Origin: Epithemia pelagica
Lineage: Eukaryota > Protista > Bacillariophyta
Direction: 5' to 3'
Length of the DNA: 64,000 bases
Assembly: GCA_946965045.2 (NCBI GenBank)
Contig: OX337228.1
Span: 682,001-746,000 of the forward strand
This document shows, piece by piece, positions 1 to 64,000 of this stretch; the stretch's first letter is position 1, and the number at the start of each line of letters is the position of its first letter. The notes under the pieces were generated by a model, which ran no database searches, was not told the DNA's origin, and saw only the letters and a list, made by a program, of their open reading frames with translations. The translations under genes were made by a program, and so were the position numbers.

Positions 1-301
1 AAGTCTTTACTTAGATGAGATTGCCACTCGGATGGCCGATCAATTCTCTCCTCTCTGCACGAAAGGACGAACGCGTCCGCGATCCTTCAGGTCAAACGTA
101 CAAAACTTCATTTGAGGTTTGGGGGAAACGGTGGGGACTGTCTACAATTGCCACTTGGGTTTAATTATGCCACCGTGACAGATTACTTAGGGAAAATTTC
201 ATCCGTTGCGCCGCGTGCCTTCCTCATTTTACAGCGCGACAGATTTTTTCCTGAGAGGCCTGATCCCATCAACCAAACAAAACGAGTGACCGTGAAAAAG
301 G

Positions 302-886
302 GTGTCCACAAAAAACAAAAAGGATAGTATAGCAACGACAACACTATTGACGAGACAACAGCGAAAAGATATGTTGCTCTACATCGACAAGCGCCGGGTT
401 AGTGCGCGGCTTCAAAGTCGCACCGACAAGAGTGTTGCGATGGCAACGGGTACGTCAAAACTCGCTCTGCGCCCCATCCATAAAGGTGCCCAGAAGAACA
501 ACAAGAACAACAAGAACAACAAGAACAAGGAGAAGACGGTTACCAAGAAAGAGAAGGAAGAGCTCTTGGCCGGGTGTGATCCAATCAAAGCTGGTGGCTC
601 ATCGATCCTCAAGATTCGCGACGACTTAGTTGAGCACGGATCGAACGGCGGAAGCAACACTCCATTGCGCCACACCAAGATCAAGTTTGCTGATGAACTC
701 AGCCCAGTTTATGAGGAGCTCAAGAAGCCTTTATCACGTGTCTCACTCATAAGCAACGCTTCTACGCGCAGTGTCAACACTGCATCCTCTTGTGGAACCG
801 CTGTCGATAGCGAGCTTTCCTTTGACTTTGCCGAGACCCAACAAGATGAGCATGACGACGTCTACAACCATTATGTGGCCTCCTAA
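302..886 (+). CDS. Element-borne ORF of unknown function (basic N-terminus, acidic C-terminus, 194 aa; GTG start uncertain)
   Basis: ORF track; also present at 29628-30080, where a 14-bp deletion truncates it. Confidence 0.4.
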   Translation: MSTKNKKDSIATTTLLTRQQRKDMLLYIDKRRVSARLQSRTDKSVAMATGTSKLALRPIHKGAQKNNKNNKNNKNKEKTVTKKEKEELLAGCDPIKAGGSSILKIRDDLVEHGSNGGSNTPLRHTKIKFADELSPVYEELKKPLSRVSLISNASTRSVNTASSCGTAVDSELSFDFAETQQDEHDDVYNHYVAS

Positions 887-1019
887 TGATCCTGTAGTAA
901 GTCTTTTGTAGCGCTGACCTTAAATTAGTCCAGACAGTTGTTTCATTAGTCACGCAACAGGGTTTCTGCCTTAGGAGCAGCGTAGTTGTCGCATACCTAG
1001 AAAACCTTTTGTCAAATCA

Positions 1020-1900
1020 ATCATGACCTCATTCATCACAACCATGGATCCTACGTAAGATCTGAGACTGCTGATCCCTCAAGTAGAGCCTAAACTAAAA
1101 GATATGTTAATATCACGTACAGAGCCGCCATGGCCGGATATCGGCATGGCGTCATCGTTCGGTCGAAATCTCGTGTGCTGTTTGGTGCGTCGAAGAAGCG
1201 TCGAACGAGGATCGCATCTTTCATCACGACCATGGCGCCTACGTGAGATCTGAAACTTTCCAAACCTTATGTACATCTTAAACTAAACCATATGTAAATA
1301 TCACGTACAGAGCCGACATGGCTGAATATCGGCATGGCGTCATCGCTCGGTCGAAAGCTCGTGTGCTTTTTGGTGTGGCGAAAAAGTGTCCATCAATGAT
1401 CATCTCGTTCATCACAACCAAGGCTCCGATCTTTGATCTGATATGTCGGATCCCTAAACTAGAACCTAAATTAATAGCCTATTAAGTAGGACGTCCGAAG
1501 CGGCCATATTCATGGAGCCGCATCTCGTCATCCTTCGGTCGAAAATTTGTGTGGCGTGTGGTGCGTCGAAAAGAAGGGTCCATCGATGGTTGGCCATTGC
1601 ATCACGACCATACCGCCGATGGTCGATCTGATACGCCCGATCTCTAAAGTAGAACCTAAATTAGTAGCCTATTGAGTAGGACGTCCGAAGCGAACGGATC
1701 CGTGGATTCGCATCTCGTCATCCTTCGGTCAAAAACTCGTGTGGTGTGTGGTGCGTCGAAAGGAAGCGTCCATCGATGGTTGGCCATTTCTCCATGGCCA
1801 TACCACTGATGGTCGATCTGATACGCCACATCTCTCACGTAGAGCTTAAATTAGTAGCCTATTAAGTAGGAAGTCCAGAGCAGACGGATCCGTGGAGCTG
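1020..1900 (+). repeat. Degenerate ~188-190-bp tandem array (~4.5 units), subterminal to the TIR
   Basis: Anchor GTCATC(G/C)(T/C)TCGGTC recurs at 1151, 1339, 1527 and 1717. Confidence 0.9.
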
Positions 1901-3202
1901 CAGGACGGCGAATAACAATGCAAATCTCATGCGGTACGTGCCGCGTCGAAAAATCGACGCAATGGGATGAAAGCTCGTTTGAATCCTATGCTTAGAGATA
2001 GCGTATAGGGGTCAAACGCTTTCTCATTTACACTAAGATCGATAACATGCTTCAATTTCACGGCATTTGGTCCAGTATTGGTGGAGAAATACCATGGTGA
2101 AGTCACGGGCCAACCGGCAATCTAGCGGCCAAATCGCCAAAAGAGAAAAAATGACCCTACAATGATGACTAAGAATTCCATCAGAATGGACGATATGGAA
2201 AATCTGCCCCGTGGGGACCTAAAGCATTGTCTGAAGATGAAGTCTATCATCACAGTTCTATGGAGGTGCTATGTTGAGTGAGTAATCCTAAAAGACCACC
2301 ATGGTCTTTTGGCCGGTAGAATGCGCAGTCTGTCCGCTTCACCTACGAAGGCACTAGGTGGTGTCCATGACGGGAGTCGCCCTTTTAAACCGTCCGACCG
2401 CCGACCGTTTGTGGACGTCAAAAACTGTTCCCAAAACAAAAACTCCCATCCAGCACCCCTCATGATCGACTGCAGTACAAACAGCAAACGGTTTCCCCTA
2501 TCATCTATACTACACGATTCTCTCGCATGGCGAATACTCTGCTGCTCCACACAACGTCTCATGCCTGTTTTTTCTCCATCCTGGAACGCGTATTCCTAGC
2601 TAGAGGTAGCTGTATATAAGAAGGAAAGTGGCTCTCTCGTCCATGTGGCTGGCAACCAAGGACACAGATGTACATCTTCCTATCGTAACCTTTGGTCCTT
2701 TGTAATAAGTCGAGGAGCCATGATCAAATGTGCAAGAGAGGTAGGTGCTCCAGAAAAAGACGACGTGATCCCCAGATTCCAGCAAACAGGGTAGGTAGGC
2801 ACCACAGTTCGATCAAGGAGGAAGTCAAGAATGTGCGAGTCTTTTGGACAGGTTTATCGATGCGACGGCGTTCATTTGCCTCGCCTTTTTGGACCCTACG
2901 AAGCGAGCCAAGGATGAAATAGTGTTTCTACCATGCACCTTCACGTGTCGGTTGTTCTTGCACCGTCTTGACGTCTCTGTTGGCTGTTAGACCGGCGGAT
3001 ACCTTCGTACTCTTGTTCCTTTCCGAAGGAGGGCTTCCTGAAGAAAAATACCTTTTGATCGGGTCTAGTGGTAATGAATTGAATCTCTCTCTACTCCCAA
3101 AGGCCCTTTCAATGTTTTTCGCCTATTGCCACCAACATTACCTCTTCCCGTATCGAGCGTCGGATATGTTGTGTATTTTGGGTGATGTCATGTGTGACTG
3201 TG

Positions 3203-3547
3203 ACTGGGAAATTGGGCGTTGGCGTGGGAGCCCATGAATGACTCCACAACCAGAATCAGGAAAGCTCAATCGAGTTTCGTCCCTTTCAGCTCCAAAAGTT
3301 TTTGGATCACCAAAACGACATTATCATCTATTTTTTTGGTCGTGTGAAATTGGTAGAGACTCACTGGGAAATTGGGCGTTGGCGTGGGAACCCATGAATG
3401 ACTCCCCAACCAGAATCAGGAAAGCTCAATCGAGTTTCGTCCCTTTCAGCTCCAAAAGTTTTTGGATCACCAAAACGACAATATCATCTATTTTTTTGGT
3501 CGTGTGAAATTGGTAGAGACTCACTGGGAAATTGGGCGTTGGCGTGG
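3203..3547 (+). repeat. 160-bp tandem duplication (2.1 copies)
   Basis: ACTGGGAAATTGGGCGTTGGCGTGG at 3203, 3363 and 3523; ORFs at 3238 and 3398 start identically. Confidence 0.95.
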
Positions 3548-3672
3548 CCAAGACACCACGATCGAGAAAATATCTCGAATTCGAACATTTAATAATTGCC
3601 ACCATATGGAGGCAATATTGGAAAAGTGCGAGGAGTATTGGACTAGGTAGCACGAATATGAGCTCGTAGCTA

Positions 3673-4023
3673 GTGTTGGGGAAATGTGGCACGTGGAATG
3701 CCCGGGGTCATGGGCAAGGTGGGCACGATACCCCTGTGCCCATTGATGTCAAAATGACCATGGGCATTCCCAGGAGCGACTAAACACGTCGTGCATACTT
3801 TTTGGGCATGAGATCTTCGTTTTTCCGTAGATTGAGTAAGGGCATGACTTTGGAATGGGGTAATCTAGAGGTTATCCAGGGGTAACATAACGTGCTCTGG
3901 GCAATGGGAACGCTCCCATTACGACCATCCTTGAAAGGCATGCCTGGGTAATGGAAACGTTACCATCAGTCATAGATGGGAGCGTCCCTCGTGCCCATCA
4001 GAATGAGACCGTTACCCCAACAC
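3673..4023. mobile_element. MITE-like element, TA|GTGTTGGGG...CCCCAACAC|TA
   Basis: 11-bp perfect inverted repeat including flanking TA (3671-3681 / 4015-4025); non-coding interior with recurrent GGGCA/ATGG motifs. Confidence 0.6.
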
Positions 4024-4025
4024 TA

Positions 4026-4259
4026 CTCGTAGGTCGTACTCGTACTCGTATTCTTTGAGTCCCCAAAGGCCAAAGGGCCTTTCTCTCTTTGTCTCTTTGT
4101 CTCTTTCTTTCTGTCTTTCTCTCTTTCATATTCTGCATTCGTAGAGCGATATTTGATGTAAGATTTTGTAGAATACGAGTATACTCGTACTCGTAATCGT
4201 TTCCCATTTCCTGTATCCGATATCCGATGACCCCCTTTCGAGTATTCGTACCCTACGAG
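4026..4259. mobile_element. MITE-like element, TA|CTCGTAGG...CCTACGAG|TA, with TACTCG subrepeats
   Basis: 10-bp inverted repeat at 4024-4033 / 4252-4261; abuts the previous MITE at a shared TA. Confidence 0.5.
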
Positions 4260-4458
4260 TACCTGGGTCCTGGGTGAATCAAAGCATAGAACATAAATCT
4301 TAAATCTTTGTATCGCCCACACGCTAAATTTCACTGGAAACTGGACATTTGAATTTAAGCAACGTAGAACGTAGTAGAGATATCGGGTTGGGAGTACTAT
4401 AGGATCCTTCCGCCGCTAACGCCAACGTCTTTCGAGCGCATGATCGGGTTCTCCTTTG

Positions 4459-4653
4459 CGGGTCATCCTGTGGCCCTGCCACTTTTGGAAATGACTGTTG
4501 CACAAACATTCTCAATATGCACCATTTGGGGGAAAAACCAAAAAGGTCATCATTCGGGTCATCCTGTGGCCCTGCCACTTTTGGAAATGACTGTAGCACA
4601 AACATATTCTCAATATTCACCATTTGGGGGAAAAACCAAAAAGGTCATCATTC
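4459..4653. repeat. ~96-98-bp tandem duplication
   Basis: CGGGTCATCCTGTGGCCCTGCCACTTTTGGAAATGACTG at 4459 and 4555. Confidence 0.9.
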
Positions 4654-4885
4654 GAGAAGAAATGATCGACGACGATATCGTTGTTGTGCAAGTTTTTTCG
4701 TCACTTTACTAGTTGGAAACTCATATTTTTCATTTGATCCGTTTGGTTTCATCAAAGCTTCGAGGCTCCACCACCAGGGACATTGACCGTGAGCCCTCTT
4801 GTCGACCTACTAGAGACAGTACCACTTTGGAGCAAAGCGAACGCTCCCCATCACCATGGTTTCCTCCTCCTGTAGAATTGCCACT

Positions 4886-7378
4886 ATGGGGAAACGGGGG
4901 ACCCGCTTTCTCCACGCACTCCTTGTTGTACAGCTTCTGTGTGGAACCAGATTTGCCACGTCCACCAACCCAGACAGACGAAAAGAACCTGTCGTCTCCT
5001 TGTCGTCCCCGGCTTCTCCAACGCCCACTCCTCCCGTACCTTCCGACGCTATGTTGTTGAAGGAAAGTAAAACGACGACGAGCTGCAACGAAGCCGACCC
5101 ATGCAACATGAATGTGACAACCAAGACTGCTGAGGACAATAGTTCTCATAACACAACTGAACATCCCACGTCTGTGACAAAGTCAGCTTCCAGTCTTCAA
5201 GGTTTTTGGTCATCCTTGTGGTCCGAAAAAGACCAAACATCCCATTCATCGCACCAGGATGATACGAACCTGTTGAAACCACCAATCACGAATTCGAATC
5301 TTTCCAAACGCGTTCCGTACGATGACGACCGAGAAAACACCGACTCGACCGATGTCGGGGGGCATTTGCGATCGGGTGTTTCCCGCCGACGACTAAATGG
5401 TTTGACCGACAGTCCCACAAGTCAGCCCACGGACGCACCAACCGACAATCCCACATCGACCCCGACATCTGCGCCCACGAACAATCCCACTAATCAACCC
5501 ACGGCCGGTCCCACCACACCTCCGACCAGTCAACCTACGTCCACCCCTACCAGTGAGCCCACTGAAACACCCACGAGTACTCCCACATCACAGCCAACTG
5601 ACAATCCCACTGACAATCCCACTGCAAGTCCCACAGACGGCCCGACGAACGCTCCCACATCAACACCAACCAGTCAACCAACGAGCTCACCTACGAGTGG
5701 TCCTACAACTGAGCCGACTGAAAATCCGACAGCCCCAACGTCAAGTCCTACAGGAAGTCCTACAGCCCCAACGTCTTCTCCCACAGGAAGCCCAACAGCC
5801 CCTACGTCAGCACCGACAGCCGGCCCAACGTCAGCTCCGACTTCGGGACCTACAAGTGGACCAACAAGCAGTCCGACAAGTGGACCAACAAGTGGACCAA
5901 CATCGTCGCCGACCAGCGAGCCAACTTCATCACCAACGAGTACTCCAACAGATGGACCCACATTTGGTCCAACATCTGGTCCTACCGACGGACCAACATC
6001 TGCACCAACAAGTGGACCTACCGACAATCCCACATCGACCCCGACATCTGCGCCCACGAACAATCCCACTAATCAACCCACGGCCGGTCCCACCACACCT
6101 CCGACCAGTCAACCTACGTCCACCCCTACCAGTGAGCCCACTGAAACACCCACGAGTACTCCCACATCACAGCCAACTGACAATCCCACTGACAATCCCA
6201 CTGCAAGTCCCACAGACGGCCCGACGAACGCTCCCACATCAACACCAACCAGTCAACCAACGAGCTCACCTACGAGTGGTCCTACAACTGAGCCGACTGA
6301 AAATCCGACGAGCAGTCCGACAAGTGCACCGACGTCATCACCATCATCGTTGCCGACCAGTGAGCCTACGGAAACCCCAACGAGTACTCCAACAGCAGAA
6401 CCAACTGATGGTCCCACATCAGCTCCGACAGCCGGCCCAACATCCGCTCCGACATCAGAACCAACCGCTGGTCCCACATCTGCTCCCACATCAGCTCCGA
6501 CAACAGAGCCTACTGCAAGTCCCACATCTGCTCCCACAGATGGCCCAACATCCGCTCCGACAACCCAACCGACTGATGCTCCCACATCTGCTCCGACTGA
6601 TGGCCCAACGTCTGCTCCAACATCGACACCCACAAGTCAACCAACGAGTGCACCAACAAGTGGACCAACAAACAGTCCGACAAGTGGACCAACATCGTCG
6701 CCGACCAGCGAGCCAACTTCATCACCAACGAGTACTCCAACAGATGGACCCACATCTGGTCCAACATCTGGTCCTACCGCCGGACCAACGTCAGCTCCAA
6801 CATCTGCACCAACAAGTGGACCTACAAGTGGACCAACTGCGGGTCCGACTAGTCAACCAACCTCCGGTCCTACGACAGCCCCGACGGCTGCACCAACAAG
6901 CGGCCCCACTTCACAGCCGACAAGTGCACCAACGGCACAACCAACGTCCAATCCAACAACCCCAACGTCAAGTCCTACAGGAAGTCCTACAGCCCCAACG
7001 TCTTCTCCCACTTTGGTTCCAACAAGTGCACCAACTAGTGTCCCTACGGCCGCTCCGACTGCCGTTCCGACAACACAGCCAACCCAATCTCCGTCAAGTA
7101 GTACTGACGAACCCACCGCTGGTGTTCCGCCGGCTGCGGAGAGTAGTACAAGCAAAAAGAGTAAGAAGAGTAAGAAGAGTAAGAAGAGTAAGAAGAGTAA
7201 CTCTACGGCCGCTCCGACTGCCGTTCCGACAACACAGCCAACCCAATCTCCGTCAAGAAGTGACGAACCCACCGCTGGTGTTCCGCCGGCTGCGGAGAGT
7301 AGTACAAGCAAAAAGAGTAAGAAGAGTAAAAAGAGTAAGAAGAGTAAGAAGAGTAAGAAGAGTAAGAAGAAAGAGTGA
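4886..7378 (+). CDS. Secreted PT-repeat (mucin-like) protein with an RRL processing motif and a Lys/Ser (SKK)n tail; probable true end at 7557 via two frameshifts
   Basis: ATG 4886 then a signal-peptide-like MGKRGTRFLHALLVVQLLCG; ...SRRRL|NGL; ~550 aa of PT(S/x)xPT repeats with an exact ~290-bp internal duplication (5442/6021); two SKK arrays. Confidence 0.8.
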   Translation: MGKRGTRFLHALLVVQLLCGTRFATSTNPDRRKEPVVSLSSPASPTPTPPVPSDAMLLKESKTTTSCNEADPCNMNVTTKTAEDNSSHNTTEHPTSVTKSASSLQGFWSSLWSEKDQTSHSSHQDDTNLLKPPITNSNLSKRVPYDDDRENTDSTDVGGHLRSGVSRRRLNGLTDSPTSQPTDAPTDNPTSTPTSAPTNNPTNQPTAGPTTPPTSQPTSTPTSEPTETPTSTPTSQPTDNPTDNPTASPTDGPTNAPTSTPTSQPTSSPTSGPTTEPTENPTAPTSSPTGSPTAPTSSPTGSPTAPTSAPTAGPTSAPTSGPTSGPTSSPTSGPTSGPTSSPTSEPTSSPTSTPTDGPTFGPTSGPTDGPTSAPTSGPTDNPTSTPTSAPTNNPTNQPTAGPTTPPTSQPTSTPTSEPTETPTSTPTSQPTDNPTDNPTASPTDGPTNAPTSTPTSQPTSSPTSGPTTEPTENPTSSPTSAPTSSPSSLPTSEPTETPTSTPTAEPTDGPTSAPTAGPTSAPTSEPTAGPTSAPTSAPTTEPTASPTSAPTDGPTSAPTTQPTDAPTSAPTDGPTSAPTSTPTSQPTSAPTSGPTNSPTSGPTSSPTSEPTSSPTSTPTDGPTSGPTSGPTAGPTSAPTSAPTSGPTSGPTAGPTSQPTSGPTTAPTAAPTSGPTSQPTSAPTAQPTSNPTTPTSSPTGSPTAPTSSPTLVPTSAPTSVPTAAPTAVPTTQPTQSPSSSTDEPTAGVPPAAESSTSKKSKKSKKSKKSKKSNSTAAPTAVPTTQPTQSPSRSDEPTAGVPPAAESSTSKKSKKSKKSKKSKKSKKSKKKE

Positions 7379-8419
7379 AAAGAGTGAAAAGAGTAAAAAG
7401 AGTGAAAAGAGTAAAAAGAGTAAAAAGAGTGAAAAGAGTGGAAAAGTTCCACAGACTAAAAACTAAAACGGCAAAGAGTGCAAAGAGTGCAAAGAGTGCA
7501 AAGAGCAAAAAGAAGAAAAAGAAGGTCATGAATGCTACGGTAGCTGTGATAGCGTGAAAAAAGACGCCCTATTCACCAAGAATATCAGTTGCTTTAGTCG
7601 TATTATCTTCATCAGAAAAGATTCATAATATTATTTTAAATGGTCTGTGTACACAATACACATATGTAGTTGATGTGGCAATGTAATGTCCATTGAAGAT
7701 TCAAATCGATCAAAACAAATGGGAGCAACTGGGGTTCCCACGTTGGCGCAGTCAACCAATCTGATATGTGTGGTACGGATATCTTTGATATGTTCGTAAC
7801 TTGGATTCTCATGTTGGAGACGTCGTTTCTGTTTTGAGATTTGTTTCCCACTCAGCCTTTGCACATTCCATGAAATGCTTTCTTATACTCTAGGTAGTTC
7901 ATAGGGGCATAATCGTTGTACTACGGGAGTCCACGAAACGGCCAATACTTTGAGTTACCGGAATGTCAACGAATAAGTGCTATCGAATATGTTTCTGTGC
8001 GTCGCGTTGACCCAGAAGTATTCTCTTTTATGTCTTTGCATAGAATTATTTCTATGTACTATACAGTGAAAGGTCATACGTGGAGGCTATGACTTGATTT
8101 CCCGCCTGCAGTCTCAACATTTATACGAATCAACAAATTAAAATACATTTTTTGCCGATCCTAATCAATGTGTGTGATTCATAAATGTTGCTGGTAACTC
8201 TGCTCTAATGGAGGTATCGGAATGATTGCTAAGCTTTTGACCGACTTGCTCAAAGGGTAATTTGTCGAGAAAGTTCTTCGTTTAAATCGACGAACACAAT
8301 CCCCTTGCTTCATATAAACTCGTAGTGTTTTGTGCTCTGTATAACAACCGTCGTACCTTCAGGTTCATGGAGTGATCCCATCGAGCTGCGGCAGACAGAT
8401 TCATCGTTCTTCGCTTTCG

Positions 8420-8608
8420 TCAGTCATTGCCAGCCTGCCTTACATGGATAGCTTCTTGATTCTGTCTTTGCAGCTGCCGTTCTAGTTCTTCATGAAGTAA
8501 CACAGCTTCGTTGTGTGCTTGTTCAAGCGATAATTGTTCTTGGGAAGCAACGGCAGCATAGAATCGAGGTCGCAAGTTCTCACTGCTGCTCAAGGTGAAC
8601 TGTAATCT
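8420..8608 (-). pseudogene. Downstream part of a host gene interrupted by copia element 1
   Basis: Removing the element and one TAATCT joins ...AAGTLRRL|QFTLSSSENLRPRFYAAVASQEQLSLEQAHNE... in one frame (coiled-coil-like). Confidence 0.6.
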
Positions 8609-9091
8609 TGTTGTTTTCCTGCTACCGTGGGCAACAAGAACGAGCTCAACCCGTGTAAAACAAAGTTAAGTTGTGTGCTTAGTCTTTACTTCTACTCGTA
8701 GCGATGGCTGTGATCCGTTGGATCATCGGCCGTTGGATAAAGTAGATTGGAGATCTTTTTGCGATCTTGTTGCAATCTTGGTTTCCTATGTATCGTCGTC
8801 CAGCCCGTTCTTGCCTGTCAGAATGTTTAGACGACGACAGTAATGGGATGCCACAGGATCTTGTTTCTCTATGTATTGGACTGGTTTGGGCCGTTATTGT
8901 TGATGACGCGTTGCTCCAAGTGAGACTTGGTCGGCCCATTGGTTCATTTGTTCTGTTCCTGTCCTCAATGGAATAACGATGGTGAGGTGGTACTCGTCTC
9001 TTGTCGGTCGAATCTTCTACTTCCGAATGCCGGTTCCGAATGCTGGTCGCACTTCTTCATTCACTGACCATATCTCTCATTATTTCGAACA
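8609..9091 (-). repeat. 3' LTR of copia 1
   Basis: Direct repeat of 14459-14939; preceded on the minus strand by the PPT (9092-9100). Confidence 0.95.
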
Positions 9092-9118
9092 CTCCCTCTC
9101 GGCCGAGTAGAGTCGATG

Positions 9119-12100
9119 TTACCATCCTTGTATGCTCTCGCGATGTTTCTCGAACGATGATTCGTTGAGGGATTTAGTGAAGATATCTGCGGTCTGATCG
9201 TCTGTCGCGCACGGGTGAATCTCGGTCTCTTTTCGTTCCACAAAAGATTTAAAATGGAACAACTTGGTGCACAGATACCGTGTTCTGGGTCTGTACTTGT
9301 ATATTGTTGCGAGTTCAACTGCACCACTGTTATCTTCGAAGGCCTTGCAGTGTATATTGGGCGTCGTGGAGAGAATAGGGAATCCCAAAACCTTCATCTC
9401 ACGAGTGATGGCCATCAATGGAATGACGGTACGTAGCGCGTGCGACAAACTGATGATCTCTGCTTCTGTGGTTGATAAGGCTATCTCTGACTGCAGTTTT
9501 GATTGCCAGAGGATGGGGCAACCTGCGTAGAAGACCACAAATCCCGTTCGAGACCGAGCCATGTCCTTGTTTGGGTGGTCGAGTTTGTTAAAAATTCCTG
9601 CAAAGTCCGCGTCGGCGAACACTTGGAAAGATTTCGTGGTGTCGGGTTTGAGTATCACTCCTTGCTTTCTTGTCCCTGCGAGATAACGTGCTATGTGTTT
9701 GACGGCTTTCCCATGAATTGCTTTAGGGTTTTCGCAAAATCTAGCGCATTGGTGGACGGCAAAACTAATATCTGGTCTCGTGCTCTTTTCCAGGAAGTTG
9801 AGTTTCCCGATCGCCGACCTGTAATGGAAATGGTGATCAAATGCTTTCCCGTCTTGGTCTTGTCTCAAGCGTACTGTGGTAGGTGCCGGTGTTTCTTTCT
9901 TCTTTGTTGATTCGTCGGCAAGGTGAAGATCTTGGAGGATTGAGTCAATTAAATGTGGTTGAGTCAAGTGGATGGTGCCATCCTCTTTTCTGTCGATGTT
10001 GACCCCAAGAAAATCGTTGACTCCGTCTTCATAGGTCATTTTCAGACCACTATTCTCCATTGTAACAATCAACCGGTCGAGTTCTTCTTTGTCGGGACCC
10101 AACAATAAGGAATCGTCCGTATACAAAATGTATACGCATTTACCATGATAAAAGAGGCACTCGTCGTGTGCACTTTGTTGGAAACCGACTTGCTTAAGTC
10201 GTTCCACGAGATGTTGATTCCATACTCGGGCACCCTGCTTCTGCCCATAGTAATTTTGCTTGATCTTGAGGATGTAGTCTTCTGCTCGCTGGTTTCCTTT
10301 TGTATCGAAGGTGAAGCTTTTCGGCGCTTCCATATACATATCAGTCTCGGCGACTGCTTGAGTATATGCCAGCACATAATCTACCTGTTTGATGTGCCAT
10401 CCTTGTGTGAGTGCCATAGTCAGGATGAATCTCACGACGGGCCTTTGAATCACGGATGCGTAGGTCTCCCAAGAGTTAACCCCCTTTTCTTGCATGGACC
10501 CATCATATGCCAACCTGGATTTCCATTTGTAGACTTCTCTTGTTTTTAGTCTTCTCTTTCGGACGCAACTCCACACTCCTCGAGAGATTAGCGCTCCTTT
10601 CGGAATGTCCTTTCGCTTGACCACCTCCCATAGCCCATTATCGCTATGATCTTGTACTTCTTTCTGTGCTGCCTTTATGAATTCTGCTTGATCCTCTTGT
10701 TTCATTGCTTCATGCCAGTACATAACATCTGGATTGCTGTTAGCTTGAGCCGTATTGACTGTCACTGATGGTTTAGCTGTGATAGCTACTTCTCCGATCG
10801 CGTCTTCGGGTTCTTGGAGCGAAGTCAAGTAGTCTTGATATCGTTGTGTTCGACGAGGAGTACGTTGGGAACGCCTAGCTCCCTCATGCTCTGGCATAGT
10901 TTCTCGTTCTTCCATAGGCGGGTTAGCATCGTTAGTTTGGTCCCTGTCTTCGGGTATCGTAACGTCGGTCTCACGTCGTGATGATGTCGTTGTACTTCTG
11001 AATTCCACGCGTGGTTGATTCTCCCTCATGCGTGGCTTGGATTTTGTGAACCCTGCCTTATACTGCCATTAAGATATTGGTTGGGCCTCTCCAAAACTTT
11101 TGCGTATGGTCTCAAATTGGTCATCGTATTGAACGTGAAATTGAGGTGACGTCAATCCGGAAGAGAGTGATAAGATAAGTCCGATTGTCCTTGCATGTTG
11201 GGGAGAATAGCCCAAGAAAATGCCAACTCGAGCTCGTTCAGACCATTTGGGAATTGGAGTTCCGCTTTGTAATTCGTTGTCGAGTACGTATGCTGGGCAT
11301 CCGAACGTATGTGCGAGTCTTGTATTGAATCTTACTGTTGAACCTGTAAATAGTTCCATTGGCGTCTTTTCTTTGTGTTTCTTCATTGGTGCCTCATTGA
11401 ACATGTCGTTCGCATATCGCACCGCGTAGGGCCATAAGTTCGTCGTCACTGTAGTAGGCCAGCGTCGTTGGGCGTGTATCAGCATTGTTCTTCCTGATTC
11501 TTGTAGTTCTCTAATACGTCGTTTGGCCATGCCACTTTGAAAGTGAGCATTAACCCCACTGAAAGTTAATCGTTGGTTCTTCATTTGTACTGCTTCCCGG
11601 AATTTATTGTCGACAAAGATTCCGTTATCGGCGTGATAATGTCGGATCTTGACTCCGTGAGTGTCTGCCCAAGCTTCAAACCGTTCTTTAGCTTCGATCG
11701 TGTCTTTAGCTGATGTACTCCGTTGAAGATGTACATAGCCTACCCCTGAGAAATGGTCGACGAAAACCGTAGCCACCCTATATCGATCCCGTGTGGGAGT
11801 CCCTCGAAGATGCGCAATGTAACCCGGAGTCTTTGATATCATTTGGTCGACCGACACACATTGACCCGGTGACGTCATGGTATCTAGTGTTCCACGGTGA
11901 CCTTTGATTCGCCAGGGTCGTCGCGTCGCTTTCCCGTACATACACGCCGTACAGACCGGGACCTTACAGTTTGCAAGTCGCCTTGGGAGTCCTCCTTGTC
12001 GTGCTAGGCTTTGGATTTTCGCCATCGACAGGTGACCCATTCTATGATGCGTCCGGAGTAACTCGAGCGTTGGACTTTCGGGGAGTACCTCTTCTTCATT

Positions 12101-13114
12101 AGGAATCACATGCACGGTATCGCTGGGGTCTATGAGGAACTCGGTAGTCATCGGTACATCTCTTGTTGGAAAATAATGTTCATTTTGTTCGTCGTCGAGA
12201 TTCTTGTTATTTCCGTCGATGCTCCAGTCGTCTCCCTCATATTGGTCCATTGTTGATGGAGACCGTTCCATGATGGATTCGTTGTCGTCTTCAATGAGGT
12301 TTGCGTTGTTGACCAGCAAGGGCTTGTTGTCCTCTTGTTGGATTGTCGTGCCTGCCTTTTTGCAAAACGCTTCGTATTTTGTGTATCCTGGCGCAGTCGT
12401 AAACTCACCCACATTTGAACCTCGTTGCTTCAATGGAATCGTCCGTTTGAAGAGTCCTTGCCCCCAAATCAATTCAATAGCGTTGCTATATGTCACGCAT
12501 CGTGTTCCTCTCGGCAAGGGTTTGATATCTTTTGCTGTTTGTGCCCAATGTTGGGGCGAAAGCAGTTTGGTTGGAGTCGATGGGATGTAGAAGGACCTTG
12601 GGAGCGTGATCGTATGGATCTTGCCGTCGTCGTCCTCGATATCCCATCGTATCGTCGTCTCGTATATATCTGGTTGATATGTTCCTGCTACTCCCTTGAC
12701 CTTTCGTTTGATTTTGATTGGTTTGGTGCAGCAGTCTTGTATATCATTCGCAATTGACGCGGTTGCGCAATTGTCAATCAAGATTTTCCTGCTGTCGGTA
12801 TCAAATCCGACTTCATGAGCCGCTCGGTGAGTAACTTGTCTGGTTGTCGAAGTCAGTATCGTTGCCATGCATAGTGCCCGGAGGAGTCCTGTATAGTTAG
12901 TTCTCTGTCGTCTCCGGCCATGGTCGATTCTTCGTTTCTTCTTCACTTTGATTTTGGTCGCGAGAGAGGTCGCTATGGAGTCGCATAGCCTTTGGACGTA
13001 TTCTAGGACTGACTCCAGGTGGTAGCACCTAGGACACCATAGCCCATAGCACAGCATAGTGTAACTTGATAAAAGGATCGTCACTAATACTGTGTAAACG
13101 AGCTGCTTGATCAT
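9119..13114 (-). pseudogene. pol: pol (PR-IN-RT-RNase H) of copia 1 with an in-frame TAA at 11069-11071 and integrase E->K
   Basis: The two track ORFs are in one frame; motifs ILIDNCATA (PR), HHRMGH..C..C, SVDQM/HADNG/QSGMAKRRI (IN), YTDDSLL (RT), FADADFAG/FEDNSGA/TADIFTK (RH). Confidence 0.93.
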
Positions 13115-13150
13115 GTCGTGCAGCCCGGGGAACCATCCCAGGTTTGGTTG

Positions 13151-14407
13151 TCACTCGTCGGTGCTGTTGTCGCTGTCATCGTCTTCATCGTGGGTAGCAC
13201 CGGCTAAGGCGCTAGCAAGGCGGAGTCCTGGGTTCGTTCCCGTGTTCTCAGACGTGGTACCATCTCCGTTCTCGTGGGCTGCGTCGTAGGCCCGTTTCTT
13301 ATCTCCTGTCAGACCACGTCCGTTACACGTTGCGGACGTGTGGTTTTTGTTGGTCGACCACTTTCCGTGCCACTTACACCAGTACCACATTTTTCTGTTG
13401 ACTTCTTTCGTCTCGGACTGACCACTCTTTGGTCCCACCGTAAGCCAGGCCTTATCGTTGTCAGTTGCCTTGTCCGTCTTCCCTTTGCTTGTCTGTTTCT
13501 TCTGGTCACTGGGGTTAGTCTTGCGTTTCTGTTCCTTGAGTTCATTCACGGATGCTTCAAGTGCGATCAATTTCTGGTCGCGTGCCGAGAGAGCCTGCCA
13601 TTTCTTCTGTTCCACGAGCGTCTGGTACTTGGTGCGAGCAACGCTCATTAGTTGACGCGGGGTCAGTCCTGGATTATCTCCTTCTTCATACGCGTTCTTC
13701 TTGCGACGAATGAACTCGAGAAAGTTATCGTCGTTCACGGTTTCGTACGCCTTAAATAGGATCGGTAGAAGGTCGAGCGTCTGCTCGCCGCGCGCGTTGA
13801 GAGCCCGAAGAGTCTCGTCTACATAGAAGTTAAACTTGGCGATGTCCGCGTTCACATCCATAATATAGATGTGGAGGTCAGCCAGGCGTTGGCGTAGAAC
13901 CATAACGGTGGCTTCGGTGTCCACATGTGCCAACTAGATCAAAACCTTGAGGAGAAGGGGTCCGGAACTACGCCCATTGATAGTGAAGTCTTCGCGTCGA
14001 ATGTTGACCTGTGCCTTGGCGTCGTCGGTAAGTGATGCCATAATGCAAGTGTATGCCATGTATGCATTCTGTGTCTGACGATTGGCTCCATTGAAGTGTT
14101 CAATATAGGCACGGACTTGTTGCAAGGAAACACGACCGTACTCGCTGGTGAGCAAACGAAGATTGGCGGCGGGGGCAGCGATCGTTTCTGGAATTGCGAA
14201 GATCGAGGTCCAGTTTTGTTCAACGATCCTGTCTTGGAGAGTATCGAGGAACGTCTTGAGTCCGTCGGCTTCGAGGTCGTAGAGATCTCCACTATCATAC
14301 AATCCACGAATCGCTTGCTTGTAAAACTTTGCTCCTCCTGCCGTTGTGAAGTTAATCACTTGATTGGCGTTGGCATGAGCGGGTGAAAGGGCAAAATTTG
14401 CGGCCAT
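13151..14407 (-). pseudogene. gag: gag of copia 1 with an in-frame TAG at 13934-13936
   Basis: Two consecutive in-frame ORFs (LLLKVLI*LAHVDTEAT); Cys/His motif near the C-terminus (WYWCKWHGKW...H...C). Confidence 0.85.
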
Positions 14408-14443
14408 GGTGGATGATGAATTGACAACGTTTTAGCTGTAAAC

Positions 14444-14458
14444 AGCGCAGAGGAAGCG
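14444..14458 (-). promoter_or_regulatory. Primer-binding site of copia 1, complementary to the D-arm of initiator tRNA-Met
   Basis: The + strand reads AGCGCAGAGGAAGCG(TG), matching the eukaryotic tRNAiMet D-arm consensus GCGCAGNGGAAGCGYG; abuts the 5' LTR. Confidence 0.65.
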
Positions 14459-14939
14459 TGTTGTTTTCCTGCTACCGTGGGCAACAAGAACGAGCTCAAC
14501 CCGTGTAAAACAAAGTTAAGTTGTGTGCTTAGTCTTTACTTCTACTCGTAGCGATGGCTGTGATCCGTTGGATCATCGGCCGTTGGATAAAGTAGATTGG
14601 AGATCTTTTTGCGATCTTGTTGCAATCTTGGTTTCCTATGTATCGTCGTCCAGCCCGTTCTTGCCTGTCAGAATGTTTAGACGACGACAGTAATGGGATG
14701 CCACAGGATCTTGTTTCTCTATGTATTGGACTGGTTTGGGCCGTTATTGTTGATGACGCGTTGCTCCAAGTGAGACTTGGTCGGCCCATTGGTTCATTTG
14801 TTCTGTTCCTGTCCTCAATGGAATAACGATGGTAAGGTGGTACTCGTCTCTTGTCGGTCGAATCTTCTACTTCCGAATGCCGGTTCCGAATGCTGGTCGC
14901 ACTTCTTCATTCACTGACCATATCTCATTATTTCGAACA
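14459..14939 (-). repeat. 5' LTR of copia 1
   Basis: Direct repeat of 8609-9091. Confidence 0.95.
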
Positions 14940-15675
14940 TAATCTGCGCAAGGTTCCGGCGGCACTTTGTTGGAGAACTTGATCGTTGCGGTAAAGGATT
15001 CCATGGCCACTGTACTGTCCGGATGATGTTGCAGATGTTGCTCCTGTTGACACGAGGGGCTTTTATTTTGGTTGTTGTTGTTTTGTGCCACTACACCTCG
15101 TGCCCTACCAAAAAGTCTTGAAGATTTTGATTGCACGAAATGTTGCGATGACTGTGTGACGAGGTTTCGGCTCCACTGGTTCCATAGTCAATCATGGACG
15201 GTTGTCGTCCACTCAAAGCATCGTCCTTGATTCGAGCCAAATATCGCATGAAATGGATAAAGGACGAATACAAAAGCCGAAACTTTCCATACCGCAGTCG
15301 CAACTCGGACTCGGCCATTACACCCGAAAACATGGATTCGTCACTGCTGCTCGATTCTTCATTCGGATCTTCTTCGACTTGAGCTTTGAAGGGTTCCAAT
15401 AGACAAAGGACTCGCCATAGCTCGGGTTGTCTGGTATAGGTGGCAATCCATTCTTTGGACAGGGGCATTGTCAAGACAGACAAGACTCCAAAAAGATCAA
15501 AATATGGGCCATACGGACCGAACGTCTCTGAGAGGATACACAGATTTGTCGGTTATGGTTCTACAGAAAATCCTCCATTCCCCTCACCCGGTGGTCCCAT
15601 TCTGGGGAACAAACGGCAGCTGCTGCCATCTGGTGCATAGTCGACAGGGAAGGGTGAGAGTGAGACGGATGACAT
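14940..15675 (-). pseudogene. 5' part of a host gene (weak F-box-like segment), with internal stops
   Basis: ATG 15675 is in frame with ORF 15091-15483 across a TAA at 15553-15555; ...KEWIATYTRQPELWRVLCLLEPF resembles an F-box end; continues across the copia insertion. Confidence 0.45.
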
Positions 15676-16024
15676 TAACCCTTTCAGCCCGGCACTTTTT
15701 CATGCCCGGTCACTGACAAATTTGTCATCAAAAATACTTAACAAAATTGCAATCCAATTAACAAATTACCACGTGAGTTTTGACCAACAACTCGTGATTC
15801 AAAAAATGATAACAATATCGCCATTTACCAAAATTGCGATTTTGTAGCGATCATATGTCAATGACTTTCATGTTATAGGACTACTGTTTGTCACCATACA
15901 TCCGTCTTAGTACGTTCTACCAGTTGGTGGTCGGACCACCGCAATCCGGCGCCTACTTCTCGAGTTACATATGTTTTTCATAAAACCACACGCACCTCAT
16001 TCATGTTACAAAGTACTTTCAACC

Positions 16025-18133
16025 ATGGAGAGCACCTCTGATGTCGCCAGAGAGCTCCATTACAACAACGAAGATGATAATGAAGAAGATGACGACCTCA
16101 TCACGAACCTTCACCGAGATGGTAAGGTTCGTCTGAGGGATATAAAGTCGGCTCAGAGAGAGAACCAGTACATCGACAACCAAATTGCCTCTGCCGATCT
16201 ATAACTACATAATCCCAAGGCATGCCAACAAGCCTTCTTGGAATCCGGTCCTTTGGGATTATTCTTCCTATTTATCCCCAAACGATTCATCGACGGTTTC
16301 ATCTTCAAAGCGACGAAAGAAGCCTTGGAAGCCAAACAGAGTGGGCAAAGAACCAAAATTGTTCTTACTACAAAGGCTCTTCGCTGTGTACTGGGGTTGG
16401 ATATAGCGCTTTCGCTCTGTAACTCAACTCAAATGAAGGAATTGTGGAGCACCAAATTATTTCTCGGTTCGTCTGCCTTCTCTTCTACCATGTCTAGAGA
16501 TACATTTGTCACCATCCGAGGATTGCTCCGAATCTATTCACAGTCGATGGCAAGAAATCCAGACGACCCTATGTGGACCTGTCGAGCTGCTATGTCCCAC
16601 ATACTCCGGAACTTCAGTTCCGTTGCTCAGCCAGTTGGTCCGGTTGCATTGGACGAGGCAAGCTGTCCTACGAAAGCAAAAACACGGGCCTCTACCTACA
16701 TACCGTCGAAGCCTGACAAATTTGCAATTCGTTTTTACGCCGTTGTTGGGTGGAGTTATACATACACATTCGGCCTTTTTGACAATGGTTCTGGTAATAT
16801 GACCAGTCAAACTCCGGCTGAGCGATATTTGAAGATCTTTGGAGAGTTGACATCCTCATTCAATCAACTCTGTCAAGCCACCAAAAGTCGTATTCGCAAT
16901 GCCTGTCCTGTGGCCGTGGACTCCGCCATCATGTTATGGGTCCTAATGATGGGCCTCTTGTACCGAGCTCTTATTGCTGCCAACGCCGTACGGCCGAGGG
17001 AATCAATGCCGCAAAGTGTTGTCTATATGGATAATTTCTATACCAGACACAGTCTGGCTCGAGCGATCGACGAATACACGGATGGGAATATCAAGGTAAC
17101 TGGTACAGTTCGATTGAACTTGGTCGACAAAGTCAACAAGAACAATGTTACCACGGCGATCAAGTATTTAGAGAATAAAGATCGAGGTTCCTGGGTATTG
17201 GTCAAGGCTTTCACTGGTGTTGTGCATCCAGACCGAAGCAAGCAACAGGCCAAAGAGAAGACAAAGGAGTATGCCAAGACTCTCCCTCTAATGAAAGTTG
17301 GCTTTGAGGTAGCGGACATTATCGAGATCGAAAAGGAATACGCCATTGCAGCGGATTGTTGTGGCTACATCGTATATCTCGATAAAAAGCCAGTGGTGTT
17401 TTACACTAATGATTTCTTTGGAACACCGTCCAAGACCTCCTTATATCAAGACGATCCGGAAGCCATTGAAAAGGTTCATGGCTTAGCGACAATGTGGCGC
17501 TGGGTTGGTCATTCTCTTCACATTCGAGCTTCCTTTAGAGCTCCTGCACCGGTTGTGGCATACAATCTTTTCATGAATGGGGTCGACAGGGCCGACCAGA
17601 TGAGAACTACCAACGCCTGTAAACGAAAAGAAACTGTACTGTCGATCCAAGTGTGGCACTTTCTCCAAGATATTTGCATCCTAAATGCATTCAATGTCTA
17701 CCTGAAGCTTAGGGAGATGAAACTTATCGAAGTCGAAGAAAAAGACGACACAGAAGAAGGTAATGACGAAGAAGGAGATGGGGTGGAGAAGCTATCTACG
17801 GCCAGGAAGCTCCGTGATTTCAAGAGGCAACTGGCATGTTCTCTCTGCACTCCGTATGCAGAGATTTATCAACAAAGCAGGAAAGCTCCGAAGTCGTCTC
17901 GGAAAAGGGGGACACCTTCCACAAGTGGTTCCTCAGTTCCAGCATCTGCCATCAGGATGAGACAATTGCAGGACAACGACAATATCTTAGTTGTTCGGAT
18001 CGGAAGGATCATTATCGTCCGTAAGAACCTTCTTGTCCTCTTCTATCATTTGTTGGACGTCATGCTCAATGACCTTCTTGTTGATTTCCAAAAGATCAAT
18101 GGGCTTGCCATTCGCTTCAGCGTCGAGGACTAA
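16025..18133 (+). pseudogene. piggyBac (DDE_Tnp_1_7-type) transposase with a premature TAA at 16202-16204 and no Cys-rich C-terminal domain
   Basis: Motifs VALDEAS, SKPDKFAIRFYA, VYMDNFYT, YNLFMNGVDRADQ; ORFs 15971-16204 and 16238-18133 share a frame. Confidence 0.9.
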
Positions 18134-18295
18134 CTTGGTGCCAAGAGGACTGAGGAACAAAGGGGAGGAAGCAGCCTTGCATTCATTCTTGAATGTCTTC
18201 TCATCGTCTTCTTCTAGGAACAAGCATTTCGCTTCCGACTGTGGGGTGGTCTGTTTATATCGTTTGGTACGACGTTGGTGAGCTGGAGAGTCCAT
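17987..18295 (-). CDS. Small antisense ORF inside the piggyBac (102 aa, charged/helical)
   Basis: ATG start about 200 bp from the right TIR; protein-like composition, while the overlapping transposase frame reads as junk. Confidence 0.35.
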   Translation of the reverse strand: MDSPAHQRRTKRYKQTTPQSEAKCLFLEEDDEKTFKNECKAASSPLFLSPLGTKLVLDAEANGKPIDLLEINKKVIEHDVQQMIEEDKKVLTDDNDPSDPNN

Positions 18296-19702
18296 GGTCC
18301 TTGAACAAGAGACGGTGAAAGAAGAAGATCGACAAATGAGTCTTGGGTTGCAGGTCCCTATAGATTATTTGTACGTGTAAGTACGTGGATTGATACACCC
18401 ATAGAGTATTTAGACTTTTTTGTTAAGTAGTTGCTGCGGTCACTAAAAAAGTGAAATGACTGACATCAGAAAATTGAGTTGCCGGGCTGAAAGGGTTAAC
18501 TTGCATATACGCATCAACACATCTTTCTTGCGATGCAGATTCCTGTATCGACGCTGGGAAACAAAGGACAGCTGATTCCAATCACAACAATTATTCTGTC
18601 GCCATCGACTCTTTTCCTCTGAAACACACTTCTCAAGGAACACTACACGAGCTTCCTGTCGTCGTATAAAGTGACATCAAGAAACAACATGGTGTGCGAT
18701 TCCACACAAACACGTAATGGAACACAACAAAAGGAGGAAGAAGCAAGAGTTCCTTGGTGGAACGGATCCTTCCCTGTCGTGCTTTCCGGTACTAGTAGTA
18801 GAAGAAGACAGGAACATTTCACGAAACTTGGACGTTGGGTGGGCGCTCCAGCACACACTCTTGGATCATTCCCCCATTGGGATGCGTATGACAACCACAG
18901 CCACAACCACAAGGAACCACCCGTCGAGACTGTCTTCTTGAGTGGTTCTTACAAACTCTTTGTCTTGCGGTCACCATGAATGACTGGCCGACTCTTGGTC
19001 ACCGTCTTTGTGGGTAACAAAACGGTCAAGGGGAGTGCCAGGCACAACCAGTGAATGCACGAGCAAGGATTGAGGATCAGGTTCATAATCCTTCTTCTTC
19101 TACCACTGGACTGACGAGAATGAGGTACAACAGCAACAACAAGGAGGGTACACCATGGATTGGACCAATCGCTCCACGGCCAAACCAAAACACAGCCAAT
19201 CCAAATGGTACTTCACAAGACTGTTGGAGGTTGGTCCCTCTTGTCATTCTCCTCCTCCGACCACCAGACGGAGAATGGGATGAACACTAATGGCTTGGAC
19301 GAGGAATCCTACCATGGTGCTTCGTATAGGGCACTGCATGCACGGAAATACGGGGATATTCCAAATGATATACAAGTTGTGACTAAAGGTCCTCGTCGTC
19401 TTGTGGTGCAGGAGGAAGAAAAGAAGTCGACCGAATCGTGGTTTCTGCTTTAACAGAAGTCATGACCATCATGTTGTTGTTCCCCCACTGATGGATTCTT
19501 GTCATCGTGCCGCCTGTAAAAGTAGAACGACACCAAGATATTGTTATGCACTCGTTTCGTTCCTAAGAGAACACAGCAGCAGCAACCTTGGATCGTTTGC
19601 TCGTCTGCCTGAGATGGGATGTTGTATTCTTGCAATGATGCGGTTGCAACTTACCCCAAACAGGGGCGACCCGGTCAGTCGCACCTAGTGTTGCATTCCC
19701 TT

Positions 19703-19832
19703 ACTCACCCCCGGGTGAGAACCAGAGTGCAGCTTTTTTCCGACTGAGGCCTGCGGGACTCACTCACCCCCGCTGAGAACCAGAGTCCGGTTTTTTCCGA
19801 CTGAGGCCTGCGGGACTCACTCACCCCCGCTG
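19703..19832. repeat. 57-59-bp tandem repeat (2.2 copies)
   Basis: ACTCACCCCCG..GAGAACCAGAGT...CCGACTGAGGCCTGCGGGACTC at 19703, 19762 and 19819. Confidence 0.9.
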
Positions 19833-19891
19833 GGGGGTAGGTTGCAACTCCCGATCCGTCATCTCAAACTAATTACAGAGTACTACCTCTA

Positions 19892-21880
19892 GTGCCTTCG
19901 TAGGTGAAGCGGACAGACTGCGCATTCTACCGGCCAAAAGACCATGGTGGTCTTTTAGGATTACTCACTCAATATAGCACCTCCATAGAACTGTGATGAT
20001 AGACTTCATCCTCAGACAATGCTTTAGGTCCCCACGGGGCAGATTTTCCATATTGTCCATTCTGATGGAGTTCTTAGTCATCATTGTAGAATCATTTTTT
20101 CTCTTTTGGCGATTTGGCCGCTAGATTGCCGGTTGGCCGGTGACTTCACCATGGTATTTCTCCACCAATACTGGACCAAATGCCGTGAAATTGAAACATG
20201 TTATCGATCTTAGTGTAAATGAGAACGCGTTTGACCCCTATACGCTATCTCTAAGCATAGGATTCAAACGAGCTTTCATCCCATTGCGTTGATTTTTCGA
20301 CGCGGCACGTACCGCATGAGATTTGCATTGTCATTCGTCGTCCTGCAGCTCCACGGATCCGTCCGCTCCGGACGTCCTACTTAATAGGCTACTAATTTAG
20401 GTTCTACTTTAGAGATCTGGCGTGTCAAATCGACCATCGGCGGTATGGTCGTGAAGCAATGGCCAACCATCGATGAACGCTTCTTTTCGACGCACCACAC
20501 ACCACACGAGTTTTTGACCGAAGGATGACGAGATGCGAATCCACGGATCCGTCCGCTCCGGACGTCCTACTTAATAGGCTACTAATTTAGGCTCTACTTT
20601 AGAGATCTGGCGTATCAGATCGAAGATCGGAGCCTTGGATGTGATGGTCGAGGCGTTCATTGATGGACAATTGTTCGTCGTGGCACGGAGCACAATGATT
20701 TTGGACCAAAGGCCGATGCTGTGCCAAAATTTGAGAATTGCCGCTCCGGACGTCGTATTTAATAGACCTTTACTTTAGATACTACGTTAGGGTATCCAAG
20801 TCTCAGATTCAGTGTAGGGGCCCTGGTTCGCCACACCACACAGCACACGAGATTTCGACCGAACGACAAGACGCCCTGCGGCTCCACAGATCCGGCTGCT
20901 CTGGGTGTCCTAGTTTGTTGGCTTTAAGGTAAGCGTCTACGTGAGAGATCCGAAGTCTCAGATCTCTTACGTAGCAGCCATGGTTGTGATGAACGAGGTG
21001 ATCATCGTTCGGCGCTTTTTCGCCACACCACACACCACACGAGATTTCGACCGAACGATGACGCCATGCCAATTTTCGGCCACGGCCTCTCTGGAGTTCC
21101 TACTCACTAGCTAGAGCATTGATTTAAACATCGTTTTAAAATGCCCAAGTCCCAGACTCTACGTACGGGCCATTGCTGTACTGATCGAAGCGATCATCGT
21201 CGAACTCTTTTTTTCGTGCCATGGACAACACGATTTTTCGACCGGAAGAGGACGTTGCTCAGCTTTCGTTTTGAAGACTGCTGATCTCTTCTACGTTATT
21301 ATTATCTATAGCTTTATTCTTGCGCCATGGTCATTCCAAAAGATGCGATCAAAGGCGGTGTTTTGATGCATTTTTTGTTGTTGCGCTTAAAAAAGAATCT
21401 GGCACGCGCTTTCAGGCTTAAATTGTATGTCCCACTCTCCCCCAAAATATTTAAACGGCTATTGTACAAAGTCCCCCAAAAATAAAAATGAGTTTTTTGC
21501 TTTTTGGCCTGAAGATTGAACATTGGAGACAGAGAGAGACGAGAAACAATGGGCCATCGAAGTCGAGAGCTCATCAGACATAAAACAATGGAAACTTTGT
21601 TGAGACCCTACAGTAGATTACTGAAGTTTCAGAGCTGGCGTAGGTGCCATGGTTGTCGAGCGCGAAGCGATCGTCGATGGACAATTTCTCGTCGTGGCAC
21701 AGACCACATGAGATCTCGACCAATAGACGACGCTACGCGGCTCGTTCAATCTGAGCTCTCTGCACGTCCTACGTAATGGAAACTTAGTTGAGAGCCTACA
21801 GTAGATTACGGAAGTGTCAGAGCTGGCGTAGGTGCCATGGTTGTCGAGCGCGAAGCGATTGTCGATGGGCGATTTTCGCG
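19892..21880 (-). repeat. Left TIR plus progressively diverged ~190-bp subterminal units
   Basis: 19892-~20630 is the reverse complement of the element's right end; degenerate units continue to ~21250, with related units at 21599/21789. Confidence 0.85.
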
Positions 21881-22356
21881 TAGCAAGCGCGCTCTAACGA
21901 AATCCATACTGATCGTAAAGCAGAAACCGTTTTAACTAATGAAGCAAGTGTTTTGCATTGTTTCTAACGTCAGCACTATATGTCGTTACTCAGCTATAGA
22001 CTACTCGAGCCATGGAGGTGGCAAGCCTATTTTTCGTCGTCAGAACTATCGCACAGGTACGCGAACACAACCCTGCGCTTCTTGTTCTCGGGATGAGTCG
22101 GTTGAGTCGCGGCTTTTTTCTTCGTGGTGGCTCGCGGTGGGATCGGCACGGAAAAAGACGAAGATACATTGTAGGGAGGTTTCTTATCGACCTTGGAAGG
22201 ATCTCGTTGGCGGCAGCGTCCGGGGGATTGTCGTCGCATGAATTGTAGGAAGGGACTCGTGGCCTGGTTGTGATGCCATTTGTCGTGTTGCTTGGGAGGG
22301 GCCGCGATCAAGTGACGATGCGGTGCAGCAGAAGCTGGATCTTGGTGGGCTTTCCC

Positions 22357-22605
22357 TTCTTCTTCTTCTTCTTCTTCTTCTTCTTCTTCTTCTTCTTCTT
22401 CTTCTTCTTCTTCTTCTTCTTCTTCTTCTTCTTCTTCTTCTTCTTCTTCTTCTTCTTCTTCTTCTTCTTCTTCTTCTTCTTCTTCTTCTTCTTCTTCTTC
22501 TTCTTCTTCTTCTTCTTCTTCTTCTTCTTCTTCTTCTTCTTCTTCTTCTTCTTCTTCTTCTTCTTCTTCTTCTTCTTCTTCTTCTTCTTCTTCTTCTTCT
22601 TCTTC
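22357..22605 (+). repeat. Perfect (TTC)83 / (GAA)83 microsatellite
   Basis: Direct reading. Confidence 0.98.
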
Positions 22606-22946
22606 TCGGAATTTTGTGGGAAGGTGGACACCAAGTCACCATGACTCCCAAGCGTCAACTCTTCGAAGACTATTCTATATAGATCAATACTGTATAATTC
22701 ACTCCTTCTCTTCATAAATTTTCGAGCGCTAGTGCTTACTTGAGGGCGTGGCGTGTCGAAAAAGATTTTGGCGTATAGCCAGGTATAGCATGGTCACACG
22801 TCCCCCAAATTTCCCCCAATCAATAGATGAATTTTCTTGTGAATGTGGACGGACAGAGAGAGGAGAGAGACAAGAAACTATAGGCCAGTGAAGTTGACAG
22901 CTCATTCAACACAACAATACTCTAAAGAATAACATGCAGGCATAAA

Positions 22947-23261
22947 CTAATATTTTGTATGGTCAAACTTGAGTCCGCCGAGCACTTTTGTAGGTGATTT
23001 GAAACGCAGATCTTGACTGTGCTTGTAGTATTTTTGGAGACGATGTTCCGAGTTGTATTTGGGCGGTAAATTGTATTCATTACTGGCTGGGTATGGGTGG
23101 GTGGTCCCATCTCGTCCTTGGTACACGTAGAAGTGGGAACGTGGATTGCCAAGACTGCCACTCTTGAAGCCTCCAGCGTGAACGGTATCACCTCGTGTGA
23201 TGAGGAGTGTTCCGTACGGAATGTCAATCACCTCACCCAACTTATCTTGTTCCTGGCCGCG
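22947..23261 (-). pseudogene. C-terminal half of a 2OG-Fe(II) dioxygenase-like (DSBH) domain
   Basis: VIDIPYGTLLITRGDTVHAGG...GNPRSHFYV matches the distal-His and Arg pattern of PhyH-like folds; the N-terminal HxD half is absent. Confidence 0.5.
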
Positions 23262-25462
23262 ACTTCAGTTACCTTACCCATACCATTAAACTCATCGTTC
23301 GCCACGAGACCTTTACGGTCCATGTTGCGCTGACGGATTTGCGGAGTGTACCTTTGTACAGGCCGCATTCTCTTCGCGATCTTGTTGCGGTTGTTTTCGT
23401 GGTTCGCCGTTCCAAGACCCCACGGTTTGCGCAACACTTCAAGAAGCTCCGTCGAAACCGCCAAAAAACGTCCTCGAGGATCACCAACGTCATCAATCAA
23501 CAAATGACCATGGTTCCTATTCAATGTGCTCGCTTTTTCTTCGGGACTCGCTTCCACCATGGCCGCGATTTGGGCTGGAGCTGCCGATCCTCCCGGACTG
23601 GACACATGACCGAATGTCAGGTTGTCTTGAACGGGAACCTGCGCGTATCCTCCAATAGGCAGCTGCCCATCGGTGGGCAAGGAATATGGCTGACTTTGCC
23701 CTTGGTACTGTCCCGATGCTTGGTACGGCGAGTGATGCTGCGTTTGGTGGTGGTGCGTTTGATGTTGGTACGGTTGGTGGTAGGGCGGAGGAGGTTGGTA
23801 CGGCTGGTAGTGCTGCGTTTGATGCTGGTACGGCTGGTGGTGCTGCGTTTGATGCTGGTACGGCTGGTGGTGCTGCGTTTGATGCTGGTACGGCTGGTGG
23901 TAGGGCAGAGGAGGTTGTTGTGGAGGATGGGGAAATTGCGGTGGCGGAGGATGAGGACTGTACTGTGGATGTTGGTGCGGTGGATGGCCATATGGAGAAG
24001 GTTGGGTCGGATGTCCGGGATGGCCGCGAGCAGGCAGAAGATCACGGACTTGAGGAGGGGAACCAAGAGGAACAGAGGTACCCACACCGACAACATCCTG
24101 AAAAGCACCACCAGGAGAATGGGGAGGATCAGGAACATGCACATGAGGAGCACGAGGCTGAGGATCAGTGCCAATAGGAGCATCATCATCTTGCAAAGGA
24201 GCACGTTTCTTTGTCTTCTTCTGCTTTTTTGTCATTCTCCGTGAATCTTCCTCCCTCGACCGACCTCGTTTTTTCCCCCCGCCATCTTCAGGTTCGTCAG
24301 GGACTTGGGTTGAAGCTCGGATGACTGGCTCCTCGTCGTTACTGGAAGATTCCTTGGAGAGGTTGTAAAATAAATACAACTCGTCGCCTTCCTTGATGTC
24401 CTTGGTTGCACGAACGATGAGATTTCTCTCGACTCGAACGTTGTATTTGCCATATGCTTCATGGGGAGGATCATCGGTCCCGTACTGTTTGTAGTAGTAG
24501 TCGTTGATCATGCCCATCCCCATGTAGAAGAAGTCTTCGGTGTCAGCTTGAACTGTGCGTGCTTCATCCTTGCTCACTCCGAACTGCAACGCATACTCGG
24601 TCCTTGGAACACTCCGCGAGGTGATGTCTAATCCTCCGTAGACACCAATCACCTCGTCTTCATCGTAGTTCTGTGCTGCGAACAGGCCAAAACCAGCGTC
24701 GTCAAGCTCCGATCTCTTCACAGTAAACAAATGCGTCTTTCCAAGCGAGATCTTGAAGATGGGATCGTGGTCGAACGAGTAGCTTAGCAACGAGGCAGGC
24801 TTGTAGTTCTTCCCACGATGCTTCTTCATCAGAATCCCAATTCCAGCTGACTTTGGCACCACTTCTGCATTCTTTTCCTTCTTCGTCCCTGAACCTGGCC
24901 TCCGAATTGGTGCATCTTTCACCGAAAAGGATATACTTATCTTTTTCGAGATGTACTCTCCAAAGGCAAGGACAAGCACAGCACCATTGTCGATCGAGGA
25001 CGCAAGATCCTTGAGTCCCTGTTTGAAATTTGTCCAGGGATCTCGCCCAGGAGCCCTCCGCTTCGCCACTGCAGCTATCGCGGCCTTGTAGTCTTTCTTG
25101 CGAACGTCGGTTAGGCGCTGGTCTGTCGCCGACTTTGACCCAGAATAGTCTTTGTCGTCGCCTTGATGACGACGAAGGCTGTCCGCAACCCTGTTTTCTT
25201 CCACGATTGCCAGATCCTCTTGCGAAAGTCTCCCATGACCCGCTCTTGCTGTCACTGTTGTCGTCGCTTCAGGAGGCGCTTCGTCTGCTGTCGCTGTCGT
25301 CGTCGCTTCAGGAGGCGCTTTGTCTGCTGCTGCCACTGCTGCTGCACCGGGTGCCTCTGTGATAGCATCTGCAGCATCCACAAGAACATGAAACCACGAA
25401 CCCATCCTTTCTTGATCTTGAGTTTGTGCTGCTTTGAATGATTTCTTCGTTGGTTCTGCCAT
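23228..25462 (-). CDS. SET-domain protein with a His/Gln/Pro-rich repeat tail
   Basis: SELDDAGFGLFA, GVYGG, GMINDY and RATKDIKEGDELYLFYN match SET motifs I-IV; (HHQPYQHQTQ)n 30-bp repeats at ~23745-23905; ATG at 25462. Confidence 0.85.
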   Translation of the reverse strand: MAEPTKKSFKAAQTQDQERMGSWFHVLVDAADAITEAPGAAAVAAADKAPPEATTTATADEAPPEATTTVTARAGHGRLSQEDLAIVEENRVADSLRRHQGDDKDYSGSKSATDQRLTDVRKKDYKAAIAAVAKRRAPGRDPWTNFKQGLKDLASSIDNGAVLVLAFGEYISKKISISFSVKDAPIRRPGSGTKKEKNAEVVPKSAGIGILMKKHRGKNYKPASLLSYSFDHDPIFKISLGKTHLFTVKRSELDDAGFGLFAAQNYDEDEVIGVYGGLDITSRSVPRTEYALQFGVSKDEARTVQADTEDFFYMGMGMINDYYYKQYGTDDPPHEAYGKYNVRVERNLIVRATKDIKEGDELYLFYNLSKESSSNDEEPVIRASTQVPDEPEDGGGKKRGRSREEDSRRMTKKQKKTKKRAPLQDDDAPIGTDPQPRAPHVHVPDPPHSPGGAFQDVVGVGTSVPLGSPPQVRDLLPARGHPGHPTQPSPYGHPPHQHPQYSPHPPPPQFPHPPQQPPLPYHQPYQHQTQHHQPYQHQTQHHQPYQHQTQHYQPYQPPPPYHQPYQHQTHHHQTQHHSPYQASGQYQGQSQPYSLPTDGQLPIGGYAQVPVQDNLTFGHVSSPGGSAAPAQIAAMVEASPEEKASTLNRNHGHLLIDDVGDPRGRFLAVSTELLEVLRKPWGLGTANHENNRNKIAKRMRPVQRYTPQIRQRNMDRKGLVANDEFNGMGKVTEVAARNKISWVR

Positions 25463-25820
25463 GGTCGAATAAGTGGAACGATGAAACGCGAAGAAACGCA
25501 CCACGTCTTCGTACTTCGCAGGTCAATTCAACAAAAACCGAAGAACGGGGTTTCGAAAACGGCCGTTAACTTATTAAGCCTTGCACGCTCCTGCGCGCAT
25601 TTTATGGTCGACGGGCGAGCATGCGCAGATTTTAGGCACTTTTTTTGGTATTAGTCCTGAAACAATGCGACTGCTTCACATGTATTTTCCCTCCAACATC
25701 GATCCACAGTTCATTCCACAACCATGTTTCCAAATCGGAAATTTGTTTTCTTCACCGTGTGCTTGCAGTATCGTTCAACTACGCTCTGAAGCATTGAGAA
25801 GAGTAACGAGAACGACGACA

Positions 25821-28512
<2,692 letters not shown>

Positions 28513-28782
28513 TTTGTCCCGAACACGAGAACTACGACTCTATATTGTTACATGGCTTTACATATTATAGTAAGTAAGAACTTAAGAATGCATTATTGAT
28601 GAGAGTATAAAAACCAGATTTTAGTATTAACGCTTATGTCATGGAACCGGCCTACGAGATTCTAGTACTTTCCTGCTTGGGCCACTTCTCCGTCGCTTTG
28701 TGATAAAGCGACATGAACGTAGTCATCCCAACAACACTCATCCGCACAGTAATGACCATGGGCCCCATTGCCATCTTGGTGT

Positions 28783-29187
28783 CTAAGGAATGGGCAGTTT
28801 CGATCGTGAGCTCTCCTTTGACAAGGGAGCTGCTTTTCGAACGGAACTTCCTGCACGCAATTTTTTTTGGATTGATCCAACTGGGATAACAACATCAGGC
28901 ATTGAGTCATCCTTCTTGTCTCGACCAAACGCGCTAATTGACAGCATCCCACCATTGTTACCGTACTTTGAGCGCTGCATAAGAACGACACCTCGATCCA
29001 CCACAAGCGTCCCCTTTTCGCCTTTCCCCCCCAGAGCGGCGTCTTGGACGTAGACATTCACACCCGCTTCGCCATAGATCGTTACACGGCTACCTTGGAG
29101 AAGAATCTCCTGCCCTTCATCTTGCATCACGGTGAACCCATTTGGAAGGAGAATTCGATTGTGCGATTCGTGCTCGTATTCCGACAT
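28783..29187 (-). CDS. Beta-rich cargo ORF of unknown function (probably frameshifted near its end)
   Basis: MSEYEHESHNRILLPNGFTVMQ... with alternating hydrophobic pattern; no family recognised. Confidence 0.35.
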   Translation of the reverse strand: MSEYEHESHNRILLPNGFTVMQDEGQEILLQGSRVTIYGEAGVNVYVQDAALGGKGEKGTLVVDRGVVLMQRSKYGNNGGMLSISAFGRDKKDDSMPDVVIPVGSIQKKLRAGSSVRKAAPLSKESSRSKLPIP

Positions 29188-29627
29188 CGTCTTATTACGT
29201 CTATTGTAAATGTAACAAAAGGAGTGGTGAGACGAGACGAGACAAACGAGCAGTCTCACCGTGCAAAACAAGCTTTAGATAGACACTTACTTCTTGTCGC
29301 CTACTCCTAATTGGATTGTCAAATGAAAGTCTTTACTTAGATGAGATTGCCACTCGGATGGCCGATCAATTCTCTCCTCTCTGCACGAAAGGACGAACGC
29401 GTCCGCGATCCTTCAGGTCAAACGTACAAAACTTCATTTGAGGTTTGGGGGAAACGGTGGGGACTGTCTACAATTGCCACTCGGGTTTAATTATTCCACC
29501 GTGACAGATTACTTAGGGAAAATTTCATCCGTTGCGCCGCGTGCCTTCCTCATTTTACAGCGCGACAGATTTTTTCCTGAGAGGCCTGATCTCATCAACC
29601 AAACAAAACGAGTGACCGTGATAAAGG

Positions 29628-30080
29628 GTGTCAACAAAAAACAAAAAGGATAGTATAGCAACGACAACACTATTGACGAGACAACAGCGAAAAGATATGT
29701 CGCTCTACATCGACAAGCGCCGGGTTAGTGCGCGGCTTCAAAGTCGCACTGACAAGAGTGTTGCGATGGCAACGGGTACGTCAAAACCCGCTCTTCGCCC
29801 CATCCATAAAGGTGCCCAGAAGAACAACAAGAACAACAAGAACAAGGAGAAGACGGTTACCAAGAAAGAGAAGGAAGAGCTCTTGGCCGGGTGTGATCCA
29901 ATCAAAGCTGGTGGCTCATCGATCCTCAAGATTCGCGATGACTTAGTTGAGCACGGATCGAACGGTGGAAGCAACACTCCTTTGCGCCACACCAAGATCA
30001 AGTTTGCTGATGAACTCAGCCCAGTTCATGAGGAGCTCAAGAAGCCTTTATCACGTGTCTCACTCATGAGCAACGCTTAA
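29628..30080 (+). pseudogene. Truncated copy of ORF 302-886
   Basis: 14-bp deletion at ~30077 creates a stop; one fewer AACAAGAAC unit. Confidence 0.5.
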
Positions 30081-30324
30081 CACTGCATCCTCTTGTGGAA
30101 CCGCTGTCGATAGCGAGCTTTCCTTTGACTTTGCCGAGACCCAACAAGATGAGCATGACGACGTCTACAACCATTATGTGGCCTCCTAATGATCCTGTAG
30201 TAAGTCTTTTGTAGCGCTGACCTTAAATTAGTCCAGACAGTTGTTTCATTAGTCACGCAACAGGGTTTCTGCCTTAGGAGCAGCGTAGTTGTCGCATACC
30301 TAGAAAACCTTTTGTCAAATCAAT

Positions 30325-31807
30325 CATGACCTCATTCATCACAACCATGGATCCTACGTAAGATCTGAGACTGCTGATCTCTCAAGTAGAGCCTAAACTA
30401 AAAGATATGTTAATATCACGTACAGAGCCGCCATGGCCGAATATCGGCATGGCGTCATCGTTCGGTCGAAATCTCGTGTGCTGTTTGGTGCGTCGAAGAA
30501 GCCTCGAACGAGGATCGCATCTTTCATCACAACCATGGCGCCTACGTGAGATCTGAGACTTTCCAAACCTTATGTACATCTTAAACTAAATCGTATGTAA
30601 GTATCACGTACAGAGCCGAAATGGCCGAATATCGGCATGGCGTCATCGCTCGGTCGAAATCTCGTGTGCTATTTGGTGTGGCGAAAAAGTGTCCATCAAT
30701 GATCACCTCGTTCATCACAACCAAGGCTCCGATCTTCGATCTGATACGTCGGATCCCTAAACTAGAACCTAACGTAATAGAGTAGAGAGTAGGACGTCCG
30801 GAGCGGCCATATTTATGGAGCCGCATCTCGTCATCCTTCGGTCAAAAACTCGTGTGGTGTGTGGTGCGTTGAAAAGAAGCGTCCATCGATGGTTGGCCAT
30901 TACTTCACGACCATACCGCCGATGGTCGATCTGATACGCCAGATCTCTAAACTAGAACCTAAATTAATAGACTATTAAGTAGGACGTCCGGAGCGGACGG
31001 ATCCATGGATTCGCATCTCGTCATCCTTCGGTCAAAAACTCGTGTGGTGTGTGGTGCGTCGAAAAGAAGCGTCCATCGATGGTTGGCCCCATGGCCATAC
31101 CACTGATGGTCGATCTGATACGCCAGATCTCTCACGTCCGGAGCGGACGGATCCGTGGATTCGCATCCCGTCATTCTTCGGTCGAAAATTTGTGTGGCGT
31201 GTGGTGCGTCGAAAAGAAGGGTCCATCGATGGTTGGCCATTGCTTCACGACCATACCGCCGATGGTCGATTTGACACGCCAGATCTCTAAAGTAGAACCT
31301 AAATTAGTAGCCTATAAAGTAGGACGTCCAGAGCGGAAGGATCCGTGGAGCTGCAGGACGACGAATAACAATGCAAATCTCATGCGGTACGTGCCGCGTC
31401 GAAAAATCGACGCAATGGGATGAAAGCTCGTTTGAATCCTATGCTTAGAGATGGCGTATAGGGGTCAAAAGTCTTCTCATTTACACTAAGGTCGATAACA
31501 TGTTTCAATTGCACGGCATTTGGTCCAGTATTGGTGGAGAAATACCATGGTGAAGTCACCGGCCAACCGGCAATCTAGCGGCCAAATCGCCAAAAGAGAA
31601 AAAATGACCCTACAATGATGACTAAGAACTCCATCAGAATGGACGATATGGAAAATCTGCCCCGTGGGGACCTAAAGCATTGTCTGAAGATGAAGTCTAT
31701 CATCACAGTTCTATGGAGGTGCTATGTTGAGTGAGTAATCCTAAAAGACCACCATGGTCTTTTGGCCGGTAGAATGCGCAGTCTGTCCGCTTCACCTACG
31801 AAGGCAC
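30325..31807 (+). repeat. Right subterminal ~188-bp array plus right TIR
   Basis: Anchors at 30454, 30642, 30830, 31020 and 31170 (last unit 150 bp). Confidence 0.9.
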
Positions 31808-32200
31808 TAAGTAACAGTACATAGCAAGCATATGTGCTGAAACCCGATGGTCCTTCGTACCTATTGACTCGTGCCAGGAGAAGTCGAAGTCATGTCGATG
31901 TCGACGAAGAGAAGCGTCGAAGAGAAAAGTGCCTAGATCGGAAACCGCGTAGGAGTAAAATTTCCCGCAAGAGATAGCGAGTATACCGAGCCAATGCAAG
32001 CAAGGCGAGTCGTCCCGGAGAGTGGGGTAAACCTGATAATATCAGCCCCACTTCATCATAGAAAGGCAGACCGACTATGTTAGCTATTGCTAGGTTAGTA
32101 ATACGATCAACAGAATAATAGGTAACTTAAAATATAGTGTAATCGGTCCCCACCACCACCCAGTTTTTGCAACCGCGACACAAGAACACTTTACAGCTAT

Positions 32201-33264
32201 CTAAAGGGCCACCATTTTGTGGCGCATTCCACCCTCGAATTTTGCATCCGGTTCGTCTAGGAATACCATCAGTGCACGAAATCCATTGATAGTGTCAAAC
32301 AAAAACTCGTAGTCAAACTTTGACTGTACTGCAAAAGGCAAAGAGAGGACAAACTTGGATCTCACATAATCAGTCTGTTTTTCTTTCAATTGATTGAATG
32401 CATCTTCTAGAGCCAATTTCTTACGAATGTTTTCATCCTTCTCCATCCACTCCTGGGAGAACTGCTTCAACAGTTCTCCCACATCTGTGCTATTGGTAGG
32501 CCAAATGATCTTCACAATCAGTTCCTTCTGTGACTCACCAACCTCAATGTCGCAATTTGTTGTATCTCTGTGCGCAACCCCAGTGGGCAGGTTGATCACT
32601 ACAACCACGTGCTTTTGTTTGTTCTGATCCACCCACTGGGTCAGCACATGAGGGGGCGTCCATTCTTTCATCATATCCTTCTTTTCTGACTTCTTTCTCT
32701 TGTTTTCCAATGCTCCAAGGTCAGCACCACCAACTGGAACGGCGACTCCAGACCTTTTTTTCTCTTTTCCTTGTAACAAATTCATAGCTATACTCTTAAT
32801 TTTATCTGTAGAGAAAGAGAGAAAGAGCAATAGATGAGAGAACATTAGGTAGGTACCAAGAAGTCGCCAATTTTGATCACGTACCATGACTTACCTGGTG
32901 CACCTGGTGCCTTCTTCTTCCCAAAAAAACCAGAACCAGGGGGAAGGTCGTCGTCTGCATCATCCTCAACATCTTCCAATGGATTGAAACTCTCTTCCTT
33001 GCTGGTCACCTTACTGTCCTGTTCCTTTGGGCCATCTCTCAAATGGTATCCATATTTTTTTTTGAGTTTATTCAATGCAGTACGAAATGATTCAAGCTTG
33101 TACTTCATGAACTGTGGATGATCAGACCACACTTGCTTTGGTGCAGCGCTTGCTGCAAAGGCACGATTTTTTACCAAGTCTTCCAGGTACTCAGCGTCTG
33201 CTGTCCTGGAATCCCAAGAGAGTAAGGGACCTTCACCAAGGGAGTTCCTACCGGAGCGTGTCAT
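32201..33264 (-). CDS. Accessory protein (324 aa; exons 33264-32895 and 32805-32201): N-terminal helical (SANT/Myb-like?) region and C-terminal HSP20/CS-like beta-sandwich
   Basis: GTAAG...TACAG intron keeps frame (G+AT=D); W-x-D...VVVVINLPTGV...DIEV...ELIVKIIWP...FVLSLPFAV pattern. Confidence 0.65.
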
Positions 33265-33992
33265 AACAGTTTTGGAATGAACGTTGGGGAGTTTAGTACC
33301 TGGGTGGTTTTTTTGGCGAAACCAAACTATGACCAAGAAAGCATACTGGGTAATTGGTATTCTGGTCTGACCAGGATCAGACCGGGTCTGATCCTGATTC
33401 TTATAAATGAAGATTTCTCCATGACATTGGCACTTATGCCAATACTTAACCGACCTCCTTGTTCCTTATTTAATGAGTTAACTGTGGGTCGGTTAAATAT
33501 AAGGATTAATTACATAGGTTGTCTTTGGGTCTGGTGGTAAAAAAACGACCCAGGTCGTTTTTTTCGACCCAGGCAGCTTTTTCATTGGCAGACCAGACGA
33601 CCTTGTTGATGAGCAATGTTTAGGCTTAAGTTATATCTAGTTAACTCTTTTTTCAGTGAATAAGAGGGTCGCTTCTATACTGTTTCTAGAGAGACTTGCG
33701 AAAAGTTATTCATGTTTCAATATTGGTCCTCATCACTGAAACTGATACAGTGGTCTGATCCAAGATCTGACCGGATCAGACCCAAGTGACCCAGAAATAG
33801 TGACTGTGACCATTTCTGTACTTAGATTACTCCATGGCGTTCACGTAAAGACAGTCATACATGAAATTCGAACACTACTATAACGAAAATTCTTGATGAA
33901 CGCAAAGGAATAGTGTTTTGGCATTGGAACTTAGCTTCACTGCACGGCATGGGCACCAACATGAATATCGCATAAACTCACAATTCCTGACG

Positions 33993-34932
33993 ATGGAGGT
34001 GAATGCAGGAACATTCATTCAAAGTGCTCTTCCTATGATGGGGAAGAATGGGAATCCAACAACAAATGAGTTTCATAGAGCTTTTTGAGGCTATTTCAGT
34101 CTAACCCCTTCTCTTTGTGTGCATGTGTGGGACGAAATAGAGAACCTTCTGCCAAGAGGAGGGAAGCCATTCCACCTGTTGTGGGGACTTCTTTACCTTA
34201 AAGTTTACGCCTCAGAAGATGTCCTGGTGGCAATTGCAAATACAACAAGAAAGACTTTTAGAAAGTGGAGTAAGATAGTGACAAAGCTGATGGCTCATCT
34301 TAACTATGTAAGTACTGGTAAGTGTTCATGAGGACGGCGTGTACCAGTTTGTCAGCATTGTATTCTCACCATCTTTGTCCTGTTTTCTTTAGATAAAATG
34401 GGAAAATAGATATGATGCAAGAAAAGAAGGACAATGTTGCTTCATTACTGTTGATGGAACAGACTTTAGAATTTTTGAGCCTGCTCCATTTGACCCTAAG
34501 TGGTTTTCCCACAAATTCAAGGGACCTGGGCTGCGTTATGAAATTGGAGTATGCATCAACACTGGGTGGATTGTGTGGTGGAATGGCCCATACCCTTGTG
34601 GGACATGGGCAGACCTCAATATCAGCAGAGATTGGCTCATAGACAAAGTGGATGAAGGGGAAATGATGGTTGCAGATGGAGGCTACAATGATGGTGGAGA
34701 ATACTTCATTACACCGTCTGGACACAACAACTTTATGGACAAAATGATGGCTGATGCAAGAGCACGGCATGAAGTAGTCAACAGCTACTTCAAAAGGTAC
34801 AACATTCTAAAAGACAAATACAGAGGTGACCTTGGATGGCACAATGTGGTTTTTGGGGCGGTGGTAAATTTGGTCCAGCTTCGTATCGAAAACAACGACC
34901 TCGATGTATTCCAAGTCGAAGTAGAAGATTAG
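33993..34932 (+). pseudogene. DDE_Tnp_4-type (IS5/PIF/Harbinger/ISL2EU-like) transposase; intron 34308-34392; premature TGA at 34086-34088
   Basis: Motifs ITVDGTDF, WFSHKFKGPGLRY, VADGGY, RARHEVVN; GTAAGT...TTTAG intron. Confidence 0.88.
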
Positions 34933-35239
34933 TCTAGCTAGTAGTGCTAAGTGTAGTGGTCGAAAGACCGGGTGGAGGTGGGTTTAGCTACACTAATTAC
35001 ATTAGACTGTACTCCTTTGTTATGACTACCTATCTCTTCAATACGTATGGAAACCATATAGATAGATCTACGTTCTGGTATCCGATAATATCAGGTTTAC
35101 CCCACACTCCCGGAGATATGAAACATACAGACCAGAAGATTGTTATGTGCTACCCAAAATAATGATGTGTCGTGTCAAACGGTTCCAGAACTCAGAGTCA
35201 CAATTTCACACTCGATCCAAAACAAAAGAAACCACCACC

Positions 35240-36155
35240 ATGGCCAAGCTCAGCTACCTTACCTCTATAATTATTTTTGCTTTTTCTTGGTCTCCCACCA
35301 ATGGCCTCTTGAAAGGACCTAGCACTGTCAAGTCAAACAACAAAACACGCCAACGTAAACTCATGGTGGAGAAGAAAGACGCTTTTTGCGACAACGACGC
35401 AAGTGTCAAAGTCCTTGGAAGTAATGACTGCAACATTGAACTGAGTAGCGCCAATGGCGATGATGACTCTCTAATCATCCTTGAAGATGACATGGAATGC
35501 AATTTTGAGTTCCCCAGTGATGATGATGCCCCTTCTCAGACTGCAATTTCAATTTCATCCTCTCGAACCACACTGGATTGCAGGGGACACAAGATTATTA
35601 ATCGTGGCGAGACGGGGAATGGAATTAAGATCGAACAAGGCAACAACATTATTGTCCGAAACTGCGATATTTCCCTTCTTCAACAGGGTATCAAAGTGGA
35701 GTCCTCCCAGAATGTTCTTTTACAGAATCTAGCGTCACACGACAACATACGTAATGGCCTCATCCTGAAGGGCTTGACGACGGATGTCACAGTTCTTGAT
35801 TCAAAGTTTGACAAGAATGGTGTCAGTGGCTTTTCGGTCCGTTCCGTGCAGCATGTCTCCAATCTCGTTGTTTCCGGAGTCAACGCGACCAACAATGATA
35901 GTTTTGGCTTTTTTTTTCAACGCAGGTCCAGTGACGGCCAAGCTTTCAAGTGTCGAGTCCACCGGAAACGGTCAGTTTGGAATCCATACTGTTGCTACCA
36001 GAGTCAATCTTTTCATCCAGGATTCCCAGTTCTGTAGCAATGGGGGTGCGAATTCGGGTGACATTGGATCGTTGGTCGGCGGGATCGTTATTCCTCAAGC
36101 TACTACTTGCACGATCGATCAAAGCGGTCGTGACATTTGTGACTGTCAGTGCTAA
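35240..36155 (+). CDS. Secreted right-handed parallel beta-helix protein A (+1 frameshift in a T9 run at 35909-35917)
   Basis: Signal peptide; TLDCRGHKI, NCDIS and PbH1-like repeats; the C-terminus (CDCQC) lies in the next frame and aligns with paralog B. Confidence 0.8.
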
Positions 36156-36831
36156 ATTTGTACTTGTTTGTTTGAAAGATTAACGACCACTGCATGATAT
36201 GTAAAAACACAAGACCTTTTCATCAGCCGCATGTGGTGTAGTTGGCGGGTGTCTTGACGAGAGCGACAGACGTCGAGTTTGTCGAGGCGTGCCATTGCTT
36301 GAAATTGTACGTGGAGTCGCAAATAGCCCATGGAAATGACAGGGTTCCAGGGATTGGTGTAGCCGACCCTTTTGTCTCGACATAGTGTTCGGATGGTTCT
36401 GTGGTGATTGCTCTTTGTTAAGTTGGATCAAAGAAGGAATGGCCAACGGTTGCCAACCATGGCGTTCCGTTATCTTTCGAATGACTTGACAATTAAAGAT
36501 GTAGAATTAACCCAGTATTGATGAAACCATACTTTTATTCTTGTTGCTTGCGGGGCGAGCGGTCATTACTTTTGGACTCCATTGGAATGGTAGACCAAGA
36601 GAGGGCAGAGTCGACGACCAGCAGCTGCACCAATACACCCAATACAATAGTCGTCGTCCAACGGACGGCGCATGGTACCAAATTGCAAAAATTCTCCAGC
36701 GATAATAATGTTCATAGCGTCCGAGGCAATGGTAGTGTTCAAACCAGTGGCCATGATTCCCTTCCACAAATCCCTTTGTAAAGGGTACCAATGTTCTAGT
36801 CGGCCGCCAACGACGACGACGCAGCGTACTG

Positions 36832-37044
36832 CTAAATGTCGTTACTCGAGTTGTCATGATCGGGAGGACAGGTGGCTCGGATAAAGGTCAATTCAGTACA
36901 GTGACGACAGTGTGGATTGTCATTCCGTACGGCTACAACATAGCCCATGCGAAGGAAATGCGTCTGCAAGTGCACCATATCCAAGGCGGTTTGAAACATT
37001 CCCTTGTCCGGATGGAGTTCTGGAAAATGGGTCTTGTAATGCAT
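36832..37044 (-). pseudogene. Conserved exon/fragment of an unidentified gene (copy 1)
   Basis: About 80% aa identity to 49420-49752 in this frame, with lower identity in the other frames. Confidence 0.45.
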
Positions 37045-37466
37045 TCATCGTTTGAATGCCAGACCAGGAAACGAGGGCCGAGTCTACCACGACTACCACG
37101 GCCAGTGGTAGTAGCAGCAACAGAACCAACACTGAAGTGGCCCAAAACGACGATGGATGGTGCCATAGTCCCCATCCAATCCAACACCAACGCGACCGCC
37201 ACCACTCCTACAACCACAAAGAAGGGGACTAGTCGGACGACACGACGAATGATGAAACAGACCCCAACAACAACGACGGTGACCAAAGAGTGGCGCCGTA
37301 TACACACCAAGAGGATCAGTCAATCGAAGAGGGATCAGGATGTGGTGTGATGTGATGATGTGGAGGTGCCGAGTTTAAAGTGACCCATCAGCGAATCCCC
37401 CTATTGAGTGACCCCCCATCAACATTTCGCACCGATGTGCAAGCAAGGCGAATCTGTTTCTTTCAG

Positions 37467-39934
37467 GGACACCCGCTATATTTGTAACCACGACCCCATT
37501 GGGCTTATTTCTGGTTGGCTGAGATGACTGTACCTCATTTCTTTACACTACCAAAAAAGACACAGGCACGTGTCAAAAAATTACTTGAATCTAGCAATTA
37601 TTGAAGTCAGAGAAGCCATGCGCGGAGATTCGCCAAATGTATCGGATGCTATATCGATGCACATACAACTGTATCCAGTCGTGCATCGGGGTTGTATCTA
37701 GTTGTATCGGGGGGCTTAGGTACTGTATCGATACAACGGATTTGTATCGGTTTTTGTATCGGGGGACTCGAGTCCTCTGTATCGGGTCTTCCGAACTTGT
37801 TGCGATTTGTATCCGGCTAAGGCCAATCCTTTAGCTCAACAAAACCAATCCGTGCGGGGCCGGGCCGGATTTGGTTTTGGAAATTGTGCCTAACGCCGTC
37901 CTTACGCATTCGCCAAACAAATCCAAAAGACCGCGCCTTTTCGAATCCTGTCCCCCATCCTCCCCCATCCTCCCCCACCCTTCACTTAGAAAAATTGAAT
38001 ACTAAAACTTTTGGGTACTAAGGAAGCGCAAGGATACCGTTGAAGTCGAACGCCCGTCCATCATGTGTCACGCCCGCCCACCATGTCGAACGCCCGCCTG
38101 ACATATTCGAAACTGTAGGCAGCCTCTACACTAGCATTAGTAAAACACTATCCCTAATGAATTTCCTGGAATTGTTCGAACAAATCCAGAGTTCTGGATT
38201 GGTTTGAACAAATCCGGAAATGCTCTCCTACCCGGATATATGACGTCAACGTGACGCAAAATGCTGACGTGCACGAAATTTTGATTTGGTTTTGCGAGCT
38301 AAAGGATTGGCCTAATGTATCGGGTTGACGGCCACCACCGAGCTCCCTGGTGCGAAATTTCACTGCGCTCCTACATACGAGCTCCACCGCACTGAAATGG
38401 CACAAGCAGTAGCCCGTGCTTTTTTGGTCCCCACTGTTTTTTCTATAGTGATTCTAGCTTCGTAGGAAGACCATTACGGTCATTTTGCACAGCATAACAC
38501 CACCATGGACGATAAAGACCGCTGTGCACCTCCAACGAAAGGTCCTAATACTCCTCTGAACACCCAGGAGGCTTGATCTTCATGTGTACCGTGAAGGGTG
38601 AAAAGGGTGGCGTTAAGATATCTGTTTCCATGGACCTACGGCAAGATCTAGAAGACCTTCCATTTTTGGGTTGGAAGGAAACAACGAGAGGATCAAGATT
38701 GGAGTCCGATAATGGTGGAATGAACGAAGATTGCAGGGATGGACGACAATGGAAGCTCCGAAATAGGTGGATGAGGCACAGGAGAGCAGCGGCAAGGACA
38801 CACGGCAATCTACTGGATGATTCCGAAGAACAAACATGACGAGAATCTCGGCAACCGCATCGAAGGAAGTGACAATCAGAAGACGACGCCACGGGAGACA
38901 ATGAATCCAGCAATTCACTTAACGTCCGTCCGCATGCAACAATCAACTTCTTAGTTTTGCGTGGTCCGAACACAGCAAATGAAAGCCTCGTCGGGTTGGT
39001 TTAAGCGCAACAAGCAACAAAAGTTTGGTTCGACCAAACAAGGAAACAAACGCAACCATGGGTGGACAGACTGCTTCTGTCGCAGCCGACAATGGTGCTG
39101 CTGCTGCTGATTGTTCGAGTGGAAGAAGGAGGGGATGCCGTGGAGCTGCGGCAGCGGTAGACGAAGATGGTGTGGCCGTCCTCCTTCTTCTACATTGCGA
39201 CGAAACAATCAACTCCTTGTCTTTTCGTTACCCTCACCCAACAAATCGGATCCTCGTCCATTGGTGGTAACAAGCGGCGACAACCACAACAAGCGGCGAC
39301 AACCACAAAGACAGCAAGCAGTGACAATGACGACAACAACCCAAAGCTCGTTGAGGCCGAACGAAACACGCGGCGACAGCCACCACAACAACAAGTGGTT
39401 ACAACGACAACAACAATCAACTACTCGCTGCCGCCGAACAAAACACTCGGCGACAAGGACAACACTCGGACAACAACAACCCCAATGCAACAATCAACGA
39501 TCGAACATGCGTTTTGCGATGACGGTTTGTGCAGACTCATTTTTGTTGTAGTATCGGGGGTATTTTGTATCGGGGATGTGTATCGGGGTTTCGTCGATTT
39601 GTATCGGCTGTATCGACCCCCTTGTATCGTTTGTATCGGGGTTGTATCGTTTGTATCGGGTTGTATCGTTTGTATCGGAATTTGTATCGTTTGTATCGGG
39701 TGTTGTTTCGAACAGTTGTATCGTTTGTATCGGGTTGTATCGACCCTCGCCAAATGTGCCGATTCATGTATTTTCCTCTCTATGTATTCTAATTTACAGA
39801 AATATCAATATCGATAAGTATTTTGTTCTATTATAGTGTACCAAAAAGAAAATGAACTTGTCCGTCCTTTGCTCCTTTCGGTATATTCTGTTCAAGGTCC
39901 ATTAGAGCTATGGTTACAAATATACCGGGTGTCC
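37467..39934. mobile_element. Non-autonomous Harbinger-like element inserted in the 5' LTR of copia 2
   Basis: 24-bp TIR GGACACCCG(C/G)TATATTTGTAACCA; TSD CAG (37464-37466 / 39935-39937); subterminal TGTATCG arrays at ~37640-37815 and ~39550-39745. Confidence 0.9.
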
Positions 39935-40107
39935 CAGGTGGTCAGACTGGGAATCGGTCATTCCCGCATGTAGGGGAAGTTCTGGGGGAATGAATGAGGT
40001 GGAGGGTCATTATCGTCTACCATCGTACTAAGGTGGCGGATCCATACATGTAGATCTAAGCTTAGTCTTTTTAAGAACTTGCTTTTTGCCACGACGCGAA
40101 TAAGTGA

Positions 40108-40122
40108 GTTTATCAGACCCAC
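40108..40122 (+). promoter_or_regulatory. PBS of copia 2, complementary to a tRNA-Ile 5' half (anticodon G/I-A-U)
   Basis: Reverse complement GTGGGT-CTGATAA-AC forms an anticodon stem-loop ending at nt 40; identical in copia 4. Confidence 0.7.
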
Positions 40123-40166
40123 TGACTCTGACGAGAAAGACGATAAGAGAGAGTAGAAGCGAAGCG

Positions 40167-43053
40167 ATGACGACGACACGTTTGACGACGAGGAATGGCA
40201 CGGCGAGTACCGCCAAGGGGAACCCGAAGGACTACGAACCTGGTTCAACCGGGGGAAGCGTGAAGGGAACTCCTCGGAATGGCGTTCCGGATGGTGCTTC
40301 AACCATGGGGACGGGCGCCCGTATGAAAGGGATAGGAAGTCCTGGCGCAGGAGCCGGTGACTGGACCGGGGGAAATCCCGGAGTGGCCAGTGCTCGCGGA
40401 GAGACTGGCGGCAGCGCTCGTGGTGGACACGGCGCTGGGGGTGCCGCAGGAGGTGCTGGCGAAGGTGCAGGAGGCACCGGAGGTGCGGGAGGTACTGGAG
40501 GTACCGGAGGCACAGGAGGAGGCGCAGGAGGCGCCGGAGGAGGCGCCGGTGGTGGCGCTGGAGGAGGCGCCGAAGGAGGCGCCGAAGGAGGCGCTGGAGG
40601 AGGCGCTGGTGGCGGCGTAGGTGGTGGTGGCGCCGGAGAAGGAGGCGGAGCCGGCGGTGGTGCCGGCGGTGGAGGCGGTGGAGGTCCGGGAGCAGGAATC
40701 CCCCTTCCCGTGTCGGCCGTTGGCCTTGCCCTTACCGTTTGTGGTGCGAACCCAACCGAAGTCATGGCACTTGAAGTTACGGAGAGGCTTAATACCCTCC
40801 AAGCATTCGGACGCATGTCCTCCGAAGATGTGTCGCAGCTTGCGTCGCGACTTGAAAAACGGAATCCCCCAGTGAGTATTCCCACCGGGGTTGTCCTCAA
40901 CATTCAAGGACTGTGCTTCTGGGCAGCACGTGCTCGTCGTCAAGGCCGGGTAGTACATGCGGGAGATTTTGATGCTTAGGCCCTAGCTAGCTCCTTAGAT
41001 GACATGGAGATCGAGAACAACAAGGACTCGTCTCCTGACATCAAGCCCGATATCCTCAAGGAGGACTCGTGGGAGGAGTGGAGCTTGGAGTTTCCTACGT
41101 ACTTGTCTCATTTACTAGGTAAACAGAAAGCGGCTCTAGACTATGTTACTCGTCCTGAGTTGGAACCAGGGCATGTATTTGCCTCCACGAGGGAGCAAGA
41201 AATGTACAGCTACCCTTTGAGGGGGCCGTTCTATCGCGAAGATAACAGACAGGTGTTTCCGGTTGCTGAGTGACCGGGTCAAGGATCAGCCGGCCACCTG
41301 GATCCAGCCGTTCCAGGCCCAGCAAGACGGCCGTGGGGCGTGGCTAGCACTGGTCAACCACTATGATGGTGGAGGCCAGAAAGAGAAACGCATCATCAAG
41401 GCGGAAAACGTTTTGTCCAACCTGTTCTACAACAATGAACGTGTGTTCAGCTTCGATGCCTATTCGGCTCAGTTGTTGCGTGCCTTCCGCACTCTGGCCT
41501 CATCTCCGAATCGTCGCATGCCATCCAACCAGGTAAAGATTTTGTTGGATAATATCAAGATTTCTACGGCCGAGTTCGCCGTAATTAAAGGCCATGTCCG
41601 AAGCAACTTTCGGTCCGACCTTCATGCTGCCATCTCGTATATCTCCACCGAAGTCTCTGAATTGTTCCCGCAAGCGGTTCTTGGGGGGAGTCATCGTCAA
41701 GCTCGTCATCGGTTTATTTCCGAGGCGAACACAAACGACAACAACCGCTCGCGTCACATCCAAGGATTGAGCCATTCGAATGGCATTTAAACCATGTATG
41801 GTGTGGACGTGACCGGCGTGATGCGGCGCTTCACCGACCAGGAAATGGCAACGCTTGGGACAACTGGACAACAGTACGTCTTCCAGGAACGTGCCAGGAT
41901 TCGGGGACAACAAGGGGGAGGACGGTACCCTGGCAGTCGCGGTGGCCGCGGCGGGGGACGTGGTCGGGGCAACGGTGGCGCCGGACGTGGCGCAGCGGGG
42001 AACGATGGCCGACGGGTTGCCGAGGTCCAGACAGGAGACGAAAATCGGGAGCCGCAACGGGACGCCGGAGGAGCGGCACAGAACGACCGAGGGGGCACGA
42101 ATGGTCGTCGATTCGGACCTGGGGCGTATGGCACAGCAGATGGGGCTGACGGTGATCGAGACGTTGGAATGATCACTTGTGGGCCCAAATGACAAGTCGG
42201 CAAGGTCGAGAAAGGTTGGTTGTTGGACCAATCGAAGACGGGGGAACCAGCCATGGGGCGCAACGAAATGGACACCATGGCGGACACATGTTGTGCCGGT
42301 ATCAACTGGACGCTTGTGGAAACGACCGGTTTGGAATGCGCAGTGAATGATTTCGCTGGCAACCAGGTTGGTGAACAACACGTCCCGGTGGCAACTTGTG
42401 CCACCTTGATCCGTGAAGCCAAGACAGGGATTGAGACAATTGTGATTGGACACCAGATGTTGTGGTTTGGATCCAAGCTAGATAAAACTCTGTTAAACCA
42501 GAACCAGATCCGACATGCCGGGCATACTGTCCGGGACGACCCGACCCGCCAGGGAGAGGAGGGATTTGGTATCTGGGCGGATGGTGTCATGATCCCGTTT
42601 CAAGTGAAAGGGACAGTCGTGTACTTCGAATCACGCGCGCTGAGCCACCAAGAAATCGAAAGTTTGCCTCACATTGTGATCACACGACAGGAATTGTGGG
42701 AGCCCAAGATGGTCGACCTGTCTCGCGTGGGTGCGAGCCCGTACGAAGACGCATATGCGCTGAGTATGGCCGAAATCGGCCGGGTCTCGAGCGTCCTCGA
42801 CCCAGATGCCTTCAATCGGGCACTAGCATCCGTGCAACAAGTGGAAACTGAAAGACACTTGGGAGTGTCGGCCGAGTCCTTGAGTCGCAAATGGAAGGTA
42901 GATCTCCAGACCGCGCGACAGACCCTCCGAGTGACCACCCAACAAGGCATCAGGACTGCCGTTGCACCTATCACGCAGCGGTATCGGGTAGACAATCTTA
43001 GCCCTACACAGGAATCGCTTGCAGACAATGATCTATACGGATACTCTATTTAG
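40167..43053 (+). pseudogene. gag: gag-protease region of copia 2 (Gly-rich N-terminus), with stops at 40977, 41788 and 42190 and frameshifts at ~41260 and ~43000
   Basis: Consecutive ORFs join in frame; protease motif EMDTMADTCCAG. Confidence 0.85.
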
Positions 43054-46000
43054 CAAGACCATGTCTTTGGCCGGGAATAAATGTGCCCAAGTGTTTACCG
43101 ATGGTGGATTTACCGCGGTCTATCCCTTGACGACCAAGGCACATGCCGGCCAAGCCCTTGCCGATTTCATCGACCAAGTGGGTGTCCCTAATCGTCTCAC
43201 GGCGGACTTAGCGGAGGAACAAACAGGAGCGTCCACCATGTTCACCAGACTCACTCGATACCATCGAATCGACCTCCACTGGTCAGAGAAGGGCACGAGC
43301 AAGCAAAACCACAAGGCCGAGCGAGAAATTGGTCTCCTCAAGCAGCGGTGGCGCCGTCGCATGACCGATAAACAAGTCCCTAAGCGCCTTTGGGACTATG
43401 GCCTCGTATATGAGGCCGGTCTCCTCAGCCGAGTCGCCCGGGGACCAGACGGCCGTACCGGCTTGGAACGACTCACTGGGGAGACGCCCGATATCTCCGA
43501 ATGGATCGACTTCCAATTTTACGACCTGGTGTGGTATCATACTAACCAAAAGGCCGATGCCACGGAAGACCAATACCAGTTGGGGTACTGGCTGGGCATA
43601 GCACATCGCATCGGGAGTGACTTGTGCTATTGGGTGTTGACGAAATCGGGCAAGGTTGTCGCCCGAACAACCGTGCAGCACGTGACCAAGGACGACCAGG
43701 AGAAGGAAGAAATCCGCGAGAAGATACGGGATTTTAGGTTGATTGTTGAAAACAGATTAGATGATACGAATTTCACCGACGACTGGGACGGAAAGCCGGG
43801 GTATCTGGAGGACGTCGTCGAGGATGACGACGCGACGGAAAGAAGACGGGGACTTGTCCCTACCGACGAAGAGTATGACCAAATGGTCCAGGAGGAGGCC
43901 CCCGATGCGGATGAGATGGGGAACGAGCACGACGAGTACATCGGTTCCCAGACCCGCATGGACATCGGCGGAGAAGAGCTCATCGGCACCGTAACGAAGA
44001 GACAGAAGGGGTTAGACGGCAAGCCCATAGGTCGAAAGAATAAGAACCCCATCTTCGATACCCGTACTTACGAGGTGAAATTCCCGGGCGGGATAATCCA
44101 TGAATATACGGCGAACGTGGTAGCGGAGAACCTGTTTGCAAGATTGGACGACGAGGGAAAAGAGTTTGTCCTCGTGAAAGAAATTGTTGGACATAGGAAA
44201 GACGGGGACGCGGTCGCGAAGGAAGACAGCTTTACCACCGGAAGGAACGGCAATCGACATCCGAGGCGAACAACGAAAGGATGGGACATTGCCGTCGAGT
44301 TGGTCGATGGGTCACAACAATGGTTACCACTCAAGATCGTGAAGGATGGATATCCACTCGACTTGGCCGAATACGCTGTGGCACAAGGAATAGAATCAGA
44401 ACCGGCGTTTCACTGGTGGGTGCCACAGACACTGAACCATATGCGTCGTATGATAAATAAGGTAAAGAAGAAATATTGGAAGACGACGCAGAAGTTCGGA
44501 ATCCGGCTACCGCATTCGGTTGATGAGGCACTCGCCATCGACGAACAGACAGGGACAGATTACTGGAGGAAAGCTATAGACAAGGAGCTGAAGGTAGTGA
44601 AGGTAGCCTGGGAGTCGCGGGACGACCTAGAATTGGCGGAAGTGCGCGCGGGGCGACAACTAATTGGGTATACGGAAATCAAATGCCACATGGTGTTCGA
44701 TATCAAGCTAGATCTTACCCGCAAGGCACGGTTAGTCGCTGGCGGCCACATGACAGATGCACCTACAAGCCTGACCTATTCCAGTGTGGTCAGTAGGGAC
44801 TCCATTCGCGTGGCGTTCCTGATTGCTGCGCTCAATAACCTGGAGGTAATGGCGTGCGACATCGGGAACGCGTACCTAAACGCGCCGTGTCGGGAGAAGA
44901 TTTGCTTCCTAGGTGGGTCCGAAGTAGGGAGTGAAGATAAGGGCAAGGTATGTGTAATGACGAGAGCATTGTATGGCTTGAAATCCTCGGGAGCTAGTTG
45001 GAGGGCAACATTGATCAGCACATTATATGATATGGGGTTCGTCGACACGCGAGCGGACGCTTGCGTACTACGAAGAAAAGCGAGAAAGGAAAGTGGCGAG
45101 GAATACTATGAGTTGATTCTAGTTTACGTCGACGACATACTCTTGGTCAGTGCCAACCCGCAACCAGTATTGGACGAGATAGATAGCCACTACAAAATCA
45201 AGGCCGGAAGCGTGGGTGAGCCGAGTTTATACCTGGGGGCTCAAGTGTACAAGCACAGTCTCCCTGATGGGAGTTGGTCCTGGGGGATGACAAGTGAGAA
45301 ATACTTGACAAACGCCGTGAAGATAGTCGAACAAATGTTAGTGGATGACGGAGATGGCAAACATCTGAAAACCACAGCGAGGGTACCCATCCTTTCGACT
45401 TACAAACCGGAACTCGACACGAGTCCGGAACTGGGGCCGGAGCTTACCTCTCGGTACCAACAAATGGTGGGAATCCTTCGGTGGGCCGTTGAGCTGGGAC
45501 GGGTAGATATCTATTTGGGGGTGTCCTTGATGTCGCAATACCTGGCTAGTCCGAGGGAAGGACACCTAGAGGCGCTGTACCACGTGTTTGCATTTCTCAA
45601 GAAGCACCCGAAGTTGAAAATGGTGTTTGACCCCAAAGGTGTTCGCTTGGATGAAACGTGTTTCCCACAAATACCCATCGATGAGTGGAAGGAGTTCTAC
45701 GGCAAGGTCGCCGAGGAATTGCCCATCGGAATGCCAGAGCCATTGGGGAGGCCGATCAATATCACCCGCTTCGTCGATGCAGACCATGCTGGGAACGTTG
45801 TTACCCGTCGTTCCCACACCGGCGTCCTTTTGTTCATGCAGAACGCACCCGTCTTGTGGTTCTCCAAGCGGCAAAATACCGAGGAAACGTCGAGTTTCGG
45901 AAGCGAGTTTGTTGCTTTACGGATAGCGAAAGAAATGATCGTATCCATGCGCTATAAACTTCGAATGTTCGGTGTGCCCGTGGTTGAACCAGCTGACGTA

Positions 46001-46279
46001 CTCTGCGACAACCGGGGCGTCGTCAAGAACACGAGCATCTCATCGTCCGTCTTGACAAAGAGACACAACGCCATCAACTATCACGCCGTCCGTGAGGCGG
46101 CCGCCGCAGGGATCCTTCGTGTTGGCAAGGAAGATACCGAAACAAACTTGGCCGACCTGTTCACCAAGATATTGTCACGGGAGCGCAGGAACGAGCTCAT
46201 TTCTCGATTCACGTACTCGTCCGCCTTCGGACAATCTGGCCCGCCAACGATCGCGTCCGATAATGCTGCCAACCTCTAA
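43019..46279 (+). CDS. pol: Intact integrase-RT-RNase H of copia 2
   Basis: YTDTLF/TADLA/KAEREI (IN), CDIGNAYLNA and YVDDIL (RT), FVDADHAG/LCDNRG/LADLFTK (RH). Confidence 0.95.
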   Translation: MQTMIYTDTLFSKTMSLAGNKCAQVFTDGGFTAVYPLTTKAHAGQALADFIDQVGVPNRLTADLAEEQTGASTMFTRLTRYHRIDLHWSEKGTSKQNHKAEREIGLLKQRWRRRMTDKQVPKRLWDYGLVYEAGLLSRVARGPDGRTGLERLTGETPDISEWIDFQFYDLVWYHTNQKADATEDQYQLGYWLGIAHRIGSDLCYWVLTKSGKVVARTTVQHVTKDDQEKEEIREKIRDFRLIVENRLDDTNFTDDWDGKPGYLEDVVEDDDATERRRGLVPTDEEYDQMVQEEAPDADEMGNEHDEYIGSQTRMDIGGEELIGTVTKRQKGLDGKPIGRKNKNPIFDTRTYEVKFPGGIIHEYTANVVAENLFARLDDEGKEFVLVKEIVGHRKDGDAVAKEDSFTTGRNGNRHPRRTTKGWDIAVELVDGSQQWLPLKIVKDGYPLDLAEYAVAQGIESEPAFHWWVPQTLNHMRRMINKVKKKYWKTTQKFGIRLPHSVDEALAIDEQTGTDYWRKAIDKELKVVKVAWESRDDLELAEVRAGRQLIGYTEIKCHMVFDIKLDLTRKARLVAGGHMTDAPTSLTYSSVVSRDSIRVAFLIAALNNLEVMACDIGNAYLNAPCREKICFLGGSEVGSEDKGKVCVMTRALYGLKSSGASWRATLISTLYDMGFVDTRADACVLRRKARKESGEEYYELILVYVDDILLVSANPQPVLDEIDSHYKIKAGSVGEPSLYLGAQVYKHSLPDGSWSWGMTSEKYLTNAVKIVEQMLVDDGDGKHLKTTARVPILSTYKPELDTSPELGPELTSRYQQMVGILRWAVELGRVDIYLGVSLMSQYLASPREGHLEALYHVFAFLKKHPKLKMVFDPKGVRLDETCFPQIPIDEWKEFYGKVAEELPIGMPEPLGRPINITRFVDADHAGNVVTRRSHTGVLLFMQNAPVLWFSKRQNTEETSSFGSEFVALRIAKEMIVSMRYKLRMFGVPVVEPADVLCDNRGVVKNTSISSSVLTKRHNAINYHAVREAAAAGILRVGKEDTETNLADLFTKILSRERRNELISRFTYSSAFGQSGPPTIASDNAANL

Positions 46280-46692
46280 CTCGTTGAATATTGTTTCAAG
46301 TCCCTCACTCATGTTGTTGATTGTGGTACTTGCGGGGACTGTTTCTTTCAGGTGGTCAGACCGGGAATCGGTCATTCCCGCATGTAGGGGAAGTTCTGGG
46401 GGAATGAATGAGGTGGAGGGTCATTATCGTCTACCATCGCACTAAGGTGGCGGATCCATACATGTAGATCTAAGCTTAGTCTTTTTAAGAACTTGCTTTT
46501 TGCCACGACGCGAATAAGTGAAATCCATCCGAAACAAAAACTTTAAACTTTCTTTTTACCATCACAAAAAACATGTCTGTTACGGATCGCCCCTATAACT
46601 TTTGTCCTGTGAAATGGTTCGACCCAAAAACTCTCCAGTCTCATTGCACTCACAAAATCAAAATCTAGCCAAAACCAAAAGTAACACTCACC

Positions 46693-47604
46693 ATGGTCAA
46701 ACTCAACTACCTTACCTCTACCATGATTTTTGCTTTCTCTTGGTCTGCTACCAATGGCCTCTTGAAAGGATCTAGCAGTGTAAAGCCAAGCGCCGAAACA
46801 CGTGCTCGTAAACTCATGATGGACAAGAAAGACAATGCTCCTGAGCAAGATATTCCCCCCGAGCTCGAAATAATCGATCAAGTCCCTTCGTGCGAGAACG
46901 ACGCTAACGTCAAAGTCATTGGATGCAATGACTGCGAGATTCAACTGAATAGCAATGATAACGACTCTTTGATTATTCTGGAAGAAGATATGGAATGCAA
47001 TCTTGATATCGCTAAGGACGCTGCAATTTCAATTTCATCCTCTCGAACCACGTTGGATTGCCGGGGCCACAAGATTATTAATCGTGGCAATTCGGGGAAT
47101 GGCATTGTTATCAATTGCGATATTTCCCTTTTTGAACAGGGAATCCAAATCGCTTCCTCCCAGAATGTTCTTCTGGAGAATATAGAGTCCCATGAGAACA
47201 TACGTAATGGCCTCATCCTCAAAGGCTTGGCGACCACGGATGTCACAGTTCTTGATTCAAAGTTTGAGAATAATGATCTCAGCGGCGTTGCCGTCGTTGC
47301 CCAGCAGCAGGTATCCAACCTCTTTCTTTCCGGAGTCAGTGCCAACAAGAATAAACTTTTTGGATTTGCGTTCAATACTCCTGTTACGGGCAAACTTTTG
47401 AGTGTCGATGCCAAGGAAAACCTTCGTTCTGGTATCGATTCTAGGGGTGAAAGTACAAATCTTTTCATCCAGGATTCCAAGTTTTGTGGCAACAGTGTGA
47501 GTTTCGGTGATGTCGGAGTGTTGGAAGGAACCGTTCTTCACCAAGCTATTACATGCTCAGTCGATCAAGACCCCGACATTGACATTTGTGACTGTCAGTG
47601 CTAA
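46693..47604 (+). CDS. Secreted parallel beta-helix protein B
   Basis: Clear paralog of A (MVKLNYLTS..., ISISSSRTTLDCRGHKII, CDCQC); in-frame ~8-9 aa deletion versus A. Confidence 0.85.
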   Translation: MVKLNYLTSTMIFAFSWSATNGLLKGSSSVKPSAETRARKLMMDKKDNAPEQDIPPELEIIDQVPSCENDANVKVIGCNDCEIQLNSNDNDSLIILEEDMECNLDIAKDAAISISSSRTTLDCRGHKIINRGNSGNGIVINCDISLFEQGIQIASSQNVLLENIESHENIRNGLILKGLATTDVTVLDSKFENNDLSGVAVVAQQQVSNLFLSGVSANKNKLFGFAFNTPVTGKLLSVDAKENLRSGIDSRGESTNLFIQDSKFCGNSVSFGDVGVLEGTVLHQAITCSVDQDPDIDICDCQC

Positions 47605-48144
47605 ATTTGAAAGAGTTACCATTGCGCGATTTCTAATAAACAAAATACCTTTTATCATCAGTATACGCTGTAGTAGCAACAGTTTCGTTTAGGAGACCAA
47701 CGAAACACAATTGCTATCCGTTGTTACTGGTGATGTTCTTGCTGTTGCTTTTTAAAAGAGTAGAGTCCATATGGGTCGAAGAAGAAGCTTCCAAATTTAT
47801 TGGTCCTATCTAGAGTCTGTCCTTGATTTCGTATCGGGAATCGGGAATCATTATCATGGTGCGCATCTGTGCGCATCGTCGTGTTTACAGAAAAATTTAG
47901 AATCGCTGTTGTCTAAGTTCTAAGTACGTACTTTTCGCTTCATGCGACTGGCTCGCGTTCTCAACTCTAACCACTTGCGAGCGAGCGAGCGCATATTGTA
48001 GTCCGTAAGAAAGTTCACTCGGGAAAATTTTGCTATGGATGGCGATCGTCGATTACGTCAAGACCTTGAGATACGGATTCATGGAGCGACGGATCATCTC
48101 ACAAATTACAATCCGTAGACCAGTGAAAACCAACCAAAAACAAA

Positions 48145-49059
48145 ATGTACTTGACGAAATCTCTGTCATTCCTCTTCTATACTTCCATGTACCGCGGTGC
48201 GAACGGCTACCTCAAGGGATCATCCTATTCATCCTTTCCCAAAGAAACAGACAAGAAAGGACGGGGATTGGTGGAATCTTGTACGGCAGACGAATCGGTC
48301 AAGGTTCTAGACAGCAAGGATTGTGGGATTGAGTTGGGCAACGGTAATGAGGGAAAGTTTGTCATCCTGGGAGACAATATGAAGTGTGACAACTTTGAGA
48401 ACAATCCAATCGCCATTACGATTTCAGCACCAGGAGTAACCTTGGATTGCAAGAACTTGAAGGTCCAGAACACTGCGGCCGATCCACCATTCATTACGGT
48501 GGGAATCCATATGCTTGCGGACAATATCGCATTGAAAAACTGTGACATATCCGGTTTTCACGACGGAATCCTCTTGGGTCAATCAGCTACCGATACTATC
48601 CAGAATATCCACCTTTTGAGGGTCCACTCCCACGATAATACCGGGGATGGAATTGATGTGCGCAGCAGTCTTTCTGGTGTGGTAGTGGCGAAATCCCAGT
48701 TCAACAACAACAGGGAGAGCGGGGTTGATTTTTTCGAACGAAGCGCCATCAGTCTAACCAATATATTCATGTCTTCTGTCGTGGCCAATAAAAACAAGGA
48801 CGATGGTTTTGCCCTGAAGGGTACAGTGAATGGACTTCTTGTAGACGTTGAAGCCATTGGCAATGAGGGGGATGGAGTTGAGTTTTCACGAACAAATGGC
48901 CCTTTGTCGATTCAGGACTCGGCTTTTTGCAACAACACAGACACAGACTTTGATGGTTCTCAGTTCTCCGGCTTTTCGCATCATGCTATCACATGCAATA
49001 AACAGGACATTGGCATTGGCAATCTTTGCGATTGTAGCTGCCCTGAATTTCCTGTGTAA
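48145..49059 (+). CDS. Secreted parallel beta-helix protein C (more diverged)
   Basis: Same architecture (C.ADESVKVLDSKDC, VTLDCKN, HSHDNTGDGI, CDCSC). Confidence 0.85.
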   Translation: MYLTKSLSFLFYTSMYRGANGYLKGSSYSSFPKETDKKGRGLVESCTADESVKVLDSKDCGIELGNGNEGKFVILGDNMKCDNFENNPIAITISAPGVTLDCKNLKVQNTAADPPFITVGIHMLADNIALKNCDISGFHDGILLGQSATDTIQNIHLLRVHSHDNTGDGIDVRSSLSGVVVAKSQFNNNRESGVDFFERSAISLTNIFMSSVVANKNKDDGFALKGTVNGLLVDVEAIGNEGDGVEFSRTNGPLSIQDSAFCNNTDTDFDGSQFSGFSHHAITCNKQDIGIGNLCDCSCPEFPV

Positions 49060-49419
49060 GATTCTCATGGAGCTTCTTGTTTCATATGCAATCCGTATAT
49101 AGTCATCAGTTTGCAATCCATATATAGTCTTCAGTTTCATTCTTTCTTTGTGTAGGGACCACATTTCATAGCACCCACACCACAATGTACTACAGACAAT
49201 TGAATTCGACAATGAGGGACCATCGCATATTGAAGACAGTGAAAGACGGTTCAATGGATGGTTGTCGTCCATTGATTTGATATCGGAAACCTTAAGGATG
49301 CTGTTGTAGAAGTTGATCGATCAATACGTTGGTTGGAATCCATCGACATTAGGAATGGCTGACCAGAAGAGTGCCGAGTCGACAAGCAGAGCAGCACCAA
49401 CGTCTGCAGAGATAGTGTT

Positions 49420-49752
49420 CTATAGGCAGAAAAGTATCCACAGCGATAATGTTCTAGCCAGCACCAGTAATTCTCTGCCACGAATCCCTAAAGAGAGGCC
49501 AACGACGACGACGACGCAATAACGTACTGCCTCGTAGTCCTGCACGTCGGTACTCGTGTTGTCATGATCCGGAGGACAGGCGGCTCGAACCAAGGCCAAT
49601 TCTGTACTATGGCGACAGTGTGGATTGTCATTGCGTACGGCTACCACATTGCCCATGCGAAGGAAATGAGCTTGCAAGTGTACCATGTCCAACGCGATTT
49701 GGAACATTCCCTTGTCGGGATGAAGTTCTGAAAAATGGGTCTTGTAATGCAT
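49420..49752 (-). pseudogene. Conserved exon/fragment of an unidentified gene (copy 2); upstream part probably in 49967-50530
   Basis: Paralog of 36832-37044; preceded by a ...ACACAG acceptor-like site. Confidence 0.45.
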
Positions 49753-50590
49753 CTGTGTGTATCATGTTAACAACAACCAGAACGACAACAAGTGCAACAG
49801 GCGTCAGTGTATTAGATTGCAAAGAAAGTCATACCAGTGCATGTACGCAGGAAACAGCTCGATTCGTCATGCACGCAGTACCGGACGATAGAATCACCTT
49901 TCGAAACAACAGTCACACCACACTTCCAGTTCTTCTGCTGCAGCCATTGCGGAAGGAACGCTGTTGTTACTGTGGCGGTACTAGTAGCTGATTCAGGGTA
50001 TCCATTCCACAGGCAATTTTGCTCTCAACCTGTAAACACTTTCCTCCAACACACTCGCGAGGACAGGGCGTCAGAAATGCAAAGGGATAAAAGCGTTCCT
50101 GATTCCATTCTTGATAGTTGGGTAAAGTTGCCATGGATCCGTACAGAGTGCGAGTGTGGTCCAACCAATCCTTCCTGTTGGCCGTAATGGTCTCCAATGA
50201 ATCGAACAAGACGGAAACAAAGGGATGTTGTCGACAGGGTCGCAGCCAGGGCAAGGAAGAAGATGATGATGAGTTCTGTACCATTGGGATTGTGGAAGGA
50301 GTGTCAACCGGTAGGTTGGCTGTTGCGTTGTTGTATTCCTTCGTCTTCTTCGAGTCATTGTTTTGTTGTTGTGGCACCAGAGATTCCAGGAGACTCGCTA
50401 GGCGTATCAACACGACAATCAGGCCTACCACTAGAGACGCAACAGGATCACCAACAAGTTGCGGCTTGCCGTTGTCGTCGTCGTCTTTTTCGCCATGGTG
50501 GTTGCTTGTTTTGTGGGGGTCATCGACCACGAGAAGTGCGACTGCTAGAATGACCGGAAAAACACCCTACTAGTTACGAAATGACATTGA

Positions 50591-53077
50591 ATTCGGAGAA
50601 AGACTATAGCTGTCTCTGGAGTTCAAGGACCTATACTCAAACAACTCCGCGAGTTTGATCTGGTGGCGATACCCACGGACAAAACAAACTCGTTCACGCT
50701 AATGTCATCCAGAGAATACGCAAAAGAGATCAAGATTCACCTCGACAAAAGTGCAGTCCGTATCAACAGGTCCAAACTCAACGAAATTGTGGAGAACTGC
50801 TTCTCATTCATCACGGAACTCGGCCGCTATCTGTCCAAGAACGAGAGGGAGTTTCTGAAAGAAAAGGTGAATTCGAAAGCGATTCCCTAACCGAAAATCC
50901 TGGTCAAGGACCACAAAAAGAAGAACTCGAATGGATCCTACCCTACCAGACTCGTGGTCCCTGCAACCAATTTCACTGCTGGATTCCCAAAGATTGGATA
51001 CCTCGGTATCAAGAACCTATTCAAGAAGCACAAGGTTGAGTTTGGACAACGCAACATAGTCCAAGCGTCAGATCTCAAGGACAGGTTGGAGAAGTTCAAC
51101 ATCAAAGCAGGAAATGCCACAATCGTTTCAGTCGACGCAGAGGCGATGTACCCATCAATCAAGTTCCAGTTGATCTATGATGCAGTACAGTACTACGCCG
51201 AAGCTATGCCCCCAGAAACCAACAAAGCAATCAGCCTGTGTCTCGACCTCATCTTCTTTGGGATGTCGAACACATTGATTTTGTTCCAAGATGGGTTCTA
51301 CCTCTACGACGGCGACAAAAAACCCGAAGAACGAGGACTGACGATAGGCGGCTACGAATCAGCTTGGCTGGCGGATTTGGTGATGTCATACCTCCTAGAG
51401 GTGACATACGACACACTCTACGACCCGATGCACTTCTTCGGAGTCTACAGAGACGACGGTTCAGCGGTGTTCAAAGGCAAAAAGACTACAAACGAAATCC
51501 AAGAGTGGCTCGAATCCTTTCAATCTGACATCGACGACATAGCTGGAAACAACTTTTTGAAGTTTACGGCAGTGGTGTGGGACCCGTTAAACCACCACTC
51601 AGAGTGGGACATCTCCAATACTGCGATCACGGTTGACAAATCCTCGTCGTTTCCCTTCCTGGATATGGAGATGTATTGGCTGAGTGAGCAGTCGCTAGCC
51701 TTCAGAGTCCACTTGAAGAAGAATCAACAACTCAAGTATCTCAACAAGGGTAGCTTGCACACTCCGGGATGCTTCAAAGCGATTCCCAATGGAGTGATCA
51801 AACGCCTAACCAAGCTCACATCAATCAACGATTCAAACAGCAACCAAACTCTCGACGAGCTGTATCCAACACATTTCCAAGCCCTGTCCGACGCGAACCT
51901 GATCAAACCAGATCAAATCCCGACCTTGACAGACTCTATTTACGAGATGGAACGAGCGAAGAATGATGAGACCTCAAACGCAACCAAGAAACGCCCCGAC
52001 AGAGACCGGAAAAGAGCGATCTACTTTAGGATTGGGTACTCCAACTTCTGGAGGAGGCCCATCCACAAAGTGATCAAGGAGATCAAAGGACGCTTACCCT
52101 CCCTGTCCTGGTTACGCGTGTCAATGTCCTACCACAGGTTCACGAATATCCGTGAACACTTCCAGGGCGACTTGAACGCCAAACTATCGGACACATTGAG
52201 ATCCCTAGACTTCAAAGATCTTGATTGTAACTGCAGGAACAAGGAAGCCTGCCCCTACGGTGGGAAATGCAGGCGTTCGATAGTAGTCTACAAAGCGACG
52301 TGTCTCAAAACGGGAAAATTCTATATCGGCAACACGCAACAACACGTAAAAAAGCGAATGCAACAACACGTTCAGGATGTCAAAGCCTTAGTCCTCCAGA
52401 ACAAGAACTCCTACTCCTTTGCAAGCCACTTTGCGGCGTTTGTCCCGAGAGACATTCCGAAAAAGGAAATGAAAAACCACGTGAAATTGTGAGTCGAGCT
52501 CCTATGGCAAGGGAAGCCTCTTTCAACCGTAAAAACCTTCGGCACGTAAACGTGCAAACTCTGCGCTCGAGAGAGATTGGAAATCCTACGGGCGACCAAA
52601 TTAAACCCCAAATTAGCAATCAACAAGTGTAACGAAATATACGGCGCATGCCGCCACAAACCGAGATTTCACCGGTTCCCGACCAACAACAACAACCCCA
52701 GCACTGATGAGTCGATAGACGACAAAAGAGTCTCTATCTGTCAGCCTGTCTCAACCACGTCAACTGACTCGAGCTATTCTTGCTTCACGTGGACCTCGAA
52801 CCTGTCCCCCAACACGACTACAACAAATGATGTAAACAACTTTGGTGAGGACAGGAGGGACGAGAGCTTGCTCAATGAAATCCCTTCGATGTCCTACCAA
52901 GAAAGGCGACTTGAAGGCCTCAAAGCGAGGTTTGCCTTCAGTATCCCAAAGACCACTCCCCCAGTGATCCAAATGGACGATAGCAAACTTGAGGACCTAC
53001 CGACCGCCGAAGAATCTTTGATGACTGATGATGTAGTTTTGGAGGACGCGACAGAAGTGCGAGTGACGACTGTCTAG
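50591..53077 (+). mobile_element. 5'-truncated Penelope-like retroelement (RT + CCHH-type linker + GIY-YIG endonuclease), with in-frame stops at 50888, 52490 and ~52548
   Basis: IVSVDAEAMYPSI, GLTIGG, YRDDG, FPFLDM; CNCRNKEACPYGGKC; VVYKATC...YIGNT; three track ORFs in one frame. Confidence 0.92.
52699..52740 (+). ncRNA. Degenerate type-I hammerhead ribozyme
   Basis: CTGATGA-GTCG(ATAGA)CGAC-AAAA-GAG(T)CTC-TA; G12 of the conserved GAAA is replaced by A; stem I is weak. Confidence 0.6.
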
Positions 53078-54608
53078 TCTACACCAAGATCAAAAACCGG
53101 CGTGCGCATTTAGCGAACTAAGAAGTAGAATTGCTTCCCGGCCCTAGGTGGGAAAGAAACTAAACTAGTATTCACACTCTTTGCTGTTTTCAATCTGTGA
53201 TTGATAGTAGTGTAGATAAAAGTAGAGTAGAAACAGGCCCAACACTAACTGGAAAGTGGAATGGCAAAAGACCACAGAGAGGACAAACAAAATAATGCTC
53301 GATTAAAGTTGAGACGAAGATTCTCTTGGAGCCATGGAACAAATCCAGCTTCGTAGGAAAACTAGTGTACAAAACAGACACACATCAGAACCAGGAGCCA
53401 AAGCTTGTACTACTTGGCTCGTGACTAAACGGGTGCAGGGAGGAGGAGGGGCGTATAGTCCACGTAGGGAGTGGCGGCGCGCAGTGCCACCTGTAGTAGC
53501 TCGTGGTGCCGCTCTTTGTCGAAGATCGATTGATTGGTCATCGTTTACACTTACACTGGTTTCGATGTCCATAATGATGGGTACAGTTTCACCCGTGCTC
53601 ACGTCGCCCTCGTCTTGAAATGTGTTATGGACAATGGCGTTCTCTCTGTCCCTGTTTTCTCGTCTGTATGTTGAGAAAGTGGCAATTGATGGATCCATTC
53701 AAAGTTCATAAAAGTGACGAATTGCCGACGGCCAAGATGACAAGAATCATTCATGTTTTCGTTTGGGCGGTGTTTGAGTGTTTGTTGTTTTTGTCGTTGA
53801 TCTCGAGAATTCGGGCTCTCTTTTCAGTTGTTTATTGTTTACTGTTTACACTCATTTATCAGTAGAGAAAATAGACTTAGTAGAACTCTCATTGAGAATT
53901 CAGAAGGGTAATAGGTAGTTGGGTAAAAGGCTCGCTGAGCCGACAATCGATCACCAACCGATACAACAATCCTCCACGGGTCAGAGAAGAGTTGCAAGTC
54001 GAAGTCCGCCGTGGGTGGGGGCAGTCGGTCCACTGATAAGAGGTTAGTCTTAAGATGAGTGTTAAAATGGTGATATTAATGATTGTGAGATGATTACTAA
54101 CTAAGGTGTTTGATGAAGGTCGAGGTCCTGGCTCTTGTATACGGCCATGGATCTGGTGTGATAGGTCCTCAAATGGTTGGAGTAGACCTGCATTGTTGTA
54201 TTGAAAGTATATGCAGTTGTATATCATATACCAATGCCAACAGCTCTTGCTTTGTAGTGATATAGGTAGTTTTCTTGGCGCGTTGTTGATTGCATTCTTG
54301 GAACTGTGGGAATGGAAATATGGTCTCGCGTGATCGTGATTCGTGCTTTGATTACTTAGGCCGTTGAGGTAAGTCGTGGAGGTGCTCACTCGGATCGTGA
54401 TTGCGCGCGCTTGAGAATACTGGGCGCGCACGTGATGGGCCATAGTCAATATCCGAGCGGTCGCCGATAGCGCGTGCATTGCGAGCATGCCTTGGCCAAA
54501 ATTAAAGGTCCGCGAGCATGCCGTCATTCTTTTCTCACTTTTACACAAATGTCATCGGATGCCATAAAATACTAGCATCAGTCGATGTGTTGTAGATTCC
54601 ACCACCAC

Positions 54609-57600
54609 CTAGTTAAAGGTGAGAATCCTAACACTCCCCACAATTCGTCGAGTGAGGATTGTTATTTTCCTTGTCATGCTTCTGAACGTTTCCTCCCCAG
54701 AAGAATATGATCTTGAACATGGTCCATACTTTCGAGAATTTCCAATGCTTACTGACAATGTATCCCGGACGCTCTCATAGGGATATCTCAGGCAATAAGT
54801 AATCAGTTCATCATTCTTCAGTTGGTAGGTCTTGTCGGTGCCCTTTGAGCTATGCTCCCCAGGTGCCTTCTTCATCCAAACATTGGGATCTGCTTTAGTT
54901 GGTGACAAATCCATATCAATTGGGATGTCAAAGAAACAGTCACGCCGACATGCTCCTGAAGATTTTAATCCCTTTGAGGCCTTGTGCGTAATCAAGATGT
55001 GACCTGATTCCTTGAGTTCTTGTCTTGCAACTATCAAGATCTTCTCTCCAGATAAAGCTTCCAGGTCGTGTTCATTTCCAACTTTTGCTCCCCATATATC
55101 CATATCATTGAGAATCCCAAGACAGGTGGTTGTATGAAAGTTGTGAATGGAAGTAGTACACAAAAAGATTGCCTCAACCGGTTCTTTGGTAAAAGCCTCG
55201 TCTGTGATGAGAAGTGCTGGGCGACTATCATCATGTTTTACAAGATGGATTTGAATCTTGTTCTTGTGATACTCTTCTGGTGATGCATTTATCATTTCCC
55301 TTCTCTTGAACTGAGCTTGAACGCAATCCTTGACTTTTGTGAGGGATTGGATCTGTGAAGCCTGAAAGAGCTCAACTTCAGTAGTGTCGTGCCACTTTCT
55401 TTTACCATGTTGCTTGTCTAACAAAACAACTAATTCTTCATTTGTCATTGAAACTTGATAACCAAACTTGTACTTGATGGAACGACAGGCTTGCTTGATT
55501 CTTGACTGCTGTTTGGCAGCTTGAACAAGGCATTTACTGGTCTTGACAAAACGCTTGAGATGTTTCCATCCAAGTTCATTTAATAGGTCATGTTTCTTGG
55601 CATAGGCATCATTTACCATGAGTGACGGAGGCTCATAGATCATCTCCCCAGTCTCCCAATCAACAAGTATATTACAGTGACTTCTTTTGTAGTCAGGATT
55701 GTTGCTAATACTTGACGGTTCTTGATCTGCAACAACGTCCCTGAACTGAAAAACGTCATCTTCAGTTTCCTGTGCTTGGTTGTCCTGTTTGATGTATTCC
55801 ATATGTTGACGGTATGAAATTATCTTGTCAATGTCGGAAATGGATTTGCAGAAAGTGTACTTGATACAGTCTTCTTGCTTGAGAGCATCTTGTTCTAAAT
55901 CAATGACGCATCTTATAAGACACGGTTGTGGTTGCTCCCCATTATACGGTTGTCGTTGCTCCCCATTTTCCTCTGGATCATAAACAAGGAAAGGTTGTCC
56001 AATAGTGTTGTCATGTTTGATCGTTGGAATTTGCGTGGATGGATCTACACCTTTGCTACAAATGAAAACAATGTCAGCTTGCTTGCCGTTGGGTTCACTT
56101 GGAAGCGATTCCTCCCCTGAAGAGGTATCCACACAAAGGTTGCTGGGTGGCGTGGGTGCATCATGAAGAATGGCAGAGTAACAAAGGGTTTGAGTGTCCA
56201 GAGACAAAGTATCACCAATAGGAGGGACAAAAACAAGCCAGTAGCCAAGTGTCGTGACAAAAGAGGGAGGGTAGGGACTGTAGGGACGGTGGGAGAGGGC
56301 ATATGATTCGGTAAAGTAGGGGGCCTTGTCCGAGATAAGGAAGAAAAGAGGGTGGGTAATGCCGGGTGGGCGACCATTGAGGATCTCAAGAGGGATATGG
56401 CCCAAAATGGTCACGACGTATGTTGTCCTCTTAACGGTCTGATAACGGTTCTCAGCCATGTTCTGATCTTGGAGGTATGATTTGGAACAGTACTCTCCAA
56501 GTATGGGTGTGAAGAAGGAAGGTGTATCCGGTCCATGATTGTAAGGTAAATCCAAGAGAAGGTTGAGGTTACAGACAACACGATTGGTATATTTCCCAAA
56601 CGCATCATTTGGATTACCATCATTTTCAACAGTCCTCAAAGAAGGTGCCGTATCTTGCATGGGATCAAGATGCCAATGATTAAAGCCAGTCATGTGATTG
56701 TCGCCGGAGAAAGTAGACATGCGAGAGAGCAGATGTCGAGATGTCTGAACTTTCTGTTTACAATTGTTGTTCTTGGGACAATCATTAGGGATGGATGTTG
56801 TCTTGGTATTGGATTCCAAATTAGCAAGATTAGATGTTGGATGATTGACAACAAGATTGGTCACAACTTGAGGAACACACCGGGTAATCAGATCAGAGAA
56901 ATTATCTTGATGGTCTTGGGAATCATCTTGAATCATGTCGTCAATCCATGCACGACCTGGGTCGGGATCAGGTTCCGGATCAATGTCAAGAGTATGCGTC
57001 TGTTCCATGCATGCAGTTGTTGATGACGGATTCTGGGTAGACTTGTTGTAGGCAATGATTACTTGACGACTATTGTTGTTGAGTTTACTCCACAGATCTC
57101 TTGGAAGACTGATCTTTGGACGAAGCGAAGATGATTTCTTGGTCTTCACGTTAGTTCTCTTAATCATGCGGTGTTTTTCTTTGGGTGATAGATCTTTGAT
57201 ATCAAAATCTTGATCATATTGAAAGTCACATTGCTTGGTATGCTTAAGTCGGTTAGACTTTGGTGCTCGAGTTGCTTGGTCATGATCATATGCGGCATCA
57301 AGGAGAAGACGGAAATATGATTGATAACAAAGTGTCTTTGCACCAGACAAGATGTTGACTTGTCGTAAATCAGGTACCTTTTCAACGGCTTTCATCAGGA
57401 AGGTCATCCTAGTGGAGTGGCCAGGAATGTGATCAAACATTGATCCCAGATTGTCGAGAAGATGGAATTGGTGTTGAAAGTGGAGAAGAAACTGATAGGT
57501 TGTGCCGTGCCATGAATCATCGAGACGAAGATTGGAGATGTAGTTGTTAAGACGTAGCACCTCTCTTTTTGCTAAACGAAATGACGAAATGCAACCTTGG

Positions 57601-58025
57601 TTCAGACGGAGCTTGGTGAAGTCTGCATTGATTCTCCAATGATCATAATTGGCCTTGGTGAGGTTCAACCAGGTAGAGCGAGGTAAATCAGACTGCTGCA
57701 GGGTTGAGGTTTGTTCTCGTGACCAATGTGCTAGGATCTTCAGTTGATGCCTTGTAAATGTCTTCAGATCCATCGTCTTGTTCCCATACTTGTATTGTCC
57801 AAGGTCCTTGATATTCTTTTCTGGATTGACTGCAAGATAGTCGATGACATTCAGAATGTGTTCGAAACCACTATGTTTTATCCATTGATGAAGGGCTTGA
57901 GCTCGTTCTTCATCACATTCAAATAGATGCTGGGTGATATGATTGAACACTTGTGTATCTGATATGTCAGGCGGTACTGAGTCGTCAGAAGGAAGAGAAG
58001 GTGTCTTGGGGTATGTTGGATCCAT
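54609..58025 (-). CDS. Single 1138-aa degenerate gag-pol ORF with many in-frame deletions; no intact IN/RT catalytic motifs, no RNase H
   Basis: Remnants: LRLDDSW.GT..FLLHF (gag), QNMAENRYQTVK (IN), DIWGAKVGN, LKSSGA, KADPNVWMK (RT). Confidence 0.8.
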   Translation of the reverse strand: MDPTYPKTPSLPSDDSVPPDISDTQVFNHITQHLFECDEERAQALHQWIKHSGFEHILNVIDYLAVNPEKNIKDLGQYKYGNKTMDLKTFTRHQLKILAHWSREQTSTLQQSDLPRSTWLNLTKANYDHWRINADFTKLRLNQGCISSFRLAKREVLRLNNYISNLRLDDSWHGTTYQFLLHFQHQFHLLDNLGSMFDHIPGHSTRMTFLMKAVEKVPDLRQVNILSGAKTLCYQSYFRLLLDAAYDHDQATRAPKSNRLKHTKQCDFQYDQDFDIKDLSPKEKHRMIKRTNVKTKKSSSLRPKISLPRDLWSKLNNNSRQVIIAYNKSTQNPSSTTACMEQTHTLDIDPEPDPDPGRAWIDDMIQDDSQDHQDNFSDLITRCVPQVVTNLVVNHPTSNLANLESNTKTTSIPNDCPKNNNCKQKVQTSRHLLSRMSTFSGDNHMTGFNHWHLDPMQDTAPSLRTVENDGNPNDAFGKYTNRVVCNLNLLLDLPYNHGPDTPSFFTPILGEYCSKSYLQDQNMAENRYQTVKRTTYVVTILGHIPLEILNGRPPGITHPLFFLISDKAPYFTESYALSHRPYSPYPPSFVTTLGYWLVFVPPIGDTLSLDTQTLCYSAILHDAPTPPSNLCVDTSSGEESLPSEPNGKQADIVFICSKGVDPSTQIPTIKHDNTIGQPFLVYDPEENGEQRQPYNGEQPQPCLIRCVIDLEQDALKQEDCIKYTFCKSISDIDKIISYRQHMEYIKQDNQAQETEDDVFQFRDVVADQEPSSISNNPDYKRSHCNILVDWETGEMIYEPPSLMVNDAYAKKHDLLNELGWKHLKRFVKTSKCLVQAAKQQSRIKQACRSIKYKFGYQVSMTNEELVVLLDKQHGKRKWHDTTEVELFQASQIQSLTKVKDCVQAQFKRREMINASPEEYHKNKIQIHLVKHDDSRPALLITDEAFTKEPVEAIFLCTTSIHNFHTTTCLGILNDMDIWGAKVGNEHDLEALSGEKILIVARQELKESGHILITHKASKGLKSSGACRRDCFFDIPIDMDLSPTKADPNVWMKKAPGEHSSKGTDKTYQLKNDELITYCLRYPYESVRDTLSVSIGNSRKYGPCSRSYSSGEETFRSMTRKITILTRRIVGSVRILTFN

Positions 58026-58515
58026 GGTAGTATATGGTTGGTTCGTTGTTTATTTAATGTGTGGTGTGATCTGAACCCGGATGTACCACGTGTGTGCCAC
58101 GTATGTCAGTACCCGGATGTGTGTTGTGCTGGGAACCCGGATATGCGGAACTCGGTTTTGTCTCTGGTTTGTTGTGCAAACTACTTAAAGATACTTATCC
58201 TTGGTCACTTCCGGACTCGTTGCGGTGATCGAGTTGAACCAGGGAGTCAGGAATAGTGGTAGCTTCCTCGTCTTGCTCGTAGTCCTCAACAAAGTACTGG
58301 TCAGGTGAGTATTGGGAAGGTAGTTGCACGGAGTCCTGGTCCAGCTTGAGGTCCTGGAATAGGAGAGGGTTGGTGACCCTAGCCTCAGCCAGGCTGGCCC
58401 TGTTGTTGGGTTGGGTAGTTTTGTCCTCTAACTCTTGTTTGTTGGGGTAGCTCAATCTGTAATGGGTGTAGATGGGTCAGTAAGGTATCCAATGCAACTG
58501 CAGGGCAATGAGCGT

Positions 58516-58529
58516 TGAGACTGTTAATC
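58516..58529 (-). promoter_or_regulatory. PBS of element 3, complementary to a tRNA-Asn(GUU) 5' half
   Basis: The + strand reads TGAGA-CTGTTAA-TC, an anticodon arm ending at nt 40, abutting the 5' LTR. Confidence 0.65.
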
Positions 58530-60047
58530 TAGTAGAACTCTCATTGAGAATTCAGAAGGGTAATAGGTAGTTGGGTAAAAGGCTCGCTGAGCCGACAATC
58601 GATCACCAACCGATACAACAATCCTCCACGGGTCAGAGAAGAGTTGCAAGTCGAAGTCCGCCGTGGGTGGGGGCAGTCGGTCCACTGATAAGAGGTTAGT
58701 CTTAAGATGAGTGTTAAAATGGTGATATTAATGATTGTGAGATGATTACTAACTAAGGTGTTTGATGAAGGTCGAGGTCCTGGCTCTTGTATACGGCCAT
58801 GGATCTGGTGTGATAGGTCCTCAAATGGTTGGAGTAGACCTGCATTGTTGTATTGAAAGTATATGCAGTTGTATATCATATACCAATGCCAACAGCTCTT
58901 GCTTTGTAGTGATATAGGTAGTTTTCTTGGCGCGTTGTTGATTGCACTCTTGGAATTGTGGGAATGGAAATATGGTCTCGCGTGATCGTGATTCGTGCTT
59001 TGATTACTTAGGCCGTTGAGGTAAGTCGTGGAGGTGCTCACTCGGATCGTGATTGCGCGCGCTTGAGAATACTGGGCGCGCACGTGATGGGCCATAGTCA
59101 ATATCCGAGCGGTCGCCGATAGCGCGTGCATTGCGAGCATGCCTTGGCCAAAATTAAAGGTCCGCGAGCATGCCGTCATTCTTTTCTCACTTTTACACAA
59201 ATGTCATCGGATGCCATAAAATATACTAGCATCAGTCGATGTGTTGTAGATTCCACCACCACCTAGTTAAAGGTGAGAATCCTAACAAGACTATAAAATT
59301 TTAAGTACCAGACGTCATCTGCTATGATCCATACGAGTACGTCATCGTTGATTCGGAGGGCTTCGTCCAATTCTTTTAAATGGAGACGACTTTTTCACGT
59401 GTCTTTCCGAGGAGCAGGAGTTCTCTCCATGGAAGCTTTTCAGCGACCCATCCGCTTCCTCATAGTGCACCGTGGGCGCGGATGTTGTTAGTCCTCGCGT
59501 GTGTAATCGCCACACATGCCGGGCGCGTCGGTCGGCGTTTCCCCTGAGTGGGTACGTGCGGCAGCGTTATAATAGATTCAATTTTTTTTTTTTGTTCGGG
59601 GAGGCTCCGTGAAAAACCAAGCCCAGAAAGATTATGTTTGCGACGTCAAAATCCAAAATCTTTTTGTGGCATTCCATATCCCATCACGGTGACTCCTTGT
59701 TGGATGATATGGAGTACGAAGATCAACCACTTTCAACGTCAGGGTTCAATCGAATCTCGGATCTCTGCCTTCTTCATGCGTTTTATCTCCAAGAGAGAAA
59801 CCAAGAGACTGAGAAGATCCACGAACGATCCATTAGAATATCTTCTGGATGGCCACGCACGACAAAGTTGGACTGGGAAAATCCGATCGAAAGTCAATTA
59901 TGTTCTGGACGATGGATCCTAGACCAGGTTAAGCACAACGTCGGTTGTTGGGGGGAACAGGAGGATACTCATCTTCTTGTCTCATAAATTGATCAAATCG
60001 AGAATCTCGAAGCAACGTCAAAACAACAAGTAAACACATCGGAAGCC

Positions 60048-60955
60048 ATGCCTGCTAACAAGTACCAAAAGCTTTACACTCCCGAAGACTCAGTTGTCGT
60101 CTTTATTGACCACCAGCGTAAGTGGATTCTGAAATGAAGAGGGTGAAGCTCCTGCTTTTGATGGTCTCAATGGGGAATCCCTATCTCACACCATTTGTCA
60201 TGCTTTTCTCTTCTCACCAATGCAGCACAAATGACCTTTGGTGTTGACAACATTGACAAAGCCAGTCTCATCAACAACGTACGTACTTCGAGTGTCGTGC
60301 CATGAGCGAAGAGTGTTTGTCCCAAGTCCATGGATTACGTTCGTGCCACTGCAACTAACAAATATTCCTGCTCGCATTGCTTTGCTTTTTTTGAATTCCG
60401 CGACAGACGGTCTTGCTTGCCAAAGTGGCCAAGCTGTTCAATGTCCCCACGGTGTTGACCGCCGTTGAGACGGAAAGCTTCTCGGGTTACATTTGGCCTC
60501 AGCTCTTGGATGTGTTTGATGACCACCCGATCATTGAACGTACCAGCATGAACTCATGGGATGACGAAGGCTTTCGTGCCGCCATCAAGGCCACGGGCAA
60601 AAAGAACATTATCATGACTGGTTTGTGGACTGAAGTGTGTGTGACTTGGCCGACCATTGAAATGCTCGGTGAGGGCTACAACGTCTATGTCGTTGAAGAT
60701 TGCTGTGGAGCAACCAGCAAGGCTGCTCACGATGCCGCCTTGAGTCGCATGGTCCAAGCAGGTGCCATTCGTCTTACTACCATCCCCGCTCTCTTGGAAG
60801 ACTGGGCGAACCGTGAACATTACAATGGTCTCATGGACATTCTCAAGGTGCACGCCGGAGCCTATGGCGTCGGAGTTGAGTATGCCTACTCCATGGTCCA
60901 CAAGGCACCCCAGTCCGCCAAGCACCCCCACAAACCTGCCAACAAGGGAGTCTAA
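60048..60955 (+). CDS. ycaC: YcaC-like isochorismatase-family hydrolase; exons 60048-60117, 60226-60278, 60407-60955 (223 aa)
   Basis: VVFIDHQPQM, ERTSMNSW and GLWTEVC catalytic motifs; two GT-AG introns restore the frame. Confidence 0.9.
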
Positions 60956-61152
60956 GGAAAGTCAGTCTCATTTTCTTTCCGGACGTAGCGCTGTTCCGAC
61001 ATATTAACATTTGATTCATCGTTTCATCAATCTGGTTACTAGCAGGTACTCCAAGTACTCGATTGAAGTATCCCTACTAGTACTAGAGCAGAAGGAGTAG
61101 TTACGAAGGAGTTGCCCAGGATTACGAATAGTTGAGTTCGTTGTCGTGAATC

Positions 61153-64000
61153 TGAATAAATAATCACGGGCGCCCCCTTTGTAACCTACGAAAGGCCTCG
61201 CCATGCCTCGCTACGCACCGCCTGGCATCGCCCGGCCCCTAGCTATGTGTTTGCTAGTGGGTACCGTGGTCGCTATTTGGCCCCTACGTGAGCGATTTGC
61301 CCCCAAAGGGCACCCCTAGTTTAGTCATCATAATTTCTGATAGTTTGATTGTTGCAAGCCGTATATTGCGTCTGGCCGTCAGTTTTTATTCAGTTTATCA
61401 GACCCACTGTCTGTTGTTCCCCACTGTTCGCCGGACGGCAAGCGCCTGATCAACGCTCGGGAGTTGTTCGCGCTAAGCGGCTTCGTCACTCGCTCGCTTG
61501 CGTCATCTCTGTGACTTGTTTTAGTCACTGTGGGACCCACTCGCTAATTTGTGACTTGCGACTGCACAACGTACCGTGCACGTGCTCGTACACGTGGACC
61601 GTCCATCCACGCGCTTCGTACGACTCAACTATATAAGCCTGCTGGCTTTTGACACGTGCCTGCTTGCTCGCGGAATCGCCGGTTCGCCGACTCGCGGATT
61701 CGCCGATCGCCAGCTCGCTCGCTCGCGGAATCGCCGGACGACTACTCGCCGATTCACTCGCAGATTGTTGGCTCACAGAAATTCGCTCCTCTCATCACAA
61801 TTGCAAATTTCTGCACAAGAACAAGCCTTCCCTTGCCATCCGTTTGACCTTCTACTACCCTCCTACCCTTCATCCGACCCTTGAACCATGGCCGCAAATG
61901 CCTTCCGTACTGCACTGGGCCGCTGTGGCTACGACAATGCTACCGTTGGGTACCTAACGCAACAGGGCTTCACGACAACGGATCAGTTCCTGGAGTTTCC
62001 TATCAACGAAGTCAAGCCCATGCTGAAGACATTAGCCAAGAACCTACCTGACGGTGTCACCCTACCCTACCAATTCAACCTCAAGTTCCTTGGCTTCCGA
62101 ATGTGGTTGGAATACCGTTCTGTCCGTGGTCAAGACCTTGATGCTGGTGCTTATACTGGTGACGTAATCACCAAGTGGATGAGACGCGTAACGGAACTCG
62201 CGAATGCCACCACCACTGATGGTCAGGATGACCCAGTACCACCCAAAAGGCTAACGAACCTTGCCGATTGGGAACGTCACGACGGAATGTGGCGCACATA
62301 CTTGGGTCAGCACCGTAATCCGACGACGGGAGTGCCGCTCACCTACGTATTGCGTGAGGAGTCCGACGTACCGGACGACGCACTAACCGCCGATTACGAC
62401 TGCATTGACGACGACCTAGTCGCGACCACTCGTCATGAGGGGGACCAGTACAAAGCCAACCGACGCAGAGTGTATGAGCTGTACTACCCTCTTATTTACG
62501 ATGGTCCGGCATGGACGTTTGCTAAAACGCCATTGTGCTAACTGCCGATAGCCCATGGCAACCTCGTTCTACCGCCTTTGCGGACGCGGAGGAGAAACTG
62601 GGTGTAGCTGCCGCTACTGTCGTTCGCAATGGCGATCCGAATTCGATTGCCGCATCCTCCATTCCACGACTCATCAAAGCAGTGCGAACGTACCAGCATG
62701 CTTTTGCCAATCCATCACCCGATCTGGACGCCGACGCACAAGGCGACGACCTATACGAACGCTTAATAGCGACGGTCACTGTTCATCCAGAGAAGGAGGA
62801 GCCTGATGTAGTCCCGGAGGACAAACGTGAACGTCGGCTGTACATGATCAAGACTGCTAACGAGTCTTCCCCAGCCGATCCTGCTGGAAAGGGAGTACTT
62901 GATGCAGCCGTACTGTCACAACGTTGGGGCATTGGTTTACCCAAAGCGAAGAATACGCTTAAAGTGACGACGCAGGCTGGAGTACGAAACGTATTAATCC
63001 CATCTGAGCGTAAGGTCCGTAAGAAGGCACCGTGGCTCAAATTCCCCAATGTGAAAGGCCGTTGGTTCTCGGACGAGATGTTTGCCAAGGAAGTTTCACT
63101 GAACGGGGACACGGGCGCCTCGATCTTTACAGACGGCAAAGGATTCGACCACGTTTATCCCTGGAAGTCGAAAAAGCAACATCCTGAAGGATTGATGTCT
63201 CTGATTCACAATGTAGGGATTCCCCAAACAATGGTATCTGATGGTGCCCGAGAATTGTTCCTAGGGAAGTCCCGTGAAATATGCAACGAGTACCGCATAA
63301 AGATGGAGAAAACGGTTCCTTATAGTCCATGGCAGAACGCCGCCGAAGCGAGCATTCGTGAACTAAAGAAGGGAGTTGTCAAGATTATGAGGACGACCGG
63401 CGCACCACGACGTTTATGGAGCTATGCTCTTAAATGGTGCTCACACGTACGGCAACTCACGGCATCCGATATCCCTGAATTAGATGGACGTACACCGTTC
63501 GAGCATGTAATTGGCTCAACGCCAGACATCTCTCCATTAGCCATGTTCCAATTCTATCAGCCGGTGTATTATCGCATGCCCATGGCACAGTTTCCCTTCG
63601 AAAAAAGACTGATTGGCCGATGGTTGGGTTTAGCCGATGATTGCACCGATGATATGGCCTATGAAATCCTAACGCAAGAGGGCAATCATGTCACACGAAA
63701 AGATGTGTGGGCCATTCCGGAAGACGACCTGAAGAATCCGACGATTCATCAGCAGTTGTTGGACTATGATGCCGCTATTCAAACGCAAATGAAAGAGCCG
63801 CCATCTGATGGCACAACTGGGAGCGATCCACCCCCAGACCTCTTTGACGAAGGTGAACTTCTAGAGCCCTTGTTCCCAGAGGCCGAAGCCCTGGAATCCG
63901 ACGCGTACACGCCGGAGGAACTAGACGAATACCTCACCGCTGAAGTCATGCTGCCGCGAGGAGGTGAAAGCGCTCGAGCGAAAATCATTAGACGCACGAA
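61153..64000 (+). mobile_element. Ty1/copia LTR retrotransposon 4 (partial; runs off window)
   Basis: Putative 5' LTR 61153-61392 with 8-bp inverted termini TGAATAAA/TTTATTCA; PBS GTTTATCAGACCCAC at 61393; gag 61888-62541; integrase frame open from ~62526 to the window end (SDEMF, VSDGA, AAEASI). Confidence 0.88.
61888..62541 (+). pseudogene. gag: Truncated gag of copia 4
   Basis: GVPLTYVLRE, DDLVATTRHEG..YK..RRRVY motifs; abrupt junction to a pre-integrase sequence. Confidence 0.8.

Follow-up and report, generated by a model that had tools for sequence, protein, structure and literature searches.

The window analysed here is a 64-kb stretch of Epithemia pelagica DNA, in which an 11.9-kb element spanning positions 19893-31806 is bounded by inverted repeats. 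Comparison of the window with itself paired 19890-20565 with 31134-31809 over 676 nt at 96% complementarity, which bears out the near-identical inverted repeats of about 0.7 kb in the preliminary description. These repeats delimit the element, with the left long terminal inverted repeat (TIR) at 19893-20565 (+; tip TGCCTTCGTAGG) and the right one at 31134-31806 (-). Subterminal repeats of 188-190 bp, weaker than the TIRs, extend inward from both; the left array (~188-190 bp; 20294-21875) is inverted relative to the right one (30319-31132). A (CTT)n microsatellite of 84 units lies at 22356-22606.

The element carries four genes: a transposase gene, a gene for a SET domain and an Fe(II)/2-oxoglutarate dioxygenase domain (SET-2OG), and two accessory genes, g3 and g4. 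The conserved, beta-rich g3 (28662-29271, -) is frameshifted twice, by the loss of a single base at 28860 and of another at 29024. The basic g4 (29628-30080, +), which contains an RRVSARL motif, has a 14-bp deletion at 30078 that removes its conserved C-terminal VDSxLSFxFAETQ motif. The element sits in a transposon island that also includes an LTR element, a Harbinger-like element and a canonical piggyBac; the last of these (15675-18499), with TTAA and CCC, provides an internal contrast in the same window.

Ends, target site and related copies

The flanks of the window copy agree at 3 of 4 bases, with CTAG on the left (19889-19892) and CTAA, carrying one mismatch, on the right (31807-31810); the 4-bp length of this putative target site duplication is taken from related elements. 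Paired flanks in five relatives read CTAG/CTAG (L003, L004, L010 and L011) or ATAG/ATAG (L005), showing duplication of a 4-bp NTAG target, mostly CTAG. Because the ATAG pair is non-palindromic, the 4-mer is excluded as an internal part of the TIR. The TA duplication proposed earlier was rejected in view of these matching 4-bp pairs. Related elements have TGCC...GGCA tips, and TIR length varies by family: 676 nt in family A, to which the window copy belongs, 215 nt in family D and about 95 nt in family B.

Upstream in the window, positions 1-2353 (+) hold the right-hand part of a second family A copy, comprising g4 and the right end and followed by CTAG at 2354-2357; this accounts for the second copy end noted previously at 2354. 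Window positions 1-2357 match 29327-31809 at 98-100%. The copies W1 (L002) and L001 are collinear with the window copy from the SET gene to the right end at 96-98% identity, with the same order and orientation. Family A copies are about 2% apart, and the family looks to have been mobile recently. L001 and the window copy also have ~2.3 kb of left flank in common; L001 may be an allele or segmental duplicate of the window copy, not an independent insertion.

The SET gene occupies the same position and orientation in three copies (W1, W2 and L001). Diverged SET-then-2OG pairs (44-56% amino acid identity) occur elsewhere in the genome at L006 and L012, the latter adjoining a g3 homologue. Both observations favour SET as a stable component over chance capture, as first suggested. 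Families B, D and E have the transposase, g3 and g4 between matched ends in the same layout as family A, and the SET-2OG gene is found in family A only.

We considered whether the span is one mobile unit at all, or whether two solo long ends enclose nested transposon debris by chance. The surrounding island, the imperfect flanking 4-mers and the absence of the left end from the other two copies, in the DNA examined, would fit two solo ends. However, the collinearity of the interior with W1 and L001 and the recurrence of transposase, g3 and g4 between matched ends in the other families argue against such an assembly, which these comparisons largely refute and which we consider extremely improbable.

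The transposase and its N-terminal barrels

The transposase gene begins at ATG 25821, a start backed by alignment of relatives, and a private 5-bp deletion (CACTT; 27196-27197, +) shifts the frame of exon 1. Removal of the 86-nt intron 1 (GTGAGT...AACAG; 27371-27456, +) in silico joins HFWPG to NWREQL, which matches the intron-less relative P0206. A deletion of ~842-856 bp (junction at 27613-27614, +) took the core recognisable as PF13843, the D1 (VVDESM) and D2 (RDSWFGS) motifs and intron 2. The residual C-terminal part (27614-28512, +) retains D3 (ANRIDRHNH), the one catalytic Asp motif of three left in the window copy, and a Cys-rich C-terminus, with the frame shifted by a 26-bp tandem duplication near 27865-27890.

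No Pfam family matched the transposase pieces of the window copy because the recognisable part is deleted, and assignment to piggyBac therefore rests on sister copies. PF13843 was detected in L002 (9131-9796; E=1.7e-7), L001 (9463-9975; E=1.3e-7) and L005 (E=4.4e-6), and it was the only family recorded among the 35 relatives, in 24 of them. The window fragment was placed with PF13843 clusters by Atlas features only. D1 aligns with LDEA of a canonical family-C transposase; D2 and D3 (NRIDRHNH) are kept within the clade, and MAFFT aligned neither to the canonical family-C protein. The Cys-rich C-terminus (KRKCAVCGNDTRSMCGHPAC...CKPSLGC...C..H; window 28300-28509) aligns with the Cys columns of relatives. 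Together, these motifs show the family A transposase to be of a predicted DDD type with PF13843 and a Cys-rich C-terminus, and the matches in L001 and L002 support the earlier proposal of a piggyBac-like transposase on a long-TIR transposon.

Two small barrel modules lie at the transposase N-terminus, on either side of a poly-Thr/acidic linker in which a (CAA)n run (26338-26543, +) encodes poly-Thr in a disordered segment. AF2 modelled module 1 (25821-26015, +) at pLDDT 86-95 and the Tudor/chromo-barrel-like module 2 (27012-27194, +) at 61-91. Over the whole barrel domain, VIA returned Z scores of 7-8.3 to the Tudor-type entries Tbtudor, PHF1/PHF19 and UHRF1 TTD and to the MRG chromo-barrel, and also matched R67 DHFR and KOW. 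Foldseek E values for the barrels were never below 0.03, and Pfam Tudor, chromo and PWWP models gave no match to the transposase pieces even at E<=10. Across 14 relatives, only W29 in module 1 and W433, F437 and D438 in module 2 are conserved. The models support SH3/Tudor-like barrels that are reader-like at the level of fold, in line with the two modules of this kind described initially.

The SET-2OG gene

The SET and transposase genes are arranged head to head, as noted previously, with ATGs at 25462 and 25821 separated by a 358-bp divergent spacer (25463-25820). The SET ORF (P0001; 23228-25462, -) encodes 744 aa from its ATG (full ORF 23228-25504, -), comprising an N-terminal region, the SET domain, a basic/acidic stretch, P/Q/H-rich repeats and the start of a dioxygenase domain. 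The SET domain (24362-24694, -; residues 271-381) is still in frame and matches PF00856 (E=8.5e-6; 26.6 bits, cutoff 22.4) over model positions 1-105 of 105; its nearest Atlas clusters are SET (0.96), and its nearest PDB sequence is EZH2. It contains GFG (GFGLFA), VYGG and ELYLFYN, with the Tyr kept. In each of the three lineages, IND stands in place of the canonical NH motif (MINDYYY, FINDPYY and LINDHLH), and no post-SET Cys cluster was seen. Because IND replaces the canonical NH and the histidine is absent, the activity of this putative methyltransferase is uncertain.

Directly downstream, in another frame (22950-23264, -), lies the half 2OG domain of the preliminary description. It is the C-terminal half of an Fe/2OG dioxygenase domain (22947-23256, -), with the distal His (TVHAGG) and the Arg (NPRSHFYVY). 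A ~334-bp deletion at 23256 removed the HxD half, shifting the remainder into a different frame from the SET ORF and creating a premature stop. An intact counterpart is present at L001:5756-6868. We found 252 dioxygenase relatives, and in an alignment of 55 of them H146, D148 and H240 show no variation and R253 is almost invariant; Pfam matched no family to the domain in these members (0 of 55).

The L001 dioxygenase (5759-6706, -) was modelled by AF2 with a pLDDT of 87.6 and a pTM of 0.87. Foldseek returned 263 PDB matches at E<=1e-3, with all of the top matches listed being Fe/2OG oxygenases, and the same was true of the top VIA matches listed except vaccinia C16, at Z scores of about 12. 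Structural neighbours among the matches listed were the PhyH-clan hydroxylases FtmOx1, AsqJ, KanJ and P4H. We therefore confidently assign the modelled domain as a PhyH-like Fe/2OG dioxygenase, with its predicted HxD...H...R site intact in L001. Neither Foldseek nor VIA placed a JmjC or TET entry among its best 50 PDB matches, and a JmjC/TET-JBP identity was rejected on the basis of the PhyH-clan enzymes and prolyl hydroxylases listed.

The whole SET-2OG gene is intact in none of the copies W1, W2 and L001: the HxD half is missing from the first two and the SET domain from the third. We therefore reconstructed the fusion by combining these complementary copies, guided also by L012 and L006, where the two domains follow in the same order. 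A host SET-2OG gene could have been picked up once and be carried along with no advantage to the element, the conservation reflecting recent common ancestry of the copies. This would account for the restriction of the gene to family A, its repeated deletion among the copies examined, and the location of dioxygenase homologues in other protists and other eukaryotes among ordinary cellular (housekeeping) genes. Between W1 and W2 there are 4 synonymous and 8 non-synonymous changes, a pattern that cannot be told apart from neutrality. Against passive capture, three lineages at 44-56% amino acid identity keep the SET-then-2OG order together with IND, ELxLFYN, PH(I/L)DF, TVHAGG and R.HFY, and dN/dS between lineages is below 1 (0.33-0.59, with synonymous sites saturated at dS 0.7-1.9 and decayed copies included). 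The g3 homologue beside the L012 pair also suggests a longer tie to such elements. We regard a passenger gene as possible, though on the unlikely side.

A divergent piggyBac-like family and its cargo

We conclude that 19893-31806 very probably represents a degenerated and non-autonomous member of family A, a multi-gene DNA transposon family of the piggyBac superfamily. All four genes of the window copy carry disabling lesions, which are private to it in comparison with read-derived contigs. The sequencing runs located were all of DNA, and a look for RNA data returned none. With the dioxygenase, transposase, g3 and g4 all disrupted, nothing in the window copy is expected to work. By sequence, it is a functionless family A copy that would be movable only by transposase supplied in trans.

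A TTAA target is given as a general feature of the piggyBac superfamily (PMC5381638). Family A shares with T. ni piggyBac and piggyBac-like elements (PBLEs; PMC5381638) the PF13843 (DDE_Tnp_1_7) core, putative DDD-type motifs, a Cys-rich C-terminal domain and the form of a cut-and-paste TIR element. The length of 4 bp and palindromic character of the target are kept, whereas its sequence is CTAG/ATAG instead of TTAA, the tips are TGCC...GGCA instead of CCC...GGG, and the TIRs are about 0.7 kb on ~190-bp repeat arrays instead of 12-19 bp. Family A further differs in having introns in the transposase gene, the two N-terminal barrels, and two to three accessory genes. The CTAG insertion, very long repeat-built ends and extra genes thus make family A unusual. 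Transposition would proceed by cut-and-paste as in piggyBac, with a changed target specificity.

SETMAR/Metnase is a domesticated primate host fusion of a SET domain and a mariner transposase. Family A likewise ties a SET domain to a DNA-transposase gene, but as a separate gene inside a family that seems to have moved recently. In the part of the record summarised in PMC12730594, SET genes on DNA transposons have already been reported from oomycetes, where Phytophthora HarbingerS and MuDR families carry them (Kojima & Jurka, Repbase Reports 2014). These stramenopile DNA transposons share with family A, on that summary's description only, a SET histone-methyltransferase-type gene, and differ in transposase superfamily and in the fusion to an Fe/2OG dioxygenase seen in family A. 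Fungal DNA transposons (KDZ and others) encode TET/JBP dioxygenases presumed to act on epigenetic marks (PMC12730594). They have an Fe/2OG dioxygenase as accessory gene in common with family A, whose enzyme is instead PhyH-clan-like and whose transposon superfamily differs. Weakly piggyBac-related elements of Phaeodactylum and Thalassiosira, described without ends, target site duplication or accessory genes (Maumus et al. 2009, PMC2806351), possibly belong to the same divergent diatom clade.

The preliminary description envisaged a self-encoded chromatin kit, in which the barrels would recognise methyl-lysine, the SET domain would deposit it and the dioxygenase would remove it, so as to steer integration into particular chromatin or counter silencing. 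All three folds were found in family A, the divergent arrangement with a common promoter region may indicate co-expression, and g4 of families A and B has an HMGN-like RRVSARL motif. SET and TET/JBP genes on other transposons are presumed counter-silencing devices (PMC12730594). However, the dioxygenase neighbours among the matches listed belong to the PhyH-clan hydroxylases and include neither JmjC nor TET enzymes, the SET domain lacks the NH histidine, and the barrels keep just one or two conserved aromatics (W, F) and score about equally against Tudor, KOW and R67-DHFR SH3 folds. Their presence in families B, D and E without SET-2OG indicates that reader and writer are no obligatory set. 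Thus, the SET writer (by Pfam) and reader-like barrels are supported at fold level, whereas the eraser and the chromatin mechanism are conjecture; we consider the complete kit improbable, and chromatin editing or reading to target insertion or escape silencing stands as a hypothesis.

Family A alone has gained one long gene head to head with the transposase, which in its reconstructed ancestral form encoded a SET methyltransferase-like domain, a low-complexity linker and a PhyH-like Fe(II)/2-oxoglutarate dioxygenase. We give roughly even chances that its product would be a bifunctional protein-modifying enzyme serving the element, co-expressed from the 358-bp spacer and with chromatin or the transposition machinery as its target.

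Boundaries and copies of the long-TIR element

The preliminary description proposed a transposon bounded by inverted repeats of about 0.7 kb, with a TA duplication and a second copy end nearby. Arms of 676 nt (19890-20565 and 31134-31809) with 96% complementarity were recovered, and 188-190-bp units, seen as weaker inverted and direct matches, extend inward from both. Window positions 1-2357 repeat 29327-31809 at 98-100%, and thus a second copy, W1, ends at the start of the window. The exact SET ORF and one transposase fragment were present in a public assembly, which was the source of the sister loci (L002/L003 for W1, and L001, a third family-A copy) and of loci for related families. Between the SET gene and the right end, the window copy is collinear with W1 and L001 at 96-98% identity, which identifies the unit as one member of a family and not as debris lying between two solo ends. 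The long-TIR element is genuine, and its anatomy as first described is largely right.

The TA duplication did not hold. Every end reads xTAG followed by TGCCTTCGTAGG, with a TGCC tip common to four related families. Among complete elements, both flanks were CTAG for L004 and L003 of family B (6.95 kb) and for those of families D (L010) and E (L011), while a third family B element (L005) was flanked on both sides by ATAG. Because the ATAG pair is non-palindromic, the four flanking bases are a direct duplication of 4 bp; they do not belong to the TIR, and a Tc1/mariner-like TA duplication is ruled out. CACTA-type ends (TAGTG) were also ruled out, as the orientation is wrong and TAG is part of the duplication. 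In the window copy the left flank is CTAG and the right flank CTAA, a single mismatch for which later mutation is plausible given the 4% divergence between its two TIRs. Several family-A ends also have similar sequence in the 10 bp just outside them (gtac...acc), which might mean that the target preference is wider than 4 bp or that the insertions went into related repeats.

L001 may not be an independent insertion but an allele or segmental duplicate of the window locus. Its left flank (L001:1-2204) corresponds to window 17202-19528, including about 1 kb past the end of a neighboring canonical piggyBac, and it then jumps to window 21620, so that the left TIR is absent; its right flank is unlike that of the window copy. 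The shared left flank may have arisen by allelism, segmental duplication, or ectopic recombination. L001 also carries a 1,247-bp unit that corresponds to window 22608-23610, downstream of SET, in tandem triplicate (L001:2863-6065), and its right end array is enlarged to approximately 3.5 kb of 190-bp units (L001:13000-16750).

The canonical piggyBac lies about 1.4 kb to the left of the long-TIR element. It spans approximately 2.8 kb (15675-18499), reads TTAA, CCCTTTCAGCCCGGCA...TGCCGGGCTGAAAGGG, TTAA with perfect 16-bp CCC...GGG TIRs, and encodes a 631-aa transposase ORF (16238-18133; PF13843, E=2.3e-29). Classical piggyBac elements thus coexist in this genome with the divergent clade. Between the two family-A copies is an LTR retrotransposon (8604-14753) with 300-bp LTRs of 99% identity (8604-8903 and 14454-14753). 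Family A and B relatives appear to nest in one another: a family B element adjoins the truncated left side of W1, and the W1 right flank (GGTGTCCATGACGG..., window 2358-2400; L003:13780-13930) resembles family-B subterminal sequence (GGTGTGCCCATGACGG). An Rfam search of the window returned no match.

Transposase and accessory genes

The transposase had been described as piggyBac-like with two Tudor/SH3-like modules. The window transposase pieces, the barrel modules, and the small accessory genes g3 and g4 had no Pfam match even at E<=10, and phmmer searches of the PDB with transposase pieces from family A gave no piggyBac match. The piggyBac assignment instead comes from the sister copies, in which PF13843 was matched at L002:9131-9796 (in W1; E=1.7e-7) and L001:9463-9975 (E=1.3e-7). 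Compared to these two loci, the window transposase has a 5-bp deletion at 27196, a deletion of approximately 842-856 bp between 27613 and 27614, and a 26-bp tandem duplication near 27865-27890. The large deletion takes out the Pfam-recognizable core, with the VVDESM (D1) and RDSWFGS (D2) motifs and the second intron, but spares D3 (ANRIDRHNH) and the Cys-rich C-terminus. A conserved 86-nt intron (27371-27456, GTGAGT...AACAG) remains, and splicing it out joins HFWPG to NWREQL, matching the intron-less relative P0206. A search for RNA runs gave only runs of unspecified type, which are DNA since their contigs retain the intron and reach 0.5 Mb. Read-derived contigs from three DNA runs show undeleted variants at the lesion sites, and the transposase lesions are therefore private to the window copy.

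Both N-terminal barrel modules were kept in at least 12 relatives from the Epithemia genome and metagenomes. An AlphaFold model that drew on 14 sequences predicted two five-stranded barrels (pLDDT 86-95 for module 1 and 61-91 for module 2) linked by some 270 disordered residues. Foldseek matches to the barrels were weak (E of 0.03 or higher), with Royal-family and SH3-like barrels dominating the list. For the whole of module 2, VIA gave Z scores of 7-8.3, with matches that include the Tudor domains of Tbtudor, PHF1/PHF19, and UHRF1 as well as MRG chromo-barrels; R67 DHFR and KOW domains score similarly to Tudor. In these predicted structures, the SH3/Tudor-like assignment holds at the fold level, but it does not extend to methyl-lysine reading, as only W29, W433, F437, and D438 are conserved.

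The g3 gene is conserved, with invariant motifs, in all of families A, B, D, and E as well as at L012, a locus on another contig. The basic g4 protein has a C-terminal VDSxLSFxFAETQ motif common across families, and an HMGN-like RRVSARL motif in families A and B only. In the window, g3 is broken by two 1-bp deletions, and a 14-bp deletion removes the VDSxLSFxFAETQ motif of g4. The family E g3 (L011:13990-14562) is 99.5% identical to that of family B (L005:11889-12461), whereas identity between the two families falls to 68-77% for the transposases and 43% for the g4 proteins, a disparity that suggests recombination between them. With lesions in SET-2OG, transposase, g3, and g4, all four genes of the window copy are damaged, and the copy is non-functional.

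The SET-2OG gene of family A

The preliminary description placed a SET-domain gene head-to-head with the transposase across a 358-bp spacer, with half of a 2OG-type domain just downstream of SET. The SET domain was recovered above the curated cutoff, with the full model covered, on a 758-aa ORF at 23228-25504 on the minus strand (PF00856, E=8.5e-6), and the spacer is consistent with start codons at 25462 and 25821. The window SET ORF terminates at 23228, and the half domain lies in a second frame (22950-23264) encoding ...GTLLITRGDTVHAGG...NPRSHFYVY. At exactly window 23256, L001 has about 334 extra bp, and its unbroken 370-aa ORF places PHLDF upstream of the GTLLITRGDTVHAGG and NPRSHFYVY motifs. 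In both the window copy and W1, then, a deletion has removed the HxD half and shifted the frame; the continuous L001 ORF also rules out a short intron linking the SET ORF to the downstream frame. L001, for its part, lacks a 1,090-bp stretch in which the SET domain lies.

The L001 ORF served as query for an exhaustive HMMER search, which returned 252 relatives, including 20 at E<=1e-30. When 55 were aligned, H146, D148, and H240 were invariant and R253 nearly so, and no Pfam family matched the dioxygenase domain in any of the 55. The AlphaFold model of this domain was confident (pLDDT 87.6, pTM 0.87). Compared with the PDB, it gave 263 Foldseek matches at E<=1e-3 and a VIA Z score of about 12. 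Among the top matches listed, all were PhyH-clan Fe/2OG dioxygenases or prolyl hydroxylases (FtmOx1, AndA, AsqJ, OkaE, KanJ, P4H), with the sole exception of vaccinia C16 in the VIA list. Since no JmjC or TET entries were among the PDB matches listed by either program, the earlier reading of the domain as an eraser is unsupported. Separately, a 400-aa gene with a Pfam PhyH match (L011:18148-19350) lies about 2.3 kb to the right of the family E element.

The relatives of the dioxygenase domain include marine protist transcripts from transcriptomes and some genes located amid housekeeping genes, so the domain has cellular homologues. A word-indexed homologue search with the SET region gave 3397 candidates, none at E<=1e-3. 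The SET region had no match among the 2OG-family matches, and Pfam SET was found in 0 of the 55 relatives; accordingly, the fusion was not found outside the Epithemia genome. We know of no described function for a fusion of SET with a PhyH-like dioxygenase.

Because families B, D, and E carry transposase, g3, and g4 without a SET gene, SET-2OG is an addition specific to family A. An 806-aa upstream ORF in L005, considered as a family B SET gene, proved to be an unrelated low-complexity protein. Two diverged SET-then-2OG pairs were found on other contigs of the same genome, neither with a transposase homologue within 10 kb: L006 (9227-10687; 56% aa identity in SET and 45% in 2OG) and L012 (8084-13178; 46% and 44%), the latter with a g3 homologue downstream. 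These pairs may represent the lineage that donated the gene, or else remnants of older elements. The motifs GxG, ELxLFYN, PH(I/L)DF, TVHAGG, and R.HFY are retained in all three lineages, as is an unusual IND in place of NH, and dN/dS between lineages is 0.33-0.59, with synonymous sites saturated. This points to a two-domain gene that is long-lived and somewhat constrained, although neither the motifs nor dN/dS demonstrate that SET-2OG benefits the element. The comparison of W1 with the window copy is uninformative on selection, with just 4 synonymous and 8 non-synonymous differences.

A putative CTAG-targeting clade and its cargo

The piggyBac transposon is a major genome-engineering tool, and specificity for TTAA is regarded as a hallmark of its superfamily. 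While the canonical piggyBac in the window has TTAA targets and CCC...GGG tips, the clade of family A has CTAG/ATAG targets and TGCC tips. A review of piggyBac elements gives TIRs of 12-19 bp with a conserved first cytosine (PMC5381638), and Maumus et al. (2009) noted uncharacterized elements "weakly related to piggyBac" in two diatoms (PMC2806351). In full-text literature searches, no paper was found on a piggyBac clade that targets CTAG or on a transposon-borne fusion of SET with a PhyH-like domain. SET genes have been incorporated by Phytophthora HarbingerS and MuDR families, and fungal transposons encode TET/JBP dioxygenases (Kojima 2025, PMC12730594), whereas the family A dioxygenase is PhyH-like.

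We consider it unlikely that, within this apparently re-targeted piggyBac-type clade, one family uses its own chromatin toolkit. Such a toolkit would consist of the Tudor-like barrels on the transposase, the nucleosome-binding-like g4 protein, and the SET-dioxygenase enzyme, and would mark or unmark nucleosomes, with effects on insertion-site choice or resistance to host silencing. A chromatin mechanism for the element is unproven.

Though broken, the window copy is useful as a dated, fully bounded member that, together with its sisters, defines the family ends and ancestral gene content. The locus contributes this bounded decayed copy, the ATAG/ATAG evidence for a 4-bp duplication, the canonical TTAA contrast, and the fold assignments. 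A natural CTAG-integrating clade offers a comparative handle on how a piggyBac transposase reads its target. DNA transposons with epigenetic-type enzymes form a short list, with SET in oomycete Harbinger/MuDR and TET/JBP in fungal elements, to which g3 and g4 across several families and a SET-dioxygenase fusion in one make a protist addition.
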